Source of the DNA: Longimicrobiales bacterium
GTDB taxonomy: Bacteria > Gemmatimonadota > Gemmatimonadetes > Longimicrobiales > Gaopeijiaceae
Assembly (NCBI GenBank): GCA_965219445.1
Contig: CBDCNQ010000004.1
Coordinates: forward strand, 352,001-416,000
Length of the DNA: 64,000 nucleotides
Direction: 5' to 3'
A program made the position numbers and the translations under genes. This document shows positions 1 through 64,000 of this stretch, piece after piece. Each line of letters begins with the position of its first letter. Positions within the stretch are counted from its first letter, which is position 1. A model generated the notes under the pieces. It ran no database searches. It had not been told where the DNA came from and saw only the letters and a program-made list of their open reading frames with translations.

Positions 1-295
1 CCACGGAGAGAGCTACCACCCGCATGGCGTTACCGGTAGCGGCCATCAGGGCGATTCCAAGAGGCAAGAAGAGAAGTAGATTGAGAATCCCGTCGGCGCC
101 GCCCCTCTCACCGCAGATGAGGCAGAAGATCGACGGGAGGTCCCTCGGCGAGCCCGTGATCGCCGAGCCGGGCATCAGTGTCAGAAGAAGGATCGGCCCG
201 ACCCAGCCCAAGGCGAAGAGCTTGCCCCACCTCGGGGACGGGAGGCTAGGAAGCTCCTTTCGCCTTGACGAGGTTCGACTCGACAGTCTATTCAC
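1..295 (-). CDS. VanZ-family membrane protein (partial; runs off the window start)
   Basis: Manual translation from GTG at 295: ...LLLTLMPG...FCLICGERGGADGILNLLLFLPLGIAL... matches the VanZ NxxLFxPLG motif; abuts the stop of the upstream gene. Not in the ORF track. Confidence 0.7.
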   Translation of the reverse strand, partial: MNRLSSRTSSRRKELPSLPSPRWGKLFALGWVGPILLLTLMPGSAITGSPRDLPSIFCLICGERGGADGILNLLLFLPLGIALMAATGNAMRVVALSV

Positions 296-2008
296 CTAAG
301 TCTGCGCGTGCTCGGGGACCGGAAGCGTCGCCGCTGGCGGGGACGAGCTGACCTTGGCAAGCTCCCGCCGGGTTCTCTTGGCGTTCCACCCGAGCTCACT
401 GCGCATCAGGTAGGCAGCCTCCTCGAGGGCGGGCCCGGGGAGCTTTCCTAGTCCAAGGTCCGTTCTGCGGTGGACGAGATCCTCCAGGCTCTGGGCCATC
501 TCCATCCGGACCGCATGCACGACCTCGGCCCCGAGAACCCACGTCCCGGGCAAGGAAGCCCCAAGGCTCGGGTCCTTGTGAACGAGATCGAAGACCTCCC
601 CATATCGGGTGCCATGGTCGTGGGCCAGGGCTCGTGCCTGGTCCCTCGTGAACCCCCAGGTCCGAGCGGCGTCGTGAACCTCTTCCACCAAGTTCTCGAG
701 CGAACCGAGGTCACCCCCGTACACCGGTACTGCCAAGGTACGGGAGGGCGGTGCGTTCGTCCCGATTCTTTGGAACACATGATCCACGACGCTGAGAGCG
801 TTAAGGCGGGCGGACCCCCATGTCACTCCCACCAAGGAAATAATTCCACGGGTTCCATGGACCTTGGAGTGATCGACAAGGCGTGCCTGAGTGGCGTCTC
901 GCATACTCCGTGTTCCGCCCTTGTAGCGCTCGAGAAGCCCGAGCGCGGCGTTCCGCTGTACGACTTCACTCGGATGGAGACGCAGACCCGGATATCCCTC
1001 GTTAATGTCCGCGATGTAGGTCTCGACCTCCTCGTCGGTGACGTCGATCTCGTCCGGTGCACCAGCGTAAGCCCCGTGCCAATCTCCCAGGACCGTGTGA
1101 TCTCGCCAGGGTAGGACGAAGAGGTGGTGCTTGCTCCGACTGAGTGGCGTCCGTGAGTCGCGACTCTCGTCGAGCAGGGCCAGCCCGATCCTGTGGGTTG
1201 GGCGCCGATTCACTACGAACGAGAGCCGGCGTGAGAAGGAGAGAGGGGGATCGAGCGTGAGTCCTAAACCCTCCTCCAGGATGCGTGCCGCCCATGCCCC
1301 AGCCGTGTTCACCACCATTCGGCCCTGAATCACGAACGAGTCGGCACTCTGCGTGGCGCGAACCCCGACTCCGGTAACGGTGACGCCTTTTCGGACCACT
1401 CCCGTGGCTTCCAACCCATTTGCGGCCTGAGCGCCGGCGTCCACCGCTGAGCGTAGCAGGGCCAGCGCGAGGCGGGCTGAGTTGTGCATCTGGGCATCCG
1501 TGAAGATGGCGGCCCCCGTTAGGCCGGCCCCAGTCAAACCGGGAAACATCTCCAGAACCGCCTTGCGGCTCAGGGTTCTCGAGGGTGGAAGACGATGGGA
1601 TGGCTCGGTTATCCCATCGTTACGGTGGGTCGTCAAGAAATCATAGAGACCGAAACCGGCATGTAGAGCGGACTTTCCGTCCCGGCCTTGGCCGTAGGTG
1701 GGAACCGCGATAGGTACGGGAAACACGAGATGAGGAGCGTTCCTGAGGAGTGCGTTGCGCTCTGCCGACAGTGCCCGAAGTCGACCGAGATCGAGTCGCT
1801 GAAGGCAGCGCATTCCACCATGAATTAGACCCAAGGTGTGGCCACTACTGCCAGAGGCGAAGTCACCTTTTTCTACCAAGGCCACCGCGAGGCCCCGAAG
1901 CGCGGCGTCCCGTGCCACTGAGATTCCTGCAATGCCGCCCCCCACCACGATCAAATCGAACGTATGGGACGCCAACGCTTCAAGATCTCTCCTCACCTTA
2001 CTCCTCAA
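296..2008 (-). CDS. FAD-dependent glycerol-3-phosphate dehydrogenase/oxidase family protein (GlpD-like)
   Basis: DLIVVGGGIAG Rossmann motif, VEKGDFASG, LIHGG, VVNTAGAW, C-terminal EMA..LEDL..RRT. Confidence 0.85.
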   Translation of the reverse strand: MRSKVRRDLEALASHTFDLIVVGGGIAGISVARDAALRGLAVALVEKGDFASGSSGHTLGLIHGGMRCLQRLDLGRLRALSAERNALLRNAPHLVFPVPIAVPTYGQGRDGKSALHAGFGLYDFLTTHRNDGITEPSHRLPPSRTLSRKAVLEMFPGLTGAGLTGAAIFTDAQMHNSARLALALLRSAVDAGAQAANGLEATGVVRKGVTVTGVGVRATQSADSFVIQGRMVVNTAGAWAARILEEGLGLTLDPPLSFSRRLSFVVNRRPTHRIGLALLDESRDSRTPLSRSKHHLFVLPWRDHTVLGDWHGAYAGAPDEIDVTDEEVETYIADINEGYPGLRLHPSEVVQRNAALGLLERYKGGTRSMRDATQARLVDHSKVHGTRGIISLVGVTWGSARLNALSVVDHVFQRIGTNAPPSRTLAVPVYGGDLGSLENLVEEVHDAARTWGFTRDQARALAHDHGTRYGEVFDLVHKDPSLGASLPGTWVLGAEVVHAVRMEMAQSLEDLVHRRTDLGLGKLPGPALEEAAYLMRSELGWNAKRTRRELAKVSSSPPAATLPVPEHAQT

Positions 2009-2041
2009 GCGGCCTTGCAGCCTGTTTTGCCTTGGCTTCCG

Positions 2042-2143
2042 TCACCGGACCATCACCACGAGGGCCATGGCAACCATCGAGGTGAACTCCAACGCCAACA
2101 CGAATGCCAGCCCGACGTGTTCTCTTGCGAAGTCCGTGTACAT
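2042..2143 (-). CDS. putative small membrane peptide (33 aa)
   Basis: ATG at 2143 preceded by GGGAGAG; single hydrophobic stretch VGLAFVLALEFTSMVAMALVVMV. Confidence 0.35.
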   Translation of the reverse strand: MYTDFAREHVGLAFVLALEFTSMVAMALVVMVR

Positions 2144-2419
2144 TTTCGCTCTCCCGGTTGGGTGATTCATCCCCAGCCACGGTTTTGACCCCACCTGGGC
2201 GGGTTCCACACGTATTGCGACCATCGAACACCGTGCCCGTGAATTCTGCTTTCGTATCTCGATTTGAGACTACGAAGCACTTCAGAAACGTGGCACGGGC
2301 AAGATGCGGACCGCGTTGCCGGCCTGATCTTTGCTCCCCAAGTGTTTCCCGGACGCAGCAAACACACGGCAACTGTTGCAGGGAAACGACATAACGCTTG
2401 TGAACTCGTGAAGGGGCAG

Positions 2420-2435
2420 CGGCATGGCCCTTGCT
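2420..2435 (+). promoter_or_regulatory. sigma-54 (-24/-12) promoter for the carbamoyltransferase operon
   Basis: CGGCATGGCCCTTGCT fits YGGCAYG-N4-TTGCW with GG-N10-GC spacing, 45 bp before the ATG at 2480. Confidence 0.65.
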
Positions 2436-2479
2436 CTTCGGTGAATTCGCAGGTTTCGTAACGAAATGAGGACCGACGG

Positions 2480-4294
2480 ATGCTCGTGCTTGGTTTGGGG
2501 GATTACATTGACTGTGGAAGCGCCCTGCTCGACAACGGGAGGGTGGTGGCCGCGATCAATGACGAGAGGCTCGTGCGCAAGCCCTCCGTCCTCGGGATTC
2601 CTAGAGAGTCCATCCGGGAGGTTCTGGCGCTCGCCGGGGTCCGACCCGATGCGGTCCAAGCGGTAGCCGTGGGCACCATCAACAGGCGCCTGGTCGCAGG
2701 TTATACGGAGTTCTTGGGTGGATGGTTCGGGTCGAATGGGAAGCGGCTCGATCAGCGTGTCGTCGATGCGGTAACCCAGGTGAGTCATCGACGAGCGACA
2801 CGTACCTGGAGCCAGGCGGTCACATCGCTTCGGGGCATTCCTACCTTCAAGCACCGCCGCAATAAGCTGCGGCGCGTGCTGCGGAGGGAGTTTGGAATCA
2901 GGGCTCCGGTCCGCTTCGTCGACCACCACTACTGTCATGCGACCTCGGCGTACTTTACGAGCGACTTCGGGCCCGATGCGACCGTCTTCACCATCGACCA
3001 CGGCGCTGACGATGTGTCAGCGAAAGTGTTCGAGGTCACCGAGGGTCGGATGACGGAGATCAAGGCCGTGTCCAGTTTCGACTCACTCGGGGCGTTCTAT
3101 ACGTGCATCGCTGAACTCTGCGGCTTCGACCCGGGAAGGGATGAGCAGCAGGTCAGCGGGCTTTCGGCCCACGGACAACCGGCACATGTGGACCTTCTCG
3201 ACTCGCTGATCACTTTTGAGGACTCCGGATTCGTCAACAGACGTGGCATCCCCTTCGAGGCGGTGGTCGAGACGATTCGACGCGCCCTCCCGGAGGGATG
3301 GGAGAGAGCGGACCTGGCGGCCAGCCTCCAGGCGCACACTGAGCGACTGGTCGGGGAGTTCGTTCGGTTTTGGGTGGAGCAGACAGGACACCGAGACGTG
3401 GCCTTGGGGGGTGGAATCTTCGAAAACGCTCGACTCAACCAGAGGGTCCACGAGATCGACGAGGTGGAGCGTTGCTTCGTGCAACCTGGCATGTCGGATT
3501 CGGGCGTAGGGATCGGTGCGGCGTTGGCCGTCACCTACGAGCGTGTCCCGCGTCCGGCGGCCAATACTCGGGCCTTCGAGAGTGTGTACCTGGGGCGGGA
3601 GCATGGTGCGGAAGAGATGGAAACCGAGCTCGAACGGGCGGGGCTTCAGGTTGAGCGCCCGGAGGATCTGGAATCGGAGGTGGCGTGCCTGCTTTCGCAG
3701 GGAGCGCTGGTATCACGCTTCAGTGGCCGCATGGAGTGTGGGCCCCGCGCGCTGGGAAACCGGGTGGTGCTCTTTGAGCCCACAGATTCCTCGGTGAGCG
3801 AGGATCTGAATCGGCGGCTGGGCCGAAGCGGGTTCTCACCTTTCGGGCCCGTGGTGCTCGAGGAATACGCGAGTAAATGCTTCAACGGCCTCGAGGGGGC
3901 GGAACGGGCCGCACGTTTCATGACCATGACGTTTACGTGCACTCATTGGATGCGGGGGCACCTCCCTGGGGTCGTCCGCATCGACGGGACCGCTCGCCCC
4001 CAGATCGTTCGTCGGCAGGACAACCCCGGGTTGCACCGAATTCTCGAGGAGTACCACCGGCTTACAGGACTGCCAGCTCTCCTGAGCACCAGCTTCAACT
4101 TCCAAAGAGAGCCCACCGTCTGTACACCCGCTGACGCCGTTCGCCTGTTCGGCTTGGGTCACCTCGACTACTTGGCTCTGGGGCCCTTCCTGGTGGCGAA
4201 CCGGACATCGATCACGCTCCAGAGTCCCTCAGTCGGCTTCCCGAAGATGTCGGCGGGGGGGATGCCCGCATCGGCAGATTCCCACCCTGGGTAG
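2480..4294 (+). CDS. carbamoyltransferase (NodU/CmcH family)
   Basis: DERL, HHYCHATSAY, SLGAFY, GRMECGPRALGNR, DGTARPQ, STSFN motifs. Confidence 0.85.
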   Translation: MLVLGLGDYIDCGSALLDNGRVVAAINDERLVRKPSVLGIPRESIREVLALAGVRPDAVQAVAVGTINRRLVAGYTEFLGGWFGSNGKRLDQRVVDAVTQVSHRRATRTWSQAVTSLRGIPTFKHRRNKLRRVLRREFGIRAPVRFVDHHYCHATSAYFTSDFGPDATVFTIDHGADDVSAKVFEVTEGRMTEIKAVSSFDSLGAFYTCIAELCGFDPGRDEQQVSGLSAHGQPAHVDLLDSLITFEDSGFVNRRGIPFEAVVETIRRALPEGWERADLAASLQAHTERLVGEFVRFWVEQTGHRDVALGGGIFENARLNQRVHEIDEVERCFVQPGMSDSGVGIGAALAVTYERVPRPAANTRAFESVYLGREHGAEEMETELERAGLQVERPEDLESEVACLLSQGALVSRFSGRMECGPRALGNRVVLFEPTDSSVSEDLNRRLGRSGFSPFGPVVLEEYASKCFNGLEGAERAARFMTMTFTCTHWMRGHLPGVVRIDGTARPQIVRRQDNPGLHRILEEYHRLTGLPALLSTSFNFQREPTVCTPADAVRLFGLGHLDYLALGPFLVANRTSITLQSPSVGFPKMSAGGMPASADSHPG

Positions 4295-4322
4295 GCCTCA
4301 TGAGCATCGGAACGCGCAGGCG

Positions 4323-5180
4323 ATGGTAGCCCACCACTTCACGGTCGACGTCGAGGAGTACTTCCATTCCTCTGTCCTCGATCGGCTGATCCCGGAAGCG
4401 AGATGGGCAGAGCTGAATCGGCGGGCCCCCCTTTTGGTGCGGCGTCTACTGGACCGGATGGACGCCTTTGGTGTTCGCGGGACTTTCTTCATGCTCGGCT
4501 GGCTAGCTGGGTACGAGCCAGACCTGGTCAAGGAGATCGCCAAGCGGGGCCACGAAGTTGCCTCGCACGGTTGGGATCACAAGCGAATCACTCATCAAAG
4601 CCGGCAGTCGTTTCGGGACTCGGTCCGCCGCACGAAACACCTGCTCGAAGACCTGGTGGGACAAGACGTGCTCGGTTTTCGCGCACCCAGCTTCTCCATC
4701 GTACCCGGAACGGAATGGGCCCTCGACGTTCTGCTCGAGGAGGGTCATCGCTACGATTCGAGCCTGTTTCCAATCAAGCAGCACCCCAACTACGGGTACC
4801 CAGAGGGGGAGCGGGATCCGTACTGGATCACACGTCCGGCCGGCCGCATCGCTGAGATCCCTCCTGCGACGTTGCGACTCGCCGGAACGAATCTGCCCGC
4901 CGCGGGGGGTGCCTACTTTCGGCTGCTCCCGTACCCTTTGATTCGCGGTGCGCTACGCAGCGCACAGGACCGTAGGGTGCCGGGGACCTTCTTCATCCAC
5001 CCGTGGGAGCTCGATCAAGAGCTCCCCGCGCATGTCGTGCTTCCGCCACTGGTGCGGCTGCGCCTCTTCGGAGGGAGGGGTAAGGCTTGGTCCCGCCTCG
5101 ATCGGCTGCTCAGCGAGTTTCGCTTTGGTCCGATCTCGCATACGCTCGCCGCCATGGAATCCCAGGTGCTGGCCGGGTGA
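4323..5180 (+). CDS. polysaccharide deacetylase, XrtA/PEP-CTERM-locus type (DUF3473)
   Basis: FTVDVEEYF, HEVASHG, GFRAPSFSI, AGGAYFR, HPWELD. Confidence 0.9.
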   Translation: MVAHHFTVDVEEYFHSSVLDRLIPEARWAELNRRAPLLVRRLLDRMDAFGVRGTFFMLGWLAGYEPDLVKEIAKRGHEVASHGWDHKRITHQSRQSFRDSVRRTKHLLEDLVGQDVLGFRAPSFSIVPGTEWALDVLLEEGHRYDSSLFPIKQHPNYGYPEGERDPYWITRPAGRIAEIPPATLRLAGTNLPAAGGAYFRLLPYPLIRGALRSAQDRRVPGTFFIHPWELDQELPAHVVLPPLVRLRLFGGRGKAWSRLDRLLSEFRFGPISHTLAAMESQVLAG

Positions 5181-5203
5181 GGCAGGTGGCGGTGGAGGCG
5201 ACC

Positions 5204-6229
5204 ATGCAGATCACCACTGAGGCCAGTGCGCCCGAGGATTGGGGCGGGATTCTGGATGGAGCCGAAGGAGCCACCTTTTGCCACCTCCCAGGTTGGCGGA
5301 GGATCATGGAAGAGATCATGGGCCACCAGTATCTTTTCTTGTCGGCTCGGTCGAATGCGGGGGAGCTGCTAGGCGGTCTGCCTCTGGTGCGTATGCGCAG
5401 CTCGATCTTCGGCCATCATCTGATGTCCCTTCCGTTCTTGAACTACGGTGGCCCATTGGGATCGAATACCGTGCGGACGGCGCTCGCCGAAGTCGCGCAA
5501 CAGTTGGCGCTTGACTCCGGTGCGGACCGTCTCGTGCTCCGTAATCGGACCCCCCTTTCCGTCGGTCTCGATCAAGGCCGAGACAAGGTCATGGTAAGGA
5601 TGGAACTGGGAGATGATGCGGAGTCTCTTTGGAAGAAGGGATTCTCCACCAAACTTCGAAACAAGATCCGAAGGCCCCAAAGGGATGGGATGACCTGTCG
5701 ATTCGGGCCGAGTGAACGCCAGGCCTACTACGAGGTTTTCGCCGAGAACATGCGTGACCTAGGAACGCCGGTCCATTCCCGTCGCCTGTTTGATGGGCTG
5801 GTCGAGGTCTTCCCGGAGGAAGTGATCTTCGGCGTGGTCTACCTCGGCGACGAACCGGTGGCAGGAGGCTGCGGGTTCTTGTGGGGCGGAGAGTTCGAGA
5901 TGACGTGGGCCTCGGCCCTGAAAAAATACAACCGCACGAGGCCTAACATGCTCCTGTATTGGTCTTTCATGGAGGAGGCGATAGGGAGAGGAGCGGCCAT
6001 TTTCAACTTCGGGCGGTGCACTCCGGGTGGAGGGACGCACGTGTTCAAGCGCCAATGGGGTGGAGAGGACACTCCCCTGCCTTGGCTGGAGTGGCACCGG
6101 CATGGCTCGGGCGGACCATCGGCCGACTCGTGGGCGTACGGGACCGCCATACGTCTATGGAAGCACCTCCCACTTCCACTCGCGAATCGCGTCGGGCCGG
6201 TTTTGTCCCGGCGTATTCCTACCTTCTAG
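5204..6229 (+). CDS. FemAB-related protein, XrtA/PEP-CTERM-system type
   Basis: SLPFLNYGG, MRDLGTPV, PNMLLYW, FNFGR, FKRQWG; ATG at 5204 after GGAGG. Confidence 0.88.
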   Translation: MQITTEASAPEDWGGILDGAEGATFCHLPGWRRIMEEIMGHQYLFLSARSNAGELLGGLPLVRMRSSIFGHHLMSLPFLNYGGPLGSNTVRTALAEVAQQLALDSGADRLVLRNRTPLSVGLDQGRDKVMVRMELGDDAESLWKKGFSTKLRNKIRRPQRDGMTCRFGPSERQAYYEVFAENMRDLGTPVHSRRLFDGLVEVFPEEVIFGVVYLGDEPVAGGCGFLWGGEFEMTWASALKKYNRTRPNMLLYWSFMEEAIGRGAAIFNFGRCTPGGGTHVFKRQWGGEDTPLPWLEWHRHGSGGPSADSWAYGTAIRLWKHLPLPLANRVGPVLSRRIPTF

Positions 6230-7092
6230 CTTGTATTCCGTGGGGAGTCGGGGTGCTCGTGATCTACACGGTGTTCAATGTTGGCTATCTGGGGATGAAC
6301 GCGGTGGCAAACCCGGATAGGCGCCTTCAAACCGTGCGCGAATGGGTTGTGAGCAACACCGAGCCCTCGGACCGAATAGGCGCAGCGAGCTATTTTTCCG
6401 TGGATCTGGGGATCTCGACGCACGTCCAGGCAGGCCGGGCGCTCGTGCAGGCGGCCTGCCTGGCATCGCTGTACTGTCCGGACCTCATCGTCGAGAGAAT
6501 GGTCTTCGGTGAGTCTTATCGGTTGCTCTATCTGGACGGAGAGTTCCTGCACGCGGTGCGGCGGCGCGGCGCTCACGTCGTCGGCGATGGCGCCACCGAC
6601 ATTCGGGGGCTTTTAAAACAAGACGGCGTGTTTGGGCTCGAGCGGGACCGCAACTCGCTTCTCACGCTCCGTGCGCAGCGGCTCGAGCACGGATCCGTGC
6701 CGCTCGCCGGACGCGACGTGCTGGTACGCAGCCTTCCTGACGGTGTGCGCGGCACGCGGGAGCTTCGCACCGAGTACGACGAGGACGTGACCGAACTCAT
6801 CTGCGATTCGATCCGCCGCGAAGGCTCAAAGGTGGTGACGTCGATCGGAGTCCGTCTGGCTGGAGTGGATCTGATTCTTTGCGACCCGACCCTGCCCCTC
6901 GCCGAGGGTGGCGGAGTGTTCATCGAGGTCAACGGGACTCCTGGGATCCACCACCATTACATCGATGATGGGCGGGGCGTGCCCCTGGCCATCCCGGTGG
7001 TTGCACGAATGCTGGGATTGGAGTTCCCCGGGACGCCAATCCACTCCGACCGCCCTGTCCCGTGGGCATCATTGACCCCGAAGAGGAACTAG
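6230..7092 (+). pseudogene. truncated cyanophycin-synthetase-like ATP-grasp C-terminal region, preceded by a membrane-protein remnant
   Basis: IVERMVFGESYRLLYLDG, RRRGAHVVGDG, AGVDLI, IEVNGTPG; no N-terminal ATP-grasp region or convincing start after the FemAB stop. Confidence 0.6.
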
Positions 7093-7093
7093 C

Positions 7094-7930
7094 ATGACCC
7101 CCCAGGACGATTCCGCCCCCACGGGCGAGCATCGCCCCGCAGACTATCTCCGGTCCATCGGTGTGCCCGATATCCCCCCCCGCCTCAGTGCGTTCGATCC
7201 GGGCGACGACCTGTTCACTCTCACGGGACACCTGGAGCAAAGCCGGCATCTGATTTCGACCCTCAAGGTCTCGATGGCCTGCTGGATGATCGCCGAGGAG
7301 GGGACGACTCGGCGGAAGGTCGAGGTGGCGAAGAGCTTCGGCATTCGCACCGTGACCGGGGGCGGACCCTTCGAGGTCGCGGTGGCCCAGCGTGAGCTAC
7401 CGGCCTACCTGGACCTCTGCGCGGACATCGGGTTCGATTGCATCGAAGCGGGGGAGGGCTTCACCGAGATGGGCATGGCCCCTGGCGAGGTCCTGTCGAT
7501 GGCGCGAGAGCGCGGGCTCGAGGTACAGTTCGAACTAGGCGAAAAGCACTCCGGCGCTTTTACAGAGGAGGTGGTCCAGGAGCTCCTCGACCAGGGGCAG
7601 CGGTGGCTGGACGCTGGCGCCATCGAACTTGTAGTGGAGGGCCGCGAGAGTGCCAAAGGCGTTGGACTCTTCGATAACGACGGCAACCTCAACGCGGGCT
7701 TCGCTGACCTCTTCGCGGCCAAGTTCGGCATGGAGCATCTCCTCTTCGAGGCCCCGAACAAGTCGAGCCAGTTTGCACTCCTGGATCATTTCGGGCGCGA
7801 GGTCCATCTGTGCAACGTGCGGCTGGAGGAGATCCTGCGTGTCGAGATCTATCGCCGCGGCTTGCACTCCGACGCTTTCCGTCGTGAGAATCTTCGTCCG
7901 AGGAAGGGGGCCGAGGGGCGGCCAGCCTGA
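7094..7930 (+). CDS. comA: phosphosulfolactate synthase
   Basis: GGGPFEVA, YL..C..IGF..IE, ELGEK, VVEGRES, FEAP motifs of the ComA TIM barrel. Confidence 0.85.
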   Translation: MTPQDDSAPTGEHRPADYLRSIGVPDIPPRLSAFDPGDDLFTLTGHLEQSRHLISTLKVSMACWMIAEEGTTRRKVEVAKSFGIRTVTGGGPFEVAVAQRELPAYLDLCADIGFDCIEAGEGFTEMGMAPGEVLSMARERGLEVQFELGEKHSGAFTEEVVQELLDQGQRWLDAGAIELVVEGRESAKGVGLFDNDGNLNAGFADLFAAKFGMEHLLFEAPNKSSQFALLDHFGREVHLCNVRLEEILRVEIYRRGLHSDAFRRENLRPRKGAEGRPA

Positions 7931-7953
7931 CCTCCACGTGAGGAGTACCAGGA

Positions 7954-8670
7954 ATGTCGAAGACCGTCGTCATTGACTGCTTTCCGGAGAGCGCCCGCCA
8001 CTACTGCGAGGCCTACGCCATCGTGGCCATCGATGTGATCCGGGCCACGACCACGGCGATCACGGGCGTTCACCTCGGACGGCGCTGCTTCACGGTGCCG
8101 ACCATCGAGGCCGGCCTGCCTCTGGCAGCTCGCCTCTCCGATCCGCTCCTGGTGGGAGAGCTGGGGGGCAACATGCCTTACGGCTTTCACATGACGAACA
8201 GTCCCGCGCACATCGCCACGCGAGACTACGATATGATGCGGCCGATGATCCTGGTGTCGTCGGGGGGGACCCAACTGATCCACGGCGCCAGGAATGCGCC
8301 GGCGCTCTACCTCGCATGCCTTCGCAACTACAGCGCCACGGTCGACCACTTGGCCGAACGGCATCGGCGCATTGCCGTCCTCGGGGCGGGTACGCGCGGC
8401 GAGTTCCGCGAGGAAGATCAGATGTGCTGCGCTTGGGTCGCACGGGGGCTGATCGAACACGGCTACGCACCAGAGGACGAAAACACCCAAGAGATCGTCG
8501 AGCGTTGGCGCGACTCGCCCGTAGAGGCCTGCGCCGAGGGCAACAGTGCCGCTTACCTGCGAGACACCGGCCAGCTCGAGGATCTGGACTTCATCCTGCA
8601 GTACGTCGACGATCTAAACGCCGTATACATGGTCAAGCATGATGAGGTAGTCGAGATAACAACTACGTGA
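7954..8670 (+). CDS. comB: 2-phosphosulfolactate phosphatase
   Basis: IDVIRATTT, GELGG..PYGF..NSP, LRN, GEFREED; directly downstream of comA. Confidence 0.88.
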   Translation: MSKTVVIDCFPESARHYCEAYAIVAIDVIRATTTAITGVHLGRRCFTVPTIEAGLPLAARLSDPLLVGELGGNMPYGFHMTNSPAHIATRDYDMMRPMILVSSGGTQLIHGARNAPALYLACLRNYSATVDHLAERHRRIAVLGAGTRGEFREEDQMCCAWVARGLIEHGYAPEDENTQEIVERWRDSPVEACAEGNSAAYLRDTGQLEDLDFILQYVDDLNAVYMVKHDEVVEITTT

Positions 8671-8678
8671 TACCGCCC

Positions 8679-9810
8679 ATGAGAGTCCTTCACCTTCTGG
8701 CCCCGGCGCAAGTCGGAGGACTCGAGCGCGTCGTCCAGGGCCTTGCCGATGGGTTCTGCCGCCGGGGGCACTCGGTGACCGTTGGGGCGGTTGCTGCGGG
8801 GGACGACCCGTTGTCACCGTTCCTCGAGCCATTGATCAAAAGAGGAGTAAAAGTCCGCCGGATTCATGTGCCACACCGCGCTTACGTGCGAGAGCGTCGC
8901 CGAATGGCGGAAATATGCCGCCAAGTAAACCCGGACGTGCTGCATAACGCATGGATATCGGCCCGACCTCCTCGCCAGGGGTCCGGCAAAGAGGCAGGGG
9001 ATCGCGACCGTCACCACTGTACACGGCTTTACCGGAAACGGATGGAAGAACCGCTTCTACGAGGCTCTGCAAGTTCAGGCCTTCAAGAAATTTGACGCGG
9101 TTGTGGCCGTCTCAGAGCCCATCCGGAAAGGATTGGTCAAAGCCGGGGTCCTCAAGAGCCGAGCCTGGATGATCCGGAATGCCCCGGTTTGTTTGGAGGC
9201 ATCTTTGACCCGCACGGAGGCTCGACGGGCTCTTGGCCTCCCCGAGGAAGGGCCGATCGTAGGATGGGTGGGGCGCCTGAGCCCCGAGAAGGGCCCGGAT
9301 GTCCTACTTAGGGCCGTGACCCTGATTGGCCGGCCCCAGGTACGCCTCTCCTACCTCGGAGACGGTTCCTCACGGGTAGCTCTCGAGGCACAGGAAAGAG
9401 AGATAGTGGCCCACGGATCAGTGGATTATGATCGAGTTCGCTTCCACGGCAATGTCGCGAACGCGGGCCGCCTGCTAAAGGCTTTCGATGTCTTGGTATT
9501 GAGCTCCCGGAGCGAGGGTACACCTATGATCCTTTTCGAAGCCATGGATGCTGAGGTGCCGGTGGTCGCCACTCGGGTTGGCGGGGTGCCGGATGTGGTG
9601 ACCGAACAAGAGGCGATTCTGGTTCCATCGGAGGATGCTGAGGCGTTGGCCCACGGTATTCGGCAAGTGCTCCACAACCCCACGGACGCTAGTCAACGGG
9701 CGCAGGGAGCTCGACTTGTACTCCGACAGAAGTTCGCCCCAGAGCGTTGGCTGGATGCGTACGAGGACCTCTACCGTGCTGTAATGGCAGGTAGGAGAGG
9801 CCTTGGCTGA
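8679..9810 (+). pseudogene. glycosyltransferase family 4, frameshifted
   Basis: Removing one A at 8946-8947 restores PDVLHTHGYRPD...TVHGF and joins to the C-terminal part containing SSRSEGTPMILFEAM. Confidence 0.85.
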
Positions 9811-9891
9811 TCGTATGCCACCTCCAGATAGCGGATTGGCTCCACTCCCCTATGCGGAGGGATCGTCATGCGCAGAGTTCCCTAGGACCGC

Positions 9892-9918
9892 GCCTGGATG
9901 ATCCGGAATGCCCCGGTT
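9892..9918 (+). repeat. 27-bp exact copy of GT4 internal sequence 9163-9189
   Basis: GCCTGGATGATCCGGAATGCCCCGGTT at both positions. Confidence 0.9.
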
Positions 9919-10074
9919 AGCTTGGGATCTGAACCGAGAGGAGTTCGGGAGATATTGGGTCACGGATCCGATGCCGTGTTGTCTTGCTCAGAGATGGCTC
10001 CGCGGCGGATGGCCCTCGAAACCCAGAAACCCGAGATGGAGGACTGTAATCGCAAGTAGCCGAGGGCCGCACTG

Positions 10075-11247
10075 ATGGGAGACCTGGGGATCGTTCTCCT
10101 CGGCGTTGGGGCAGGGCTATTCGCCTACACTTACGTCCTCTATCCGGGGCTCCTGAGAGTCTTGGGTACCGGCAAGGCACGCCTTGGCCCCCTTGTGGAC
10201 TCTGACGATTGGCCGACCCTGAGCATCTCGCTTCCCGCCTACAACGAGGAGCACCAGATCGCAGAGACACTCGAGAGCCTGTTGTCTCTGAATTATCCAA
10301 GAGACCGTATACAAATCTTGGTGGTTTCGGATGCTTCCACGGACAAAACAGACGATATCGTGCGGGCATACGGGGACCGTGGAGTGGAACTCCTCCGTCT
10401 CCCGGAGCGTCGAGGAAAAGGGGCCGCGGAGACGGCCGCAACGCCACACCTCACGGGTGAGATCGTTGTCAATACGGACGCATCGATCCGCATCGTCCCC
10501 GACGCGTTGAAGCCCCTGATCCGACAGTTCTCCGACCGTGAAGTGGGCTTGGCATCCGGTCGGGATATCAGCGTGGCCCCAGGCGTGGAAAACGCGAACA
10601 AGGGTGAGTCGAAATATGTGGGATACGAAATGGCGATCCGTAACCTGGAAACTCGGGTGGGGAGTATCGTAGGAGCTTCCGGGTGCTTCTATGCTATCCG
10701 GCACCATCTACATCGGTCACCGTTGCCCGTCCCTTTGAGTCGGGACTTCGCCGCTGCTCTTCTCTGCCGCGAGCGGGGTTATCGTGCCGTCTCGGTCCCT
10801 GAGGCGATCTGCTTTGTGCCGAGGGCTGCGTCACTAAGCCAGGAGTACCGTCGCAAGGTACGGACCATCACGCGTGGCCTGTGGACGCTGCTCCACAAGC
10901 GGAGCCTGATGAACCCATTCCGGTACGGGCTGTTCGCGTGGATGCTCTTCAGCCACAAAGTGTGCCGGTGGCTTGTGCCTTGGGCGGGTGTGACCGCCCT
11001 GGTCGGACTCGCTCTGATGACTCCCAGCATACCCTGGGCCCGCCTAGGCCTTCTGGTTGCGGGCGCCGGCCTCTTGTTGGGATCTGTCGGTTGGCTGGCG
11101 TCAGACCGGCGAAATCTTCCCTGGATTCTCGAATTTCCCGCCTTCGGCCTCATCGGAAATGTAGCCGCGATGCACGCGGTGCTACGGGTGATGAGGGGAG
11201 AAACGTACGCGCTGTGGGATCCGACGCGGAGAGCTTCGGTTCTCTAG
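10075..11247 (+). CDS. glycosyltransferase family 2
   Basis: PAYNEE, SDASTD, TDA, GASGCFYAIR, RRKVR; C-terminal TM helices. Confidence 0.92.
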   Translation: MGDLGIVLLGVGAGLFAYTYVLYPGLLRVLGTGKARLGPLVDSDDWPTLSISLPAYNEEHQIAETLESLLSLNYPRDRIQILVVSDASTDKTDDIVRAYGDRGVELLRLPERRGKGAAETAATPHLTGEIVVNTDASIRIVPDALKPLIRQFSDREVGLASGRDISVAPGVENANKGESKYVGYEMAIRNLETRVGSIVGASGCFYAIRHHLHRSPLPVPLSRDFAAALLCRERGYRAVSVPEAICFVPRAASLSQEYRRKVRTITRGLWTLLHKRSLMNPFRYGLFAWMLFSHKVCRWLVPWAGVTALVGLALMTPSIPWARLGLLVAGAGLLLGSVGWLASDRRNLPWILEFPAFGLIGNVAAMHAVLRVMRGETYALWDPTRRASVL

Positions 11248-12002
11248 ATCGCACCCCGCTTCATGACAACTACAGGGAGTGTCCGTGCCATGATCTCGAG
11301 ATCCAGAAGGGGGGAGCGGTTGCGGATGTACTCCAGGTCCAGATCTGCCTTCCTCCGCACATCGTCGATCGAGCGATCGTAATGGTGGCATACCTGGGCG
11401 AGCCCGGTGATTCCCGGAAGGACCTGCTGCCGGCCGGAAAGGTGGCGGACCTCACCGCGGAGTCGGACGAAAATATCCGGCTGTTCCGGACGCGGACCGA
11501 CCAGGTTCATGTCTCCGGTCAGCACGTTCCAGAACTGAGGGAGCTCATCAAGCCGATACTTCCGGAGGAACTTACCGACTCGCGTGATCCGCGCGTCGCC
11601 CTCCTCGGCCCAAACCTGGGAGGAGTCAGAGTCCGCTTGGACCATCGACCGGAACTTGTAGATGGTGAAGATCCGACCCCCATAGTCCTGGCTTCGGCGC
11701 GCCTCCTCCCGTCGGCTACGTAGTCCGCGCCGGTCCAGACCTACACGCGGCTGCATGAACAGGACCGGTCCTCGGGAGGTCAGCTTCACCACTACCGCAA
11801 CGGCCAGCATCAAGGGCGATAACACAGGTAGGACGACTAACGCTGCCAGCACGTTGAGAGCTCTGCACATGCCCTGGTTGAGGGCCGATCTCCCTTTCAG
11901 AGTCCGAGGTCGAACGAACTCCGGCTCCCGATAGTATAGCCTGAGACCATTCGGCAGGATGTCAACGCCCGTCGAAGCGCTCGTTTGAGTCTCTACCTGC
12001 AC
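11244..12002 (-). CDS. priming sugar transferase (Bac_transf)
   Basis: IYKFRSM, LDELPQFWNVL.GDMNLVGPRPE, PGITGLAQV. Confidence 0.93.
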   Translation of the reverse strand: MQVETQTSASTGVDILPNGLRLYYREPEFVRPRTLKGRSALNQGMCRALNVLAALVVLPVLSPLMLAVAVVVKLTSRGPVLFMQPRVGLDRRGLRSRREEARRSQDYGGRIFTIYKFRSMVQADSDSSQVWAEEGDARITRVGKFLRKYRLDELPQFWNVLTGDMNLVGPRPEQPDIFVRLRGEVRHLSGRQQVLPGITGLAQVCHHYDRSIDDVRRKADLDLEYIRNRSPLLDLEIMARTLPVVVMKRGAI

Positions 12003-12101
12003 CTAGCCTCTGTGCTCCACTCGAGGTCTCTGCCTGCAATCCGCTTAAGACGGCGAGATGCAAGATGCGTTCACAGATCGTGGCCCTACTTCACGATTAC
12101 C

Positions 12102-12842
12102 TTAAACCCTATGACAGCAATTATTTACGTGACTGGACATTCGATCCAACGGGGAGTGCGTGCGGACCGACGTGTCGTGAAGAGAAAAGGCGACTGCCTC
12201 ATCGTACTGACGGGAGGCCTCCTCTTGGGCAATAGTCATCAGGTCGTTGGAGACTCCTGCTAACCCCAACGCAGCAGAATAGATGAGGCCAAGCTGGCTT
12301 TTTTGCAGCTCGGTGAGACTTCCGCTCTGCCCATTCCGCAACGCCTCGGCAAGGAAAAGGATCGAGGTGAGAGGCGACCGCAGATCGTGAGCCACTTCAG
12401 CCACGAGTCGAAATGCGTTGGTTTCCGGCATTAGGGGCTCGAAGCCCTCGATGGCCGGTGCTTCGGCGAGGAGATCTATCGAGTGCAGCAATGCGAGAAC
12501 TCGATCCTGGTCGACGATTGGGTCCTCACGGTGCCATTGCTCGAGGAGACTCCTCCGAATCGCCGCAAGCAGGCGTACGTCGGTGTGCTCCAACGTCTCT
12601 TGCCCTTCACCATCCTCATACAGGACTCGGCCATCGCCGACCCGGTCCAGACGTATTGCGATGCGCATCAGTGCGTGGTCTATGGAGGATTCGCCGTCGG
12701 ACCCATTGGTCCAGTGGGGAGCCCACTCGGCAGATACCTCCCGAAGCGCCGTCTGGAGAGCGGGGCAGAACACCGCGGCAAACGGGTCGCTCGACCGGCG
12801 CTCGTCGACCGGATTCAGACCGGATGCGTCTGCGAGCATCAA
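12102..12842 (-). pseudogene. sensor histidine kinase, truncated (HisKA present, HATPase missing)
   Basis: AHDLRSPLTSI H-box; frame degenerates after FSLHDT with no N/G boxes. Confidence 0.75.
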
Positions 12843-13434
12843 TCCGGCTCCGGCAGTAGGGTGGTGCGGTGGGTTCCGTGCTTCTCCATGAGTCGATAGA
12901 GCGTCGTCCGGTCTACACCCGCATGCCGAGCCGCGTTGGAGATGTTTCCACCCGCCTGCTTGACAGCGTGCTCCAGATACGCCCGCTCGAAATCCGCCAG
13001 AATCAACTCACGGGCCTCATGGTAGCCCTTGTTCAGGTGGGACGACATGGGAGCGAATGCAGCTTCGGGCGAGACACCCTCACCCTCGAAGAAGGGGATC
13101 TCGTCGGGTCCGAGTTGTTGCCCGGGAGGTCGCAGCACTGAGATGCATTCGATGATGTTTCGCAGTTCTCTCACGTTGCCGAGCCAGGGACGGGCACGTA
13201 GTGACGCGAGGCCTTCGGGCGTAAAGATAGGGCGATCGAGTTCCTTCCCACGGTGTCGAATCCAGAACTCATCCAGAAAGGATTCGGCCAACGTCTCGAT
13301 GTCGTCTGGGCGCTCCCTGAGTGGCGGTATGTGAATCGGGAAGACCCGGAGCCGGTAATACAGATCTCCCCGCAGGCGCTTTTCTTTGAGCGCCTCAGTG
13401 GCGTCTTCGTTCGTGGACGAGATGAATCGTACTT
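12839..13434 (-). pseudogene. sigma-54-dependent response regulator, C-terminal part (end of AAA+ domain plus Fis HTH)
   Basis: VRFISSTN, DLYYRL, PPLRER, W.GNVREL, AARHAGVDRTTLYR. Confidence 0.9.
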
Positions 13435-13463
13435 GAGGTTGGGTCAATAGGTGTGTAAATGTT

Positions 13464-14708
13464 TCAGGCGGCGTTTTTCCGCTGTTGGGTTGAGACGGGC
13501 TTTCCGTCTTCGAACTTTCTTCCTTCAAATACGTCCTTGAGGAGGTGAGGAGCGTCGAGCCTTCTGAAGCGCTTCTCCGCCACCAAGAGCAGCTTCCAGA
13601 TCAGCGCCGTAGCGCTCTCGACCCGCTTGAAGCGCTTCGCCGCCGTTGTCCTGAGCCGTACTGCGGCAAAGGGGCTCTCGACCACGTTCGTCGTGCGTAG
13701 ATGCTTCCAGTGGTCCTCGGGGAAGTCGTAGAACGCCACCATCCGCTCCCAGTCGTCCTCGAGTACATCCACCGCCTTCGGATACCACGGTCTGTAGCGC
13801 CTGGCGAACGCCTCACGGGCCTTCAGCGCCTCGGACCGCCTCGGTGCGTAGACCACGGTCCTGAGAAGGTCCTTCGCCTCGCTCTGCTCCCGCTGAGGCA
13901 GCCGGTCCAGCACGTTCCTCATCTTGTGGTTCCAGCACCGTTGCTCGCCCGCCTCAGGCCATACCTGCCGTACTGCGCCCCAGATCGCCGCGTTGCCGTC
14001 CGCCATCAAAAGCCGGGGCGCCTCGATGCCGCGTGCCTTCAGATCCCGCAACACCTCGGACCAGGACTCGACCGACTCTCGGTAGCCCGATCTCAGGGCC
14101 AACACCTCCTTCGTACCATCTCGCATCGCACCGAGAACCACCAGCAGCGCTGCCTTGTCCCGCTCGAGCCCCGCCTTCACGTAGATCCCGTCCGCCCAGA
14201 CGTAGACGACCTCACGGTCGGCCAGCGAGCGCTTCGACCATTCCTCGAATTTCCTTGTCCATCCCGCCCGCAGCCGCCAAATCGAAGACTTCGACAACGG
14301 GGCCCCCTCGCCCAGCAGGCCCCGCATCGCCAGCTCGAAGTCTCCCTCCGCCAGCCCGTGCAGATACAGCTCCGGAAGCAGAGCACCCACCTCCTTCGTC
14401 CGTCGTGCGAACAACGGCAACACCCGACTCTCGAACCGCTCCTCAATGCCTCGAACCCGGGGCCGTCGGAGCATGATCGTGCCCGAGCTCATCGCCAGCC
14501 GCCGAGCCTTGCCGTAGCCGTTGCGGTAGCCTGGCGCCGGGTCTACGACCGTCTTCCGCTCCGACTTCTCCCGGCCGAGCAACTCCGTCACTTCCTCCTC
14601 CAGAATCCGCTGGACCATCTCCTGGGCCTTCTCACGAACCAGCGCTTCCAAGCACTCCCACGTCGGCGTGCTGGACTCACTCTCGGGTCCCACCATATTC
14701 TTCCTCAC
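13464..14708 (-). CDS. IS256-family (Mutator) transposase
   Basis: YRNGY, YVWADG, ADG, QRCWNHK, LRTTNVVES. Confidence 0.95.
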   Translation of the reverse strand: MRKNMVGPESESSTPTWECLEALVREKAQEMVQRILEEEVTELLGREKSERKTVVDPAPGYRNGYGKARRLAMSSGTIMLRRPRVRGIEERFESRVLPLFARRTKEVGALLPELYLHGLAEGDFELAMRGLLGEGAPLSKSSIWRLRAGWTRKFEEWSKRSLADREVVYVWADGIYVKAGLERDKAALLVVLGAMRDGTKEVLALRSGYRESVESWSEVLRDLKARGIEAPRLLMADGNAAIWGAVRQVWPEAGEQRCWNHKMRNVLDRLPQREQSEAKDLLRTVVYAPRRSEALKAREAFARRYRPWYPKAVDVLEDDWERMVAFYDFPEDHWKHLRTTNVVESPFAAVRLRTTAAKRFKRVESATALIWKLLLVAEKRFRRLDAPHLLKDVFEGRKFEDGKPVSTQQRKNAA

Positions 14709-14924
14709 GAGGCATCGTTCCTTTCCCCCGGGCGCTCACCCGGGATTCGCTGGTTAACTTCTTACTACCTAGCGGAAAGGTACGTCGCCTCTTTTTTTAC
14801 ACACCCTTCTATGGGGCTGGCGGTCAAGACGCACCTTCCCCACGCGCCGTCGGCTCATTTTTTGACCGTCGGCGTCCGCATGGTTTGGATTGCCCGGTCG
14901 ACGACTCAGGGTGGGGAGGGGTGC

Positions 14925-15120
14925 GCTCGCAGGGTCCGCATCGCAGTCCGGAAGACGTTCACAGCCGTCGCGTTCTCCGCTCTGGAGCGGGAACCATCCT
15001 TCTATCTGGGACTCTGTGGCCCATCGCTTCGTTCGGCTCTCCAGGGGTGCATAGCCTTTGAGTGGGGGCTTGGGCTCTCTGCCCCGGCCCACGGTGTGTA
15101 TGGATGCTGTCCCCTGTAAC
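14925..15120 (-). ncRNA. putative bridge/seek RNA of the IS110/IS1111 element
   Basis: Two stem-closed loops carrying target guides (UACACACC, UCAAAGG) and donor guides (AUAGAAGG, GAUGC); boundaries approximate. Confidence 0.75.
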
Positions 15121-15193
15121 CGGTTCGCTTCCGTTTCGTCGGACCCCATGTTGTGACCGCTTTCGACCCCACGCTCGCCGATCCCAGGCCGGT

Positions 15194-16249
15194 TTACTCC
15201 GTCGCTTCCAGTCTCTTGGGGTCGTACGCTTCGCCCGTGCGCCACACCGCTAGCACGATCGAGGCGAGCTGACGCGCGATCGTCAGCTTCGCCAGATTCG
15301 GCTTCGTGCCCCCCTCCAGGAGTCGCTCGTAGTGGCGGTACAAGGGTTCGTTTTCGGCCCGACCGATCACCGTCGTCGCCGCGCCCTTGAACACACGCTT
15401 CAGCGTGTGGTTGAAGTTCCGATTCAGCCCCCGCGTCTGCTGTACCGGTTCCCTTACCCACCGCCCACCCGGACCCCGCACCCAGTCCGACGAGCTCCGC
15501 ATCACGACGCCCAGTCCGCAGTACGCCCAGAACCTGCTCCGGCTCTGGAACCGGTACGGCGTCACCACCACCGGCAGGAGCTCCGCCGTCCGGATCGGAC
15601 CCAGACCCGGGCACGTCTTCAGCACATGCCACTCTCGATGCTTGCGTGCTTCCGCCAGCAAGGCCTTCTCGGCCTTCGCCCTCAATGCCACGAGTGCGTC
15701 GTGCTCCTCGTACAGCAACCCGGCCGTCGTCCTGCTCGCTTCCGGCAGCTTGGCCAACCACTCCTCCCGGTCGCGCTTTAAGTAGACCGAGCGCCCCGCG
15801 CCGTAGGCCACTCCTCTCGAGCGCAGCACGCTCTTGAGCCGGTTCTTCACCCGCACCGTGTCGCCGACCAGGAAGTCGTAGCTCTTCGCCCGTTCCCCCA
15901 GCCGCCTGAACTGGCCCCGGTTCTTGTAGACCCTCGTCTCCAGTGATCCGATCCGCAGCTTCTCCGCCAGGGCAAACGCGTCCAGCTTGTCGGTCTTCGG
16001 GCCCCGGCTCTTGCCGACCCCCGCCACCGTTAGCTCCTCCACGTGCGGCTCCAGCACCTCGTACAGCCACCCCGACAGCGTCCCTTCTTCCAGGCACAAG
16101 TGCCGGTTCCTCGGAATCCCTCGCAGCACCTCGATCAGCGCCCGCGCGTTCGTCTCCACCACCTGCGAGCCCAAGCGCTTGCCGCTGGGGCCTACAATCC
16201 CCAGCGTGCAGCTCGACGCGTGTGCGTCGAGTCCGATATATCTCTCCAT
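15194..16249 (-). CDS. IS110-family DEDD transposase/recombinase
   Basis: YIGLD, LEEG, KTDKLDA (DEDD), PGLGP, GLG..MRSSS with catalytic serine; ATG at 16249 after AGGAG. Confidence 0.95.
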   Translation of the reverse strand: MERYIGLDAHASSCTLGIVGPSGKRLGSQVVETNARALIEVLRGIPRNRHLCLEEGTLSGWLYEVLEPHVEELTVAGVGKSRGPKTDKLDAFALAEKLRIGSLETRVYKNRGQFRRLGERAKSYDFLVGDTVRVKNRLKSVLRSRGVAYGAGRSVYLKRDREEWLAKLPEASRTTAGLLYEEHDALVALRAKAEKALLAEARKHREWHVLKTCPGLGPIRTAELLPVVVTPYRFQSRSRFWAYCGLGVVMRSSSDWVRGPGGRWVREPVQQTRGLNRNFNHTLKRVFKGAATTVIGRAENEPLYRHYERLLEGGTKPNLAKLTIARQLASIVLAVWRTGEAYDPKRLEATE

Positions 16250-16410
16250 CGGCGTTCTCCTCTTGGATAGGTGGGTTGCTTCCTTGCGCGAACAATGATG
16301 AACGCGCACCCGCTCCCGGAGGAGAACGCCTCTTCGTCTTCGGGCTGCTTCGCTGCTGATCGGTACCGGTAGCCGTCGCCATGCCCCTATGATGCCTTTG
16401 ATCCTAGCTC

Positions 16411-17322
16411 TCGTACTTCGGCCAGGACGTCAGTGTCGGTGCTCCCCACACGGCGGATAACCCCATCTTGGATGACCCTGAGAAGCTTGGCCTGAGTGGG
16501 CATCGGCATCTGGGTGAGCTCATCCAGGAAAAGGGTCCCGCCGCTGGCTATCTCCATCAGACCCTTCTTGTCGCTCACCGCGCCCGTGAATGAGCCAGCG
16601 ACGTGTCCGAACATCTCCGACTCCACCAGATTGTCGGGGACGGCGGCACAGTTGATCGACACCATCGACCGACTGCTTCTCCGGCTGTTCTGGTGGATGA
16701 ATTGCGCGATCAACTCTTTGCCCGTGCCGCTCTCGCCGCTGAGGAACACAGTGGCATTCGTACGTGCGACGCTCCTGGCCATGTCGACAACCCGCCCAAG
16801 AGCAGCCGATTGACCAAGAATAGGGATCTCCGCGCCGTATCCCAATCCGGTCTCGTGGCTCTGGTACTGCTTGTCGCTCTCTCTCGACACGACGATCGCG
16901 TGCGCGGCCCGCCCCATGAGAATGTGGAGATGGGTAGCCGAAAAGGGCTTCGGGATATAGTCCCAAGCCCCCAGACGAAGGGCCTCGAGGCTGGTCTCCA
17001 CCGACGGCTTCCCGGTCATCATGACGACCAAGCACTCTTCGTCCTTCTCCACCGCAGCGTTCAGGAGATCCATTCCCGAGACGTCTCGCATGTAGAGGTC
17101 GAGCAGAACGATCTCAAAATGACGACGACGAATGAAGTCGAGAGCCTCCTCTCCGCCCGCCGTTACTGGAAACCCTTCGGCACGAAGCAAGGACGCACAA
17201 CTCTCGCGGAGGCTGTGGTCGTCGTCGACCACGAGTACGGGCATGGTCGATTTTACGTCGGTCTCGACGATCGTCGGGGGCCTCTCGCTGCCAGGCGTCC
17301 CTGTGGCTTCGGACGTCTTCAA
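16411..17322 (-). pseudogene. sigma-54-dependent response regulator, N-terminal part (REC plus AAA+)
   Basis: VLVVDDD, LLDL, GESGTGKE, ESEMFGH, GSFTGA, LFLDE, QAKLLRV; ends at the IS256 TSD. Confidence 0.92.
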
Positions 17323-17670
17323 GCTCGCCGGTCCCTCAGGTAGATGCCGCGGTTACAGTTGCGGAGACACGGATTCATACTCGATCCTCATTTGGGGCCT
17401 CGCCATTCAGGGGCAGTAAACATACGTTGCTGGAGGTACGCCGCAACGCACCTGTGGACTTCATGCAACGGTTCGTGTGTGGAGGTGCCATGAATCAAGC
17501 GGGGGGTAGGAGCCGAATCCCCAGTGTTTGCAAGTGTTTGCAAGAGTTTCGGTGAGTTCTTATTCTCCCGGAACATGTCGGTATCGGTCGTGCTGTGCTT
17601 CGGCTCTCGAGGGCTCACACGGCCATTCTGGGACAATCGATTCGTTGAGTAAATATGAACAAATGTTTGA

Positions 17671-20109
17671 GTGGAAGTAAACAAAAAGACGTGTTGGGAC
17701 GATGAGGACACCGTGAACAAAGACGAGTTGCCGGCTCCCAGCGCGGGGGTCGAGTTCCCGCTTATGGCGGCGCCGGATTCGCCGGACGTCAGTTACGAGT
17801 CTTTCGGCTCGGACCAGGATGAGGATTCCGGCGTCGACGTGCGGCGGCTCGTCGCGGCTGTTTTTCGCTTCAAATGGGTGGTGGCTCTTGCCACGATCCT
17901 GGGAGCCGTTGCGGGGGGAATAGCCTGGTCCAGAGTGGACCTGGAGTACGTCGCGGGAGGGTCTCTGTGGTTGCAGGCCTCCGGGGGTCAACTTCGAAGT
18001 CAGGGTCCGATCACCGGAGCTGAGCTGCTGAGCTCTTCTTCCTGGATTGAGCTCCTCAGGTCCCTCGCGGTGCTGAATACGATGGCGGTCGAACAGAGGC
18101 TCTACTTGAGCGTGCCCGACACGACCTTCAGGCCGGTGTTCGTTTCGTTTGGGATCGACGAGACGTTGGTCCCCGGGGATTACGAGCTCCATTATGCACC
18201 CGTGACACAGACGGTGACACTTTTTCGTGAGGGACTCATCGTCGAGAGTGCGGCGCCTGGAGCAAGGCTTGGCACCACGGTGGGATTTGACTGGACCCCG
18301 CCGGTAGAGGCGCTTGCAGCTGAGGAACGGATCCAGTTCTCCGTCGCTGCACCGCGGGTCGTGGCGGGCCAGATCCGAGCAAACCTCACCACTCAGATGG
18401 ACCAGAACGGGGCCTTCATGCGTGTCCAGCTCAGGGGGAGAGACCCAGTTGAAGTCGCGTCCACGCTCAACGCGATCCTGGACCGGCACGTCAACCTCGC
18501 GGCCGACTTGAAGAGCGCCGCCCTCGACGAGCGGACATCTGTTCTCGAAGGACAGCTTGCTACCGTCGAGAGTGAGCTTCGGGACTCCGAGCGACAGCTC
18601 GAGTCGTTTCGGATCAACACGATTGCCCTCCCGTCGGACGCCGCCATGCCCATTCAGGGAGGCATCCAGCTAACGCAGGGACCCGTATTTCAGACCTACA
18701 ACAGCCTGAAAATCGAAATTGAGGAGCTGCGTGCTGGGCGGAGAGCGATGGAGCGTGTGCTGGCGAGCCTGCCGGACTCGACGCTCAGGGTAGAGGTTCT
18801 GGAAACCATTCCCGAGGTTGCGACCTCTTCTCAACTCGTCACGGCGCTGAACGAACTCACCAATGCCCGCGTCCTGCTTCGCTCGCTCAAGCAGCGCTAT
18901 ACCGACGAACACACGGACGTGCAGGATCTCACGCGGGTGACCCAGATACTCGAAACCGAAACGATCCCAGACCTCCTGCGGTCCCTTGTTCAACGGGTCC
19001 AGGACACCGAGGAACGACTGCAGGTTCGGATCGACGAGGCAACTATTGAGCTGGGCGATATTCCTCCCCGAACCATCGAGGAGACCGGATTGGTACGGCG
19101 AGTCGCTTTGGCCGACCGCCTTTATGGGGACCTCAGAGGGCGGTATCAGGAGGCGGTGCTGGCATCGGCCAGTTCAGTGCCTGACGTCCGAGTACTCGAC
19201 CGCGCATCCCCGCCGAGGACGCCCGAAGTGGACGCCCGTGTTCGGGCGGCTTTGATTTCTCTTCTTCTCGGACTCGGAATCGGGCTAGGCTTGGCAGCCC
19301 TTTTGGATCGTGCCGACACTCGCGTCCAGTACACCAGTGACGTCACCAACGCGCTCGGGCTTGACATCCTCGGGGTTGTCCCAGTGATGAAAAACGGACG
19401 CGAACAGAGCCGGCGCCAAGCGGTGGAGGCCTTCCGGGAACTCCGCATGAACTTGGAGTTCGCGTACGGAGCCGGGAAGCCACTCGCTCTGACGCTGACG
19501 AGTCCGGATCAGTCGGAGGGTAAGTCGACGCTGGTGGCTAATCTGGCGACCAGCTTCGCCTCGGTCGGTCGCAAAACCCTGGTGATCGATGGGGACACAC
19601 GAAGGGGGGATCTGCATCGGATGTTGGAAGTGCCGCGGAAACCTGGCCTCACCGAGTTCCTCCGAGGCGACGCTGCCCTCACCGAAACGGTCCAGGCTAC
19701 CGGGTATTCAGGGGTCCACCTCATTGCGTCGGGCTCCCGCTTCCAATCCTCTCCAGAGCTGCTCGCCTCCGGGAAGCTCGGCGATCTTCTGGGTGAGTTG
19801 TGGGCGCGCTACGACGTCATATTAGTGGATAGCCCGCCGCTCGGCGCTGGCGCCGACGCCCTGATCCTGGGAACTCTCACCGGTCAACTCGGGCTCGTTC
19901 TCCGAGCCGGCCAAAGCGACATGAGCTTCGCACAAGCGAAGTTGGGAGCTCTTGAGCGTCTTCCTGTTAGGATGCTCGGCGTGATTCTCAACGCCTTTGT
20001 TCCGGGACGAGCGCAGGGGCACTACGCTTATGCGGACTACATCGAGGGATACGGCTCGGCAGATGAAACGGAGGAACCAGAGGCCCTCTTAGGCGTGGTG
20101 GAACGGTAG
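17671..20109 (+). CDS. polysaccharide co-polymerase / tyrosine autokinase (Wzc/GumC family)
   Basis: Two TM segments, coiled coils, Walker A EGKST, IDGD.RR, VDSPP, Tyr cluster HYAYADYIEGY; start may be GTG at 17713. Confidence 0.92.
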   Translation: MEVNKKTCWDDEDTVNKDELPAPSAGVEFPLMAAPDSPDVSYESFGSDQDEDSGVDVRRLVAAVFRFKWVVALATILGAVAGGIAWSRVDLEYVAGGSLWLQASGGQLRSQGPITGAELLSSSSWIELLRSLAVLNTMAVEQRLYLSVPDTTFRPVFVSFGIDETLVPGDYELHYAPVTQTVTLFREGLIVESAAPGARLGTTVGFDWTPPVEALAAEERIQFSVAAPRVVAGQIRANLTTQMDQNGAFMRVQLRGRDPVEVASTLNAILDRHVNLAADLKSAALDERTSVLEGQLATVESELRDSERQLESFRINTIALPSDAAMPIQGGIQLTQGPVFQTYNSLKIEIEELRAGRRAMERVLASLPDSTLRVEVLETIPEVATSSQLVTALNELTNARVLLRSLKQRYTDEHTDVQDLTRVTQILETETIPDLLRSLVQRVQDTEERLQVRIDEATIELGDIPPRTIEETGLVRRVALADRLYGDLRGRYQEAVLASASSVPDVRVLDRASPPRTPEVDARVRAALISLLLGLGIGLGLAALLDRADTRVQYTSDVTNALGLDILGVVPVMKNGREQSRRQAVEAFRELRMNLEFAYGAGKPLALTLTSPDQSEGKSTLVANLATSFASVGRKTLVIDGDTRRGDLHRMLEVPRKPGLTEFLRGDAALTETVQATGYSGVHLIASGSRFQSSPELLASGKLGDLLGELWARYDVILVDSPPLGAGADALILGTLTGQLGLVLRAGQSDMSFAQAKLGALERLPVRMLGVILNAFVPGRAQGHYAYADYIEGYGSADETEEPEALLGVVER

Positions 20110-21072
20110 AATCGTTCCTGACCCCGGGTCGCCGACTTGAGCCGCTCGGAGAGCTTCCATACTTCGCCCGATCAGGTCTTTCGCCCTGAGCGAGCCCCCC
20201 GTCCCGTCGAAAGCGGCATAGTACCCTGCCGAAATCTGCAGGTCTGACCGCCGGCGCTCTTTGAGGACGGCCCGGTCGCTCACGGCCTCGACGAGGCGAG
20301 TCGCCAGGATCGCCGCACCTTCTTCATCCGTTCCAGGGGCTAGGACAAGGAACTCGTTCGTGCCCAGGATCCCCGTTGAGTCAGAGTCCCGGGTTACCTC
20401 CACCAGAGTCGCCGTGATTCGGTCGAGAAGCCGGGGAAACCCCGGATCGCTCAAAGGCACTTTTAGGACTTCGTCCGGAGATCCCTCCACAACCTCTTCA
20501 GAGGAAACGACGCTCTGGCCCTCCCTTGGCCCGAGAGCCACGCAGGCCGTCCACCGCTGGCTCCGCTGTGCGTCCGCAACCAACTCCACGGCCCGCGCGA
20601 ACAACCCGTGCCAGTTATAGAGACCTGTTGCGGGATCCTTGTGTGTGTACTCCCAAGCATCCTCGACCTGTCTACGGGCACTAAGAAACGTTTTCAGCTT
20701 ACCTACAAGCTCGACCGGATCGATCGGTGAAGAAAAAATATCCCAAATACCGGATCTAAAGCACTCGTGCCGCTCCGTCCTGCTGAGACGAGCGGCGGTG
20801 GCAATGATGAAGGGGGTAGTATCGTCTACCGACGGCATGGCTCTGATGGCACGGCAGGCGTCCAGACCCAAGACGTCGGACAGGCTGTAGTCCACGATGA
20901 CGAGGTCGGGCCGGAGCCGGACGGCCAAGTCGATCGCTTGCCGACCGGTATAGGCTTTGACAACCGCAAATCCTGCTGGCTGGAGGACGCTCTCTATCGA
21001 CCGTGCAGTCCACTCTTGGCGGTTGACGAGCAGTACGATTGGAGCACGTGAGGCCGCGTGCTGACGGGTCAT
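20089..21072 (-). CDS. response regulator with degenerate GGDEF-like domain
   Basis: REC-like N-terminus (PDLVIVD), DPATGLYN, GTNEF in place of GGDEF. Confidence 0.75.
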   Translation of the reverse strand: MTRQHAASRAPIVLLVNRQEWTARSIESVLQPAGFAVVKAYTGRQAIDLAVRLRPDLVIVDYSLSDVLGLDACRAIRAMPSVDDTTPFIIATAARLSRTERHECFRSGIWDIFSSPIDPVELVGKLKTFLSARRQVEDAWEYTHKDPATGLYNWHGLFARAVELVADAQRSQRWTACVALGPREGQSVVSSEEVVEGSPDEVLKVPLSDPGFPRLLDRITATLVEVTRDSDSTGILGTNEFLVLAPGTDEEGAAILATRLVEAVSDRAVLKERRRSDLQISAGYYAAFDGTGGSLRAKDLIGRSMEALRAAQVGDPGSGTILPFHHA

Positions 21073-21424
21073 GTGCGGCCTCTCGGGGCCGATGGGATGT
21101 TCCAAATAAGGGTCACGGGAGCCCTCGGGAAATACATAGCACAAATAGCTGCATGAAACGTGCTAGCGTCGAAGCTGATGCTGAGCAGAGCCACTTTCCC
21201 GATGAGTTAGAAAGGTTGAGGTAGGCCGGACCGATAGCGTTCGCCGAGTCCACGGACCCTCACAAGGATAAAGGGTAGGGGGAAATCGTTGCACGAAGGC
21301 GAAAAACGTGGTGACTCTGCAACGGATTCGTACGATCGACGCGAAGGCGCGTGTGACGTGGCCCGGCGACCCCTGGAGCCCGATCGTTATTGAAAGAGGG
21401 TTCGATCTTGCCACAGGATAATGA

Positions 21425-21440
21425 TGGCAAGGGTATTGCA
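21425..21440 (+). promoter_or_regulatory. sigma-54 (-24/-12) promoter for the export gene
   Basis: TGGCAAGGGTATTGCA with GG-N10-GC spacing, about 47 bp before the start. Confidence 0.65.
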
Positions 21441-21486
21441 AGCCGGTCACAGCGGGCTTCGAAATGCCGGACTCTTATAGAGGGGA

Positions 21487-22275
21487 ATGTGGATGACCAA
21501 GCTTGTGACGATAGTAGCCGCACTTGGCTTCGCTGTCCCGGCCCTGTGCAGTGGTCAGGACGCCGTCGATCCGACACGCCTCGAGATCGATCGAGCGGAG
21601 CTGACACGTCTCCTGGCCCAATACGACGCTGTAGCACAGTCTACCGCTTTTAGCGATGTGCTGCGCGACGAGGGGCGGACACGCGCAGGCGTCATCCGAG
21701 AGCGCTTGAGTATGGGTGACTTTCGGGCCGGCGACCAGATCGCACTATTCATCGAGGGGGGCGGGGCCGTTCAGTGGGATACCGTGGTGGTCGAGGCTGG
21801 GCCCCTGATCGATGTACCGACTCTCGGGCCGATCCTGCTAGAGGGGGTGTTGAGATCGGAGCTGGAGACGCACCTTAACACGGAACTCGGTCGCTTCATC
21901 CAATTACCAAGAGTACAGGCACGCGCTTTGATCCGCGTCTCGGTGATGGGAGTGGGGCAGCCAGGGTTCTATATGATGCCAGCCGACCTGCCGTTGAGCG
22001 AGGCGGTGATGTTGGCGGGTGGCCCCGGCCCCGGGGTCGATCCGGGTCAGATGCGGGTCGAACGGGGGCAGGAAGTGCTGTGGTCTGTTGAGGAGCTCCT
22101 GGCTCCGGTGGCGGAGGGCCGTACGCTGGACGACCTGGGACTGAGGGCCGGGGACAGAATCATCCTACGAGAGGGGAGTGCGCCTGGTGGTGCTGGCCTA
22201 ACATCAAGGATCACGAGCACGGCCATCTTTTGGATTCCCACCGTTGTGTTGGGGTTTTTTGGGCTTCGGCGTTAG
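21487..22275 (+). CDS. polysaccharide export protein with SLBB domain (Wza-like)
   Basis: Signal peptide, FRAGD.I, VSVMGV..PG.Y, LSEAVMLAGG, LRAGDRI. Confidence 0.8.
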   Translation: MWMTKLVTIVAALGFAVPALCSGQDAVDPTRLEIDRAELTRLLAQYDAVAQSTAFSDVLRDEGRTRAGVIRERLSMGDFRAGDQIALFIEGGGAVQWDTVVVEAGPLIDVPTLGPILLEGVLRSELETHLNTELGRFIQLPRVQARALIRVSVMGVGQPGFYMMPADLPLSEAVMLAGGPGPGVDPGQMRVERGQEVLWSVEELLAPVAEGRTLDDLGLRAGDRIILREGSAPGGAGLTSRITSTAIFWIPTVVLGFFGLRR

Positions 22276-22414
22276 CGTCGCGCTACGTCGACGCTCGTGA
22301 CTGGGACCGGGTCCCACTTAGAAGGGCGACGCGGCTTTTGACGCCACGACGAATTTGCTGCTGGGCCTGTACACCGTGAACACCGACACCTGGGAGCTGT
22401 CGTAGGCTCCCCCC

Positions 22415-23204
22415 TCACCCGGTCGGATCCCCCACCGTCCCCAAAAACAGAATCGCCCCAGACACCCGTTCCCGAATAGCGAACACAAACGGCCGGTCGG
22501 CCTGGAGCGCAGGCGTCCCTGGGGTGGCGAAGGCGGTGCCGGTAGCGGCGGCGGTCTCGGTGCCGGAAGTCTACCGTCACGATCTCAGCCGGGTCGAACG
22601 GGTCGGTCCATTCCCCTTTGAAGTAGATGGTGTTGACCAGCAGGGCGAGCATGCCTTTGAACTCCTCGGCCGTGACCAGTGCCGGAATTCGGCCCTCGGT
22701 GGCCGTGCCCACCCAGTGGTTGATCGTATCGGCCATGTGGGATTCCTCGAAGCGCACGCTCTCGATCCGGGCGTCGAAGCTTTCCTGCACTCGGTTCCGG
22801 TAGTCACGTCGGAACCGAAAGCCCTCGTCGAGCCAGGAAGTGTTAGCGAGCCGAAACTCGACGCCGGGGTCCGGCCGCATCAACGACGCCGTCAAGGCCC
22901 TGAAGACTTCGTTGGCCTCGTCCCTTACGAGGCCGTTCAGGCCCAGTGCGTCCCCTATGGCGCTGAAGGTCTTGCCGCCCGCGCCGTTCATCAGCATCCC
23001 CAGCGACATGGACAGGCTGAGGGGGGAGACGAAGACGTTGAGGACGTCATCCGACCGATCCGCGTAGAGCCGCCGGAGCAGCTCGAAGCCGAAGTCGTTG
23101 CCTGTCCGGAACGCCTGCGTCTCGGCCGCGCTCAGAGTACGCGGGAGCTCGCTGATCTCGGCCGGCGGGCTCTCCGTCGACCGGCGCACGATAATTCGCA
23201 CCAC
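22415..23204 (-). pseudogene. serpin with internal deletion and frameshift
   Basis: NVFVSPLSL, INHWV, NTIYFKGEW; in another frame GTETAAAT...ADRPFVFAIRE..GAILFLG.VGDP then stop at 22415. Confidence 0.85.
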
Positions 23205-23298
23205 CCGTCTCAGCTTATTCGTTCCCTCCCGCGTGGCAACCCCGATGGTGCACTAGTCGGCGGACTTGCCAGTGGGCGGACTTGGCGGAGAGGACCTC

Positions 23299-24186
23299 TC
23301 AAACGCGATTCGCCCGCTCGAGGTAGAACCGCATCCCGTCCCAATCGACTGCGGCCTTGAAGGCGTCGAAGTACCCGTCCACCTCGTCCGTCGGCCGGAA
23401 CGCCGAGATCGCCTCCCGAACCTCGCCCTCATATACGTCGCGATCCGCCTCGTTCCCTGCTGCCAGGGCCGCTTCGACCCGGTCACGGAAGGCCGACAGC
23501 CGGCTCCGCATCTCGCTAACGCGGCCCGCGAAGTCTTCGTGGACACCGAAATGGGAGACGCCAAAGGTCTCAGGGTCAATCGACTCGAGGTCGTGGAGAG
23601 TATCCAACCAAGCGGACACGTCGACAGAGGGAGGCGGCGTCGGCGGATGCGTCGGCGCATCCGGGGCGAGGATCACACCCAATGCATCTCCTGCCACGAG
23701 GGTCCCCGCCGCCTCGACCAGGTAGGACACATGATGCGAAATATGCCCCGGCGTGGCCAAGGCCCGAGCCCCGGGGACCGGCAGCCGTCCCGTCGGCTCC
23801 CAAGGTCGTATGCGCTCTGTGGGGATGGGTACGACGTCACCCCATAGGCGATCATGCGCCCCGCCGAACGTCCTCCGGGTGCTGGCCACGAGGCGCTCGG
23901 GGTCGGCCATATGCGGCGCACCATCGGTGTGAACATGCACTTCGAGGTGAGGATGGCGGGAAACCAGGTGCCCTGTCCCACCCGCATGATCGAGGTGAAC
24001 ATGCGTGAGTAAGACATGGTGGATGTCGGAGAGTCCGACACCCAGCTCGGCCAAGCCGTCCTCGAGCCCGCCGAGCGATGTGGAGGGGCCCGGGTCAACG
24101 ATCGCCGGCTCGGGACCATCGATCCAATAAGCCGAGATCGCCCCACGAACACCGAGGTGTATGACGTCGATCGGCGTAACGGTCAT
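23299..24186 (-). CDS. MBL-fold metallo-hydrolase
   Basis: THVHLDHAGG, TPGH, GDA. Confidence 0.9.
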   Translation of the reverse strand: MTVTPIDVIHLGVRGAISAYWIDGPEPAIVDPGPSTSLGGLEDGLAELGVGLSDIHHVLLTHVHLDHAGGTGHLVSRHPHLEVHVHTDGAPHMADPERLVASTRRTFGGAHDRLWGDVVPIPTERIRPWEPTGRLPVPGARALATPGHISHHVSYLVEAAGTLVAGDALGVILAPDAPTHPPTPPPSVDVSAWLDTLHDLESIDPETFGVSHFGVHEDFAGRVSEMRSRLSAFRDRVEAALAAGNEADRDVYEGEVREAISAFRPTDEVDGYFDAFKAAVDWDGMRFYLERANRV

Positions 24187-24225
24187 GCGCGGGGCTGGCC
24201 GTGGTGGCGGCGGGAAAGAATCGGT

Positions 24226-25533
24226 CTAACGATCCTCTGCGGGGACGAAGTCACGCTGTTCACTCCCCGTGAAGATCTGCCTCGGGCGCGAAATGCTCTG
24301 TTCCTTGTCTTCGAGAAGCTCATCCCACTGCGCCAGCCAACCCACCGACCTCGGAATCGCGAAGAGCACGGGGAACATCTCCACCGGAAAACCCAGCGCC
24401 TGGTAAATGAGGCCTGAATAGAAGTCGACGTTCGGGTAAAGGTTCCGGGAGACGAAGAAGTCATCTTCGAGTGCGATCCTCTCCAACTCGAGCGCGATGT
24501 CGAGAAGCGGGTTTCTCCCCGTGACCTCGAACACTTCATCGGCGGCCCGCTTGAGGATGCTCGCGCGTGGATCGTACGCCTTGTACACGCGATGCCCGAA
24601 GCCCATCAGGCGCTCCTCCTTACGCTTCACGCCCTCCATGAACGCGGGAATATTGTCCGTCGTTCCGATCCTCAGGAGCATCCTCAGGACCGCCTCGTTC
24701 GCGCCGCCATGGAGCGGCCCGAAGAGTGCCCCTATCGCTCCGGCGAGAGCCGAATAGGGGTCCGCCTCACTGCTCCCGATCGTCCGCATCGCCGTGGTCG
24801 AACAATTCTGCTCGTGGTCCGCATGGAGGATGAAGAGTATGTCCAGTGCGCGCTCGACGATGGGGTTGGGCTTGTAATCGCCCCCTCCGATGCGGAACAG
24901 CATGTTGAGAAAGTTGGCCGTGAAGGAAAGCTCGTTCTCCGGCAATACGGGGGGGAGGCCCTGGTGGTGCCGGTATGTGAACCCCGCGAGCGTCGGCATC
25001 TTCGCCACCAGCCGGTGGATTTGGAGCCGCCGGTTGTCCGCGTCTCGCACGTTCCTCGCTTCGGGGTAGAATGTTCCGAGTGCGGCTACACTGCTGATCA
25101 ACATGCTCATGGCATGAGCGTCGTACCGGAACCCGTTCATGACGGTCCGGATATTCTCGTGTACGTACGTATGGTTCGTGATATCGTGCACGAAATCGTC
25201 CAGTTCGGACGGCGTCGGCAGCTCTCCGTTCAGCAGCAGATACGCGACCTCGAGGAACGTACTGCGCTCGGCGAGTTGTTCGATCGGATAGCCGCGGTAG
25301 CGAAGGATCCCCTTTCCACCGTCGATGTAGGTGATGGTGCTTCGGGTCGAGGCGGTATTCTTGAATCCGGGATCGTAGGTCATCATGCCGAAATCGCCGT
25401 CGTCGATCTTGATCTGTCGGAGATCCATGGCGCGAATGACCTCGCCCTCGTGGATGTCGACCTCGTACTCGCGCCCTGTCCGGTTATCCCTGATCGTCAG
25501 ACTGTCCTTCCCACCACTCCCGTCTTCAGTCAT
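24226..25533 (-). CDS. gltA: citrate synthase
   Basis: LHADHEQNCST, GPLHGGAN, GFGHRVYK, YPNVDFYSG. Confidence 0.97.
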   Translation of the reverse strand: MTEDGSGGKDSLTIRDNRTGREYEVDIHEGEVIRAMDLRQIKIDDGDFGMMTYDPGFKNTASTRSTITYIDGGKGILRYRGYPIEQLAERSTFLEVAYLLLNGELPTPSELDDFVHDITNHTYVHENIRTVMNGFRYDAHAMSMLISSVAALGTFYPEARNVRDADNRRLQIHRLVAKMPTLAGFTYRHHQGLPPVLPENELSFTANFLNMLFRIGGGDYKPNPIVERALDILFILHADHEQNCSTTAMRTIGSSEADPYSALAGAIGALFGPLHGGANEAVLRMLLRIGTTDNIPAFMEGVKRKEERLMGFGHRVYKAYDPRASILKRAADEVFEVTGRNPLLDIALELERIALEDDFFVSRNLYPNVDFYSGLIYQALGFPVEMFPVLFAIPRSVGWLAQWDELLEDKEQSISRPRQIFTGSEQRDFVPAEDR

Positions 25534-25728
25534 TTCCTCTCCGTAAGCGGTCATGTAGCCCGTGAACCCCAGCGAACCGAACTCCCGAAAGCGATGGAAT
25601 GTCGTGCCTCTGAAGCTGGATAGGGCCTAACTTAAGGAATTCATGGTCGCCGATGAAGTACGAGGAGGCGCCCACAACCGCAAGCACGAGAGGGAAACAC
25701 TGTCCAAGGGTCCGAAGGGAGTCCGTAG

Positions 25729-26283
25729 ATGAGTGCCGCCCCAATCTCCTTCACCTTCGACTGGCGCCCCGGCGAGCACGCCCGGGTTACGAGCTTGCTG
25801 ATCCACGAACAGTTCTCGTCCGGGCTGTGGCGCATCCTCAAGTGGGCCGTCGTCTTTGTGCTGGTCCTGAGCGCGACCCTGACCGTCGCCGCCGCGGCAG
25901 TGGGCGATCTCGCTTCCACGGTGCGGCTCGGTCCACTTACGCTCGTCGTGTCCGGGCTGACCTGGAAGCTGCCGATCCTTACTGGACGACTCCAAGCTTG
26001 GCGCGTAAGACGGAGTGATCCCAACGTAGCGCACCCGATAACCCACACGCTCGACGACTCGGGGCTCCATATCGGCATGCGCACGCTCAACGCCGAACTC
26101 AAGTGGGCGGGGATGAACAGGGTCCGTGAAACGCCCGAGATGTTTCTCTTCTACTACAGTCGGCGCACGGCCTACTTCCTTCCCAAGCGCGTACTGGGGC
26201 CCGCCGATGATTCGGCGCGTCTCGCCGACTGGATCCGGACTCGACTTCCGCAAGGCGTGGCCTACATCACCCCCTGGGGGTGA
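25729..26283 (+). CDS. YcxB-like membrane protein
   Basis: Two TM segments then ELKW...RET...FL.Y....YFLPKR. Confidence 0.7.
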   Translation: MSAAPISFTFDWRPGEHARVTSLLIHEQFSSGLWRILKWAVVFVLVLSATLTVAAAAVGDLASTVRLGPLTLVVSGLTWKLPILTGRLQAWRVRRSDPNVAHPITHTLDDSGLHIGMRTLNAELKWAGMNRVRETPEMFLFYYSRRTAYFLPKRVLGPADDSARLADWIRTRLPQGVAYITPWG

Positions 26284-26376
26284 AGGAGAGAGAGAGGGGG
26301 GGGGCAGCGCCGCCTTGCGCGGCCACTCCGAGGCCCATCAGGCCCAAGACCCGAACGACTTCGATGGGAACTCGAC

Positions 26377-27279
26377 TCAAAAGAGACCCCACGTCGTCCG
26401 GTAACTCACCCCGATCCCGACTCCCGTCGGGAGGTTTCGCCCAGCCAGCGGAATCTGACCCGACACCTCGACTTTACCGGGACCGACAGGGTACCCTACC
26501 GTGGGCACGATCTGAAGCAAGCGGCGCGCCTCGTCGTCGGACAACGTGAGTCCGGATACGGTCGGTGCCTGGCCCCAGAGGCCGTCGGCTCCGAGTTCCA
26601 AAGTGAGCTCACCTACCGAGCCACCGACGGCCAGATGTCCGAAGGTCTCCTCACCTGGCTCGTATTCACGCACGTCGCTAAGGCCTCGCCACCGATACCC
26701 CACCCACCCCGCAACATAGATGGGAAGGAAGTGCAAGGCCGTTCCGGATTCGAGGCTGACTTCGAAATCGCTCTGCCCCTCCGTGAGCGGTAAAACGGTC
26801 GCGTCCACGGGGAATGTGCTACCGGGCGTTTTACCACCAAACCTGAGCCCCACGGGTGCATCAAATCCGAAGAGAGCAGGAGTAACGCGGACCGCGAATC
26901 GTAAATCGCCAACTCCCGAACTCGCGCTGTTCCCACCATCACTCGTCACATCGAGGTTATGGACCGGCAACTGGGCCCAGAGATCGATGCCCTCCGCCAG
27001 GCCCACAGAAGCGGTCAAGAAAACCGAGCGGGTCAAGAAATTGCTCGCCGCCAGAAAATCCTGGACGTCACCATTCCGGTTGTAGAAGCTGACGGATCGC
27101 TGACGAAACAGGGATATTTGGGCCCAGCCGGCGCCGGGCGGGAGGCCGGTGATCGATCCGCCCTGCGAAAGAGTCGGCGATGAATGTGGAGCACTGCAGA
27201 TAGCCTGGCCCGAGAGGGGCAAGGGAAGAAGCACGGCCAAAGCGATGACCGAGAGGCCGGACAATCGAGTCAACATCAT
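26377..27279 (-). CDS. putative outer-membrane beta-barrel protein
   Basis: Signal peptide, SGVGDL motif, alternating strands, terminal Phe. Confidence 0.6.
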   Translation of the reverse strand: MMLTRLSGLSVIALAVLLPLPLSGQAICSAPHSSPTLSQGGSITGLPPGAGWAQISLFRQRSVSFYNRNGDVQDFLAASNFLTRSVFLTASVGLAEGIDLWAQLPVHNLDVTSDGGNSASSGVGDLRFAVRVTPALFGFDAPVGLRFGGKTPGSTFPVDATVLPLTEGQSDFEVSLESGTALHFLPIYVAGWVGYRWRGLSDVREYEPGEETFGHLAVGGSVGELTLELGADGLWGQAPTVSGLTLSDDEARRLLQIVPTVGYPVGPGKVEVSGQIPLAGRNLPTGVGIGVSYRTTWGLF

Positions 27280-27423
27280 CACCCCCGAGTGCTGGGCACA
27301 AAAAATGGCAATCTCTTGGCGTCGACCAGCGTTCGGCGGACGTTTCGAGCGTGGCCTAGAGAGAAAGCGTTGTCGTCTTCTCAATCGATGGCGCGGAGAG
27401 AAGGTTCCGCAGGGCAGGCCCAC

Positions 27424-28293
27424 TTAAATCGTTATCACGAGCGCGAGCGTAAGGATCTTGTCGACCTTGTCACCCGGGGTCAGTACGTCGGTCCCTGACG
27501 GCACCCCGCCCGGGTCGAGCAACACGACGCTTAGCAGCGAGGGCCGCTTGTCGTAGAGCAGCTGAAGGGACGTCTTGAACGAGAGCCGCTCCGACAGTGA
27601 CACACCCAGCGAATTGACCCAGTCCGCGCGTAGGTCGTCCGTGTCTTCCACGTTCTCGTCGACGATGAGCGCAGACGAGAATTCGGCGCCTCCGGGAAGC
27701 TGCCGCATCGCCTCCACCGTCAACCGTATGCCGCCGAACCCTTCGTCCACGTCCGGTGCCGGATCCACGTCCTTCTGGATCGTGTAAGTGAGTCCGATGT
27801 CGGTCTTGAAGCGGCCCGTCTCACTGTCGGTCCAAGCCTTGCCGAGACCTGCGACGAAAGAGTAGCGGTTCTGAATCCCCGCGAAGGTGTTCCGATCCCA
27901 CCCGGCTCCCGAGAACGCAAACGCACTCGCGAAAGCACGATCGTACCGACCGCGCGCGAAGTAATTCTCGGCCGTGAGCTCGGAGTTTCTGGTCTCGTTC
28001 ACGGTGAAGTTGGTCGCGCTACCGGTTGCCGTGAGGGTGCGGAAGGTCGTCTCGCCACGGATTCCGCCCAGCTCTATCTTGAACGCGTTCTGTCCGCCCG
28101 TCGCGACCAGTGTGGACTTCAGGCCGAGTGTGCTTGATGAGGCGTTTCCACCCGTAGAGACAAAGCTCAGCTCCGTCGAATTCTCCCATGTGTAAGCACC
28201 CGTGTCGTCTTGCGCCCTGGCGTAACCCAGAAGGGCCAGCAGAGCGATGAGGAGAAACGAACCTTTCACACCGTGGACACACCTCTTCTTCAT
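27424..28293 (-). CDS. DUF481 outer-membrane beta-barrel protein
   Basis: Signal peptide, T.GNA..STL, D..AGI..RY. Confidence 0.75.
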   Translation of the reverse strand: MKKRCVHGVKGSFLLIALLALLGYARAQDDTGAYTWENSTELSFVSTGGNASSSTLGLKSTLVATGGQNAFKIELGGIRGETTFRTLTATGSATNFTVNETRNSELTAENYFARGRYDRAFASAFAFSGAGWDRNTFAGIQNRYSFVAGLGKAWTDSETGRFKTDIGLTYTIQKDVDPAPDVDEGFGGIRLTVEAMRQLPGGAEFSSALIVDENVEDTDDLRADWVNSLGVSLSERLSFKTSLQLLYDKRPSLLSVVLLDPGGVPSGTDVLTPGDKVDKILTLALVITI

Positions 28294-28486
28294 GTTATCG
28301 CACCTTTCATGATGATTGATACCTGAGGACCCCGGGGCTCGAGGCTGGTGAAAAAGCTAACAATTCTGGGCCCGTGGGCTCTTCTTCAGAGGCCGGGAGG
28401 AACGGGCCGCTCAAGCCACGATCAAGAACGAGATCACCGCATTCGCGAAGCCCTCGGAAAGCACTTTGTACAGAGCCGCCAGGGCC

Positions 28487-28858
28487 TCAGTTGCCCCCGT
28501 CCGGGGGATGCGTCTCCATCCACTCGCGGGACAGCCGTTCGGCCTCGGCGATTTGTTCGCGAGTCATCCATTGCTGGATGATGTCCCTGTTGCCCTGTGC
28601 AGTCCTGTTTCCTTGGGTAGCCGAGAGATTAAACCTCATATAGGCGAAAACATCGTCTTCCGGCACACCATCACGATTGCCATACATGGTTCCAAGGTTC
28701 AGCTGGGCACCAGCATACCCCTGCTCGGCGGCCAGTCGATACCACCGTACCGCTTCCGCATCGTCCTCGGGGATATCCCCCTCAATGCCGTACTTCAATC
28801 CGAGCGAAAACTGCGCTTCAGCATGCCCCTGCCCGGCGCAACGAAGCAGATCATCCAA
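28487..28858 (-). CDS. Sel1-like repeat protein (N-terminus possibly decayed)
   Basis: AEAQFSLG, AVRWYRLAAEQGYAGAQLNLG, MTREQIAEA. Confidence 0.8.
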   Translation of the reverse strand: MDDLLRCAGQGHAEAQFSLGLKYGIEGDIPEDDAEAVRWYRLAAEQGYAGAQLNLGTMYGNRDGVPEDDVFAYMRFNLSATQGNRTAQGNRDIIQQWMTREQIAEAERLSREWMETHPPDGGN

Positions 28859-29117
28859 CGGTCGGGGCTCAGTCGGTTTGCGAGAGCTGGTGAAGCTAAG
28901 CCCTCACTCCTTACCCTGCGCCGTTCCCTCGGGTGTGGTTCGCCTGGGCACGATCAACGCCGGACAGGCAGCCCCTCACATCATAGCAAATTCTAGCGAT
29001 AGAATACGTACAACGAGAGCCGTCACGGGTATGGAGTTAAAGTGCTCCGAGCCCGACACCCTCGAAGACAAAGTGCGAGCTCTTGAAGCTCTTCCGCCGT
29101 CTTCACAGGAGAGGACC

Positions 29118-29500
29118 ATGAAGGACTGTTCGATTCAACTGACGCATCACCCCGGCGATCTCGCCCGGGTGGCGCAGGCACTCGCGCGACGCGGTGCCAA
29201 CATCAAGGCACTCGCGGTGGTCAGTCTCGGCGGCCACGCAGTCGCGCGCATCATCCCGACAACATCGAAATAGCACGCCGAGCATTCCAGGCAGAGAACA
29301 TCCATTTCGAGGAAAGCGAAGTGCACACCGTGCTACTCGAGAACAGGCCGGGCGAGCTCGCTGCCGTCACGAACGAGCTCGGGGATGCGGGGATCAACCT
29401 CGAGGCGCTCTACATCACCGGGATCGCGGACGACCTCGTCGAGATCGCCATCGTCTGCGACACCCCCAAAAAGGCCAAGAAGCTGCTGGAGGAGTTCTGA
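29118..29500 (+). pseudogene. tandem ACT-domain protein, 1-bp frameshift
   Basis: HHPGDLARVAQALARRGANI, then after a shift near 29255-29258 ENRPGELAAVTNELGDAGINL...stop at 29500. Confidence 0.85.
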
Positions 29501-29528
29501 GCCAAGGGACCCAGGCGCACGAGCTCCG

Positions 29529-29960
29529 TTATGTCCCGGCCTGGATGTAATGTCTGAGCTGCTGGTTCTCGTCCTCTGCAATACTCCGGAAGGCGTTCAC
29601 GACATCACCGATTGTGACGATTCCGGCTAGCCCTCCGTCCGCGACGACGGGCAGGTGTCGAACCCGGTTTTCCGTCATGACCTCCATGGCGTGAGCCAAA
29701 TCGTCGTCGGGCGCCAACTGGATGACGTCGCGCGTCATCACCTGGCCAACTTCGAGGGTCTGGAGCTTGTCCGGATTCTTCGCTGCGAGACGGAGGATGT
29801 CACGTTCCGTGAGAATCCCGATGACCTCTCCGCCTTCCACCACCACCACACCACCGATGTTGTGGTCCACGAGCGCGCGAGCGGCCTCTAAGACGGTCTC
29901 GCTGGTGGACGCGGTTACGACGTTGGCTCCTTTGTGTCGGAGGATATCCTTGATCTTCAT
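29529..29960 (-). CDS. CBS-domain protein
   Basis: GILTERD, VMT, RVRHLPVV, GIVTIGD. Confidence 0.92.
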   Translation of the reverse strand: MKIKDILRHKGANVVTASTSETVLEAARALVDHNIGGVVVVEGGEVIGILTERDILRLAAKNPDKLQTLEVGQVMTRDVIQLAPDDDLAHAMEVMTENRVRHLPVVADGGLAGIVTIGDVVNAFRSIAEDENQQLRHYIQAGT

Positions 29961-30014
29961 CCCTACCTCCTGCGGACGGGTGGAATCCCCTCCCAATCTC
30001 GTGTTCTACTGCTC

Positions 30015-30036
30015 ATTTGTCCAAAAAGTTGTCCAA
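30015..30036 (+). repeat. tandem TGTCCAA motif (candidate integrase arm site)
   Basis: ATTTGTCCAAA-N4-TGTCCAA, repeated at 33414-33435. Confidence 0.55.
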
Positions 30037-30324
30037 ATTAGGCCTTTTGCGTATCACTGCCAACCATTGCTTTTCCCTTTAAGTATGCGGGCATGGGGCC
30101 TGATCGGCTCCTGCGCACACTCTACCCAATTGCCAGGTTTTGTATCCTTTTACAACCGGATATGTCTCAGAATATGTCCAAGCAGACCCGGACCTCGACG
30201 GTCTAGCAACGGTGGGGTTTACGAGAAGACGGCCACCTTCCGAACGATGGGGGTGGCCGCTACTGCGGAGTTCGACTCTGGTCGCTGTCAGCATCGGCAG
30301 CCGGGAGTACGTTAGATTACCGTC

Positions 30325-31395
30325 ATGGACTTGACGCCTGATGAGCAACCCGTGGTCCGTCGTGCTGTGGCCGCGTACCTGGAGATGAAGAAGAAGGAGC
30401 ACAAGGGGGCTTTCGGAGGCACGACTGCCAACGAGATTCTCGAAGAATTGGAGCCGTCTCCAGTCCGTTGGAATGAACTCGCCTCGTTCGTGATCGAAAG
30501 GGCAGAAAAACCACGAAAATATCTAGCGAGCAGTCTATGTGTGACCGCTATGCAGGAGCACTTCTCTCAGATCGCGGGCGAGTACCGCGCCGCCAGGGCC
30601 ACCGACGTCGAACCGATACTGGTTATCATCGATCAGCTAGGTTCGACGCGCAACATCGTCGCTGCTGACGTCGGATGCGGCGCGGGCCGGTACGACGAAC
30701 TTCTGTTCCGCTTTCTGGGAGAGCAGCTGTTCCTGCACTGCACGGACGTCAACGCCGAGATGCTTGGTGAGCTGGACACCTATCTCACGGACCTCGGCAT
30801 CAAGGACTTCGAGACACACCAGGCCTTTGCCCACGACCTCCCGTTCGCCACGGGCAGCCTGGATTGCATCTTTACTTTCAACGCCTGTCACCACTTCGAT
30901 CTCTCGGATTTCGTGACGGAGGCGCACCGAGCCCTGAAGCCCGACGGCAGGCTGTTCCTGTACACACGGACCCGCACGCAGAACGCTCAGAGTGTCTGGG
31001 GTGTGCACTTTCCGTCGTTCTCTGAAAAGGAAACGCGACTGTACACAGACGACCAAGTAGGCGTCGTCGTCTCTAGGACGAGAGGGATGGAGCTGACGAA
31101 CCTCAGAACCTTCTGGTACTACCGCGAGCAAAGCCTGGACCACTTGGTCGATCTGGCGCGCACGGGTCATTACTCCACTTTCGACCTGTACGGTGACGCC
31201 GAGTTTGAGATCGCGCTGGACCGATTCGCCCGCAATGTGGAAGCCGGTTACGACGACCTAGATAAAGTCACGTGGCGCGACGAGAACACCATGTACGTGA
31301 TTACCCGGACGGGCTGGCCCTTTCTGACACGAGGCGGGGCCGCCCAATCACTCGAACCCGCGAGACCTCGGACGCGTGGAGACCTACGAACGTGA
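30325..31395 (+). CDS. class I SAM-dependent methyltransferase
   Basis: ADVGCGAG, DVN, LPF..GSLD, HHFD, LKPDG. Confidence 0.85.
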   Translation: MDLTPDEQPVVRRAVAAYLEMKKKEHKGAFGGTTANEILEELEPSPVRWNELASFVIERAEKPRKYLASSLCVTAMQEHFSQIAGEYRAARATDVEPILVIIDQLGSTRNIVAADVGCGAGRYDELLFRFLGEQLFLHCTDVNAEMLGELDTYLTDLGIKDFETHQAFAHDLPFATGSLDCIFTFNACHHFDLSDFVTEAHRALKPDGRLFLYTRTRTQNAQSVWGVHFPSFSEKETRLYTDDQVGVVVSRTRGMELTNLRTFWYYREQSLDHLVDLARTGHYSTFDLYGDAEFEIALDRFARNVEAGYDDLDKVTWRDENTMYVITRTGWPFLTRGGAAQSLEPARPRTRGDLRT

Positions 31396-32180
31396 AACTC
31401 AGAGGCTATTTGGCCTTATCCCTCGCCGCCGTCTTTCTGCTGGCTGGCGACCCGGTTCAGCGCTTTGTCATCTGCCCTGCGACGCGCATGTTTCCTTCGG
31501 TCGGACCACACATACTGGGAGCATGGCAGCGCTTTCTCGCGCGCGTAGTGTTTTTCATCCTAGGCTGGATCGGCGGCGCGGCTCTGCCGGCGGCTCCCCG
31601 CATCCCGGGAGAGGCTGGGGTCCTCGTTCTCATGAACCACCAGTCTTTCCTAGACATTCCCCTGATCATTGCGTCCCTGGACGGCTTCTATCCCAGGATC
31701 GTCACCCGCAGTAGGTATGCCAGGTGGATTCCCCTCATCTCCCACACTCTCAGGAAATTCGCGTACCCGTTGGTGGATTCCGGGGCGAAGGCAGGCACGG
31801 GGAGGCGAAACCTAGACGACCTAGCTGAAGTGGCACGCACCAGTGCCGTCCCGCTGGCACTGTTTCCGGAGGGCAGACGCACCAGGGACGGCAAGATCGG
31901 TCGCTTCAGGACCGCAGGCCTGGAGAGGATTCTGGGGGCGCGGGATTGGAGCGTATACGTTCTCGTCTGTGACGGCTACTGGAAGCACGCCAGGTTCGGA
32001 CAATTCCTGGGGGAGATCAGTGGCATCGAAGGTCGTGTGAGTCTGCGCGGTCCTTTCCGGTGGAGGGACCCCGAGGACCCCGATTCCGACCCGGGCGCGT
32101 TCATCGCACACATGCACGAGGTCATGGTTGAAGAGTTGGCACGGGTGCGGGGGGCGGCCCCCGCGATTGCACTCCTCTAG
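31392..32180 (+). CDS. lysophospholipid acyltransferase (PlsC family)
   Basis: NHQSFLD, FPEG.R; GTG start overlaps the upstream TGA. Confidence 0.85.
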   Translation: MKLRGYLALSLAAVFLLAGDPVQRFVICPATRMFPSVGPHILGAWQRFLARVVFFILGWIGGAALPAAPRIPGEAGVLVLMNHQSFLDIPLIIASLDGFYPRIVTRSRYARWIPLISHTLRKFAYPLVDSGAKAGTGRRNLDDLAEVARTSAVPLALFPEGRRTRDGKIGRFRTAGLERILGARDWSVYVLVCDGYWKHARFGQFLGEISGIEGRVSLRGPFRWRDPEDPDSDPGAFIAHMHEVMVEELARVRGAAPAIALL

Positions 32181-32314
32181 CCCCTCCAGCGCCCCTCATC
32201 AGGTTATCCCCGTCCGTCAAAGGGCTTTTGTTTTCCCTAGGGCACGTGAAGTATTGGCACGGGCGTCAGGAGAGGATGACGCAATTTTCTACCTTCGTGA
32301 TCAAAGGATCTGAA

Positions 32315-32959
32315 ATGACCCAACACAAATTGGCATTTTCCTTCCCATGGATCGCGGCGCTGTTGATCGCGACCCCGGCCGTGGGGCAGTTGCTCAACCA
32401 CCCCGTCCAAGCACTGCCGGTGGGTGATGCCGCTGGAACAACCCACTTTTTTGGGGCGCAGTGGGCCCGCGGACTCAATGATGACTCCGGAAAGGACAAC
32501 TCGTTCGCAGCAGGAGTCGGAAGAGCAATGGAGAGGGTTTCCTTCATGGCAATGGGCGGCTACGTGGCGAGCGACCTCGACGAGTTGACGCTCGGTGCTA
32601 ACGTGGCCGTTCACCTGCTCAGTGGCGACGGTACGCCCGTTCAGGTGAGTGTTCAGGGTGGCTTCGGTTGGGTGAAGTTCGATGACCCCGAAACGGTCAC
32701 GAGCTTCCCGATCGGCGTAGCGCTCCAGGGCCGCCCCAGTGGCAATGCCACTACAATAACGCCCTGGGTGATGCCCCGTCTCGACATACAACACTCCTCT
32801 CAGTTCAGCAGCACCGAAACGAACTTCGGCGCGGCGGCTGGTCTTTCGGTCAACAGCGAGGGCGGGGCCGGCGCTCACTTGGCGATCGATTGGGTGCACA
32901 CTGACTTTTTCGACCCCATCAGGTTCGCCATCGGCGTGCACCGCATGGTGGGTAACTGA
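32315..32959 (+). CDS. putative outer-membrane beta-barrel protein
   Basis: Signal peptide and amphipathic strands. Confidence 0.6.
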   Translation: MTQHKLAFSFPWIAALLIATPAVGQLLNHPVQALPVGDAAGTTHFFGAQWARGLNDDSGKDNSFAAGVGRAMERVSFMAMGGYVASDLDELTLGANVAVHLLSGDGTPVQVSVQGGFGWVKFDDPETVTSFPIGVALQGRPSGNATTITPWVMPRLDIQHSSQFSSTETNFGAAAGLSVNSEGGAGAHLAIDWVHTDFFDPIRFAIGVHRMVGN

Positions 32960-33055
32960 CCGTAACAAGGCTGCGTATTAGGCCCGCGTCTATGGTGTAG
33001 GGCAAACGCTGGTTAGGTGGCGTTCACCAACGTACGAACCAACAGCACGGGTCCA

Positions 33056-33385
33056 CTAGCGCCCTCGGAAAATCTCCAGTTCCTCGGCCGACGCGGTAAA
33101 CGTGTAGAACCCGTTCGTGACACGGACCGACTCTAGACCCATTTGCTCTACGAGACTGCCGTAAAACTGAACGTCAGAGGTGCTTGGGACTGGAACTCCC
33201 AGGGCCAGTAGGTCCCCATTCTTCTGCACCGTGTGGTTGTGGATCGCATACCAGTAGCTCCACCCATCTGCGAGAAGGCCATTCACGACCTCGAACCCGT
33301 AGACCTCTCTGGGCGGAAACATCTCCGACCCGGCTCCGAAGGCGACCAGTAGGTCTGGTCCGGTCTCAGTCTCGCGCCGAAGCAC
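33056..33385 (-). pseudogene. C-terminal fragment of an unknown protein
   Basis: Protein-like sequence (IHNH..., PSTSD) without a convincing start, immediately next to the tRNA-proximal repeat. Confidence 0.4.
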
Positions 33386-33413
33386 GGAGGCGAGAAACTC
33401 GGTCGGCTCGTCA

Positions 33414-33435
33414 ATTTGTCCAAACTCATGTCCAA
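33414..33435 (+). repeat. tandem TGTCCAA motif (candidate integrase arm site) beside the tRNA 3' end
   Basis: ATTTGTCCAAACTCATGTCCAA. Confidence 0.55.
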
Positions 33436-33475
33436 CTCAGGAGCGGGCGATGTGGAAAACCGCTCAAAACCCTTA

Positions 33476-33559
33476 TGCCGGGAGGGGGACTCGAACCCCC
33501 AAGGGCCGAAGCCCGCCGGATTTTGAGTCCGGTGCGTCTACCAATTCCACCATCCCGGC
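33476..33559 (-). tRNA. tRNA-Leu(CAA)
   Basis: GCCGGGA acceptor stem, TGGTAGACG D-loop, CCGGA-CTCAAAA-TCCGG anticodon arm, long variable arm, GGTTCGAGTCC; CCA not encoded. Confidence 0.96.
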
Positions 33560-33787
33560 GAATGACGAATAACGTCATTAGCGGCCTAGAACCTAACGTT
33601 TACAGTTTATACCCAAAAGTACCGTAGGCCCCATAAGGGGATGAAGGGAAGCCTGTCTCCACTGGTGCGACCCGGCACAAGACCCTAGTGTGCCAAACCA
33701 CGTGACCATCTTGGCCGCACAAGCTGGCGTAGGTGCTGAAGGCGAGGTCGAGGTGCCGCAGTTCATCAAAGCGATGATAGGATAGTA

Positions 33788-34396
33788 GTGATGCAACGCA
33801 TGCTCAGCCGGGTCCTCTGCACTGTCATCTTGTCGCTTCACATTGTCGCAGGGTCTGCGGCAGCTCAGACCGACTGGCCAACTCCACCGGACAACTGGTG
33901 GGCGGATCTCGACGACGGGGGATATCCGTCCGTGACTTTCGAGGTCAATATGGGGATGGTCATGACGATCACCCAGTCGATCGAGTCCATCGCGGGAACG
34001 CAGATCACGCTGTCGACGGCCGTATCGATGATGGGAAATGCGATACCTGGCCAGAGTCAGGTGATCGACGCGACGACCCTGACGCCCGAAGGCGGCATCG
34101 CGATGATGCAGGGGTTCGGGGGCCCTCCGTCCGCTAACCAGCCGACCCCCGAAGAGGCTCTGGCGGCTATGAACGCGTCGGTCGAGCGCATCGAAGACAC
34201 GACCTGTCAGGTCGGCGACCTAGAGCTCCAGTGCACGCTTTACGAGGTCGCTCTTGAGGGAATGACGAGCCGGATATGGCATGCGCCCGCAATCCCGCCG
34301 GTGTTCATGGGAGGTATCGTCAGGTCCGAGGCGAGTATGGCCGGTCAGTCGTTTGAAACGACCATGACGTCCTATTCCGGAACGCTCATGGAATAG
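33788..34396 (+). CDS. hypothetical secreted protein
   Basis: Signal peptide ending AAA-Q; coding-like composition. Confidence 0.7.
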   Translation: MMQRMLSRVLCTVILSLHIVAGSAAAQTDWPTPPDNWWADLDDGGYPSVTFEVNMGMVMTITQSIESIAGTQITLSTAVSMMGNAIPGQSQVIDATTLTPEGGIAMMQGFGGPPSANQPTPEEALAAMNASVERIEDTTCQVGDLELQCTLYEVALEGMTSRIWHAPAIPPVFMGGIVRSEASMAGQSFETTMTSYSGTLME

Positions 34397-34423
34397 AAAC
34401 CAGGAGTCCAGTCCGAGTTGAAG

Positions 34424-34783
34424 CTACCCCACCACCACCCGCCGTACCGTCTCACTCGAGAACCACAGCGGCGGCTCCCCTGGCCTGTCCGTTTCCACCT
34501 CGAACTCCTCACGCTCCCGCATCATCCGTCGGAACCAGCCGTGCGCATCATCGGCCGTGCGGATGCCGTAGGAGGGTGACAGACTGAACGTCACGTCGAT
34601 GGGCTCGAGGGGCCCGTCGGGATACTCGCAGCTGACCGTGAGGCGGGGACTGCGCACAGGCCGAGGCGGAGGAGAGATCAAGCCGTCGTTAGGGTCCCAT
34701 GAGTACGTGCTCCCGCGGGGTCCTACTCGTCCAATAGCATGTTGCGCCGCGCTAGGCAGCCAACGTCGTTGCTGTCGGCTCAT
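34424..34783 (-). CDS. hypothetical protein
   Basis: GGAGGG RBS before ATG; no family recognised. Confidence 0.5.
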   Translation of the reverse strand: MSRQQRRWLPSAAQHAIGRVGPRGSTYSWDPNDGLISPPPRPVRSPRLTVSCEYPDGPLEPIDVTFSLSPSYGIRTADDAHGWFRRMMREREEFEVETDRPGEPPLWFSSETVRRVVVG

Positions 34784-35028
34784 GGGTCCCTCCTTCGGTT
34801 AGCTGGCAGCTGCAAGTGGCGGGACCTAACGCAAGAAACGAACCCTCACCGAAATCCAGCGAAATGCGTTGAAACTCGGGGTCAAACCCGTAGGAAACAG
34901 GCGACGAGGTGTGGCAGCGGCGCCCCACCCCACTTACGATCAGCCGCTCAAGGCTCCGCTGCGTGCCAGCACTAGTCCGCTGCACACTAGCACTACATAT
35001 ATTCCCAGGTCACTGACGACACCTCACC

Positions 35029-35529
35029 ATGCTGGAGACCTCCATGCTCAACCACGTGACGTATCTCTACGGATTCAACCTCGGCTTCGCTGAAAGGCTC
35101 GTGAAGGACCTGTCGACCGAGCAGATGGCGGCACAGCCTGGCGGCGTGATCAATCATCCGGCCTGGTCGCTCGGCCATCTCGTAGTCTCGGCCGACCACC
35201 TCGGCCAGCTATTGGGACTCGACTCGAATCTGCCGGAGGGCTGGAGCGAGATCTTCCAGACCGGTGGGGAGCCACCCGGCGACGCGTCGGCCTATCCGAG
35301 CAAGGAAGAGCTCCTCGGAGCGCTCAAGAAGCAGCACGCCAGGAACGCCGAAGCAGTGAAGAACATCGATGCCTCACGGTTCGCCGAGCCTCACCCGAAC
35401 GAAGGATCACGGAAGTACTTCCCCACGGTCGGGGACATGGTCGTCTTCATGATGACGTCGCACGAGATGGACCATCTGGGACAGGTCGCCGCGTGGCGTC
35501 GCGCGATGGGTCTCGGTGCGGCGACGTGA
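35029..35529 (+). CDS. DinB-family protein
   Basis: WSLGHL and HEMDHLGQ metal-binding His motifs. Confidence 0.88.
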   Translation: MLETSMLNHVTYLYGFNLGFAERLVKDLSTEQMAAQPGGVINHPAWSLGHLVVSADHLGQLLGLDSNLPEGWSEIFQTGGEPPGDASAYPSKEELLGALKKQHARNAEAVKNIDASRFAEPHPNEGSRKYFPTVGDMVVFMMTSHEMDHLGQVAAWRRAMGLGAAT

Positions 35530-35551
35530 GTCAGGGACTGACCGCGCGCCC

Positions 35552-37129
35552 CTACCTGCCGACGTACTGGACCAGGTCGAACTCGGCGATAGAGACCACG
35601 TAGTCGATCATGGCCCGCAGCTCCGCGAGCCGGGCCGAGGTCAGCGCATCCTGGGCCAGGGCAACCTCGTAGTTCGTCGACGCCCCTACGTTGAACCTCG
35701 TCACCTCTACCTCTGCGGCACGCTCGAAGACCTCGCGGCTGCGTTGCGCGGCCTGAAGCAGAAGGAAGTTGTCGTTCACCGCCAGGCCGGCGTTGGTCAC
35801 GTCGGTAACGATGGCCAGCTCCTGGTTCCTCAGCGCCAGGTCCGTCTGCTCCAACTGAAGCTCGGCCCGCTGCAAGTTCGCCTTGGCGCCGTTATTTCCG
35901 ATGGGGTAGGAGAAGTTCAGGGTGAGGCTCCAGGTGGGGGCGTCCCGATCCCAGATGGAACCGAGCCCATCCAGATACCCGCCTGGCTGCACCAGCACCG
36001 CATCACCACCCAAGCCCGACCGATTGAAACGGTCCCCACCCACTCCCAGGACCGAATAGGCGGCCGTCAGGTTCAGGTCCGGGCGCGTGTTGTTTCTCGT
36101 CACCGCCAGGTCCAGCTCCGAGATCTGCCGCTGCTGCCGCGTCTGTATGAGGTCGGCGCGCTGCTCCAGCGCGATAGCGACTGCCGCATCGATATCGACG
36201 ACTTGCTGCACGAGGACGGGAAGGCCGGTGGGAATCAGCGTCTGGGTCAGGAGCGGGTCGTCGGCACCGCTCATCAGAAGCTGTTTCAAAACGAGCTCCT
36301 GGTTTCGCCACAGGATCTCCGCATTGAGGAGGGATTGTTCGGCACTGGCCACCTGGGCTTCCGCCTGGATCACCTGGAGGTCGGACAGCGTGCCGAGCTG
36401 GACCCGGATCGCGTTTTGCGCGAGCAATTCCTGGGCTTGGGCCAGGTTGCGGCGCTGAATCTCGATCTGCTCGATGGCCGCCCGCAGACCCCAGTACGCC
36501 ACCCTAATTCGGTTGGTGATGATCGCGATCTGGCGGGTCAACTGAATGTCGGAGATTTGGCCTTCGATCACCTGCGTCTCCAACGCCGTGCGCTGGTTGT
36601 CGGTCGAGAATCCCGCCAGCAGGGGTTGGGTGTAGTTTAAGCTGACGGTGGAGCGGTAGCTTGGATTGAGGGTCGAGAACGCGTTGTTCGTCTCTGTACG
36701 ACTATTGTTGAAATCGGTGCTCAGTCGGCCTCCATACCAAGGCAACGTCTTGGAAAGGGAGACGTTGTAGGTCTGACGTTGAGTAGAGGTCTGGGCGCCC
36801 CCGTCGAGCTGGCTCGTGGATTGGTTGGTGCTGTTGTTGTATCCGTACGTGCTGCTCAGTGTGGGGCTGAACGCGGCCTCCGCGGCCCGCAGAGCGTATT
36901 GCTGGATCTGAGGGCTGAGCCGCGCGGTCTGTATGTCCAGATTCGTTTCGAGGGCTCGTGTGATGGCGTCCTCGAGCGTGATGTCGACCAGCGTCCTACC
37001 CGGGTCGAGGGGGGGCAGGGCAGTGCCGACCTCGTACGGGTCCAACCCTTCCTGGCCCGACAAGCCCATGGGGATGACGAGCGCCAGGCCCACCAACCAC
37101 GCGGCGCAAAGATTGCTCTTCCCAGTCAT
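35552..37129 (-). CDS. TolC-family outer-membrane efflux protein
   Basis: ITLEDAITRALETN, YTQPLL, AYW.L, two OEP repeats. Confidence 0.9.
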   Translation of the reverse strand: MTGKSNLCAAWLVGLALVIPMGLSGQEGLDPYEVGTALPPLDPGRTLVDITLEDAITRALETNLDIQTARLSPQIQQYALRAAEAAFSPTLSSTYGYNNSTNQSTSQLDGGAQTSTQRQTYNVSLSKTLPWYGGRLSTDFNNSRTETNNAFSTLNPSYRSTVSLNYTQPLLAGFSTDNQRTALETQVIEGQISDIQLTRQIAIITNRIRVAYWGLRAAIEQIEIQRRNLAQAQELLAQNAIRVQLGTLSDLQVIQAEAQVASAEQSLLNAEILWRNQELVLKQLLMSGADDPLLTQTLIPTGLPVLVQQVVDIDAAVAIALEQRADLIQTRQQRQISELDLAVTRNNTRPDLNLTAAYSVLGVGGDRFNRSGLGGDAVLVQPGGYLDGLGSIWDRDAPTWSLTLNFSYPIGNNGAKANLQRAELQLEQTDLALRNQELAIVTDVTNAGLAVNDNFLLLQAAQRSREVFERAAEVEVTRFNVGASTNYEVALAQDALTSARLAELRAMIDYVVSIAEFDLVQYVGR

Positions 37130-37329
37130 GGTGAATCCTCTTCTACGTTGATGGCAATGGATCTGATTCCACGCATCGCGAGATGGCGACTCTCACAATG
37201 TGGACACCGGCGACGCCCGGAATGTTAGGAGGAAATATCGTCAGAGGGCCTGCCCCGCCGTCTTCACGGCGGGGTGAAAGGCCGCTCTCTTGGGGCTTAC
37301 CTGGAAGGAGTCCTGGAGGGTGTGTCCCG

Positions 37330-37752
37330 TTAGCGGGCCGTGAGCGTCGTCACTTCGATGACGCCACCCATAAAGCCGGTGCCGTACCTGGTGGTAGCGT
37401 CGGCGGGTGACAGGTACCGCATGCTCTGGACGTTCTCACTACTCATTACACTGAGCTCACGGAGCTCGCCACGGACGATTGAATCGACCACGACTCTCGC
37501 ATAAAAAGATCCGGGGTTATTAAAGGTGGGGCTTCGCCGGGGTTGTAACCAGCGCCGGCGAAGGTCCTCGACCGCGACCAAGACGGTCCGGCCCTGGAAT
37601 TCTACGAGCTCGGCTCGGACGATCAGGTTCGCGTTCCCCCGGGCGGGACTCGTTGCCGTTTGGCCCCCCTCACCGAAGGAGGTGCCGGAAGACGAAGCAC
37701 AGGCGGACACGACGAGCGCCAAGACGAGTAACGTGTAGCTACGGAAAGACAT
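37330..37752 (-). CDS. lipoprotein with plug-like domain
   Basis: Lipobox VSAC; SPADATTRYG...GGVIEVTT. Confidence 0.75.
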   Translation of the reverse strand: MSFRSYTLLVLALVVSACASSSGTSFGEGGQTATSPARGNANLIVRAELVEFQGRTVLVAVEDLRRRWLQPRRSPTFNNPGSFYARVVVDSIVRGELRELSVMSSENVQSMRYLSPADATTRYGTGFMGGVIEVTTLTAR

Positions 37753-37929
37753 GTGCCCCCCCCTCTCTCGGGTGTGGCTTCCAATTCGTACTTATAACCG
37801 GGCTCGACTCCGGCCTTGTCAAGTACCGGCAGTGTCCGACTCCGTGGAGAACCGGTAGAATCGAGACCGTCCTCCCCGGCTCTGCGGCGGGGCTGACCGA
37901 CGATTCCGTTTGATCTAGAAGGAAGAACT

Positions 37930-38316
37930 GTGCTCAAACAAGATTGGCCACCAGAAAGGGTGGCGAAGTTCCGGCAAGCAGGTTTCGTTTACCTGCACGT
38001 GGCCATTCTCTATGAGGCAGCGGTTTACGCGATGCTCGAGGCGGGCACGCTGCCCCTGCGCTTCGGCTCGCCGTGGGCTTGGCTCGTTGCCGGAGCCGCG
38101 GTGGCGGCGTTCGTATTTGTGGGTCTTTTCCATTGGCGAAACGTCTGGGTCGCCCGGATCGTGTGGGCACTGAATGGCATGCGAACGCCGTCCCTGATCG
38201 GAGGCGCCTTCTTCGCGTCACCCGACACCATGACCCCTCCAGCGTTTTATATGACGGCTCTCGTCGTCGTGGTCATCAACCTCTGGATGCTCGCGCGCGC
38301 CGGCTGGGACCTCTGA
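37930..38316 (+). CDS. small integral membrane protein
   Basis: Three to four hydrophobic helices. Confidence 0.7.
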   Translation: MLKQDWPPERVAKFRQAGFVYLHVAILYEAAVYAMLEAGTLPLRFGSPWAWLVAGAAVAAFVFVGLFHWRNVWVARIVWALNGMRTPSLIGGAFFASPDTMTPPAFYMTALVVVVINLWMLARAGWDL

Positions 38317-38356
38317 TGCGGCGATCCTCATAATGCGGCGATCCTGATAATGCAGC
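38314..38356 (+). repeat. 17-bp tandem repeat (about 2.5 copies)
   Basis: TGATGCGGCGATCCTCA / TAATGCGGCGATCCTGA / TAATGCAGC. Confidence 0.8.
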
Positions 38357-40152
38357 TGTCGTCGCTCGACTGGTGGGTTCTGGCACTGTATGGAGTCACG
38401 ATCCTCATGTTGGGGATGGCCTTCGCCCGTCGGGCAGGCGGGGGCAGGGAGGACTACTTCCTCGCGGGGCGCTCCATGCCGTGGTGGTTGATCGGGACCT
38501 CCATGGTGGCCACGACCTTCTCGGCCGATACGCCCAACCTGGTCACCGACCTCGTGCGCACTGGGGGTGTGAGCCAGAACTGGGTTTGGTGGGCATTCGT
38601 CATCACCGGAATGTGCACCGTGTTCTTCTATGCCAAGCTCTGGCGGCGCTCCGGGGTGCTTACAGACATCGGATTCTACGAATTGAGGTACGCCGGGCGG
38701 TCGGCTGCCTTTCTGAGGGGATTCCGAGCGGTATACCTCGGTGTGTTCTTCAACGTCATGATCATGGCCACCGTGACGTTGGCGGCCATCAAGATCGGCG
38801 GGGTTCTACTGGGCGTCGACAAGTACACCGTGGTTCTTGTCGCCGGCACCGCCACTGTGATTTACTCCGCTAGCTCGGGCTTGTGGGGCGTCCTGGTCAC
38901 GGACCTGCTTCTTTTCACCATCTCGATGATCGGCTCCGTCGCAGCTGCGGTGTACGCCCTTCGGCTCCCGCAGGTGGGAGGGCTATCGGGACTGATGACG
39001 CACGCCAGCGTCACCGACAAACTCTCGTTTCTCCCCGACTTCTCGGATCCTACGACGGCCGCCGCAGTCTTCATCGTACCGATCGCGGTGCAGTGGTGGA
39101 GCACCTGGTACCCGGGTGCCGAGCCCGGAGGCGGTGGATACACCGCGCAGCGCATGCTGGCAGCGAAGGACGAGAAGCACGCGATGCAGGCCACTCTCTG
39201 GTTCAATGTGGCTCACTACGCCATTCGGCCATGGCCCTGGATCCTGGTCGCCTTGGCCTCGCTCATCGTCTACCCGACGCTGAGTGACCTCACGGCAGCG
39301 TTCCCGAACGTCGATCCCTCCGTCATCGGGAACGACCTGGCCTATCCGGCCATGCTCGTGTTCCTTCCGAGCGGCCTTCTCGGTCTGGTCGTGGCCTCCC
39401 TCGCTGCGGCGTATATGTCGACGATCAGTACGCACCTGAACTGGGGGGCATCCTACGTTGTGGATGACGTATACCGCCGCTTCGTGGCTCCGGACCGGGA
39501 GGAGAAAGACTACGTGATGATGGCCCGCATCTCGACGGTCGCGCTCATCGTTCTCTCGTCCTTCGTCGGCCTCCAGTTGGAGACGGCAATGCAGGCCTTT
39601 CAGATCCTCCTTCAGATCGGTGCCGGAACTGGGCTGGTGTTTCTGCTTCGGTGGTTCTGGTGGCGTATCAACACGTGGAGCGAGATCTCCGCGATGGTGA
39701 TCTCGTTCGTGGTGGCCGTGTATTTCGGATTCTTTCACGTGCGGCTCGGTTTCGCGAGGTGGGACCCTTCGGCGGAACTCGTGGTGGGTGTGGCCGTGAC
39801 GACCGTGGGTTGGCTCGCGGTCACGTTTCTGACGCCCCCGGTCGATACCGCTACGCTCCGGAGCTTCCAGGCCAAGATCCGACCGCTCGGAAAGGGATGG
39901 GACGTGATCGTACTCCCCGCCGACGGCGCCGGACAGGACCGTCCGGGCGAACGCGACTCGGGCTCGGGCGGCGAGCTCGCCGCCGGCCTCCTCTCGTGGT
40001 TCCTGGGTTGCGTAATGGTGTACGCCGCGCTCTTCGGCATGGGCTTTCTGTTATACGGAAATGTGGCCTGGGGAGTAGTCGGTCTGATCGTGGCGGCGGT
40101 GGCGGGCCGGGAAACCATGAAGCTGCTGCCCAGAGTCGGTTTCTTGACCTGA
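38350..40152 (+). CDS. sodium:solute symporter family protein
   Basis: YFLAGRSMPWW, AQRMLAAK, AAYMST; many TM helices. Confidence 0.93.
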   Translation: MQLSSLDWWVLALYGVTILMLGMAFARRAGGGREDYFLAGRSMPWWLIGTSMVATTFSADTPNLVTDLVRTGGVSQNWVWWAFVITGMCTVFFYAKLWRRSGVLTDIGFYELRYAGRSAAFLRGFRAVYLGVFFNVMIMATVTLAAIKIGGVLLGVDKYTVVLVAGTATVIYSASSGLWGVLVTDLLLFTISMIGSVAAAVYALRLPQVGGLSGLMTHASVTDKLSFLPDFSDPTTAAAVFIVPIAVQWWSTWYPGAEPGGGGYTAQRMLAAKDEKHAMQATLWFNVAHYAIRPWPWILVALASLIVYPTLSDLTAAFPNVDPSVIGNDLAYPAMLVFLPSGLLGLVVASLAAAYMSTISTHLNWGASYVVDDVYRRFVAPDREEKDYVMMARISTVALIVLSSFVGLQLETAMQAFQILLQIGAGTGLVFLLRWFWWRINTWSEISAMVISFVVAVYFGFFHVRLGFARWDPSAELVVGVAVTTVGWLAVTFLTPPVDTATLRSFQAKIRPLGKGWDVIVLPADGAGQDRPGERDSGSGGELAAGLLSWFLGCVMVYAALFGMGFLLYGNVAWGVVGLIVAAVAGRETMKLLPRVGFLT

Positions 40153-40288
40153 CGCTCTAGGAGCCGGGGTGTTTTTGATGCAGCACCTTTGGTATTGTGT
40201 TCTTGTCACCCGCAGGGACCGTCCACTCGACAGCACAGGCGCCGCCGCGCCCTAGTTGAACGTGCGCACGCATAAACATTGAGGTTCA

Positions 40289-43009
40289 ATGAGTAACGAC
40301 CCCTTTGGCTCCCTCACCGAGATCGACTTGAAGGAGGGCTCCACATCGTTCTACAGCCTGGCGACTCTCGAGGCCTCGGGTATCGCCGATCTGGATCGCC
40401 TGCCGTTCTCGGTACGCATCCTTCTTGAAAATACCCTCCGGAATGCGGGCGGACGGTATGTGGGGGAGGAACATGTGAAGGCCGTCGCCGAGTGGAGCCC
40501 TACCAACGCGGGAGCGGACGACGCGGGAGCGGACGTGCCCTTCATGCCGTCACGTGTCGTTCTCCAAGACTTCACCGGTGTTCCCGCAGTCGTCGACCTG
40601 GCCGCTATGCGGGACGGACTCAAAGCGCTGGGTGGTGATCCCAATCGAATCAACCCAGTCGTACCGGCCGACCTCGTCATTGATCATTCCGTGCAGGTCG
40701 ACTTCTTCGGGACGCCCGAGGCGTACTGGAAGAACGTGGAGCGCGAATTCGAGCGAAATAGGGAGCGCTATACTCTTCTGCGCTGGGCCCAGCACGCGTT
40801 CGAGGACTTTCGAGTAGTCCCACCAGGCACCGGTATCGTACACCAGGTCAACCTCGAATACCTGGCCTCCGTGGTGCACCGCAGAACGGAGAACGGCGTC
40901 TCGGTCGCGTACCCGGACACGTTGGTGGGCACGGACTCCCACACCACAATGATCAACGGACTCGGGGTCGTGGGCTGGGGCGTGGGAGGGATCGAGGCGG
41001 AAGCGGTTCTCACCGGTCAACCCTACTACATGCTCCTCCCCGAGGTCGTGGGGGTGAAGTTCACCGGAGAGCTTTCCGAGGGTGCCACAGCCACGGATTT
41101 GGTCCTCCATGTGGTACAGATGCTGCGCGCACATGGAGTGGTCGGCCGCTTCGTGGAATACTTCGGGCCCGGGCTGACGAAGTTGACACTGCCCGATCGT
41201 GCCACACTGGCCAACATGGCTCCTGAATACGGCGCGACCATCGGTTTCTTCCCCGTCGATGACGAGACCCTGGCCTACTTGAGGGGTTCGGGCCGGAGTG
41301 CCGGGCTCATCGAACGGGTCGAGCGGATCAGCAAGGAGCAACGTCTTTTCCGAACCGACGAGACCCCGGACCCCGAGTTCACGGAGGTCCTTCACATGGA
41401 TCTCAGCACCGTCGAGCCCAGCGTGGCGGGCCCTAAGAGACCTCAGGATCGGATCGCGCTAGGTGATCTTCCGCAGGCGTTCGCCAGAGACCTTCCGGCT
41501 TTGCTACCCTCCGGATTTTCGGTAAACGGAGATGGCGCTCGAACCGTTCAGGTCGACCTGGATGGGGAAACACATGAACTCGGAGACGGCAGTGTCGTGA
41601 TCGCAGCGATCACGAGCTGCACGAACACATCGAACCCGTCGGTCATGGTGGGCGCGGGGCTCTTGGCGAAGAAGGCCGTGGAGCTCGGACTCCAGGTCAA
41701 ACCCTGGGTCAAGTCGAGCATGGCCCCGGGCTCGAAGGTCGTCTCGGATTACTTGGAGGCTTCCGGCCTCATGGAGTATCTCGATCAACTCGGGTTCGGC
41801 GTCGTCGGGTATGGGTGTACCACCTGCATCGGGAACTCGGGCCCCCTTCCCGAACCGGTCTCCGAGGCTGTTCGAGACGAGGGTCTGGTGGTCGCGGCAG
41901 TGCTCTCCGGAAATCGGAATTTCGAGGCACGTATTCACCCTGAAGTCCGTGCCAACTACCTCGCGTCTCCGATGTTGGTGGTGGCGTACGGGCTGGCGGG
42001 TCGAGTCGACATCGACTGGCAGACCGAGCCCCTGGGCCAGGGCGCGGACGGGCCGGTCTACCTTCGTGACCTCTGGCCCCCATCGGACACTATTCGGGAA
42101 ACGGTCCAGGAAGCGCTGGTGCCCGAGATGTTTGAGCGGCGCTACGCCGAGGTTTTTGAAGGAACCGACCTGTGGCAGGCCCTACCCCTCCCCTCGGACG
42201 ACGATAACCTGTACGACTGGGAGGATGACTCCACGTATATCCGCAATCCTCCATTCTTCCAAGGTATGTCTCTGGATGTCGGGGAGCCCGAAGACATCCA
42301 GGGCGCTCGTGTCCTGGGCATTTTCGGGCAAACGACCACGACCGACCACATCTCGCCCGCCGGCGCGATCCCGAAGGACGAACCCGCGGGGGCCTACCTC
42401 CGGGAACACGGCGTGAAACCGTGGCAATTCAACACGTTCGGTTCGAGGCGCGGCAATCACGAGGTGATGATGCGCGGCACCTTCGGCAACGTACGCATCC
42501 GGAACCTGATGCTCGACCACCGAGAGGGCGGCTACACCGTCCATATCCCGAGCGGAGACGAGCTCACTATCTACGACGCGGCCATGCGCTACCGGTCCGA
42601 GGGCACCCCCTTGTTCGTTCTGGCCGGCCGGGAGTATGGGACCGGGAGCTCCCGGGATTGGGCCGCGAAGGGCACTCTCCTGCTCGGCGTCAAGGCGGTG
42701 ATCGCGGAGAGCTACGAGCGTATCCACCGCAGCAATCTGGTGGGCATGGGCGTGTTGCCCCTTCAATTCGAGGAGGGTGACACCCCGGAATCACTCGGTC
42801 TGACGGGACGGGAGGCGTTCGACATCCTCGGGATTTCCGAGGGACTGGAGCCTCATGCCCGCCTGACCGTCGTGGCCCGCACAGCTGACGGAGACGAGAC
42901 GAGCTTTACGACCGTCGCCCGTCTCGATTCGGATGTCGACGTGGACTATTACCGAAACGGTGGGATCCTGCACACCGTGCTCCGGAGGATCGCCTCGGGC
43001 GAGATGTAG
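40289..43009 (+). CDS. acnA: aconitate hydratase A
   Basis: LQDFTGVP, DHSVQVD, GTDSHT, AITSCTNTSNP, GCTTCIGNSG, GSSRDWAAKG. Confidence 0.97.
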   Translation: MSNDPFGSLTEIDLKEGSTSFYSLATLEASGIADLDRLPFSVRILLENTLRNAGGRYVGEEHVKAVAEWSPTNAGADDAGADVPFMPSRVVLQDFTGVPAVVDLAAMRDGLKALGGDPNRINPVVPADLVIDHSVQVDFFGTPEAYWKNVEREFERNRERYTLLRWAQHAFEDFRVVPPGTGIVHQVNLEYLASVVHRRTENGVSVAYPDTLVGTDSHTTMINGLGVVGWGVGGIEAEAVLTGQPYYMLLPEVVGVKFTGELSEGATATDLVLHVVQMLRAHGVVGRFVEYFGPGLTKLTLPDRATLANMAPEYGATIGFFPVDDETLAYLRGSGRSAGLIERVERISKEQRLFRTDETPDPEFTEVLHMDLSTVEPSVAGPKRPQDRIALGDLPQAFARDLPALLPSGFSVNGDGARTVQVDLDGETHELGDGSVVIAAITSCTNTSNPSVMVGAGLLAKKAVELGLQVKPWVKSSMAPGSKVVSDYLEASGLMEYLDQLGFGVVGYGCTTCIGNSGPLPEPVSEAVRDEGLVVAAVLSGNRNFEARIHPEVRANYLASPMLVVAYGLAGRVDIDWQTEPLGQGADGPVYLRDLWPPSDTIRETVQEALVPEMFERRYAEVFEGTDLWQALPLPSDDDNLYDWEDDSTYIRNPPFFQGMSLDVGEPEDIQGARVLGIFGQTTTTDHISPAGAIPKDEPAGAYLREHGVKPWQFNTFGSRRGNHEVMMRGTFGNVRIRNLMLDHREGGYTVHIPSGDELTIYDAAMRYRSEGTPLFVLAGREYGTGSSRDWAAKGTLLLGVKAVIAESYERIHRSNLVGMGVLPLQFEEGDTPESLGLTGREAFDILGISEGLEPHARLTVVARTADGDETSFTTVARLDSDVDVDYYRNGGILHTVLRRIASGEM

Positions 43010-43015
43010 GGAGCG

Positions 43016-43642
43016 TCACTCTCCGCCGGGCGGTTGCCGGTCCGAAGCTCGTAGTCCTACCGGCGGATTCAGCACCTCGGCCAGGACGATGGCGTCCCGG
43101 AGGGATCTCCGCGAACCGCTCCTGACGCCGGAGATCAGGGTACTGGGTTGTTGGGTCCGGCGAAGCCCCTCCTGCGGCTTGTCCGACGGCTCGGGGGGAT
43201 GCGGCACGAATTCGTGTGGCTTCTCGGGCGAAAGGGGCCGAGGAGGGCTTATCTGGGGAAACTCTTCCTGCGGAGCAGTCCACTCCTCCACCTCCGCTTC
43301 CGGATCGGGGGTCGAGCTCGAACTGGGGGTCGTGGGAGATTCTCGACGCTGCGTAGGCGTCTCCCCTCGAGCCAAGGCTGCGATCTCCTCCCAGAGATCC
43401 GTGGGCACCATCCCCTCAGAGGACTGCGCCACCTGGCCCAGATCCTCGTACGTTTCCGGAATCCTGTCTGCCTCGGGAATTCTGTCCGCCCCTGGGATTC
43501 TGTCAGGCCCCGGAATCCTGTCCGCCTCGGGGAGACGCCCTCGGCGTTGCGCTTCCTTGCGCCGCTTCCGGGCAGCTCCGTCCATCATCGAAATAATGAC
43601 AATGACGGCGATGACCAGAAACTGGATCAGTCCGTCATCCAT
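43016..43642 (-). CDS. membrane-anchored protein downstream of floA, with PxxDRI repeats
   Basis: N-terminal TM, four 18-bp repeats at about 43454-43531, C-terminal LRDAIVLAEVL.PP. Confidence 0.75.
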   Translation of the reverse strand: MDDGLIQFLVIAVIVIISMMDGAARKRRKEAQRRGRLPEADRIPGPDRIPGADRIPEADRIPETYEDLGQVAQSSEGMVPTDLWEEIAALARGETPTQRRESPTTPSSSSTPDPEAEVEEWTAPQEEFPQISPPRPLSPEKPHEFVPHPPEPSDKPQEGLRRTQQPSTLISGVRSGSRRSLRDAIVLAEVLNPPVGLRASDRQPPGGE

Positions 43643-43656
43643 GAGCGATCACCCTT

Positions 43657-44646
43657 CTAGGCCAGCGGCTCCGAATCAGTATCATCACTGCTGGCGATGG
43701 CCTGCCGCATAGATGTGTCGGATTGGATGTTGTTGTACCGGACGTAGTCCATGACGCCCATATGACCCTGCCGGAACGCATCGGCCAACGCGAGCGGAAC
43801 CTGTGACTCGGCTTTCACCAGTTCGGCCCGCATCTCCACAACCTTTGCCGTCATCTCCTGCTCCTGGGCGACCGCCATCGCGCGCCGCTCCTCGGCCCTG
43901 GCCTGGGCCACGCGCTTGTCGGCATCGGCCTGATGCGTCTGGAGGTCGGCACCGATGTTCTTCCCGACGTCCACGTCGGCGATGTCGATCGAGAGGATCT
44001 CGAAGGCCGTCCCCGAGTCGAGTCCCTTCGCGAGGACGTTCTTGGAGATCGCGTCCGGATTCTCGAGGACTTCCTTGTGCGTGTTCGCCGAGCCGATCGA
44101 GGACACGATGCCCTCTCCCACACGGGCCAGAATCGTGTCCTCGCCGGCGCCACCCACCAGACGATTGATGTTTGCCCGTACGGTCACGCGGGCCTGGGCG
44201 ATGAGCTGGATGCCGTCCTTCGCCATGGCGGCCACCTTGGGCGTGTTGATCACCTTGGGGTTCACCGAGACCTGCACCGCCTCGAAGACGTCACGGCCCG
44301 CCAGGTCGATCGCGGCCGCCTGCTGGAATCCCAACTCGATGTTGGCCTTGTCCGCACTGATGAGCGCACGAACCACCCGATCCACCTCCCCTCCGGCGAG
44401 GTAATGCGCCTCAAGGTCGTTCACGCTCAACGGGATGCCCGCCTTGGTCGCCCAGATCAAGGGCCGAACCACCGCCGGTGGACTCACCTTACGCAGACGC
44501 ATACCGACCAGGTACCCGATCCCGATACGCACGCCGGCTGATATCGCCTCGACCCACAGACGTACCGGAACCGCCCAGACGATCACCGAGACGAGCATGA
44601 CGGCCATGAAAAGCACGAACAGACTGAAGATGTCGCTTGGCAGCAT
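43657..44646 (-). CDS. floA: flotillin-like protein FloA (YqfA)
   Basis: [41 protein letters not shown]. Confidence 0.95.
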
Positions 44647-44763
44647 CGAGTGATCCTTTCGCTGAACCGGCTGACCCGACGGACGGAAACTCCGGTAGAT
44701 CAGTCCGGCAAAGTTAGATGTCCGTTACTTGAGAGCGCCTCCGTTACTCGACAACGCCCTTGT

Positions 44764-46125
44764 TCAGATGTCTTGGCCCGCTTCCTCGCCCGCGTTGCGG
44801 ATGGGCCGGACCACTTGGCGGTATCCCTCTGCGCTCACGACGCGGATAGGCGTGCCCTCCTCGATCCACTCCGACTCGGACACGATATCGACGCGTTCGT
44901 CCCGGAAAATACCGACCCCCGAGGGCCGAAGATCTGTGACGGCGACACCCTCGGCGCCGACAAGGTCGGTCCTCCTTTCAGCGGACTCGTATCCGATGGC
45001 CCGGTCGGTCCGCGCACGGAGGAAAATACCCGACTGAAACAGCCTATTGCTCTTCGGCAGGTGCCGCAGGAGAGCCCATCCCGTAACCAACAAGAGCAAG
45101 ATTGTCGTACTGAGCACGCCCCCCGCCCGGCTGAAGTCCTGCACCGTCGGAAGACTGCCGAGCAGGCTCATGTAAATACCGCCGGTGATACCGGCGATGC
45201 CCAAGACGCCGAAGAGGCCGAAACCGGGGACCAGAAGTACTTCGGCGGCGACGAACAGGACCCCTGCTCCAACAAGAAGGAGATCCTCCCAGCCGGCCAG
45301 CCCGAGAATCAGGTGGGAGCCGAAGAACAGGGACAGAGAAAGCGCACCGGCCAGCCCTGCGAGCCCGAAGGTCGCCGTCTTGATTTCGATGATGAGCCCC
45401 AAGAACCCGAGCGACAGCAGGAACGGAGCTACCACCGGGTTCGAGAAAAATCGGACGAGCCGTTCAGCCCAGTTCACGCCGAGGTCGGTGACCTCGGCGC
45501 CGGCGACGCCGAGATCCTCGAGTAGGGTGGCGAAGTCCTCCGTCTGGGTCGCGTACCCGATGCGCACCGCCTCTTCCGTGGTCAACGTGAGGAGCTGCCC
45601 GGCCTCCACCACGTCCGGAACAGCCAAGGACTCGTCCACCATCGCCTCGGCGATCGCCGGGTCGAGCCCGTGGGCTTCGGCGAGTGCACGCATTTCACTT
45701 CGCATCGCGGAAACGATCTTTTCGGAGGCCTTCGTGCCGGAACCATCGACCGGCGTCACCGCGCCGAGGACCGACCCCGGCCTCATGTAGATGCCCTGTG
45801 TCGCCAGAGCGATCAAAGCGCCCGCCGAAAAAGCTCGGCGGTTCACGAAGGCATAGACGGGCACACCCGAATCGGAAATCGCGTCGGCGATGCGCTCCGC
45901 CGAATCGACGCGTCCACCGGGGGTATCGATATCGAGGACGATGACACTCACTCCCCCACCCTCAGCCTCACGAATGGCACGCTCGATGAATGGCGCGAGC
46001 CCCATTTCCACCACCCCCGTCACGGGCACCCTGAACACCAATGGGGCGTCCTGCGCATGGATATTCGACGGCCAGCCTAGAAGTCCCCCGAACAGCAGGG
46101 CGGCGGTCACATGATTCCGTCGCAT
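44764..46125 (-). CDS. NfeD-family membrane serine protease (YqeZ-like)
   Basis: DTPGG, AFSAGALIA, TDLRPSG OB fold; upstream of floA. Confidence 0.92.
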   Translation of the reverse strand: MRRNHVTAALLFGGLLGWPSNIHAQDAPLVFRVPVTGVVEMGLAPFIERAIREAEGGGVSVIVLDIDTPGGRVDSAERIADAISDSGVPVYAFVNRRAFSAGALIALATQGIYMRPGSVLGAVTPVDGSGTKASEKIVSAMRSEMRALAEAHGLDPAIAEAMVDESLAVPDVVEAGQLLTLTTEEAVRIGYATQTEDFATLLEDLGVAGAEVTDLGVNWAERLVRFFSNPVVAPFLLSLGFLGLIIEIKTATFGLAGLAGALSLSLFFGSHLILGLAGWEDLLLVGAGVLFVAAEVLLVPGFGLFGVLGIAGITGGIYMSLLGSLPTVQDFSRAGGVLSTTILLLLVTGWALLRHLPKSNRLFQSGIFLRARTDRAIGYESAERRTDLVGAEGVAVTDLRPSGVGIFRDERVDIVSESEWIEEGTPIRVVSAEGYRQVVRPIRNAGEEAGQDI

Positions 46126-46442
46126 GGCATTCCCCTCCTCGGGGGTCGTTCGTCGTATCGAACAACTGAAAGGTACGACCGGAACACGCGTCTTAACAGT
46201 AACCCGGGATCGGTAAACCTTCTCCAGGTTTACCGATCGGCTGATTCGGGCTAGAATCCTCGCTTAGAGTGGAGACCCCCCCCGGCAAATATGTTGGGTT
46301 CAATAATGCTGATCACCGATCCCGTCGCCTGGGGGCCTCGAATGAGACGTGCACACATGCCCGAGACCCTCCCTGCCGTCCGCAACATCGCCCACCGTGG
46401 GGTCGTCGGATGCACCGGCCGGATCATTACCACGGGGTGCGG

Positions 46443-47327
46443 ATGACTCAACCGTTTCAACGTGTGACTGTCCTCGGAGCCGGTACCATGGGACATGGGA
46501 TCGCACTCGTATGTGCGATAGCCAGTATCGAAACGGTCCTATACGACGTGGACCTCGCCGCCGTTGATGATGGGCTCAAGCTGATCCGGAAGGAGCTCGA
46601 CAAGGCCGTCTCCCTGGGGAAGCTCACCGATGCGGAGCGGGAGGAGGCGTTGAACCGAATCCAGCGAAGCTCCGACCTCGCTTTTGCGGTTCAAGGCGCT
46701 CAAATGATCATCGAAGCGGCTCCAGAATCGATGGATATCAAGCGCGGCTTGTTCAGGCTTCTGGACCAGAGGGTCGGAGAAGACACCGTCTTCGCCACGA
46801 ACACGTCCTCGCTCAGCATCACCCAGTTAGCGACCGGGATGGAACATCCAGCCCGGTTCCTCGGCGTTCACTTCTTCAAACCGGTTCACGAGAACGAACT
46901 GGTGGAGGTCGTTTGGGGAGAGGAGACGTCCGATGTGACGCGGACGTTGGTCGTCGAGTTCGTCCAGTCGATCGGCAAACGACCGATCCTCGTGCGGGAC
47001 TCGCCGGGCTTCGCGGCGTCGCGACTGGCGATGGCTCAATGCTTGGAGGCGATCCGCTTGGTCGAGACCGGCGTGAGCATGCCGGAGGACATCGACAATG
47101 CGATGGTGCTCGGACACGGGCATCCGGAGGGGCCATTGAGGCGCATGGATCTGATCGGGCTGGACGTCCAGCTGGAGACCGCCAAATATCTTTACGAAGC
47201 GTTAGGATCGGAGGCGTTTCGTCCACCCCAGCTTCTCGAGCAGATGGTTGTGGACGGCAAGCTCGGCAAGAAATCCGGAGAGGGTTTCTACACGTGGAAT
47301 AAGGATAGCCCTTCGGATGAGACCTGA
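46443..47327 (+). CDS. 3-hydroxyacyl-CoA dehydrogenase
   Basis: VLGAGTMGHGIA, EAAPE, TNTSSLSI, HFF, D.PGF. Confidence 0.92.
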   Translation: MTQPFQRVTVLGAGTMGHGIALVCAIASIETVLYDVDLAAVDDGLKLIRKELDKAVSLGKLTDAEREEALNRIQRSSDLAFAVQGAQMIIEAAPESMDIKRGLFRLLDQRVGEDTVFATNTSSLSITQLATGMEHPARFLGVHFFKPVHENELVEVVWGEETSDVTRTLVVEFVQSIGKRPILVRDSPGFAASRLAMAQCLEAIRLVETGVSMPEDIDNAMVLGHGHPEGPLRRMDLIGLDVQLETAKYLYEALGSEAFRPPQLLEQMVVDGKLGKKSGEGFYTWNKDSPSDET

Positions 47328-47631
47328 TCCGGATTCGACCGCACCGTCCGAGGAACGGCTCGAAGAGCTGAGGGACCGCATCATCGCCGTCGACGATGAG
47401 ATTATTCGGCTGATAGGGGAGCGCCGGGACCTGGCCCTGGACATCGGTCGCATCAAGGAATCGCTCGGACTCCCCGTCCTCGATCCCGCGCGGGAAGCCC
47501 GAGTCGTACGGCGCGTAGCGGAGCGATCTAGGGACCTAGGCGTGGACGAAGAACTCACACGGGACGTGATCTGGCGAATTATCTCTTCCGCCCGCCAAAC
47601 ACAAAGCGAGCGCGGGTCTTCCGAGACTTAG
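47317..47631 (+). CDS. chorismate mutase (AroQ type)
   Basis: LEELRDRI..VD.EI..L..ER, IG.IK, V.DP.RE. Confidence 0.85.
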   Translation: MRPDPDSTAPSEERLEELRDRIIAVDDEIIRLIGERRDLALDIGRIKESLGLPVLDPAREARVVRRVAERSRDLGVDEELTRDVIWRIISSARQTQSERGSSET

Positions 47632-48827
47632 TCGGCCGACAGACGGCTCGGGCCATCGGATGGCGCCAGAGCGGCCATCACATTGAAGGCCAGCCCAACG
47701 GGAACCCGTAACGGATACACACTACCGGGCGGGGTAACACCGCGGATGAGCTGCGGATTGAGCTCTTGTATTCGATTGTAAGACAACCCCATGGTCTCCT
47801 CGATGTCGGCCAACGATGTCGCACCGGGGGTCCACACCAGGTCATACACGTACGGATCCGCCAAAGTCACTTTGAGGTCGAAAAGGGCGGCATCGCGCGC
47901 AAGGTACGTAGCGGCGATCAGTTTCGGCACGTACTGAGCGGTCTCCAACGGAAGGTGATCGACAATCTCCCAATAGAGGCTCTCATCCCCGGCCTGCCAG
48001 TCCGAATGGCGTGCTACGGCCAGTGACACCCGGGTAGGACCGGCGTTATACGCCGCAGCGGCGAGATACCATGAGCCGTATTGCTGATAAAGATCGCCGA
48101 GATAATCGAGGGCGGCGTCGGTGGCCCTCACCGGATCGCGTCGCTCATCCACGTAGGCGTCGATGCGGAGCCCGTACGCTCTCGCCGTAGGGTCCATGAA
48201 CTGCCACATGCCGGTCGCAGAGACCAACGATCGAGCATCGGTGAGATAGCCGGACTCGATCATGGCGAGGTAGAACAATTCCTTGGGCATTCCTCGAGCG
48301 CGGAGCTTACCCCGGATCATGTCCGAGTACAGTCCCGCCCGAGAGAGTGTCTCTTCGAACTCCAGCTTGTGCGACGTGGAGAACCGCACCTTCCACTGCT
48401 CGACGCGTTCGTTCAGCTCGATTGGAAACTCCGCGTCGGCCAAGTCACGCTCCATCTCGGCCAGGGCCGGCGGAACGACGACCAGCGGAACGACCTCGTC
48501 GGAAGACCACTTCGCCTCGACGTTTTCTACGAGCTGACGCACGTGGGTCCAATCGATCAACAACGCAACCAGAGCGAAACTCAGCGCGGCGAGCTGCAAA
48601 ACTCGGTCCGTGGATCTCCGTGCCCGCCCACGCAGTGTGTGCCATCCGCTCTTGGACAAGTTCCGAGACGGCAATGCCGGCGATCGCCCAAGAATCGACG
48701 GCAATCGCCCCGAGGCCCGTGTTCGGGCCCGTCCACTTCGCCCGATCCATGACAACACTTTTCTCATCTCAAACATATCTATACCTCTCCGTCGGCTCAG
48801 CTCTACGCTTCTCCGTCGGCTCAGCAC
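47628..48827 (-). CDS. lytic transglycosylase (MltD-like); true start uncertain
   Basis: YLAMIESG, ATGMWQFM, AAAYNAG, ETAQYVPK. Confidence 0.88.
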   Translation of the reverse strand: MLSRRRSVELSRRRGIDMFEMRKVLSWIGRSGRARTRASGRLPSILGRSPALPSRNLSKSGWHTLRGRARRSTDRVLQLAALSFALVALLIDWTHVRQLVENVEAKWSSDEVVPLVVVPPALAEMERDLADAEFPIELNERVEQWKVRFSTSHKLEFEETLSRAGLYSDMIRGKLRARGMPKELFYLAMIESGYLTDARSLVSATGMWQFMDPTARAYGLRIDAYVDERRDPVRATDAALDYLGDLYQQYGSWYLAAAAYNAGPTRVSLAVARHSDWQAGDESLYWEIVDHLPLETAQYVPKLIAATYLARDAALFDLKVTLADPYVYDLVWTPGATSLADIEETMGLSYNRIQELNPQLIRGVTPPGSVYPLRVPVGLAFNVMAALAPSDGPSRLSAD

Positions 48828-48885
48828 CCTACGCTAGCAGAGCGGGAAAAGATCCAGGTGGGGTGTCCTTGAAAGTGGACGTCTG

Positions 48886-48934
48886 AAAACAGAAGGGGCC
48901 CGTCCCGCAGCGTATTCGCTGCGAAACGGGCCTC
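48886..48934 (-). terminator. intrinsic terminator after rpmA
   Basis: GGCCCGT..CGCAGCG-AATA-CGCTGCG..ACGGGCC hairpin followed by TTCTGTTTT. Confidence 0.7.
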
Positions 48935-48950
48935 AATGGACATTGGCCTT

Positions 48951-49205
48951 CTAGGCGGGCGGGTAGACCGAGACCGCCTTGCGGCGTCGGTGCATCTCGA
49001 ACTTGACCACACCGTCGGCAGTGGCGAACAGGGTGTCGTCGCCCCCACGGCCCACGTTGCGTCCGGGATGGAAGTGGGTGCCTCGTTGGCGTACGATGAT
49101 GCTGCCCGCACTCACCCACGCGCCGCCGTAGCACTTCACGCCGAGCCGGTTGGGATTGCTGTCTCGGCCGTTTCGGCTCGACCCCACGCCCTTCTTATGT
49201 GCCAT
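48951..49205 (-). CDS. rpmA: 50S ribosomal protein L27
   Basis: [16 protein letters not shown]. Confidence 0.98.
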
Positions 49206-49279
49206 CCGGTGCTCCCCGGCAGCGTCGTACGGAAAACCGAGTGTACTCTCGGTGGCTCGCGAACTTCCGGAACACCACA

Positions 49280-49591
49280 CTAGAGCTTGATTTCAGCAAC
49301 TCGGATTTCGGTGAATTTCTGACGATGTCCCTGTTTCCTTCGGTAACCCTTACGCTTCTTTCGCTTGAAGACGACGATCTTGCGGTCCTTGCCATGACGC
49401 AAAACCTCGGCCTTGACGGAGGCGCCGGCGACGATAGGCTGGCCCACCGAGACTGCGTCTCCGTCTGAGGCAATCAGCACGTTGTCGAACGAGACCGTCG
49501 TGCCTTCCTCCGCTTCCAGCGTGGGGATCCGGAGCTTGCTGCCCGGTTCCGCCCGGAACTGCTTACCACCTGTGCGAAAAACCGCGTACAT
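49280..49591 (-). CDS. rplU: 50S ribosomal protein L21
   Basis: [16 protein letters not shown]. Confidence 0.98.
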
Positions 49592-49676
49592 AATGCCTCG
49601 TCGACCCCCGAATTGACGCAAGTATAGCGAAAAACTCACGGAATGCCTGCAGACGGTCAAGCCCTTCTCGGCCTCG

Positions 49677-51200
49677 TCACGCAGCGGCATACCTGGAAGT
49701 CACATCGGTCTGCGCGGCGCCGGAAAGAATCCTGAACTCATCCTCCCGAAGGAGTGGATCGTCGCTGATGTCGAGCTTCAGGCCGGTGACCTTTCCCAGT
49801 TTCCGGATAAAGTCAGGCTCCTCCTCCACGATCCGCAGTGCAACCTCGGGATGCATTCGGATCAAGAGCTTATTCTCAGCCCCCGTCACCGAAACACGAC
49901 GGATGCTCCGCTCGATCTGGCGTATGACCGTAGCCGGCGTATACACCCGGCCGGACCCCTCGCAGTGATCGCACGCACGAGTGAGCGTCTGAAACAACGA
50001 GGGCCGGACCCTCTGTCGCGTCATCTCGACCAATCCCAGGCCGGAGACCTCGAAGGCCTTGGTCCGGGCCCGGTCCTTCCCCAGGTGGGTCCGGAGCTCG
50101 CTGAGGACCTTGTCACGGTTCTTTTGAGACTCCATGTCGATGAAGTCACATACGATGATGCCCCCGATATCCCTCAATCGGAGCTGGCGTGCGATCTCTC
50201 GGGTGGCCTCTAGGTTGGTCTTCAGGATCGTGCTCTCGGGATCCTTCTTCCCCTTGTACCGCCCCGTGTTGACGTCGATCGATACGAGCGCCTCCGTGGG
50301 CTCGATGACCAGATAGCCACCCGAATGGAGCATCGCCTTCTTCCGGAGCGTCCCCTGAAATTCCTCCTCGACTCCATACTTGTCGAAAAGTGACTCGGAG
50401 TCCTTGTAGAGCCGGACACGATCCTTGAGTTCTGGAGCGACGTCCTTCACGTAGTGGAGGATCTCATTGTAGATCCCCCTATCGTCCACCGTAATCCATT
50501 CGAAACGATCGCTGAACAGGTCTCGGATCACTCCACTGATGAGCTTCGCCTCACCGTGGAGGGGGCTTGGAGCTTTCACTCCCTCCCTCTTTTTCAGAAT
50601 CTTCTGCCACTTGGAGCTGAGGCGCTTGAAGTCCTTCTTGAACGTTTCCTGATTGAGTTCCTCGCCCACGGTGCGAACGATGATGCCGCCCTTGTCCTTG
50701 GGAAGAACCCCCTTGGCAAGCTTGCGGAGACGCGCACGCTCCTCGCGATCCTCGATCTTGCGGCTCACACCCACCCGGGACGACCCGGGCATATAGACGA
50801 GAAATCTCCCAGGAAGTGAGATCTCTGCGGTCAGGCGGGGCCCTTTGGTGCTCATGGGCTCCTTCGTGACCTGGACGATGATCTCCTGGCCCTTACTGAT
50901 CTGATCCTGGATGGGTGGGTACTTTCGGTCACGCCTGCGCTTCCCAGCGCCCCCGTTTTCGTCGTCGTCGTCCCCCGAGTCCAGGTCGGAGGCGTGGAGG
51001 AACCCGGCCTTGTCCGTGCCGATATCGACGAAAGCGGCCTGAATGCCGGGCAAGACCGCCTCCACCTTGCCCAAGTATATGTCTCCGAGCAACCGACCTT
51101 GGTCGGCCCGGTCGAGCATCATCTCAACCAATTGCCCGTCTTCCATGAGCGCCACCCACGATTCGTGGGCCGTAGCACTCACGAGGATTTCTCTCCTCAC
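49677..51200 (-). CDS. rng: ribonuclease E/G family
   Basis: S1 domain AAFVDIG, SIDVNTG, QLRLRDIGGIIVCDFIDM; short RNase G-like length. Confidence 0.9.
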   Translation of the reverse strand: MRREILVSATAHESWVALMEDGQLVEMMLDRADQGRLLGDIYLGKVEAVLPGIQAAFVDIGTDKAGFLHASDLDSGDDDDENGGAGKRRRDRKYPPIQDQISKGQEIIVQVTKEPMSTKGPRLTAEISLPGRFLVYMPGSSRVGVSRKIEDREERARLRKLAKGVLPKDKGGIIVRTVGEELNQETFKKDFKRLSSKWQKILKKREGVKAPSPLHGEAKLISGVIRDLFSDRFEWITVDDRGIYNEILHYVKDVAPELKDRVRLYKDSESLFDKYGVEEEFQGTLRKKAMLHSGGYLVIEPTEALVSIDVNTGRYKGKKDPESTILKTNLEATREIARQLRLRDIGGIIVCDFIDMESQKNRDKVLSELRTHLGKDRARTKAFEVSGLGLVEMTRQRVRPSLFQTLTRACDHCEGSGRVYTPATVIRQIERSIRRVSVTGAENKLLIRMHPEVALRIVEEEPDFIRKLGKVTGLKLDISDDPLLREDEFRILSGAAQTDVTSRYAAA

Positions 51201-51213
51201 TATGAATTTTCTC

Positions 51214-51401
51214 CTGGGCGGTCCCTCGTGACCAATCCCGCCGTGCGCTCAACCTGTCCCGGCGTCGCCCCCCTTCAAGCCTCGAGGGAGCGAAGTCGGC
51301 TTCAGACTGAGCCCGTAATGGCAGGCCAGCGGCCCGAGTGGACTTCCCTGTTACTCCAGCGTCGTCATGGCCGACAATCGCTCTGACGAGTTGCCGCCCA
51401 G
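51214..51401 (-). ncRNA. 6S-RNA-like structured RNA (strand uncertain)
   Basis: 188 nt closed by CTGGGCGG/CCGCCCAG with further nested pairings CTCGT/ACGAG and GCCGTG/CATGGC. Confidence 0.5.
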
Positions 51402-51670
51402 TGATCAGACGCTGGATTTGTTTGTAACCGCACAGACCTTGCAGACTGGCCCTTCGGCTCGAGCCACGTGATCGGTGAGGTGTTTCCTTCGTGTACGTCT
51501 CTTCCTGCTTGAATTCTCTGTGGCGATATCCGCCCGGTGAATCGAGCGCCCCTGATATCCCTTATTCTTCCTTGCTTTCGATCTTTCCCACTTTCCCGTG
51601 TTCGTTCGAATATAGCGCCGCCCGCATTCCACCGCTTGGGGGAATTCCAAGCCGACCGTCGGCTTGCGGG

Positions 51671-53182
51671 TCATGACGCTGGGGATACACTTCGAACCGC
51701 CGAGGCGGTCCCCACCCCACTTCTGCCACATACGTCGCAACCGCCGCAGGTTGGCGTCTCGTCACCGAAGTAGCCGAGAAGCGTCAACCTCCTGCACCTG
51801 GGCGTGGTGGCATATTCTCGCACCGCCCGCAGGCCTTCGACACCGGCCTCACGAAGCCGCTGTGCCCGCGACCAATTCGGGCCCGAGGCGTGAACCCCCA
51901 GATCGAGGATCACGCGGCTGAGGTCCGGCTGTGCTTCCGCCTGCCCCGGCCCTTTGTAAACGCGAACCGCACCGAGGCGTTCCAAGGCCGCCAGAAGCGT
52001 CCACAACTCCTCTTCCGCGCAACCCGTGGCCCGGAGGAGACGACCGGCTTCCAGCAAGCCGCGCTCGCCCCCTCCGACGGTGCGCCGGAGGGCCCGCACG
52101 GCTCGCTTCAGGAGCCGGATGGGTGGACGGGACCGGTCCAGGAAGGCCATGTGCAGACGCTGATCGTCTTCACCCCAGAGAGCTACACAACGAGCGGTGT
52201 CCCCGTCCCGGCCTGCGCGGCCCGCCTCCTGGTAATACGACTCCAGAGTGGCGGGCATCTGGTAGTGAAAAACGAGCCGGACGTCGCTCTTGTCCACACC
52301 CATTCCGAACGCGTTGGTGGCAACGATCTTGCGCGTCTTTCCGGTCAGGAACTCCTCCTGCACGCGGCTTCGCACCTCCGGTTCCAACCCCGCGTGATAC
52401 GCGGCGGTCGGTATCCCGAGCCGAGCCAGATCGGAGCGAATCGTCTCGACGACTCGGCGCGTACCCGCGTAGATCACCGCAGCACCCGACTCCGATCGAC
52501 CGAGGCGTCTGATGGCGCTCATCTTGGCCGAATGCCCATCCGCCCGTTCGACGTACCAACCCAGGTTCGGGCGATCGAACGACCCCACAACCCGTATCGG
52601 CCGATTCAGCGAAAGCACGTCCAGGATATCCTCGCGCACTCTCGGTGTGGCGGTCGCCGTGAGAGCCATGACCGGCGCCGTGAGCTTTAGCCGCAGCACG
52701 CCCAGGCGACGATACGAGGGCCTGAAGTCATGCCCCCACTCGCTGATGCAATGCGCCTCGTCCACGGCGATCAGCGAGACACCGGCCGTCCCGAGCTTGT
52801 CCATGAAGCCCGGGGTCTCCAGGCGCTCCGGCGCCACGAAGAGCAGCTTGACGCCACCACTGAGCACATCGCGCAGCACCGTACTTCGCTCACGGGCGGA
52901 CAGCGCACTGGTGATGAAAGCGGCTGGGATCGAAGCACTAATGGCGCGCTGGGTCTGGTCTTCCATGAGCGAGATCAGCGGGCTCAGCACGAGAGTGAGC
53001 CCCGGGAGCGCTAGAGCAGGGACCTGATAGCAGAGACTCTTGCCGCCGCCCGTCGGAAGCACGCCGAGCGCATCCCGGCCCGCCAGCGCGGCGCCCACCA
53101 GACGCTCCTGGCCATCACGAAAGGACGAAAATCCGAAGTGATCGTATAGAATGCGGCGGGCGTCGATCGAGTCCGGGGGCAT
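51671..53182 (-). CDS. RecQ-family ATP-dependent DNA helicase
   Basis: PTGGGKSLCYQ, DEAHC, ATNAFGMG, QEAGRAGRDG, C-terminal Zn motif CRR..CGGCDVC. Confidence 0.93.
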   Translation of the reverse strand: MPPDSIDARRILYDHFGFSSFRDGQERLVGAALAGRDALGVLPTGGGKSLCYQVPALALPGLTLVLSPLISLMEDQTQRAISASIPAAFITSALSARERSTVLRDVLSGGVKLLFVAPERLETPGFMDKLGTAGVSLIAVDEAHCISEWGHDFRPSYRRLGVLRLKLTAPVMALTATATPRVREDILDVLSLNRPIRVVGSFDRPNLGWYVERADGHSAKMSAIRRLGRSESGAAVIYAGTRRVVETIRSDLARLGIPTAAYHAGLEPEVRSRVQEEFLTGKTRKIVATNAFGMGVDKSDVRLVFHYQMPATLESYYQEAGRAGRDGDTARCVALWGEDDQRLHMAFLDRSRPPIRLLKRAVRALRRTVGGGERGLLEAGRLLRATGCAEEELWTLLAALERLGAVRVYKGPGQAEAQPDLSRVILDLGVHASGPNWSRAQRLREAGVEGLRAVREYATTPRCRRLTLLGYFGDETPTCGGCDVCGRSGVGTASAVRSVSPAS

Positions 53183-53239
53183 CCGGAACCCTGGTCTCGG
53201 ATTCCGGGCGAATCCATGGACGTCTGGGGCATGGTGAGA

Positions 53240-53476
53240 CTAGCGCTCGGGCGCCGTCGGCTCCTTCCCTCCTGGGCCCGCGTCGCCGGCCGCAGACAGT
53301 CGAAGCACGAACCCCACCAACAACACGATAAGGGCAGCCGTCACGAGCCAAGAAACGTCCAGAAAAATGCCCGCGAGGCCAAGCACGGCGCCCAGGAAGA
53401 ACGCCCAAATCCTCCATCTCAAAAGGACGGCACGGTTCACTTCAGACCCGCTCCTCGGGCGTCGAGAACCATTCAC
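53240..53476 (-). CDS. small membrane protein
   Basis: Two TM helices; fills the operon gap. Confidence 0.6.
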
Positions 53477-53861
53477 GGATGTACTCTACGGCCTCCACGG
53501 TCGGAGTCCCTGGACCGAACAGACGTCCCACGCCGGTCTCCTCGAGCACCTTCATGTCCTCTTCGGGAATGATTCCGCCCCCCGTGAGCAACACACGATC
53601 GGCGCCCTCCTCCTTCAGCAATTCGAGGACACGAGGAAAGAGCGTCATGTGGGCTCCCGAGAGAACCGACAACGCCACTACGTCGACATCCTCCTGAACA
53701 GCCGCGTTGACAATCATCTCGGGCGTCTGATGAAGGCCGGTGTAGATCACCTCGAAACCGGCATCTCTGAAAGACGCGGCGATGACCTTGGCGCCGCGAT
53801 CATGGCCATCCAACCCAGGCTTGGCCACGAGGATGCGGATCTTCCGTTCCTCCGACGTCAT
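53442..53861 (-). CDS. methylmalonyl-CoA mutase cobalamin-binding subunit
   Basis: [17 protein letters not shown]. Confidence 0.95.
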
Positions 53862-54162
53862 TCACATCTCCTCTAGGTCCTGGCCTCGAGCTCGGGGTGG
53901 CACCAACGGCTCGGGAAGTGAAACGGAGCACGAAGCGCAGGAGGGACAGAAACCACCAGGATCACCGCAAGATAAGAACGCACGGTAGTCATGCGGAAAG
54001 CTACTGATCTCGCCAGAGCGACGGTAGTTGGGCCGGAGAAACTCCACGGAGGTAAAGCAGAGTGCCTCCCTTGCTCATCGCGATGACGTCGCGCGATCTT
54101 GGGTGGTCGTGTGCCCCATCCCATCCTCGACCCGACCCTCGAATGCCCAAGAGGAGAACCGG

Positions 54163-55716
54163 ATGAATTCGTCCCGCTTTCTCGTTTTTTTGTTCGCCGC
54201 TACGCTCGTGTCAGGGCTCGGTATAGACGAACTGAAGGCTCAGGATTTCCCCTCCGACGACCCGATCATCAGGGAGATCTGGGCTCAGGGCATGGAAGAC
54301 GGCTCGCAAGTCGAGCGTCTAGCACAGGTCTTGCTCGACTCCATCGGCCCCCGCCTCTCGGGAAGCCCCGGCCAGCGCAGCTCGGTCGAGTGGGCCGTGT
54401 CCATGTACGAGGGCTGGGACGTCCCGGTTCGAGCAGAGCAGTACGGTACGTGGCGGGGCTGGGACCGCGGGTACACACATATCGATCTCGTGGCCCCGCG
54501 GAAGCGCACGCTCAATGGAACGATGCTTGCCTGGAGCCCGGGCACCGACGGACCGGTCGAGGGTGAGGTGATCGCGATGCCGTCATTCAGTAATCAGGCC
54601 GATTTCGAGGCCTGGCTGCCCAGCGTCGCCGAAAAGTTCGTCGCGCTCTGGTACGCCGAGCCTACCTGCCGTGCACCCGAAAGCTGGGCGGCCCTGGCTA
54701 CCCCGGAATCCCAGAGCCGCATGCAGGCACTCCAACAACGCGTTCAAGGTGAGTGGATCTCCAGCATCCGGAGCGCCGGCGGCATCGGACGGATTGCCCT
54801 GGGGATCGAGGGTGCGGGAGCCGCCGGGATCGTCGCTTCCAATTGGTCGAATGGGTGGGGCGCCAACAAGATATTCTCGTCCTACACCTCGCGTGTCCCC
54901 TCAATCCACTTGAGCTGTGAAGACTACGGGCTGGTGCACCGATTGGCGTCAAACGATCAGGTGCCCGTGCTCCGGATCGACGCGGAGGCGGAATTCCTGG
55001 GTGAGGTCCCCGTCTTCAACGTGGTCGGCGAGCTGCGGGGCACGGAGTCGCCCGATGAATACGTTCTTCTAAACGCGCACTTCGACTCCTGGGATGGCGG
55101 CTCGGGCGCGACAGACAACGGAACCGGCTCGATCATGATGATGGAGGCCATACGCATCCTGAAGGAGGTCTACCCGCAGCCACGACGGACCATTCTGGTG
55201 GCGCATTGGGGCGGGGAGGAACAAGGGACCAACGGATCACTAGCGTTTGCCGAGGATCATCCGGAAGTAGTCGACGGACTCCAGGCTGCGTTCAATCAGG
55301 ACAACGGCACTTGGCGAGTCGAAATGTTTCGGATGCAGGAGTTCCCGGAGGCCGCCGAGAACTGGGAGCGATGGGTCAGTCCGATCCCACGCGATATCAC
55401 CCAGCACATCGAGCTCGACTTCGAGGTCGTTCCCGAGACCGGAAGCAGCGACGAAATGTCGTTCATCTGCAGAGGTGCCCTTGGATTTCGGCTATTGTCG
55501 CACTATCCGGATTATCGCCAATACACCTGGCATACGGAGCTCGATACCTATGACAAGATCGTTTTCGACGACCTGAGGAACAACGCCACGCTGGTCGCGA
55601 TGCTGGCTTATATGGCTTCGGAAGATCCGGACCGGGTCTCAAATGCTCGGCGGACCCTTTCCGCAGACCAACAGTGGCCCGCCTGTAGGACTCCCCAACG
55701 CAGCCCCGGCGGGTAA
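54163..55716 (+). CDS. secreted M28-family aminopeptidase
   Basis: Signal peptide, IGPRL.GS, AHFDSW, DNGTG, GEEQG, WH...D. Confidence 0.9.
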   Translation: MNSSRFLVFLFAATLVSGLGIDELKAQDFPSDDPIIREIWAQGMEDGSQVERLAQVLLDSIGPRLSGSPGQRSSVEWAVSMYEGWDVPVRAEQYGTWRGWDRGYTHIDLVAPRKRTLNGTMLAWSPGTDGPVEGEVIAMPSFSNQADFEAWLPSVAEKFVALWYAEPTCRAPESWAALATPESQSRMQALQQRVQGEWISSIRSAGGIGRIALGIEGAGAAGIVASNWSNGWGANKIFSSYTSRVPSIHLSCEDYGLVHRLASNDQVPVLRIDAEAEFLGEVPVFNVVGELRGTESPDEYVLLNAHFDSWDGGSGATDNGTGSIMMMEAIRILKEVYPQPRRTILVAHWGGEEQGTNGSLAFAEDHPEVVDGLQAAFNQDNGTWRVEMFRMQEFPEAAENWERWVSPIPRDITQHIELDFEVVPETGSSDEMSFICRGALGFRLLSHYPDYRQYTWHTELDTYDKIVFDDLRNNATLVAMLAYMASEDPDRVSNARRTLSADQQWPACRTPQRSPGG

Positions 55717-55839
55717 CGAAAGGGGGCCGGGGTCCCGCTGGACAAACCGGGCCTAAGGTCATAACATCGGCCACGTTAGGGCCATGGAAACATGGCCGCC
55801 GTCAGAAACCTCGACTCTGCATGCTGGAGGAGCCAATCG

Positions 55840-56262
55840 ATGGCGCGGATTCGTGTCACGCTCAGGTGGATCAAGATTCTCGACAACCTCGAGCCGTTCT
55901 ACAAAGAGACGGGAGAATTCCGGTTTCGCTCGCGGATCTCGAGCGAAAGTGGTGAAGGATTTTCGCATGAGACGCGCTTCCCCGAAGAGGGACACTACTC
56001 GCTCTCCGACAAGCCGGGGTGGAATTACGTCACGCTGAACAAGAACCTGTTCGAGGGCGAGGTGGAGGATCACCTTTCGGTCGAGTTGTATGGTGAAGAA
56101 ATCGACGTGATGAGTGCGAACGACGAGCTCGATCACTACCAACGTGATCACCGCGGCCCGGTGGACGACTAGGTGGGTCTCTACGAACCCGCCGATGAGG
56201 GAGCGACCGACCCTGAAGCCATGAGCAACTGGCGCATCAGTTACACGATCGAAAAGGTCTAG
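55840..56262 (+). pseudogene. hypothetical protein with in-frame TAG at 56170-56172
   Basis: GGAGGAG RBS; frame continues after the stop as VGLYEPADEGATDPEAMSNWRISYTIEKV to a TAG abutting the convergent gene. Confidence 0.6.
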
Positions 56263-56264
56263 TG

Positions 56265-58001
56265 TTAGAAGAACACGGGCTCCTTGTAGCTCCCGAAAGT
56301 CTTCTCCATCGAGTGCCGGATCTCGTAGAGGGTACAGCCAGCCCGGGCACAATCTAGAATGCCGGGCACCACGTTGGTCCCCTCCCGGCACGAGGTCTCC
56401 AACGCATCAAGAGCCTGATCGACGTCGCTGTCGTTCCTCGCCTCCCTCAGATCGGCCATCCGCATGCGTTGACGTTCCTCCACTGAAGCGTCGATCTTGA
56501 GGGTGTCGATCTCGACCTGCTCCGACCCCTCGGTGAATTCGTTGACCCCAACGACGAGGCGCCGGGACGACTCCACCTCGGCCTGCTGCCGGCGCGCCGA
56601 CTCGGCGATCTCCCTCTGGAAGAACCCTGTCTCAATCCCGGGCACCACACCACCCAATTCGGCGATCCGGCTGAAGAAATCCAAGGCCTCGGTCTCGAGC
56701 CGGTCCGTGAGTGTTTCCACGTAGTACGACCCCGCCAAGGGATCGATCGTATTCGGCACGCCACTTTCGTACGCCAGAATTTGCTGCGTCCGGAGCGCGA
56801 TTCGGACGGCCTTCTCGGTGGGTAGTGCCAGCGTCTCGTCCATGGAGTTCGTATGAAGGGATTGCGTTCCTCCCAGGACGGCGGCCATGGCCTGGTAGGC
56901 CACCCGAACAATGTTGTTCTCGGGTTGTTGGCCGGTGAGGCTCACGCCAGCCGTTTGGGCGTGTGTGCGTAAGCGCCATGCCTCGGGGTTGGTGGCCCCG
57001 TACTTCTCGCGCATGAAGCGAGCCCAAATACGCCGTGCCGCGCGAAACTTGGAGATTTCTTCGAAGAAATCGTTGTGTACGTCGAAGAAGAAGGAGAGGC
57101 GTGGCGCGAACGTATCGACATCCAACCCACGAGCGATGCCCCGTTCGACATACTCGAACCCATTGCGCAGCGTGAACGCGAGCTCTTGGACGGCCGTCGC
57201 CCCCGCCTCACGAATATGGTAACCCGAGATCGAGATGGGATTGTACCTCGGTGCGTGCTCCGCACACCACTCGAACATGTCGACGGTGCACCGCAACGCG
57301 GGTTCGGGCGGAAAGACCCAAGCGTGTTGAGCCTGATACTCCTTGAGGATGTCGTTTTGCACCGTGCCCCGGAGTTGCTCCGGGCGGACGCCCTGTCGTT
57401 CGGCCGCCACCACGTAGAAGCAGAAGAGAATGATGGCCGGACCGTTGATCGTCATGGAGACCGAGACCTGATCGAGAGGAATCCCTTCGAAGAGGGTTTC
57501 CATGTCGGCCAGCGACGAAACCGCCACACCGCACACACCCACCTCACCCAGTGAGCGTGGGTGATCACTATCGTATCCCATGAGCGTGGGAAAATCGAAC
57601 GCCACCGACAGCCCTGTGGTACCGTGCTCGAGCAGGTACTTGTACCGCCGGTTCGTGTCCTCAGCGGTGGCGAATCCTGCAAACTGCCGCATCGTCCAGA
57701 GGCGGGTCCGATACATGCTCGCGTAAGGACCCCGCGTAAAGGGATACTGTCCCGGAACGCCAAGCGCCTCGGCGTACGCCTCCCGGGACATCCGATCAAG
57801 GGGGGTGTAGAGCGGGGCGACTTCGATCCCCGATCTCGTGCTGAAAAGGGCTTCCCTGGGCGGGGTCGCGCCGAACTCCTCCTCCCAACGGCGGAGCTGC
57901 TCAGAAAGGCGCTCCAGTTCCAACTCCTGCTGACGAACCCGCTCGGCCAACTCGCCTGGGACGGTCACGTCGCGTTCTATGATCGACATGCGATCTTCCA
58001 T
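56265..58001 (-). CDS. methylmalonyl-CoA mutase, N-terminal (substrate-binding) subunit
   Basis: PFTRG, WTMRQFAGF, GTVQNDILKE, SISGYHIREAG, QSLHTNS.DE. Confidence 0.95.
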   Translation of the reverse strand: MEDRMSIIERDVTVPGELAERVRQQELELERLSEQLRRWEEEFGATPPREALFSTRSGIEVAPLYTPLDRMSREAYAEALGVPGQYPFTRGPYASMYRTRLWTMRQFAGFATAEDTNRRYKYLLEHGTTGLSVAFDFPTLMGYDSDHPRSLGEVGVCGVAVSSLADMETLFEGIPLDQVSVSMTINGPAIILFCFYVVAAERQGVRPEQLRGTVQNDILKEYQAQHAWVFPPEPALRCTVDMFEWCAEHAPRYNPISISGYHIREAGATAVQELAFTLRNGFEYVERGIARGLDVDTFAPRLSFFFDVHNDFFEEISKFRAARRIWARFMREKYGATNPEAWRLRTHAQTAGVSLTGQQPENNIVRVAYQAMAAVLGGTQSLHTNSMDETLALPTEKAVRIALRTQQILAYESGVPNTIDPLAGSYYVETLTDRLETEALDFFSRIAELGGVVPGIETGFFQREIAESARRQQAEVESSRRLVVGVNEFTEGSEQVEIDTLKIDASVEERQRMRMADLREARNDSDVDQALDALETSCREGTNVVPGILDCARAGCTLYEIRHSMEKTFGSYKEPVFF

Positions 58002-58087
58002 GATTTAGGCCGAGAAAGTCTACCCAGGACTCGATCAAATGTCCCGTAATTCGGAGGAACCGTCCCCAGCGGCCTGCTGAAGAAGTA

Positions 58088-59161
58088 CTATTCTTGGACG
58101 AGGAGCGTCTTCAGGATCGAGGCCGAAACCGAGTACGGGGTGGCCTTACCCTGCTGGATATGATCCAGCCCGGTGTCGAGTAACCCCTTGGTCGCTTCAC
58201 TCCGCCAAAGGATCCCGCGAAGCGAACGCTCCGCGACCTCACGCACGCGCACCGCCGCTCGTGCCCGCCGCCGGGCGCCCAACTCACCGGACTCATCTAG
58301 ATGTTCCCGATGCCGGTCCACGGCGTCGAGCAGTTCCTCCACCCCTTCCCCCGTCTGAGCAACGGTTTTGAGAATGGGAATTTCCCAGAGTCCGTCATCG
58401 TCCGTAGCGGGGTGGGGGGCGGTGGCCTCGGCCTTCTTGGCCGCAAGCGTCAGATCAACCCCGTGATGGGCTGTAAAATCGCCCAAGGCTTTCCCGACCC
58501 GAAGGTGTAGGGCGGTCTGTATGTCTTTGAGCACCCGATCGGCGCCTGGCCGATCCGCTTTGTTCACTACGAAGATGTCCGCAATCTCCATGAGTCCGGC
58601 CTTCATGGCCTGGATTCCGTCGCCCGACTCCGGGACCAGTACCACCACCACCGTGTCGGCCGCCCCGGTAATCTCCAGCTCGGTCTGGCCGACTCCTACC
58701 GTCTCGATGAGAAGGCGCGCGAGCCCGAACGCGTCCATGAGGTCGATAACCTCCTTGGAGGTGGTAGCAAGCCCTCCGAGCGAACCCCGGGTCGCCATGG
58801 AGCGAATGAATATGCCGCGATCGATGGCCAGGTCGTTCATCCTGATCCGGTCCCCGAGAAGGGCTCCCCCCGAATAGGGCGACGTCGGGTCGACAGCCAC
58901 CACACCGACGTCTTCGTTGCGGGCACGGCACAGGTTGGCCAACTCGGCAATCAGACTCGACTTCCCGCCGCCCGGCGGACCGGTCAGCCCAACGCGCCTG
59001 GCGCGAGGCCCCGCAGCGAGCACACGATGGAGAAATCCCTGGAAACCGGGCGTCTCATTCTCGATGACGGAAATCGCACGGGCGAGGGCCGTCCGCTTCC
59101 CGGCGTGGAACCGCGTGAGAAGCGATCCTAGCTCTTCCGGGAGCGGCTCAGTCGGATCCAT
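58088..59161 (-). CDS. meaB: methylmalonyl-CoA mutase GTPase chaperone
   Basis: TGPPGGGKSS, VDPTSP, GDRIRM, ETVGVGQ, NKAD. Confidence 0.95.
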   Translation of the reverse strand: MDPTEPLPEELGSLLTRFHAGKRTALARAISVIENETPGFQGFLHRVLAAGPRARRVGLTGPPGGGKSSLIAELANLCRARNEDVGVVAVDPTSPYSGGALLGDRIRMNDLAIDRGIFIRSMATRGSLGGLATTSKEVIDLMDAFGLARLLIETVGVGQTELEITGAADTVVVVLVPESGDGIQAMKAGLMEIADIFVVNKADRPGADRVLKDIQTALHLRVGKALGDFTAHHGVDLTLAAKKAEATAPHPATDDDGLWEIPILKTVAQTGEGVEELLDAVDRHREHLDESGELGARRRARAAVRVREVAERSLRGILWRSEATKGLLDTGLDHIQQGKATPYSVSASILKTLLVQE

Positions 59162-59167
59162 TTCTGA

Positions 59168-60838
59168 TCATCGACCACCCTCACCGGGCCGAATGCGTCG
59201 AGCGTGGCGTAGTGGGTTTTCGAGCAGATGAGTGGGGATGAAGAACACGAGAACGAACATGAGCAGAGCCACCATAAGGCCACCTCCGAGCAGCCAGAAG
59301 CTCCGAATCGAAATGAAGATGATGGACGAGATGACTGCGGTAGCCGTGGCGAAAATACTCAGGCTGATGCGCCGAGCCTGTAGGTTGAGAAACCGCTCCT
59401 GGCCTTGGATGTCGCGGGGGTGGACGCGCACCCTCAACTCTTCGCGTTCCGCACGTCCAAGCAGATCGCCTATGGTCCGAAGTGCCGTCTGCACCTCTTC
59501 GAGCAAATCCTTCGCGACGGCCACGGGTTGGCGGACAGCCGTCTTTGTGATTTCACCCTTGAGGTCCCCGACCACGCGCTTGAGGAGCCCCAGCCCATCG
59601 AAATTCTCGTCGTAGCGAATGCCGATGCCCTCGAGCAGCACGGAGGTCCGAAGGAGATACACGAGCTCTTGGGGGAGCATGAGGGGCCACGTGTAAAACG
59701 TGTCGAAGATCTCGTGGACGATCCCTTCGATGCGATCCCGATTGGAGAGCCGTGCACGCCCGAGGATGGCGAGAATCTCGGTGGCTGCCTCGCGGATCTC
59801 GCCTCGGGACACTTCGGGGCTGATCATGCCTAATCGGTACATGCCGTTGATCATCCCGTCCAAATCGTCCCGCTCGACGGTCAGCGCGAGGTCCAGAATG
59901 TACTCTCGCGTCCAGCTAGGAACATCGAGCACCATGCCCCAGTCGAGCACCACGATCGCTCCGTCATCCTGAACGAGGAGGTTGCCAGGGTGGGGATCGG
60001 CGTGCAGAAACCCGTCGACCATCATCATGCGAAGGTAGAGGCCCGTCAGGCGCTCCATCACCTCGTTGAACTCGATGCGTCCTGTCGCAATCTGGTCCTG
60101 CAAGTGATCGATCTTGGTTCCCGTGCAATGCTCCATCACCAGAACCCCTCGACGCGTGTATTCATCCAGGACCTCGGGGGCCCGAACGGTCGGATCGTCT
60201 CTGAAATACCGCTGGAAACGCTCGATGTTTTCCGACTCCTTACGGAAATCCATCTCCTCCCTTACGCGATGGGAGAACTCGCGCACGACGTTGGTGAGCG
60301 CCTGAATGTGATGGTTCGGGAAGAGGACATTGAGCCAAAACAGAAGCCTGAAGCTGATGTCGAGATCGAGGGCCACGAGTTCCTCGACACCCGGGCGGAG
60401 CACCTTGACCGCAACCTCCTTTCCATCGACGACTGCCTGATGCACCTGGCCGAGGCTCGCAGCGGCGGCCGGCTCGCGATCGAACTCGTCGAAGACCTCA
60501 TCCACCGGCTGACCCAACTCGCGCTCGATAACCGCGATGATCTGATCCGGGGGATCAGGAGGAGCCCGATCCTGAAGCGCGCCGATGGCTGTCAGGTAGG
60601 GCTCGGGAAAGATATCTGCCCGGGCCGACATGAGTTGGCCGAGCTTGATGAACGTCGGCCCCAGCTTGGCCACCCGCGCCACCAATTTTTCTGCCCGCCG
60701 CTGATGATGCCGCTCGGTACGGCGAGCGGGAGAGCCCAGGATGATCCATCTCTTCCGATCCCTCAGAAAGCCCATAACCAACGGTGTAAGGCCGACCAGG
60801 ACTCGGATCCCTCTGAAGAAGCTCCTCACAGACGGCAC
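59168..60838 (-). CDS. AarF/ABC1/UbiB-family kinase
   Basis: LGPTFIKLGQ, AASLGQVH, VAVKV, HADPHPGN, DWGM. Confidence 0.93.
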   Translation of the reverse strand: MPSVRSFFRGIRVLVGLTPLVMGFLRDRKRWIILGSPARRTERHHQRRAEKLVARVAKLGPTFIKLGQLMSARADIFPEPYLTAIGALQDRAPPDPPDQIIAVIERELGQPVDEVFDEFDREPAAAASLGQVHQAVVDGKEVAVKVLRPGVEELVALDLDISFRLLFWLNVLFPNHHIQALTNVVREFSHRVREEMDFRKESENIERFQRYFRDDPTVRAPEVLDEYTRRGVLVMEHCTGTKIDHLQDQIATGRIEFNEVMERLTGLYLRMMMVDGFLHADPHPGNLLVQDDGAIVVLDWGMVLDVPSWTREYILDLALTVERDDLDGMINGMYRLGMISPEVSRGEIREAATEILAILGRARLSNRDRIEGIVHEIFDTFYTWPLMLPQELVYLLRTSVLLEGIGIRYDENFDGLGLLKRVVGDLKGEITKTAVRQPVAVAKDLLEEVQTALRTIGDLLGRAEREELRVRVHPRDIQGQERFLNLQARRISLSIFATATAVISSIIFISIRSFWLLGGGLMVALLMFVLVFFIPTHLLENPLRHARRIRPGEGGR

Positions 60839-60891
60839 GTCACTGTAAGGAGGTCACGGATCCTCGCTCAACCGACCTCATGGACTCTCCT

Positions 60892-62259
60892 TCACAAAAC
60901 GACGGTGGCGAGTCCAAGGAGCAGGAGAAAGCCCGTCAGATCGGTGAGTGCCGTCAAGAACACGGTGGAGGCGACCGCCGGATCCTGTCCCCGTCGATCG
61001 AGGAACGTGGGGATGAAGGAACCGGCGAATCCGGCCATCGCGATGTTCCCCCACATGGCGAACAGCACGACCAGGCCAAGCCGTGCGTCCACGCCCATCG
61101 CAAAAGCGAGCATCGCAGCGGCCCCCGCGACGAGTACGCCGATGGCTCCCCCGTTGAATGACGCCACCAGGATTTCCTTGCCCACGACCCGTCCGCGAGC
61201 CTCGAGTGGGCCGGCCGATGTAGCGAGCCGCCTCACGGTCACGGCGAGCGCCTGCTGGCCGGCATTTCCTCCGAGGCCAGCCACCACGGGCATGACCACT
61301 GCCAGAAGGGTCGCCGCGGCAATTTCACTCCGGAACCACCACACCACACCGGCGGCGAGGCTCGCCGTCATCGTGTTGAGGAGGAGCCACGGGAGCCGGG
61401 CGCGGACCGCCTCGACCGGGCTACCACGTAGCTCCTCGGCCTCCGAAACACCGGAGAAGAGGAGAAGGTCTTCCGTGGTCTCAGCCTCGATGACATCGAT
61501 GACATCGTCGAAGGTGATGCGCCCCAGCAGGACCCCGTTTTCCGAAACGACCGGGATGGACGCCAGGTTGTAGCGAGCGATCATGTGCCCAACCTGCTCC
61601 TGGTCCGCCTCCGGGACCACGGACGTGACCGTCGGCTCGACCAGGTCCCGGATGCGGTGCCCGGTATCGGATAGGATCAGGTCGTCCAACGGCACGGTGC
61701 CGAGCAGCTTGGTATCATCATCGACAACGAATACGGTGTAGAAGTCCTCCACCTCCCTCCCCTGCACACGCACCGCGTCAATCGCCTCACCCGCCGTAAT
61801 ATGGCCGAGCACCGACACGAGAGCGGTGGTCATGATCCCTCCGGCCGTATCCTCGTCGTACTGAAGAAGGTCGCGGATGTCACCCGCTTCCTCCTTGGGT
61901 AATTCGGCGAGAAGCCGATCTTGCGCCTCCGGCGCGAGCTCGCTGAGCAGGTCCGTGGCGTCGTCGTCCGACAGCTCGTGAAGGAGCTCCGCGCCCTCGG
62001 CGGGAGCCAGGGCGGTCAGGAGCTCGGCCCGGACCTCGCGTTCTGCCATCTCGGCGAGTGTTTCTGAAGCCAGGTCGGTCGGGAGCGCACGAACCAAGGC
62101 CAGACGAAGCTCGTCACCGAGCGATTCCACCACGTCTGCGATGTCCGAGGGGTGAAGCTCCTCAAGCGTCGCCTCGAGTTCAGAAACGTCGCCTTCGCGG
62201 ATGAGTACGGCGATCCGCCCCTGAAGAACCAGGGATTCGTCGTTGTGGCTGGTGGTCAT
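60892..62259 (-). CDS. mgtE: magnesium transporter MgtE
   Basis: CBS pair, RLPWL, GGNAGQQ, DPA, TALTD. Confidence 0.95.
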   Translation of the reverse strand: MTTSHNDESLVLQGRIAVLIREGDVSELEATLEELHPSDIADVVESLGDELRLALVRALPTDLASETLAEMAEREVRAELLTALAPAEGAELLHELSDDDATDLLSELAPEAQDRLLAELPKEEAGDIRDLLQYDEDTAGGIMTTALVSVLGHITAGEAIDAVRVQGREVEDFYTVFVVDDDTKLLGTVPLDDLILSDTGHRIRDLVEPTVTSVVPEADQEQVGHMIARYNLASIPVVSENGVLLGRITFDDVIDVIEAETTEDLLLFSGVSEAEELRGSPVEAVRARLPWLLLNTMTASLAAGVVWWFRSEIAAATLLAVVMPVVAGLGGNAGQQALAVTVRRLATSAGPLEARGRVVGKEILVASFNGGAIGVLVAGAAAMLAFAMGVDARLGLVVLFAMWGNIAMAGFAGSFIPTFLDRRGQDPAVASTVFLTALTDLTGFLLLLGLATVVL

Positions 62260-62278
62260 GCCCCGGAGAGTGGCGTCT

Positions 62279-62710
62279 TCAGATCGCTTCGTCCAGTAGC
62301 TTCCGGACCAAATGCTCCTGAAGGACGAACATCTGGCTCGAAGCGCGGCCCTCCGTATCCGGATGGTCGTACCCGAGAACGTGCAGGGTGCCGTGGATCG
62401 AAAGTCGGGCCAACTCTTCTTCTACGGAGATTCCGGCCTCTACCGCCTGGATCGCGGCCTGTTGGTAACCGACGTAGACGTCCCCCAGCACCGCCTCATC
62501 TCCCTCATAAAGAGCGAAAGAAATGACGTCGGTGGGGGCGTCCTTGTCCAAGTGGGTGCGGTTCAACTCCCGGATGGAGTGATCATCCAAGAGCGTCAGG
62601 GAAATCTCCGCCTCAACGAGCCCTGCGGTCCGCAGGACCAGAGAGACCGCTGAGCGCAGCCAGTCCTTCGACACGCCGGCAGAGGACTCTCCGGAGATCT
62701 GGATTTCCAA
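62279..62710 (-). CDS. ybeY: rRNA maturation RNase YbeY
   Basis: PTDVISF, HGTLHVLGYDH. Confidence 0.95.
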   Translation of the reverse strand: MEIQISGESSAGVSKDWLRSAVSLVLRTAGLVEAEISLTLLDDHSIRELNRTHLDKDAPTDVISFALYEGDEAVLGDVYVGYQQAAIQAVEAGISVEEELARLSIHGTLHVLGYDHPDTEGRASSQMFVLQEHLVRKLLDEAI

Positions 62711-62715
62711 CGAGA

Positions 62716-64000
62716 CTAGGACCGACTTACGTCGCCGAGTTCCATCTGCTCGCTGACGCCGCGGGCTCCCTCTTCGTCGGATCTGCTGGAGTCCTCCGAC
62801 ACGCCACTCCCCACGGAAACCTGTTCCGCCTCCGAACCGGATTCTTCCTTCGAAGCATCTTCAGGAGCGTCGGTCAAGTGTTTGGTCGTGGGGTAGTCGA
62901 TGCGGTGGTGATAAATGCCACTCAATACCTTCACGAAGGTGTCTTTGAGGGCAGTGATTTCACGCATCGTCAACGGCGCTTGGTCGAGTTGGCCGTCCTG
63001 CTGTTTACTCCCGATGATCCCCTCCACGAGATCACGGACTCGCTCGGGCGTCGGCTCCTGTAGCACGCGTGTGGCTGACTCGATCGAGTCCGCCATCATT
63101 GCGACGGCGGTCTCCTTCGACTGTGGCTTCGGCCCGGGATATCGGTAATCCGCTTCATCGACATTCTCCTCCCCAAGTTGCTCTTGTGCCCGGCTATAGA
63201 AGAAGGCGATGAGCTGAGTCCCGTGATGCTCGGAGATGAACCGTTGAATGACCTCGGGGAGCCCCGCTTCTTTCCCGAGCCGGAGCCCTTCGACAACATG
63301 CTCGATCAGGATGGCAGAAGACGTATCAGGTTGCAGCTTGTCGTGGGGATTTCTGCCCTCGACCTGGTTCTCCACGAAGTAATGGGGCTTGAGCACCTTA
63401 CCCACGTCGTGGTAGTACAGACCCACCCGGCAAAGCAATCCGTGAGCGCCGACGGCGTTGGCGGCCAGCTCCGCAAGGTTGGCGACGTTGATCGTGTGCG
63501 CGTACGTGCCCGGGGCTTCAAGGGAGAGGCGACGAAGGAGTGGTGCGTTCGGATCCGCCCATTCCAGAAGTGTCTGGTCCGTCGTGATCCCGGTGAACCA
63601 CTCGAACACTGGAATGAAGCCCATGGCGACGATCGCGCTCAGTGCCGCGTTCGAGCCGGCCCAGGCCATCGAGATGGCGAAGTCCGCTGCAGATCGCTCC
63701 CCCACCAAGCTCAGGGCCAAGAGCGTTACCGCATAGGCCCCCGCGATGATCGCCACGAACACCCACGTCTGTGCCCTACGACGGACAACCCTGACGCTCA
63801 TGGCCGCCGCCGCACCACCCATCATCACCGGAAACAGAACGTCCGTGTCGGCGAACGCGGGCTGCGCGACCGTTAGGCCCGCCAAGACAAGCCCCATCAC
63901 CAAGGCGATCCTGGAATCCCAAAGAACCGCCATCGCCAGCACGACGAAGGCTATCGGTAATCCTTCGGGCGCCAGACCGTTGGATGCGATGACCCGAGCC
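62716..64000 (-). CDS. 7TM-HDIG phosphohydrolase (PgpH-like), partial at the window end
   Basis: TM helices, APGTYAH, YYHDVGK, YFVENQ, EHHGT, YPGPKP, MADS. Confidence 0.9.
   Translation of the reverse strand, partial: ARVIASNGLAPEGLPIAFVVLAMAVLWDSRIALVMGLVLAGLTVAQPAFADTDVLFPVMMGGAAAAMSVRVVRRRAQTWVFVAIIAGAYAVTLLALSLVGERSAADFAISMAWAGSNAALSAIVAMGFIPVFEWFTGITTDQTLLEWADPNAPLLRRLSLEAPGTYAHTINVANLAELAANAVGAHGLLCRVGLYYHDVGKVLKPHYFVENQVEGRNPHDKLQPDTSSAILIEHVVEGLRLGKEAGLPEVIQRFISEHHGTQLIAFFYSRAQEQLGEENVDEADYRYPGPKPQSKETAVAMMADSIESATRVLQEPTPERVRDLVEGIIGSKQQDGQLDQAPLTMREITALKDTFVKVLSGIYHHRIDYPTTKHLTDAPEDASKEESGSEAEQVSVGSGVSEDSSRSDEEGARGVSEQMELGDVSRS

Follow-up and report, generated by a model that had tools for sequence, protein, structure and literature searches.

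The window (the whole stretch of 64,000 nucleotides analysed here, belonging to the genome of a Longimicrobiales bacterium, G000, which is 91.8% complete) carries two neighbouring forward-strand genes of the ComA and ComB families. The first ORF (7094-7930, 278 aa) matched the Pfam ComA family PF02679 with 154.8 bits against a gathering cut-off of 25.2, and the second (7954-8670, 238 aa) matched the ComB family PF04029 with 111.9 bits against a cut-off of 26.4. Both genes are intact, run in the same direction and are separated by 23 bp, as the original prediction had described them. We assign the first product to a ComA clade recognisable by the motifs DPG, KxSMA and GGGPFE, as a putative phosphosulfolactate synthase, and the second to a clade of ComB-family phosphatases specific to the cassette discussed below. 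Both fell short of the equivalog models: ComA scored 153.9 bits on TIGR03849 (cut-off 280), while ComB reached at best 73.6 bits against 235 on the NCBIfam 2-phosphosulfolactate phosphatase equivalog and 54.8 against 175 on TIGR00298. The window ComB keeps D27, R30, G68-E69, N82-S83-P84, D155 and D210, residues common to other ComB proteins, with the DVxR, GE, NSP and D motifs preserved. The predicted model of ComA (pLDDT 90.2) is a TIM-barrel fold superposing on 1QWG, the ComA of M. jannaschii, which was its best fold match (TM 0.80-0.89, rmsd 2.4). G000 has a single comA and two comB-family genes, the second of which lies among housekeeping genes. Both window genes are 90-91% identical to those of locus L037, with mostly synonymous changes, and the window comA has two private changes, P33A and R116C, at near-invariant sites, a mixed picture as regards relaxed selection on comA.

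The pair is embedded in a cluster of glycan genes. The glycan-modification run begins with a NodU/CmcH-family carbamoyltransferase (2480..4294, + strand; Pfam Carbam_trans_N and _C), found also in the same-genus genome G001, followed by an XrtA-type polysaccharide deacetylase (4323..5180, +; TIGR03006, 293 vs a cut-off of 276.2), a possible source of free amine, and by a FemAB-like GNAT protein (5087..6229, +; TIGR03019, 264 vs 260.35) whose start is probably the ATG at 5204. Past comB and a disrupted glycosyltransferase gene described below lie a GT2 glycosyltransferase with membrane segments (10075..11247, +; PF00535, 81 bits) and a priming sugar transferase (11244..12002, - strand; PF02397, 197 bits). 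A sigma-54 response regulator (12839..17322, -), assigned from its translations and its clustering with sigma-54 regulators, is split into 16387-17322 and 12839-13528, being divided by ORFs 13464-14708 and 15194-16309, which we take, by recognition and without a family scan, to be transposase-like. Further on are a Wzc-type tyrosine autokinase or chain-length protein (17671..20109, +; TIGR01007, 126.9 vs a cut-off of 108.05) and a weakly matched Wza-like SLBB export protein (21487..22275, +; PF10531 and PF02563, below cut-off). Since the wzc start lies 9 kb beyond comB, with opposite-strand genes and the two transposase-like ORFs intervening, the earlier description of an exopolysaccharide operon stands as far as a common cluster is concerned and fails for a single operon with wzc. 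With XrtA/PEP-CTERM exopolysaccharide loci the cluster shares the TIGR03006 deacetylase and the TIGR03019 FemAB-like equivalogs, both over cut-off; it differs from them in that an exosortase was not found in G000, and flippase and polymerase queries gave no match in that genome at E 1e-6. The window cluster contains no PAPS sulfotransferase, two PF13469 matches being located elsewhere in G000; in another locus, L160, a sulfotransferase adjoins the cassette.

The neighbourhood of the pair was surveyed in 109 scored loci of the ComA clade, namely the 29 found in GTDB together with the 80 best among 595 metagenome matches. comB followed comA directly in 97 of the 98 loci scorable for this feature, and an ATP-grasp gene was present within 6 kb in 67 of 70 scorable loci, the other three having no ligase nearby. 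The usual ligase, which we call type A (about 400 aa, conserved), lay directly after comB in 61/70, and a class I SAM methyltransferase directly upstream in 33/70. A LarA homologue was present in 21 of the 109 loci, and the cyanophycin-synthetase-like type B ligase, the type found in the window, in only nine. When control genome samples, not chosen by neighbourhood, were examined, a type A ligase was found within 1.5 kb in 9/9 clade loci (two of them sample centres, seven unselected), against 0/34 for other ComA homologues, ComA fragments of less than 190 residues (L154, L155, L180 and L201) being left out of both counts. A Brevibacillus comA-comB locus also had no ligase.

Where the flank reached 10 kb or more (43 loci), 36 loci had a glycan marker, 30 had at least two, and 13 had a deacetylase or PIG-L gene; the seven that gave no marker by the chosen queries include two that carry other EPS-type genes. 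Over 16-20 kb, unselected clade loci had a marker in 4/6 cases, Pfam adding a GT4 in a fifth, as compared with 1/16 for loci of other ComA homologues with the same queries, Pfam adding one flippase; as clade loci supplied the queries and the genomes share ancestry, these counts are descriptive and do not amount to a statistical test. The context in Acidobacteriota consists of Wzc/Wza/exosortase loci, and in Bathyarchaeia of GT2/GT4/PIG-L/epimerase loci where the PIG-L deacetylase follows the cassette. Thus, the linkage of comA-comB to ATP-grasp and glycan genes, for which a survey had been proposed, recurs across phyla and in both domains, and it is specific to this clade. Complete cassettes were also seen among housekeeping genes (L030, L036) and without glycan markers (L062, L065, L069). 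Some loci have two or three ligases, and some include UDP-sugar dehydrogenase and amidotransferase genes.

The 29 GTDB loci, at 59-75% ComA identity, come from both bacteria and archaea: Acidobacteriota, Bathyarchaeia, Methanomicrobiales, Chloroflexia, Bacteroidota, Gemmatimonadetes, Binatia, Hyphomicrobiaceae and Solirubrobacteraceae. Among the best 120 protein matches ComA was 67-100% identical. The clade sits on a long branch with an SH-aLRT of 100, in a phylogeny that rests on quick trees. The control samples had ComA-family genes in 11 of 401 host-phylum genomes, in 15 of 201 from the Bathyarchaeia class and in 19 of 301 from Acidobacteriota, and a ComA of the same clade lies in a Streptomyces NRPS cluster adjoining ACP and KS genes. 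Closer to the host, the cassette was found in none of 11 same-genus genomes (73-95% complete) and in none of the 36 same-family genomes searched; when an intact locus was sought within the genus, G001 alone of the 11 gave a match, and there the expected place of the cassette falls at contig breaks. The high identity across domains together with this patchy presence suggests horizontal spread, and the comA cassette is an accessory insert in the XrtA-type cluster.

Beyond its core the cassette often includes the SAM methyltransferase, the LarA homologue or a second ligase, and several of these genes are fused or duplicated. In G402 and G310 a single ORF encodes both the type A ligase and a polysaccharide deacetylase; as the two genomes belong to one genus, we count this as one event. 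L036 has a fusion of ligase and methyltransferase, L035 has one of type A and type B ligases, and the methyltransferase is doubled in L062, L075 and L085. The type A ligase, which may resemble D-aspartate ligase, has weak PDB and NCBIfam matches and no close solved relative (best E 7.5e-5); its automatic cluster name in Atlas is carboxylate--amine ligase, the Atlas names for ligase and methyltransferase being generic. Enzymes of the LarA family act on 2-hydroxy acids. The cassette homologue matched malate racemase best, both in NCBIfam (168 bits vs a cut-off of 500) and in PDB (103 bits, barely ahead of a broad-range racemase), and has an Asn at the second catalytic His; its presence points to a free 2-hydroxy acid, which fits a sulfolactate-like intermediate without identifying it. 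LarA homologues with this substitution are presented in PMC12611868 as having no known substrate and as possibly acting in one direction.

When compared with these loci, that of the window is a decaying copy of the cassette. The ATP-grasp gene preceding comA is a 5'-truncated type B ligase (6407..7092, +), with a match to NF010623 of 79 bits confined to residues 151-351. In an alignment with L037, L045, L101, L110, L011, L031 and L035, homology to the full-length relatives (~350-370 aa) begins near position 6407, so that ~150 N-terminal residues (the N-terminal 40%) are gone, and with them the VKP lysine motif and its following loop. Fused in frame to this remnant is a hydrophobic piece of 60 codons (6226..6406, +), unrelated to ATP-grasp and without alignment to the full-length relatives, perhaps the leftover of a membrane protein gene, for which tblastn gave no match in cassette loci or elsewhere in G000. 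On the other side of the pair, a GT4 glycosyltransferase (8667..9810, +; probable start ATG 8679) has its two halves on two ORFs owing to a +1 frameshift near 8946-8950. In L037, the closest locus found (ComA 91% identical), the GT4 gene reads through and the VKP region of the ATP-grasp is still present, and the comB-GT4 junction of the window has ~190 bp fewer than that of L037. The tight packing noted before includes this comB-GT4 junction. A short duplicated GT4 sequence (9877..9930, +), identified by blastn against L037 and by its frame translation, is a rearrangement scar and, like the interrupted sigma-54 regulator, a further sign of decay.

Assembly error was considered as the cause of these lesions and rejected. 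Contigs of four runs (X1-X4) from two studies, X4 representing the second, bridge the 6407 junction unchanged, and those of X1-X3, from one study, do the same at 8946-8950; contigs of X1, which may be the source sample, span the whole stretch without difference. A search of G000 for the type A ligase was also negative, the sole tblastn match being 24% identical over 223 residues. With the adjacent ligase truncated, the usual ligase not found and the GT4 gene frameshifted, the glycan ligation step is probably dead in G000, and at most free sulfolactate is still made. The original prediction had named the neighbouring ATP-grasp as a possible activating enzyme; the window copy of it is truncated and belongs to the minor type.

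In our best reading, comA and comB of the window make up two of the three core genes of a mobile make-and-attach cassette, the ATP-grasp ligase being the third. By family membership, ComA would add sulfite to PEP, giving phosphosulfolactate, from which ComB would remove the phosphate to yield sulfolactate. The chemistry of ATP-grasp enzymes and the gene context lead us to propose that the ligase then activates the carboxylate of sulfolactate as an acyl phosphate. An amino sugar in an exopolysaccharide or in a protein-linked glycan, its amine freed by a de-N-acetylase, would be the acceptor with which the amide is formed. The cassette would thereby yield N-sulfolactyl glycans carrying a C-S sulfonate, with no need for PAPS sulfotransferases. 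Of the parts of this proposal, the make-and-attach character of the module is the one of which we are most confident, regarding it as highly probable; that the acceptor is a glycan amine appears quite likely, and the identity of the acid as sulfolactate is nearly as well favoured, being probable. When these judgements are combined, allowing for their dependence, the complete claim that the cassette makes sulfolactate and links it as an amide to a deacetylated amino sugar of a surface glycan is held tentatively, just short of the halfway mark. The broader version is offered with slightly more reserve: a cassette spread horizontally through Acidobacteriota, Bathyarchaeia and at least six further groups would use a re-tuned ComA and an uncharacterised ATP-grasp family to exchange N-acetyl for sulfolactyl or 3-substituted-lactyl groups on the amino sugars of bacterial exopolysaccharides and archaeal surface glycans. 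In that version the hydroxy acid may be inverted by the single-histidine LarA homologue and capped by the methyltransferase.

In favour of the best reading stand the 1QWG-like fold and the conserved residues of ComA, the recurrent linkage to ligase and glycan genes with its controls, the ligase-deacetylase fusion, the PIG-L gene of Bathyarchaeia, the LarA homologue, the failure to find ComC and the sulfate reduction genes of G000, with misaugamycin-B and the taurine amide of S. aureus CP1 as precedents. Several observations count against it: the window deacetylase already has a usual partner, the FemAB-like protein; the methyltransferase of 33/70 cassettes is left unexplained; the clade loci are related to each other and supplied the glycan queries; both window proteins score below the equivalog cut-offs; the clade ComA has fixed loop changes and no linked sulfite-supply genes; a deacetylase or PIG-L gene was seen in no more than 13/43 long loci, 7/43 gave no glycan marker and 3/70 had no ligase nearby; the type A ligase has no close solved relative; and the LarA homologue has the Asn substitution. 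The sulfonate decoration that had been suggested for the window suits the family better than it suits this locus, whose own ligase is broken; product and acceptor are read from gene content.

Whether the acid is sulfolactate depends on the nucleophile used by ComA, and here the active site gives mixed signals. All 109 clade loci keep the residues aligned to M. jannaschii E103, E133, K137, E168, R170 and E171, as well as the equivalents of E205, N227, E237, R240, R241 and D246; the window ComA keeps the same acidic, Lys and Arg residues, common to M. jannaschii ComA and XcbB, which we take to be catalytic and metal-binding (Lys137 among them). Five positions are changed in almost all clade loci, DKG becoming DPG, GWGT becoming SMAC and GGT becoming GGG, so the (G/A)(W/F)GT and GGT loop motifs are not met with in the clade. 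XcbB itself has DTG and AFGT and differs at two of the five, which leaves W/F46M, G47A and T76G as the clade-specific changes, fixed relative to the tested enzymes in all scorable clade loci. Sulfite is still the likeliest nucleophile for the clade ComA, with a real chance of another.

The alternative that survives best starts from this point: the logic of attachment would be the same, with sulfite replaced by another nucleophile, such as sulfide or a thiol, in the addition to PEP by the clade ComA; the cassette methyltransferase could then S-methylate the resulting 3-substituted lactate ahead of its ligation. Besides the three fixed loop changes and the well-supported long branch leading to the clade, it draws on the want of linked sulfite-supply genes, as homologues of cysH or sulfite reductase were found in 0/109 scored loci with one query each, and on the methyltransferase, so often adjacent, doubled in three loci and in one fused to the ligase. 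We nevertheless judge it unlikely, if the most serious of the alternatives, in view of the full set of acidic, Lys and Arg residues kept from M. jannaschii ComA and XcbB and of the fact that every tested ComA we found uses sulfite. XcbB, reported as a confirmed sulfite-adding enzyme in PMC9457059, tolerates differences at two of the five positions. Sulfite should be available in G000, which encodes ATP sulfurylase, a CysH-like reductase and sulfite reductase, genes of assimilatory sulfate reduction, away from the locus. No sulfite-supply genes are linked to the window's clade, unlike the yit locus of B. subtilis, where we take yitA, yitB and yisZ to have that function.

The acceptor may also be other than a glycan. 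If sulfolactate were ligated to an amino acid, a polyamine, a lipid, a protein lysine or a natural product, the glycan linkage would reflect shared regulation or a common insertion site, and the complete cassettes among housekeeping genes or devoid of glycan markers, the same-clade ComA of the Streptomyces NRPS cluster and the loci with two or three ligases would all be accommodated. Against this stand the glycan genes in 36/43 long loci belonging to unrelated systems (Wzc/exosortase loci on one hand, archaeal glycosyltransferase loci on the other) and the ligase-deacetylase fusion, and we consider a non-glycan amine improbable, a shade more so than a different nucleophile. A reversed polarity, with the ligase activating the carboxylate of a glycan uronic acid and the sulfonate (cysteate, taurine or a sulfolactate ester) acting as nucleophile, has chemical precedent in the taurine amide described for S. 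aureus CP1 (PMC12043029), and the UDP-sugar dehydrogenase and amidotransferase genes of some loci would suit it; it seems to us very unlikely, given that no dehydrogenase, transaminase or decarboxylase family recurs among the neighbours of the 29 GTDB loci and that ComC was found in 0/6 genomes.

A role in coenzyme M synthesis was tried for the window genes and rejected. No match to the ComC family (PF02615) and none to XcbA was found in G000, ComE (TIGR03846) reached at best 35.4 against a cut-off of 221.5, and XcbC and XcbD were represented there only by distant paralogues (25-30% identity) unlinked to comA; ComC was also absent from the searches of all five other cassette-bearing genomes, whose completeness was not given. 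The lack of comC noted for the window thus extends to the genome, and coenzyme M synthesis by the window genes is unlikely. Ordinary synthesis of free sulfolactate or coenzyme M with an incidental position in the cluster, to which the place of ComA and ComB at steps one and two in the archaeal pathway (as given in PMC9457059), the spore sulfolactate attributed to B. subtilis yitCD (PMC517825) and the possibility that free sulfolactate is all that is left at the decayed window locus would lend some credit, is the least probable alternative and is largely excluded as the ancestral role, in the face of these missing genes and of the clade-specific ligase linkage (9/9 vs 0/34).

Returning to the make-and-attach cassette, its components can be set against characterised systems. 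The window pair resembles archaeal ComA and ComB of coenzyme M synthesis in fold (1QWG), in the acidic, Lys and Arg residues and in the adjacent ComB-family phosphatase; it differs in having 26% identity to 1QWG in the structure alignment, three fixed loop changes in its clade and, in place of a pathway continued by ComC and ComDE, an ATP-grasp ligase and glycan loci with no ComC or ComE found. XcbB of Xanthobacter autotrophicus Py2, reported as a confirmed phosphosulfolactate synthase (PMC9457059), is 32% identical to the window ComA and scores 319.5 bits on TIGR03849 (cut-off 280), but the XcbA-E pathway as outlined there uses phosphate elimination by XcbC instead of ComB, and the xcb genes are unlinked in G000. 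The B. subtilis yitCD genes, with yitBA-yisZ, are like the cassette in being a comA-comB pair with sulfolactate, and not coenzyme M, as the inferred end product, although the spore sulfolactate dealt with in PMC517825 is a free metabolite, unlike the attached group proposed here. In the misaugamycin-B genes misNOPQ a ComA homologue is proposed to supply a 2-sulfoacetyl amide, and added sulfite favoured the sulfonated product, according to PMC9136965; that system differs from the cassette in its C2 acyl group, its activation by ACP and CoA-ligase and its peptide acceptor. S. aureus CP1 has an amide-linked alkyl sulfonate, taurine, on a bacterial polysaccharide, with a polarity opposite to that of our proposal, the sulfonated amine being placed on a uronic acid carboxylate in the account of PMC12043029. 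A full-text literature search, with most subscription journals outside its scope, returned no sulfolactyl glycan and no description of the cassette. We know of no ComA link for the CP1 taurine amide.

Strongly anionic microbial glycans are usually put down to sulfate esters made by PAPS sulfotransferases, to uronic acids or to phosphate. If the proposal is true, glycans would have a new substituent in the form of a C-S sulfonate acyl group, which should resist sulfatases; the cassette would make glycans anionic independently of PAPS and would contribute organosulfonates to soils and sediments from a biological source so far unrecognised. Finding comA-comB in Bathyarchaeia or soil bacteria should then be taken only with caution as a sign of coenzyme M synthesis. 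G000 is a poor object in which to test it, as its ligase is broken, and serves better as a snapshot of cassette loss; for the family as a whole, the proposal would give functions to an orphan ATP-grasp family, to a divergent ComA clade and to the single-histidine LarA group.

The N-terminus of the carbamoyltransferase of the window (2480-4294) carries DYIDCG and INDER at the places where HD and EER motifs are expected. The N-terminus of its counterpart in the same-genus genome G001 is identical at both motifs; the variant is thus conserved rather than a product of local decay. A glycerol-3-phosphate dehydrogenase/oxidase-like gene (296-2008, minus strand) points away from the glycan run, and G001 also keeps it next to its own glycan run. 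Elsewhere in the source genome, a second, higher-scoring ComB-family gene was located between accC and ftsK, near efp (G000:C4:576341-576979); no comA lies beside it, and it probably encodes a housekeeping phosphatase.

The arrangement of the cassette and its surroundings varied among the comparison loci. In L031 (9433-16794) and L035 (768-7677) comA-comB is opposed by a convergent run encoding a flippase, three ATP-grasp domains and a CapA/PGA_cap protein. In two Binatia-like genomes (L030 and L036) truB and rbfA flank the inserted cassette, at about 9800-13600, and glycan genes are absent for 10 kb around it. Interspersed with the glycan genes of cassette locus L160 are two further genes (14523-15380 and 4599-5495), for a sulfotransferase and for an acyltransferase of the Antibiotic_NAT family. 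On a Legionella lytica plasmid (L125:2847-5759), a 970-aa protein ends in a canonical ComA domain, its gene being preceded by an aminotransferase and followed by comB.

Two other groups of ComA-like proteins were found. The one with the motif KFA(G/A)GS, a divergent group (L145, L146, L148, L166, L167, L171-L179, L191 and L193), lacks the residues aligned to K137 and R170 of the M. jannaschii enzyme, and MmgE/PrpD genes adjoin two of its members, so that sulfolactate synthesis is an unlikely role for it. The other (L194-L198 and L174) displays the motifs DWG or DKG, KI(A/V) and ELP; it occurs in several genomes of Acidobacteriota and in a single one of Bathyarchaeia.

In 21 loci comA is preceded just upstream by a LarA homologue (e.g. 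L013:4653-6479 and L081:6346-7722) in which Asn replaces the second catalytic His; this context suggests a candidate substrate for the uncharacterised Asn-type LarA.

A further member of the cassette's ComA clade (52% identity) is encoded within an NRPS cluster (L122:6098-30741) of Streptomyces plasmid NZ_CP108119.1; five similar plasmids were among the matches. Its neighbours encode SbnB, an ACP, two KS proteins, MbtH and a methyltransferase. Also nearby are argH and genes of the ATP-grasp, cysteine synthase and kinase types; comB is absent from this stretch. The product of the cluster is a candidate sulfonated peptide natural product.

Follow-up and report, generated by a model that had tools for sequence, protein, structure and literature searches.

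Organisation of the locus

The window analysed in this study comprises 64,000 nucleotides from a Longimicrobiales genome (G000 in the following) and contains an NtrC-type regulator gene that is interrupted by two mobile elements, one nested within the other. The 5' half of the gene (16419..17322, minus strand) encodes the receiver and sigma-54 activator domains, the 3' half (12839..13426, minus strand) the AAA lid and the Fis HTH. The two halves are separated by an IS256 element bordered by identical 8-bp target site duplications (TSDs) at 13427..13434 and 16411..16418. An uninterrupted allele of the regulator gene is present in the contigs of two out of four public runs (X5 and X6), where the flanks are joined with one TSD copy and 13430-16415 is skipped. 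These contigs represent a related strain, with 35 and 18 differing letters in the two flanks.

The outer element fits the IS256 family with regard to its mutator-type DDE transposase, its imperfect terminal inverted repeats (IRs) of approximately 25 bp and the 8-9 bp TSD. The transposase gene is an open frame of 414 codons (13464..14708, minus strand; PF00872 with an E-value of 8e-59, NF033543 with 295 bits at a cut-off of 150). One terminal repeat, IR-A, lies downstream of this gene (13435..13459, plus strand), and the other one, IR-B, on its upstream side, is split by an IS1111-type element of 1,590 bp on the minus strand. The initial annotation had proposed an insertion of this kind into the 25-bp IR, and we could confirm it: deletion of 14809-16398 rebuilds a 25-bp end that shares 20 of 25 bases with IR-A.

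The inner part of IR-B (IR bases 13-25; 14796..14808, minus strand) contains the target half for guide 1 at 14798-14805 and a CT core at 14806-14807. The displaced outer part had been described as 12 IR bases. However, since CCTT is present at both junctions, it retains IR bases 1-16 (16395..16410, minus strand, including the second CCTT), with the core CT at 16396-16397. We place the element at 14808..16397 according to the 7+3 rule for its extensions; the bounds 14809-16398, which had been given before, are equivalent within the CCTT repeat.

A scan of 14650-16450 in its linear form did not detect a promoter, and there is therefore no sign that the IS256 transposase is expressed from a hybrid promoter involving the -35 box of the inner element.

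The IS1111-type element and its recombinase

The inner element encodes a DEDD recombinase of the IS110 family (351 aa; 15194..16249, minus strand), which exceeds the cut-offs of PF01548 (39 vs. 29 bits) and PF02371 (32.5 vs. 21.3 bits). The residues D8, E54/E55, D87, D90 and S253 are invariant in all 47 relatives. The score with NF033542 (112.8 bits) is below the cut-off of 140, as is that with the TIGR-Tas model (57.6 vs. 100); the best match among annotated plasmid IS110 elements has 28% identity, and a search of the PDB sequences yielded weak matches only (IS621 recombinase, E-value 0.019). Judged by sequence, the NF033542 score marks a divergent clade of the IS110 superfamily.

Several features resemble the IS1111 group. 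The non-coding DNA is located mainly downstream of the transposase gene (approximately 385 bp vs. 145 bp upstream), and there are extensions of 7 bp on the left (16391-16397) and 3 bp on the right (14808-14810) beyond the subterminal repeats, without a TSD. Deletion of 14808-16397 results in exactly the empty end that is present 44 times in the related genome G063, and thus the empty IS256 end predicted in the initial annotation does exist. The subterminal repeats themselves (right, 14811..14822, 3 bp from the element end; left, 16377..16390, 7 bp from the end; both given on the minus strand) are imperfect, with 12 matching bases and two one-base gaps in their alignment, compared to 11-13 bp and perfect or near-perfect repeats in the IS1111 group. 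From the C-terminal IS1111 motif GL-P----S(t)G, G245, L246 and S253 are present, whereas the proline and the following glycine are absent.

A -35-like hexamer (TTGACC, 14822..14827, minus strand) and a -10-like hexamer (CATCAT, 16389-16394, minus strand) lie towards opposite ends and would be 17 bp apart in a joined circle. This spacing, together with what is known from the family, suggests that copying out probably yields a circle of the element and that the joined ends form its promoter. No circle junction was found among the joints listed from the contigs of the four public runs (out of 24), which show presence only. Six RNA runs matched 5-8% of the words and do not count as evidence.

Predicted guide RNA and target recognition

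As in other members of the IS110 superfamily, a non-coding RNA with guides for both target strands and for the donor is predicted. This putative bridge RNA or seekRNA is located in the 3' non-coding region (14985..15125, minus strand), with a target-binding loop followed by a donor-binding domain. Its consensus fold is based on 28 relatives, and 14 of the 29 pairs exhibit changes on both sides. The single-sequence fold of the non-coding region was no better than that of shuffled sequences (z 0.10), and a search of this region against Rfam gave no match.

Target guide 1 (15093..15100, minus strand) matches the inner IR half in 8 of 8 positions, target guide 2 (15055..15061, minus strand) the core and the outer IR half in 7 of 7 positions, and the donor guide (14998..15005, minus strand) the element's own right end and core; it co-varies with this end in L045. 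Guide 1 (15100-15093) precedes guide 2 (15061-15055) on the RNA strand, which is the order of the IS1111 group, or in terms of strands, the complement of the top strand comes before the match to the bottom strand. The matches and their co-variation show that guide 1 corresponds to the 8 bases on the inner side of the CT core, and guide 2 to the core itself plus the adjoining outer bases; the DEDD recombinase would use the predicted RNA in this way.

The co-variation of guides and flanks was assessed by permutation. Observed matches were 90 vs. 56 (n=23) and 124 vs. 79 (n=24) in the genome set and 154 vs. 107 (n=36) and 231 vs. 147 (n=41) in the metagenome set, and in all four tests 0 of 10,000 permutations were as high as the observed value. 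The AG core is present in 37 of 42 readable flanks. In some relatives, e.g. L057, L059 and L082, the guides fit their own flanks poorly, and L233 possesses IS256-type guides, yet its left flank is not an IS256. The same guides also occur in a second transposase clade with 68% identity, and a single origin was rejected; one member of this clade, L235, is inserted at the same base of an IS256 that is 73% identical.

Insertion sites in G000

G000 contains 22 full-length copies of the element with 98.3-100% identity. The expectation that most copies sit at the same position of an IS256 IR held true, as 23 of 25 left ends adjoin the IR at the same base. Regarding the 24 right ends, 21 directly adjoin the IR, one is likewise located in this IR, together with an intron that arrived later, one results from an internal duplication and one is off-target. 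The latter type of site is occupied by one full element copy, and there the match to guide 2 is extended to 9 bases.

IS256 ends thus serve as guide-specified landing sites, as had been suggested, but only one of the two repeats, IR-B, is used. The octamer GGTGTGTA, which had been noted both at 13450 in IR-A (13450-13457) and at 15093, is indeed present at both positions. IR-A is nevertheless not a target in G000, where none of the 24 and 25 junctions adjoins it. At IR bases 14-15 it reads TA rather than AG, and it is mismatched to guide 2.

Independent insertions are indicated by element copies that are at least 98% identical but reside in IS256 hosts of 79-100% identity, and one identical element pair sits in hosts that are only 89% alike. 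A group IIC intron, considered as a second IR-targeting element, was rejected, since only one of its 13 copies is located in the IR.

Occupied and empty ends across genomes

The distribution of the intact 14-base target differs considerably between the six genomes compared, which are kin and not independent. Given as empty ends that carry it vs. the number of occupied ends, the tally is 0 of 5 vs. 23 in G000, 0 of 10 vs. 5 in the IS110-rich genome G064, 0 of 2 vs. 2 in G062, 2 of 5 vs. 6 in G061, 46 of 48 vs. 1 in G063 and 7 of 8 vs. 0 in G065. The genomes with at most one full element copy (G063 and G065) retain intact targets. Only substitutions were allowed in the search of the five genomes besides G000, so that empty ends with indels are not counted there, and G007 was excluded because its matches may duplicate another counted genome. 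Loose ends of the intact empty type are present in the contigs of all four public runs.

Every new intact IS256 copy would be a fresh target, and with an active element intact ends would therefore become filled while changed ends stay empty. This is the pattern that we observe, and we infer that intact ends are filled where the element is active, leaving only ends with a changed target. Filling is not automatic, since G063 has a single intact element, with identical guides, next to 46 intact empty targets; G061, too, retains two intact empty ends. The changed ends include eight identical core-changed ends in G064, all of them empty, and this variant also occurs in G061.

In G000, three empty copies that are otherwise identical exhibit single-base junction changes (C4:1221680, C4:199262 and C5:267938). 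It was considered whether these scarred ends are rearrangements made by the recombinase, but this is unsupported: all three are without a TSD of their own, but so are 15 of 25 copies, and no head-to-tail dimer junction was detected among the element junctions of G000.

Mobility of the split IS256 and alternative explanations

The insertion parts IR bases 17-25 from bases 1-16. In ISCth4, a copy-out paste-in element related to IS256, binding to the IR involves two portions, bp 1-12 and bp 14-25 (PMC7780238, in the available text), and by analogy the split should cut the subterminal binding site of the present IS256. According to the same portions of that source, integration in vitro still took place, albeit more slowly, when one end of the ISCth4 junction had only 14 bp and lacked 12 subterminal bp. 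Loss of the inner binding half-site with retention of IR bases 1-16 therefore suggests that the mobility of a filled IS256 is reduced rather than certainly abolished, a reading that we favour by a small margin. The claim that the insertion immobilises the IS256 until the inner element excises was accordingly not borne out, as 16 outer bases remain, a related transposase tolerates a short end and excision is doubtful.

This last point concerns the idea that the insertion locks the IS256 until the inner element is precisely excised, whereby the end would be restored and the IS256 freed. Removal of the subterminal half-site by the split would agree with such a lock, and IS621 excises and restores its target at a low rate (PMC13626964). 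In contrast, no restored target was found for CazIS110-1, none was detected for ISEc11 in the accessible part of PMC11187229, and for IS4321 and IS5075 the available text of PMC5001619 gives 5,248 and 403 circle reads with 0 deletion junctions. Moreover, none of the five empty ends in G000 is intact, and a precise empty junction with the flank of this locus, across 14808-16399, was absent from the contigs of the four public runs, which show presence only. Release by excision is thus doubtful, and we regard a lock with later release as unlikely. A further possibility is that the IS256::IS110 composite moves as a unit, mobilised by the IS256 transposase via the complete IR at one end and the 16-bp outer remnant at the other; the inner element would then hitch-hike rather than disable its host, and part of the apparent saturation would be composite spread. 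Besides the tolerance of ISCth4 for a short end, the five composites of G064 point in this direction: they have a common IR base that occurs in 0 of 10 empty ends, their inner elements differ at 0-7 and their hosts at 2-8 positions, and four of the five have their own TSD of 7-8 bp. Likewise, 13 composites of G000 have identical IS256 bodies, and an intact empty copy as their source is absent from this genome. However, among these 13 hosts none of the 78 inner-element pairs is identical (median of 13 differences), the host and passenger distances in G064 are only partly congruent (L171 groups with L175 by passenger and with L186 by host), and the 44 exact empty ends in G063 show that IS256 spreads without a passenger. 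The nine bases that were displaced do not differ between the two IRs, as would be expected for a binding site, and a figure-eight mimic of ISCth4 with a minimal end was not integrated (PMC7780238, same portions). Since recombination among the element copies is extensive, with 326 of 528 site pairs failing the four-gamete test, haplotypes leave room for some composites having moved as a unit. We consider it somewhat unlikely that the composite is still mobile in this way.

Part of the pattern in G000 might also be an artefact of assembly or polishing at long repeats, which would have produced the three junction changes, shuffled TSDs and mosaic inner elements; the targeting would be real, but the apparent escape in G000 would not. 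All three changes fall on position 1 or 2 following the core, two of them correspond to the base of the inner element at that position and one is a homopolymer shortening, and only 10 of 25 complete copies in G000 have their own TSD vs. 22 of 27 in G063. On the other hand, the remaining two empty ends of G000 are simple substitutions in copies that are older and have retained their TSDs, and one of these substitutions recurs in G065. G064 exhibits the pattern as well, with its eight identical core-changed ends and their counterpart in G061, and junction changes occur in 0 of 27 empties in G063, so that an artefact appears improbable. That the element prefers a short motif or structure without any guide, and that its association with IS256 goes back to one old insertion that was later amplified, would be compatible with the many composites that have one IS256 allele in common. 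This is refuted by the co-variation of guides and flanks and by the host divergence, as the same base is used in hosts that diverge by up to about 21% and in four other genomes, and also by the related L235; we regard it as extremely unlikely.

It is thus very probable that an IS256 came first, that an IS1111-type element guided by its RNA was then inserted, that intact ends became filled and that the filled IS256 is probably less mobile. The entry of the IS256 into the NtrC-type regulator gene with duplication of 8 bp is directly visible at this locus, as is the position of the IS1111-type element in the transposase-upstream IR, whereas the order of the two events is the more plausible one.

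Comparison with known systems and implications

Partridge and Hall reportedly described in 2003 that IS4321 and IS5075 of the IS1111 family reside in the terminal IRs of Tn21-family transposons, and Muller et al. are said to have reported in 2001 that IS1383 of Pseudomonas putida H targets the inverted repeats of IS1384. IS1383 is a direct precedent, being an IS110/IS1111-family element aimed at the IR of another IS; the host family differs, with IS5 for IS1384 and IS256 in our case. IS1383 is also named in the source data of PMC11187229, as far as these are available. Our literature search found no paper naming IS256 as the target of such an element. With IS4321 and IS5075 our element has in common the DEDD recombinase, the 3' non-coding region, the extensions beyond the subterminal repeats and one fixed position within the terminal IR of another element (PMC5001619, available text). 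In contrast to them, our element has a host of the IS256 family, occupies only one of the two host IRs and encodes a transposase of a distant clade. For IS4321 and IS5075, the available text of PMC5001619 contains no mention of saturation together with changed empty ends.

The seekRNA systems of ISEc11, ISKpn4 and ISPa11 are similar with regard to the downstream non-coding region, the guide order and the 7+3 bp extensions, and natural re-programming is described for ISXne4 and ISMch6; in the case of ISEc21, the target is the transposase gene of IS3-family elements (PMC11187229, accessible part). Compared with these systems as presented there, our element has imperfect subterminal repeats, an IS256 IR as its target and the C-terminal motif GLG(I/V)xxxSSSD instead of GL-P----SG. 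The host in turn resembles ISCth4, which possesses IRs of approximately 26 bp that are imperfect, an 8-bp TSD and a mutator-type DDE transposase, and the AG core at bp 14-15 coincides with the two-part boundary of the ISCth4 IR (PMC7780238, available text) and with the position where the host's own two IRs differ. The mechanism and the habit of targeting IRs are therefore already known, and the present study adds the population picture and the changed empty ends.

One could assume that this reflects an arms race. The element would fill all intact IS256 ends and thereby curb the spread of IS256, while alleles with a changed 2-bp core, situated where the two half-sites bound by the transposase meet, would escape and multiply (eight in G064), and imprecise loss of the inner element would leave immunising scars (three in G000). 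The guides might answer, with one extra match in G064 and, in G065, a shifted pair of guides at the other IR, and the same guide pair would have arisen separately in two clades. We put this forward as a tentative possibility.

Since the guide and its multi-copy target are both readable from DNA, this pair makes it possible to test directly if RNA-guided elements restrict how far other IS spread and select for escape alleles in the ends of the latter, and also how natural guides are re-programmed. Moreover, the divergent clade of bridge recombinases (at most 28% identical to annotated plasmid IS110 elements) provides dozens of natural guide/target pairs. For annotation, it should be considered that the 3-kb composites are miscalled unless their nesting is recognised.

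Anatomy of the composite element

The initial annotation described an IS110/IS1111 element inside the terminal inverted repeat (IR) of an IS256, and this anatomy is correct; the element is placed here at 14808-16397 (minus strand). The 8-bp target-site duplication (TSD; 13427-13434 and 16411-16418, recognized from the sequence) and the rebuilt IR were both recovered, since removal of 14809-16398 yields a 25-bp end with 20/25 identities to the other IR (13435-13459). CCTT is present at both junctions and the outer end therefore retains IR bases 1-16, not a remnant of 12 bp as initially proposed. The IS256 transposase ORF (13464-14708, minus strand) scores above the curated cut-off, and the IS110-family ORF (15194-16249, minus strand) possesses both IS110 Pfam domains with a score under the NCBIfam cut-off. 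The recombinase (15194-16249) also matches the TIGR-Tas model NF052498 over residues 123-287 (57.6 bits, cut-off 100), as would fit the relationship reported between Tas and IS110 proteins.

The gene interrupted by the IS256 codes for an NtrC-type regulator, and its halves are joined with a single TSD copy in contigs from two of four public runs, in a related strain. Judged by eye, the regulator lies among polysaccharide-synthesis genes (8667-20109) with glycosyltransferase-like, sugar-transferase-like and chain-length/tyrosine-kinase-like ORFs. A histidine-kinase-like ORF (12102-12842) may be truncated as well.

One IS256 end as the target

We consider it highly probable that the inner element is an RNA-guided element of the IS1111 type whose target is one end of IS256. 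Its own genome (G000) contains 22 full-length copies with 98.3-100% identity, in addition to partial ones, and most copies do share one position of the IS256 IR, as expected: 23 of 25 left ends adjoin the outer part of the IR, the remaining two belonging to an off-target copy and a 62-bp fragment. Likewise, 21 of 24 right ends directly adjoin the inner part; the other three comprise one within this IR, next to a group IIC intron inserted a few bases off, one internal duplication and the off-target copy. The occupied hosts are 79% to 100% identical to the IS256 of the window, so the site was struck many times independently. One pair of identical inner elements resides in hosts 89% alike, and no identical pair was found in the 78 pairs among 13 identical hosts. 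The octamer noticed in the other IR is indeed present there, but this IR is not used as a landing site in G000.

The 3' non-coding region consists of a conserved frame and two variable segments. The 8 bases on the inner side of the CT core are matched by guide 1 (15093-15100), and the core together with the bases on its outer side by guide 2 (15055-15061). The right end of the element itself has its match in a third segment (14998-15005). Both target guides are identical across all 23 readable copies in G000; at the off-target copy, guide 2 matches over 9 bases and guide 1 at 6/8, with the register shifted by one. Guides of relatives were scored against their flanks and the pairing was permuted 10,000 times, with poor-fit rows retained. 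The guide/flank scores were 90 vs 56 (n=23) and 124 vs 79 (n=24) in the genome set (40 rows whose guides could be read, drawn from 76 loci and the window and de-duplicated by guide pair), and 154 vs 107 (n=36) and 231 vs 147 (n=41) in the metagenome set (guides readable in 62 of 80 loci). None of the 10,000 permutations reached the observed score in any of the four tests. In 37 of 42 readable flanks the common dinucleotide reads AG on the strand of the element (CT on the plus strand of the window), the same core as that given for IS621 in the available text of PMC11208160. In a consensus fold of 28 relatives both sides have changed in 14 of 29 pairs; a single-sequence fold of the non-coding region was no better than shuffles. 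Judged by its sequence, the inner element appears to work like an IS1111 element, but its subterminal repeats are gapped, its C-terminal motif is partly kept and its placement in the IS1111 clade is tentative.

IR-targeting by such elements is already known and the present case is a further example, with an IS256 end as target. IS4321 and IS5075 reportedly target Tn21 IRs, and IS1383 is said to target those of IS1384. ISEc21 targets IS3-family genes according to the available text of PMC11187229. A search restricted to sources other than subscription papers and ISfinder revealed no paper combining IS110, bridge RNA or seekRNA, and IS256, and a broader literature search found IS256 named as target in no title or abstract start. 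The term is also absent from the searchable supplements of PMC11187229 (six files, excluding one picture PDF) and PMC11208160 (seven files, one left out) and from the main text, without supplements, of 10.64898/2026.08.14.744561.

Distribution and origin of the guides

Transposases with 94-100% identity were found in Longimicrobiales MAGs, and in four of the five genomes carrying them the inner element occupies the same base. The single copy in the kin genome G065 (L039, 94% identical) has changed guides; its left end adjoins the other IS256 IR, with a junction near 2860 shifted by one base, and its right flank is not IS256. Relatives with 46-85% identity mostly possess different guides and different flanks. 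As an exception, the metagenome locus L235 (68% identical) carries the same guide pair within the RNA scaffold of its own clade and is inserted at the same base of an IS256 with a 73%-identical transposase. A second metagenome contig, L233, has similar IS256-type guides and a different left flank, and one of its flanks is of the ancestral target type; both loci belong to a transposase clade of their own (68-69% identity). Well-supported branches of a 47-protein tree require the IS256-type guides to have arisen at least twice. A single origin occurred in 0% of 200 bootstrap trees and a single clade was rejected (p-AU 3e-87). The repeated guide pair could result from convergence or from a short recombination tract, L235 being one short metagenome contig.

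Occupancy of IS256 ends

The most interesting part of the finding is the occupancy pattern. The empty IS256 end that had been predicted does exist, with 44 exact copies in G063 and five in G065. Intact empty ends versus occupied ends number 0/5 vs 23 in G000, 0/10 vs 5 in G064, 0/2 vs 2 in G062, 2/5 vs 6 in G061 (among the matches listed), 46/48 vs 1 in G063 and 7/8 vs 0 in G065. This tally omits one 2-mismatch G064 match of unclear origin and six low-ranking G061 matches, and indel variants were covered in G000 only.

The intact 14-base target does not occur in the whole G000 genome, where all five empty full-length IS256 copies are one base off. Two of them carry substitutions in older copies, one common to G065. 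The other three (C4:1221680, C4:199262, C5:267938) each have a different one-base change at one of the two bases that follow the core and are otherwise identical to the main allele; by arithmetic, about 22 kb over 16 copies show no other difference. These changes are either marks left when an element was lost imprecisely or errors of assembly. No such change was present in the 27 of 48 G063 empties examined. Among the G064 empties, one core change is common to eight and a different one to two, and the five composites share a core-adjacent base absent from all empties, while their guide 2 has one extra match. These composites are explained by movement as a unit roughly as well as by filling at a later time. 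Changed empty ends, re-tuned guides and the repeated guide origin might tentatively suggest an arms race of IS versus IS, a reading based on six related genomes with assemblies taken as given. G063 has 46 intact targets alongside an intact element whose guides are the same, which counts against a simple filling rule; a linear copy might be expressed at too low a level, by analogy with the available text of PMC13626964.

Mobility of the split IS256

After the insertion, IR bp 1-16 remain in place and bp 17-25, a stretch in which the two IRs do not differ, are replaced. For ISCth4, also of the IS256 family, the available text of PMC7780238 describes IR binding at bp 1-12 and bp 14-25, slower but retained in vitro integration of a junction with one 14-bp end, and no integration of a figure-eight mimic with such a short end. 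By analogy, the mobility of the split IS256 is likely reduced, though perhaps not lost altogether.

The initial annotation considered immobilization probable until the inner element excises. Release by precise excision seems doubtful by comparison with other elements, since in the available texts no restored target was detected for ISEc11 (PMC11187229), IS4321 and IS5075 gave 0 deletion junctions vs 5,248 and 403 circle reads (PMC5001619), and CazIS110-1 moves by copy-out (10.1101/2025.10.25.684509). IS621 is a counter-example, as its target is restored on excision (PMC13626964, available text).

Rearrangement among copies

Of 25 complete copies in G000, only 9 are still flanked by their own TSD (10/25 by the less strict rule applied to G063), compared with 22/27 in G063 (Fisher p 0.004). 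Many G000 flanks match those of another copy, in pairs and three-way cycles and also across contigs (for example C3:149204, C3:165138, C4:1220295), and the inner elements are mosaic, as incompatibility affects 326 of 528 site pairs. The swapped flanks and the mosaics are most simply read as products of homologous recombination between longer repeats; mis-assembly or action of the recombinase itself are possible sources of the same patterns.

At C4:1169767-1171666 in G000, a 1,900-bp intron in the inner half of an occupied IR creates a three-layer nest. Its ends and its location behind hairpins suggest a group IIC-type intron; it encodes a 481-aa reverse-transcriptase-like ORF and has 13 copies in G000, of which this one alone lies within the IR. 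One extra 511-bp tandem copy of the element right end with the RNA region is present in G000 (C5:1612735-1613245) and two of about 460 bp in G062 (L035/L172), both duplications being joined at short internal microhomologies. A one-base deletion in a G run (element position 414), common to 5 of 22 full copies in G000, changes the frame of the final six recombinase codons (345-aa matches). Some occupied copies have imprecise junctions (L032/L174 in G061 and C5:1030822 in G000): three bases are duplicated at one right junction, and one left junction has lost a base.

Follow-up and report, generated by a model that had tools for sequence, protein, structure and literature searches.

Can the place where a mobile element has inserted be read from an RNA that the element itself would encode? 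The question is raised by a locus in a window of 64,000 nucleotides (the whole stretch of DNA that was analysed) from a Longimicrobiales bacterium, where an IS110-family element splits the 25-bp left terminal repeat of a resident IS256-family element after base 15. An earlier note had proposed a natural RNA-guided recombinase of the IS110 type that is aimed at IS256 ends. The covariation of the guides with the insertion sites and the presence of 23 of the 24 source-genome copies at this same site bear the proposal out. Taken as a whole, an active IS110-family bridge recombinase system with an IS1111 layout is very probably the best explanation of the locus. The mechanism and the insertion habit are already known, and the element is a new, unusually well-readable example of them.

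The two nested elements interrupt a sigma-54 response regulator gene (Table 1). Upstream of the insertion the regulator retains PF00072 and positions 1-130 of PF00158, and downstream of it are PF00158 positions 133-168, the AAA lid and the Fis HTH. The split regulator lies within an exopolysaccharide cluster at 9100-21150 of the window, in which glycosyltransferase-, sugar transferase-, Wzc- and export-like frames were recognized by eye. The ends of the IS110-family element are kept in homologous loci, and a target duplication is absent. Its non-coding ends measure 388 nt downstream of the recombinase gene and 146 nt upstream. The subterminal inverted repeat is imperfect, with 12 matches that need two 1-nt insertions when aligned by eye, and the end extensions are 7 nt on the left (AG+GCATC) and 3 nt on the right (AGA) when the AG is counted left. 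A perfect 10-bp subterminal repeat is found in the Acidobacteria relatives (39-42%). The predicted promoter, with the spacing TTGACC-N17-CATCAT, would arise solely on joining of the element ends; a promoter scan of the linear element gave none, as expected.

Table 1. Positions of the nested elements, the predicted RNA and its guides; positions are those of the window except in the last row, which refers to contigs of the source genome (G000)
Feature	Position	Strand	Details
Sigma-54 response regulator gene of the host, interrupted by the nested elements	12839..17322	minus	pieces 17322-16419 and 13434-12839
IS256-family element, host of the IS110 insertion	16410-13435	minus	
8-bp target duplication of IS256	16411..16418; second copy 13427-13434	minus	AAGTACGA
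IS256 left terminal repeat, outer 15 bp	16396..16410	minus	GAGCTAGGATCAAAG, ending in the core AG
IS256 left terminal repeat, inner 10 bp	14796..14805	minus	GGTGTGTAAA
IS256 right terminal repeat	13435..13459	minus	from outside TCAA-TA-GGTGTGTA, with TA where the AG core would be
IS256-family transposase	13464..14708	minus	414 aa, frame intact; PF00872; NF033543 295 bits, cut-off 150
IS110-family element, IS1111-like layout	16395-14806	minus	1590 bp, GCATCAT...ATAGAAG, one AG core counted at the right end
DEDD recombinase	15194..16249	minus	351 aa from ATG; PF01548 and PF02371 above cut-off
Subterminal inverted repeat, left arm	16377..16390	minus	ATAGGGGCATGGCG; 7 nt in, AG counted left
Subterminal inverted repeat, right arm	14811..14822	minus	CGCCAGCCCCAT; 3 nt from the core
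Putative -35 hexamer	14822..14827	minus	TTGACC; TTGAC retained in most homologous right ends
Putative -10 hexamer of the circle-junction promoter	16389..16394	minus	CATCAT; left ends conserved
Predicted bridge/seek RNA core	14979..15123	minus	target loop then donor loop; covariance model R1, 135 bits
Predicted target-binding loop	15042..15116	minus	CAGGGG/CCCCUG, GCAU/AUGC, inner hairpin
Right target guide	15091..15100	minus	UACACACC(GU), complementary to GGTGTGTA, which comes after the AG core
Left target guide	15055..15063	minus	ACUCAAAG(G), same sense as target GATCAAAG; contains the core AG
Conserved donor-binding loop (predicted)	14992..15038	minus	closing stem AGCCG/UGGUU, inner stem GGGC/GUCC
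Left donor guide	14999..15005	minus	AUAGAAG; 3' strand of the donor loop; same sense as the element right end
Tentative right donor guide	15026..15032	minus	ACGAAGC; 5/7 complementary to left end GCATCAT; position parallels the right target guide
IS256 composites, examples with an end that matches another copy	C2:416881 with C2:467815; C4:199262, C4:326794, C5:654041; C4:1221680, C3:152179, C3:162158		

The recombinase exceeds the cut-offs of both domain models, with PF01548 for the N-terminal DEDD RuvC-like domain at 39.3 bits (cut-off 29) and PF02371 for the C-terminal part at 32.5 bits (cut-off 21.3). D8 and E55 are present in 90/90 proteins and D87 and D90 in 99%, while S253, which aligns near the serine loop of IS621, is found in 87/90. 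NF033542 is the best family match (E 1.8e-32) and yet, at 112.8 bits, stays under its curated cut-off of 140, so the protein is a divergent member of the IS110 family. Insertion is of the IS110 kind: it is site-specific, in a single orientation, around a short core and without target duplication, and the flanks of the IS110 element, joined at AG, restore the 25-bp IS256 repeat that is found free in other genomes. The long downstream non-coding region, the top-strand guide ahead of the bottom-strand guide and the 7/3-nt end extensions are those of IS1111. The C-terminal motif is GLGVVMRSSS, which departs from the GL-P----S(T)G of IS1111 in lacking the P and, in most proteins, the G after the S. 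Because this motif differs and the repeats are imperfect, where those of IS1111 are perfect or near-perfect over 11-13 bp, the element works like IS1111 and is not filed under IS1111 in the strict sense.

Both insertion junctions are present in the window, GGATCA-AAGG-CATCAT at 16398-16395 and CATAG-AAGG-GTGTGTA at 14808-14805. The pre-insertion target given in the earlier note is confirmed by free IS256 ends in other genomes that read TAGGATCAAAGGGTGTGTAAAA (45 of the 46 free ends in G008); two runs also contain it, as loose ends at 14808 (4 contigs and 4 reads). The 4-nt core AAGG given in the same note is local microhomology: copies in G009 read AAG/AGTGTG on the right (a slash marks the junction here and below) and most homologues share only AG. 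Judged from these homologues, the conserved core is AG in most of them.

The predicted RNA was studied across 157 homologous loci, 77 from genomes and 80 from metagenomes. The 3' part is present in 128, the window included; 104 of these were parsed by fixed anchors and the 24 that could not be parsed were dropped. For the structure, 42 sequences were aligned from 45 dereplicated loci, with three excluded for long insertions or deletions and the window put in place of L001. The consensus consists of two stem-bounded internal loops, in which 14 of the 28 stem pairs show double changes and covariation reaches 0.356, as against 0.156 in shuffled and at most 0.098 in slid controls. The predicted structure rests on the alignment because single-sequence folding of the longer stretches is not significant, with z -1.5 for the whole 385-nt end and z -1.0 for 14920-15125; the 145-nt core alone gives z -0.85. 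The first loop, drawn in the earlier note as it is in Table 1, does better on its own (z -2.3, 4/200 shuffles as good), and its stems covary in the 42 sequences. A covariance model built from the alignment gave 77 matches in 81 sources and 50 in 53. It reaches the 39-42% Acidobacteria relatives, where the core is AC and the guides are altered accordingly. Rfam yielded no match over 14700-16500 at E up to 5.

Four guide motifs had been quoted for the window, and all lie where they were placed on the minus strand: UACACACC at 15100-15093, UCAAAGG at 15061-15055, AUAGAAGG at 15005-14998 and GAUGC at 14942-14938. The case for guided targeting is carried by the first two, which belong to the target loop, and by the way in which their counterparts vary among homologues. 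With one locus kept per distinct guide, the left target guide agrees with the left flank in 149/185 comparisons at positions -7 to -3, outside the core (37 distinct guides; permutation mean 73.6, maximum 106 in 20000), and the right target guide agrees with the right flank in 272/343 over 49 distinct guides when each is scored in whichever of three registers fits best (5000 permutations under the same rule gave a mean of 161 and a maximum of 194); the permutations overstate significance in that the homologues are related, yet the guides are many and different. Covariation of the guides with the insertion sites, the test on which the earlier note had staked its claim, is thus found for both target guides far above permutation. 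Single guide changes track flank changes, for example in L084, L088, L110, L126 and L144. Loci that misfit their own guide are L092, L121, L134 and L027 (right side), along with L053 and L136, whose left ends had probably been picked wrongly. The best register of the right guide was 0 in 23 of the 49 guides, +1 in 15 and -1 in 11, some of these being unsure on account of weak matches.

Several smaller regularities can be seen among the targets. The commonest target in the clade is GGATAG/G-N5-CAA, often in a short palindrome (L010, L013, L014, L081, L088, L090, L105, L109 and others); empty targets of this type, sought in 5 genomes, were as numerous as controls. The right flank of L110, G/TTAGAAA, fits GTTRRRY, the core of integron attC sites. 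In L061 and L148, elements that begin with A, the left target guide is followed by A as well (otherwise by G), which suggests that this base may pair with the donor after exchange in a handshake-like manner. Right guides ending in CUU (L122, L126, L140) complement the donor AAG better than the target.

The second loop is a conserved, simple loop, and its helices 5 and 6 are paired in 93% and 99% of the cells of the alignment. Its left guide, the part of the earlier donor loop that has stood, is identical to the last 7 nt of the element in 93/102 loci and follows every change of the right end across 9 sequence types. The tentative right guide ACGAAGC becomes CGAUAC where the left end is GTATCG (L047, L052) and is without its G where the left end is GCATTAT (the Acidobacteria group); the permutation for this guide is not significant (1229/20000, from 16 combinations in which some left ends were pattern-picked and may be wrong). 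The two loops had been said to run in opposite guide orders, an unsupported claim that rested on GAUGC, which lies outside the conserved RNA. Most likely both loops run right guide then left guide.

The second loop might nevertheless be accessory, with the target loop (about 75-80 nt, 15118-15041) sufficing and the ends recognized mainly by protein via the subterminal repeats. Such repeats do exist, the right donor guide matches at 5/7 only and its covariation is not significant, and an 82-nt seekRNA alone is described as supporting the movement of ISEc11 (PMC11187229). Against this, the left donor guide tracks the right end and the donor-loop stems are as conserved as those of the target loop; selection on donor pairing is therefore indicated, and an RNA that works through its target loop alone is conceivable but doubtful.

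Of the 24 left junctions in the source genome, 23 lie in IS256 left repeats. It holds 28 IS256 left ends, 23 of them filled and 5 free, and all 5 free ends have an altered target, reading GGATCAG-AAGG, GGATCG-AAGG, GGATC-AAGG, GGATCA-GAGG and AAGGGTGAG; no perfect free target is left in this genome. None of the 29 IS256 right repeats there is hit, and these carry TA and not AG at the core, unlike the guide-defined 14-mer. The three free copies of the young IS256 are damaged precisely at the junction, two of them carrying a G as in the right end of the element, which fits imprecise excision or consensus error. The single copy off target, at G000:C2:336722, agrees with the left guide at 8/8 positions plus the next G, and its right guide is one base off; off-target copies in G118 and G066 share this shifted register. 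The flanks of G000:C2:336722 form one open frame without gain or loss, in a gene with a weak SIR2-like match below cut-off, and 12 genomes of the genus yielded no empty copy of the site. That off-register junctions arise through gain or loss of a base during insertion finds no support at the sole testable site, where the frame is open only without gain.

The occupancy of IS256 ends could also have come about if the IS110 and IS256 elements were moved together by the IS256 transposase, or if an ancestral composite was excised, moved and re-inserted, and not by repeated guided insertion. In its favour, most of the IS256 hosts show 100% identity, the repeat retains its outer 15 bp unbroken and several composites have an 8-bp duplication of their own (9 of the 24 left ends with a nearby right end, two of the 9 being free copies). 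A duplication of this sort is also expected when IS110 lands in an IS256 that is already inserted. The 22 full-length IS110 copies, 98-100% identical and with all four guides identical in 22/22, comprise 21 haplotypes in hosts that are 79 to 100% identical. The copies were therefore not simply carried as one composite, even if the haplotype mosaics could partly stem from gene conversion or mixed-strain assembly. Off-target insertions follow the guides as well, and transport as a composite is improbable as the account of these copies.

Only those 9 of the 24 share a duplication of their own; many of the others have its counterpart at the distal end of a different copy, either pairwise or in cycles of three, which points to genome rearrangement between copies or to mis-assembly. 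Imprecise junctions were seen in L002, with an extra AAG after the right end, and at G000:C5:1030822, with a left end that is missing its C.

The donor loop of the earlier note, apart from its left guide, has fared less well. It had been drawn as a large multi-branched structure closed by CAGAGUCC/GGACCCUG, with GAUGC as the right guide and with guide orders opposite in the two loops. The motifs exist, GAUGC is a perfect 5-nt complement, and multi-loop donor regions are described for many IS1111 bridge RNAs (PMC11208160). In the alignment, however, GUCC pairs locally with GGGC instead (the inner stem, paired in 99% of cells), GAUGC is kept at the aligned place in 0/15 homologues, and L057 is without the region. 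A 5-mer is expected by chance in ~160 nt, and GAUGC was rejected as such: 6/56 dereplicated loci have it 35-75 nt after the left donor guide, one of the six being near-identical to the window, and the donor arm GCATC hardly varies. This version of the second loop is very improbable.

Two RNA runs (X19, X20) contained 5-11% of the words of the element. At low depth, contigs from these runs reached part of the recombinase gene, and the non-coding end had no contig, although contigs cannot establish absence. That observation speaks for site choice by the protein alone, with guide matches that are chance or copied remnants of old flanks, and the idea is scarcely credible given short internal loop segments that vary together with dozens of different flanks on a constant scaffold. 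The circle junction was found neither in the assembly nor among the joints that four runs gave. Intact free IS256 ends were present in these runs. The guide RNA and the circle are both inferred.

For an active bridge recombinase, the course of events can be proposed as follows. The element would form a circle, and whether this is cut out or copied out is described as open in the family (PMC13626964; bioRxiv 2025.10.25.684509). The joined ends would create the promoter, from which transcription would cross the recombinase gene and enter the 3' non-coding end, and family knowledge suggests that the resulting RNA of ~145 nt would bind the recombinase. The first loop reads the target, as the covariation shows: to the right of the AG core its 5' strand pairs with the top strand, and to the left its 3' strand pairs with the bottom strand. 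The second loop reads the right end of the element, which its left guide tracks, and probably, though loosely and tentatively, the left end. As described for IS621 (PMC11208158), the complex of recombinase and RNA may pair target and donor, the serine may cut beside the core and the strands may then be exchanged. Guides that spell the left terminal repeat of the resident IS256 would direct insertion without duplication after base 15 of its 25 bp, as found at the junctions, and in the source genome the process has reached saturation, the free targets being all mismatched. A split left repeat is expected to stop IS256 movement from what is generally known of DDE transposon ends, and it would very likely immobilize this IS256 copy until excision.

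IS4321 and IS5075, which are of the IS1111 type, reportedly use a single position within a terminal inverted repeat of Tn21-family transposons, a finding said to go back to Partridge and Hall in 2003. The element in the window has the same habit, a single insertion site in a terminal inverted repeat that belongs to another transposon. Unlike their Tn21-family host, the host here is IS256 (Mutator-type), and only its left end is used. A literature search that combined IS256, IS110 and bridge RNA, with partial coverage, gave no paper on an IS256 target.

Closer parallels come from ISEc11, ISKpn4 and ISPa11 as they are described by Siddiquee et al. 2024 (PMC11187229). Like these, the element has a long non-coding end downstream, a top-strand guide before the bottom-strand guide (the right-before-left order published there for IS1111 seekRNAs), 7/3-nt extensions, a putative junction promoter, no duplication and natural reprogramming between relatives. 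It departs from that description in its imperfect subterminal repeat, where theirs is near-perfect, in having GLG-V-MRSSS and not GL-P----S(T)G, in the use of an IS256 end as target and in a conserved simple second loop that reads the donor end. With IS621 (PMC11208160, PMC11208158, PDB 8WT6) it shares the DEDD and serine residues, a target loop followed by a donor loop, a 2-nt core and, in putative form here, a junction promoter. The RNA of IS621 is reported to lie at the left end, where the left guide comes before the right one and the core is CT (PMC11208160), whereas here it is predicted in the right end, right-then-left, with AG. The likeness of the recombinase to that of IS621 is faint (E 0.019). 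Among the matches listed, two proteins in the IS110 tree table of Durrant et al. (rows 411 and 929, with no ISfinder name) share, by eye, EEG-L--WL and TP-RF-----W-Y-G-G.

Free IS256 left ends of the same type occur in 24/201 family genomes, and 7 of these 24 also have filled ones. In G009 each of the 5 targetable ends is filled, and the core is altered in every one of the 10 ends that are free; the free ends are ~97-99.9% identical to the filled hosts, and several have their own duplications. In G141, 37/40 free ends have an AA core and none is filled, and the IS110 relatives read there (2 of the 5 model matches) carry other guides. G113 holds 6 filled and 5 intact free ends, and G139 holds 1 filled and 45 intact free. 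A strict reading of escape by selection is weakened because altered ends stand beside other guides in G141 and because G113 and G139 keep intact free ends. What these genomes show is survivorship of altered IS256 ends. The bolder idea is that the clade is an RNA-guided brake on IS256 engaged in a two-base arms race, in which left ends are filled and immobilized until none but core-altered ones are left, these altered alleles then spread, IS256 guides arose or were acquired twice and the three-register right guide widens the reach; this is unlikely.

In a protein tree of 46/90 proteins (at least 59% identity plus four others), whose root is unsure, the IS256-type guides fall into two groups, and their union in a single clade is rejected (p-AU 3.7e-05). 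The guides may have converged, or the RNA module may have been exchanged. A 95% relative, L009 (= L189), has the changed guides AUCACUAG and UACGCACC; its left flank is the IS256 right repeat GGGTCAATAG, its right flank is unrelated, and 7 intact left ends are free there. Possibly this element has been retargeted toward the IS256 right end. L197 and L209 in G141 have the guides UAGCCCCC and CAUCAUAG and are inserted at CATCATAG/GAGGGTTA, which looks like the left end of another element from the same clade, so an IS110 element that targets IS110 ends is possible.

These findings leave the known mechanism unchanged. They add a divergent clade of bridge recombinases that lies below the NCBIfam cut-off, has no Rfam model and uses a compact predicted RNA of 145 nt. 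With guides that can be read against ~50 natural targets, the clade offers ready examples of natural reprogramming and, with its AG core, a candidate tool. That the right guide pairs in three registers is relevant to the design of right-end RNAs and to the prediction of their off-target sites. With IS256 ends saturated, it also becomes possible to test whether one IS holds back the spread of another.

Further rearrangements were noted around related copies. In L235 (G000:C4:1169600-1171800) a group II intron (Rfam RF02001, RF01998) lies within the inner part of an IS256 left repeat, a few bases past where an IS110 copy has its right end, leaving three elements nested at one repeat. Decayed related pieces remain in the source genome at C2:661546-661605 (left end, 82%) and C5:1023283-1023423 (RNA region, 51 bits). 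Tandem repeats of the 3' part, consisting of the gene end and the whole RNA region, give two RNA copies at G000:C5:1611138-1613245 and three at L005:3553-4700.
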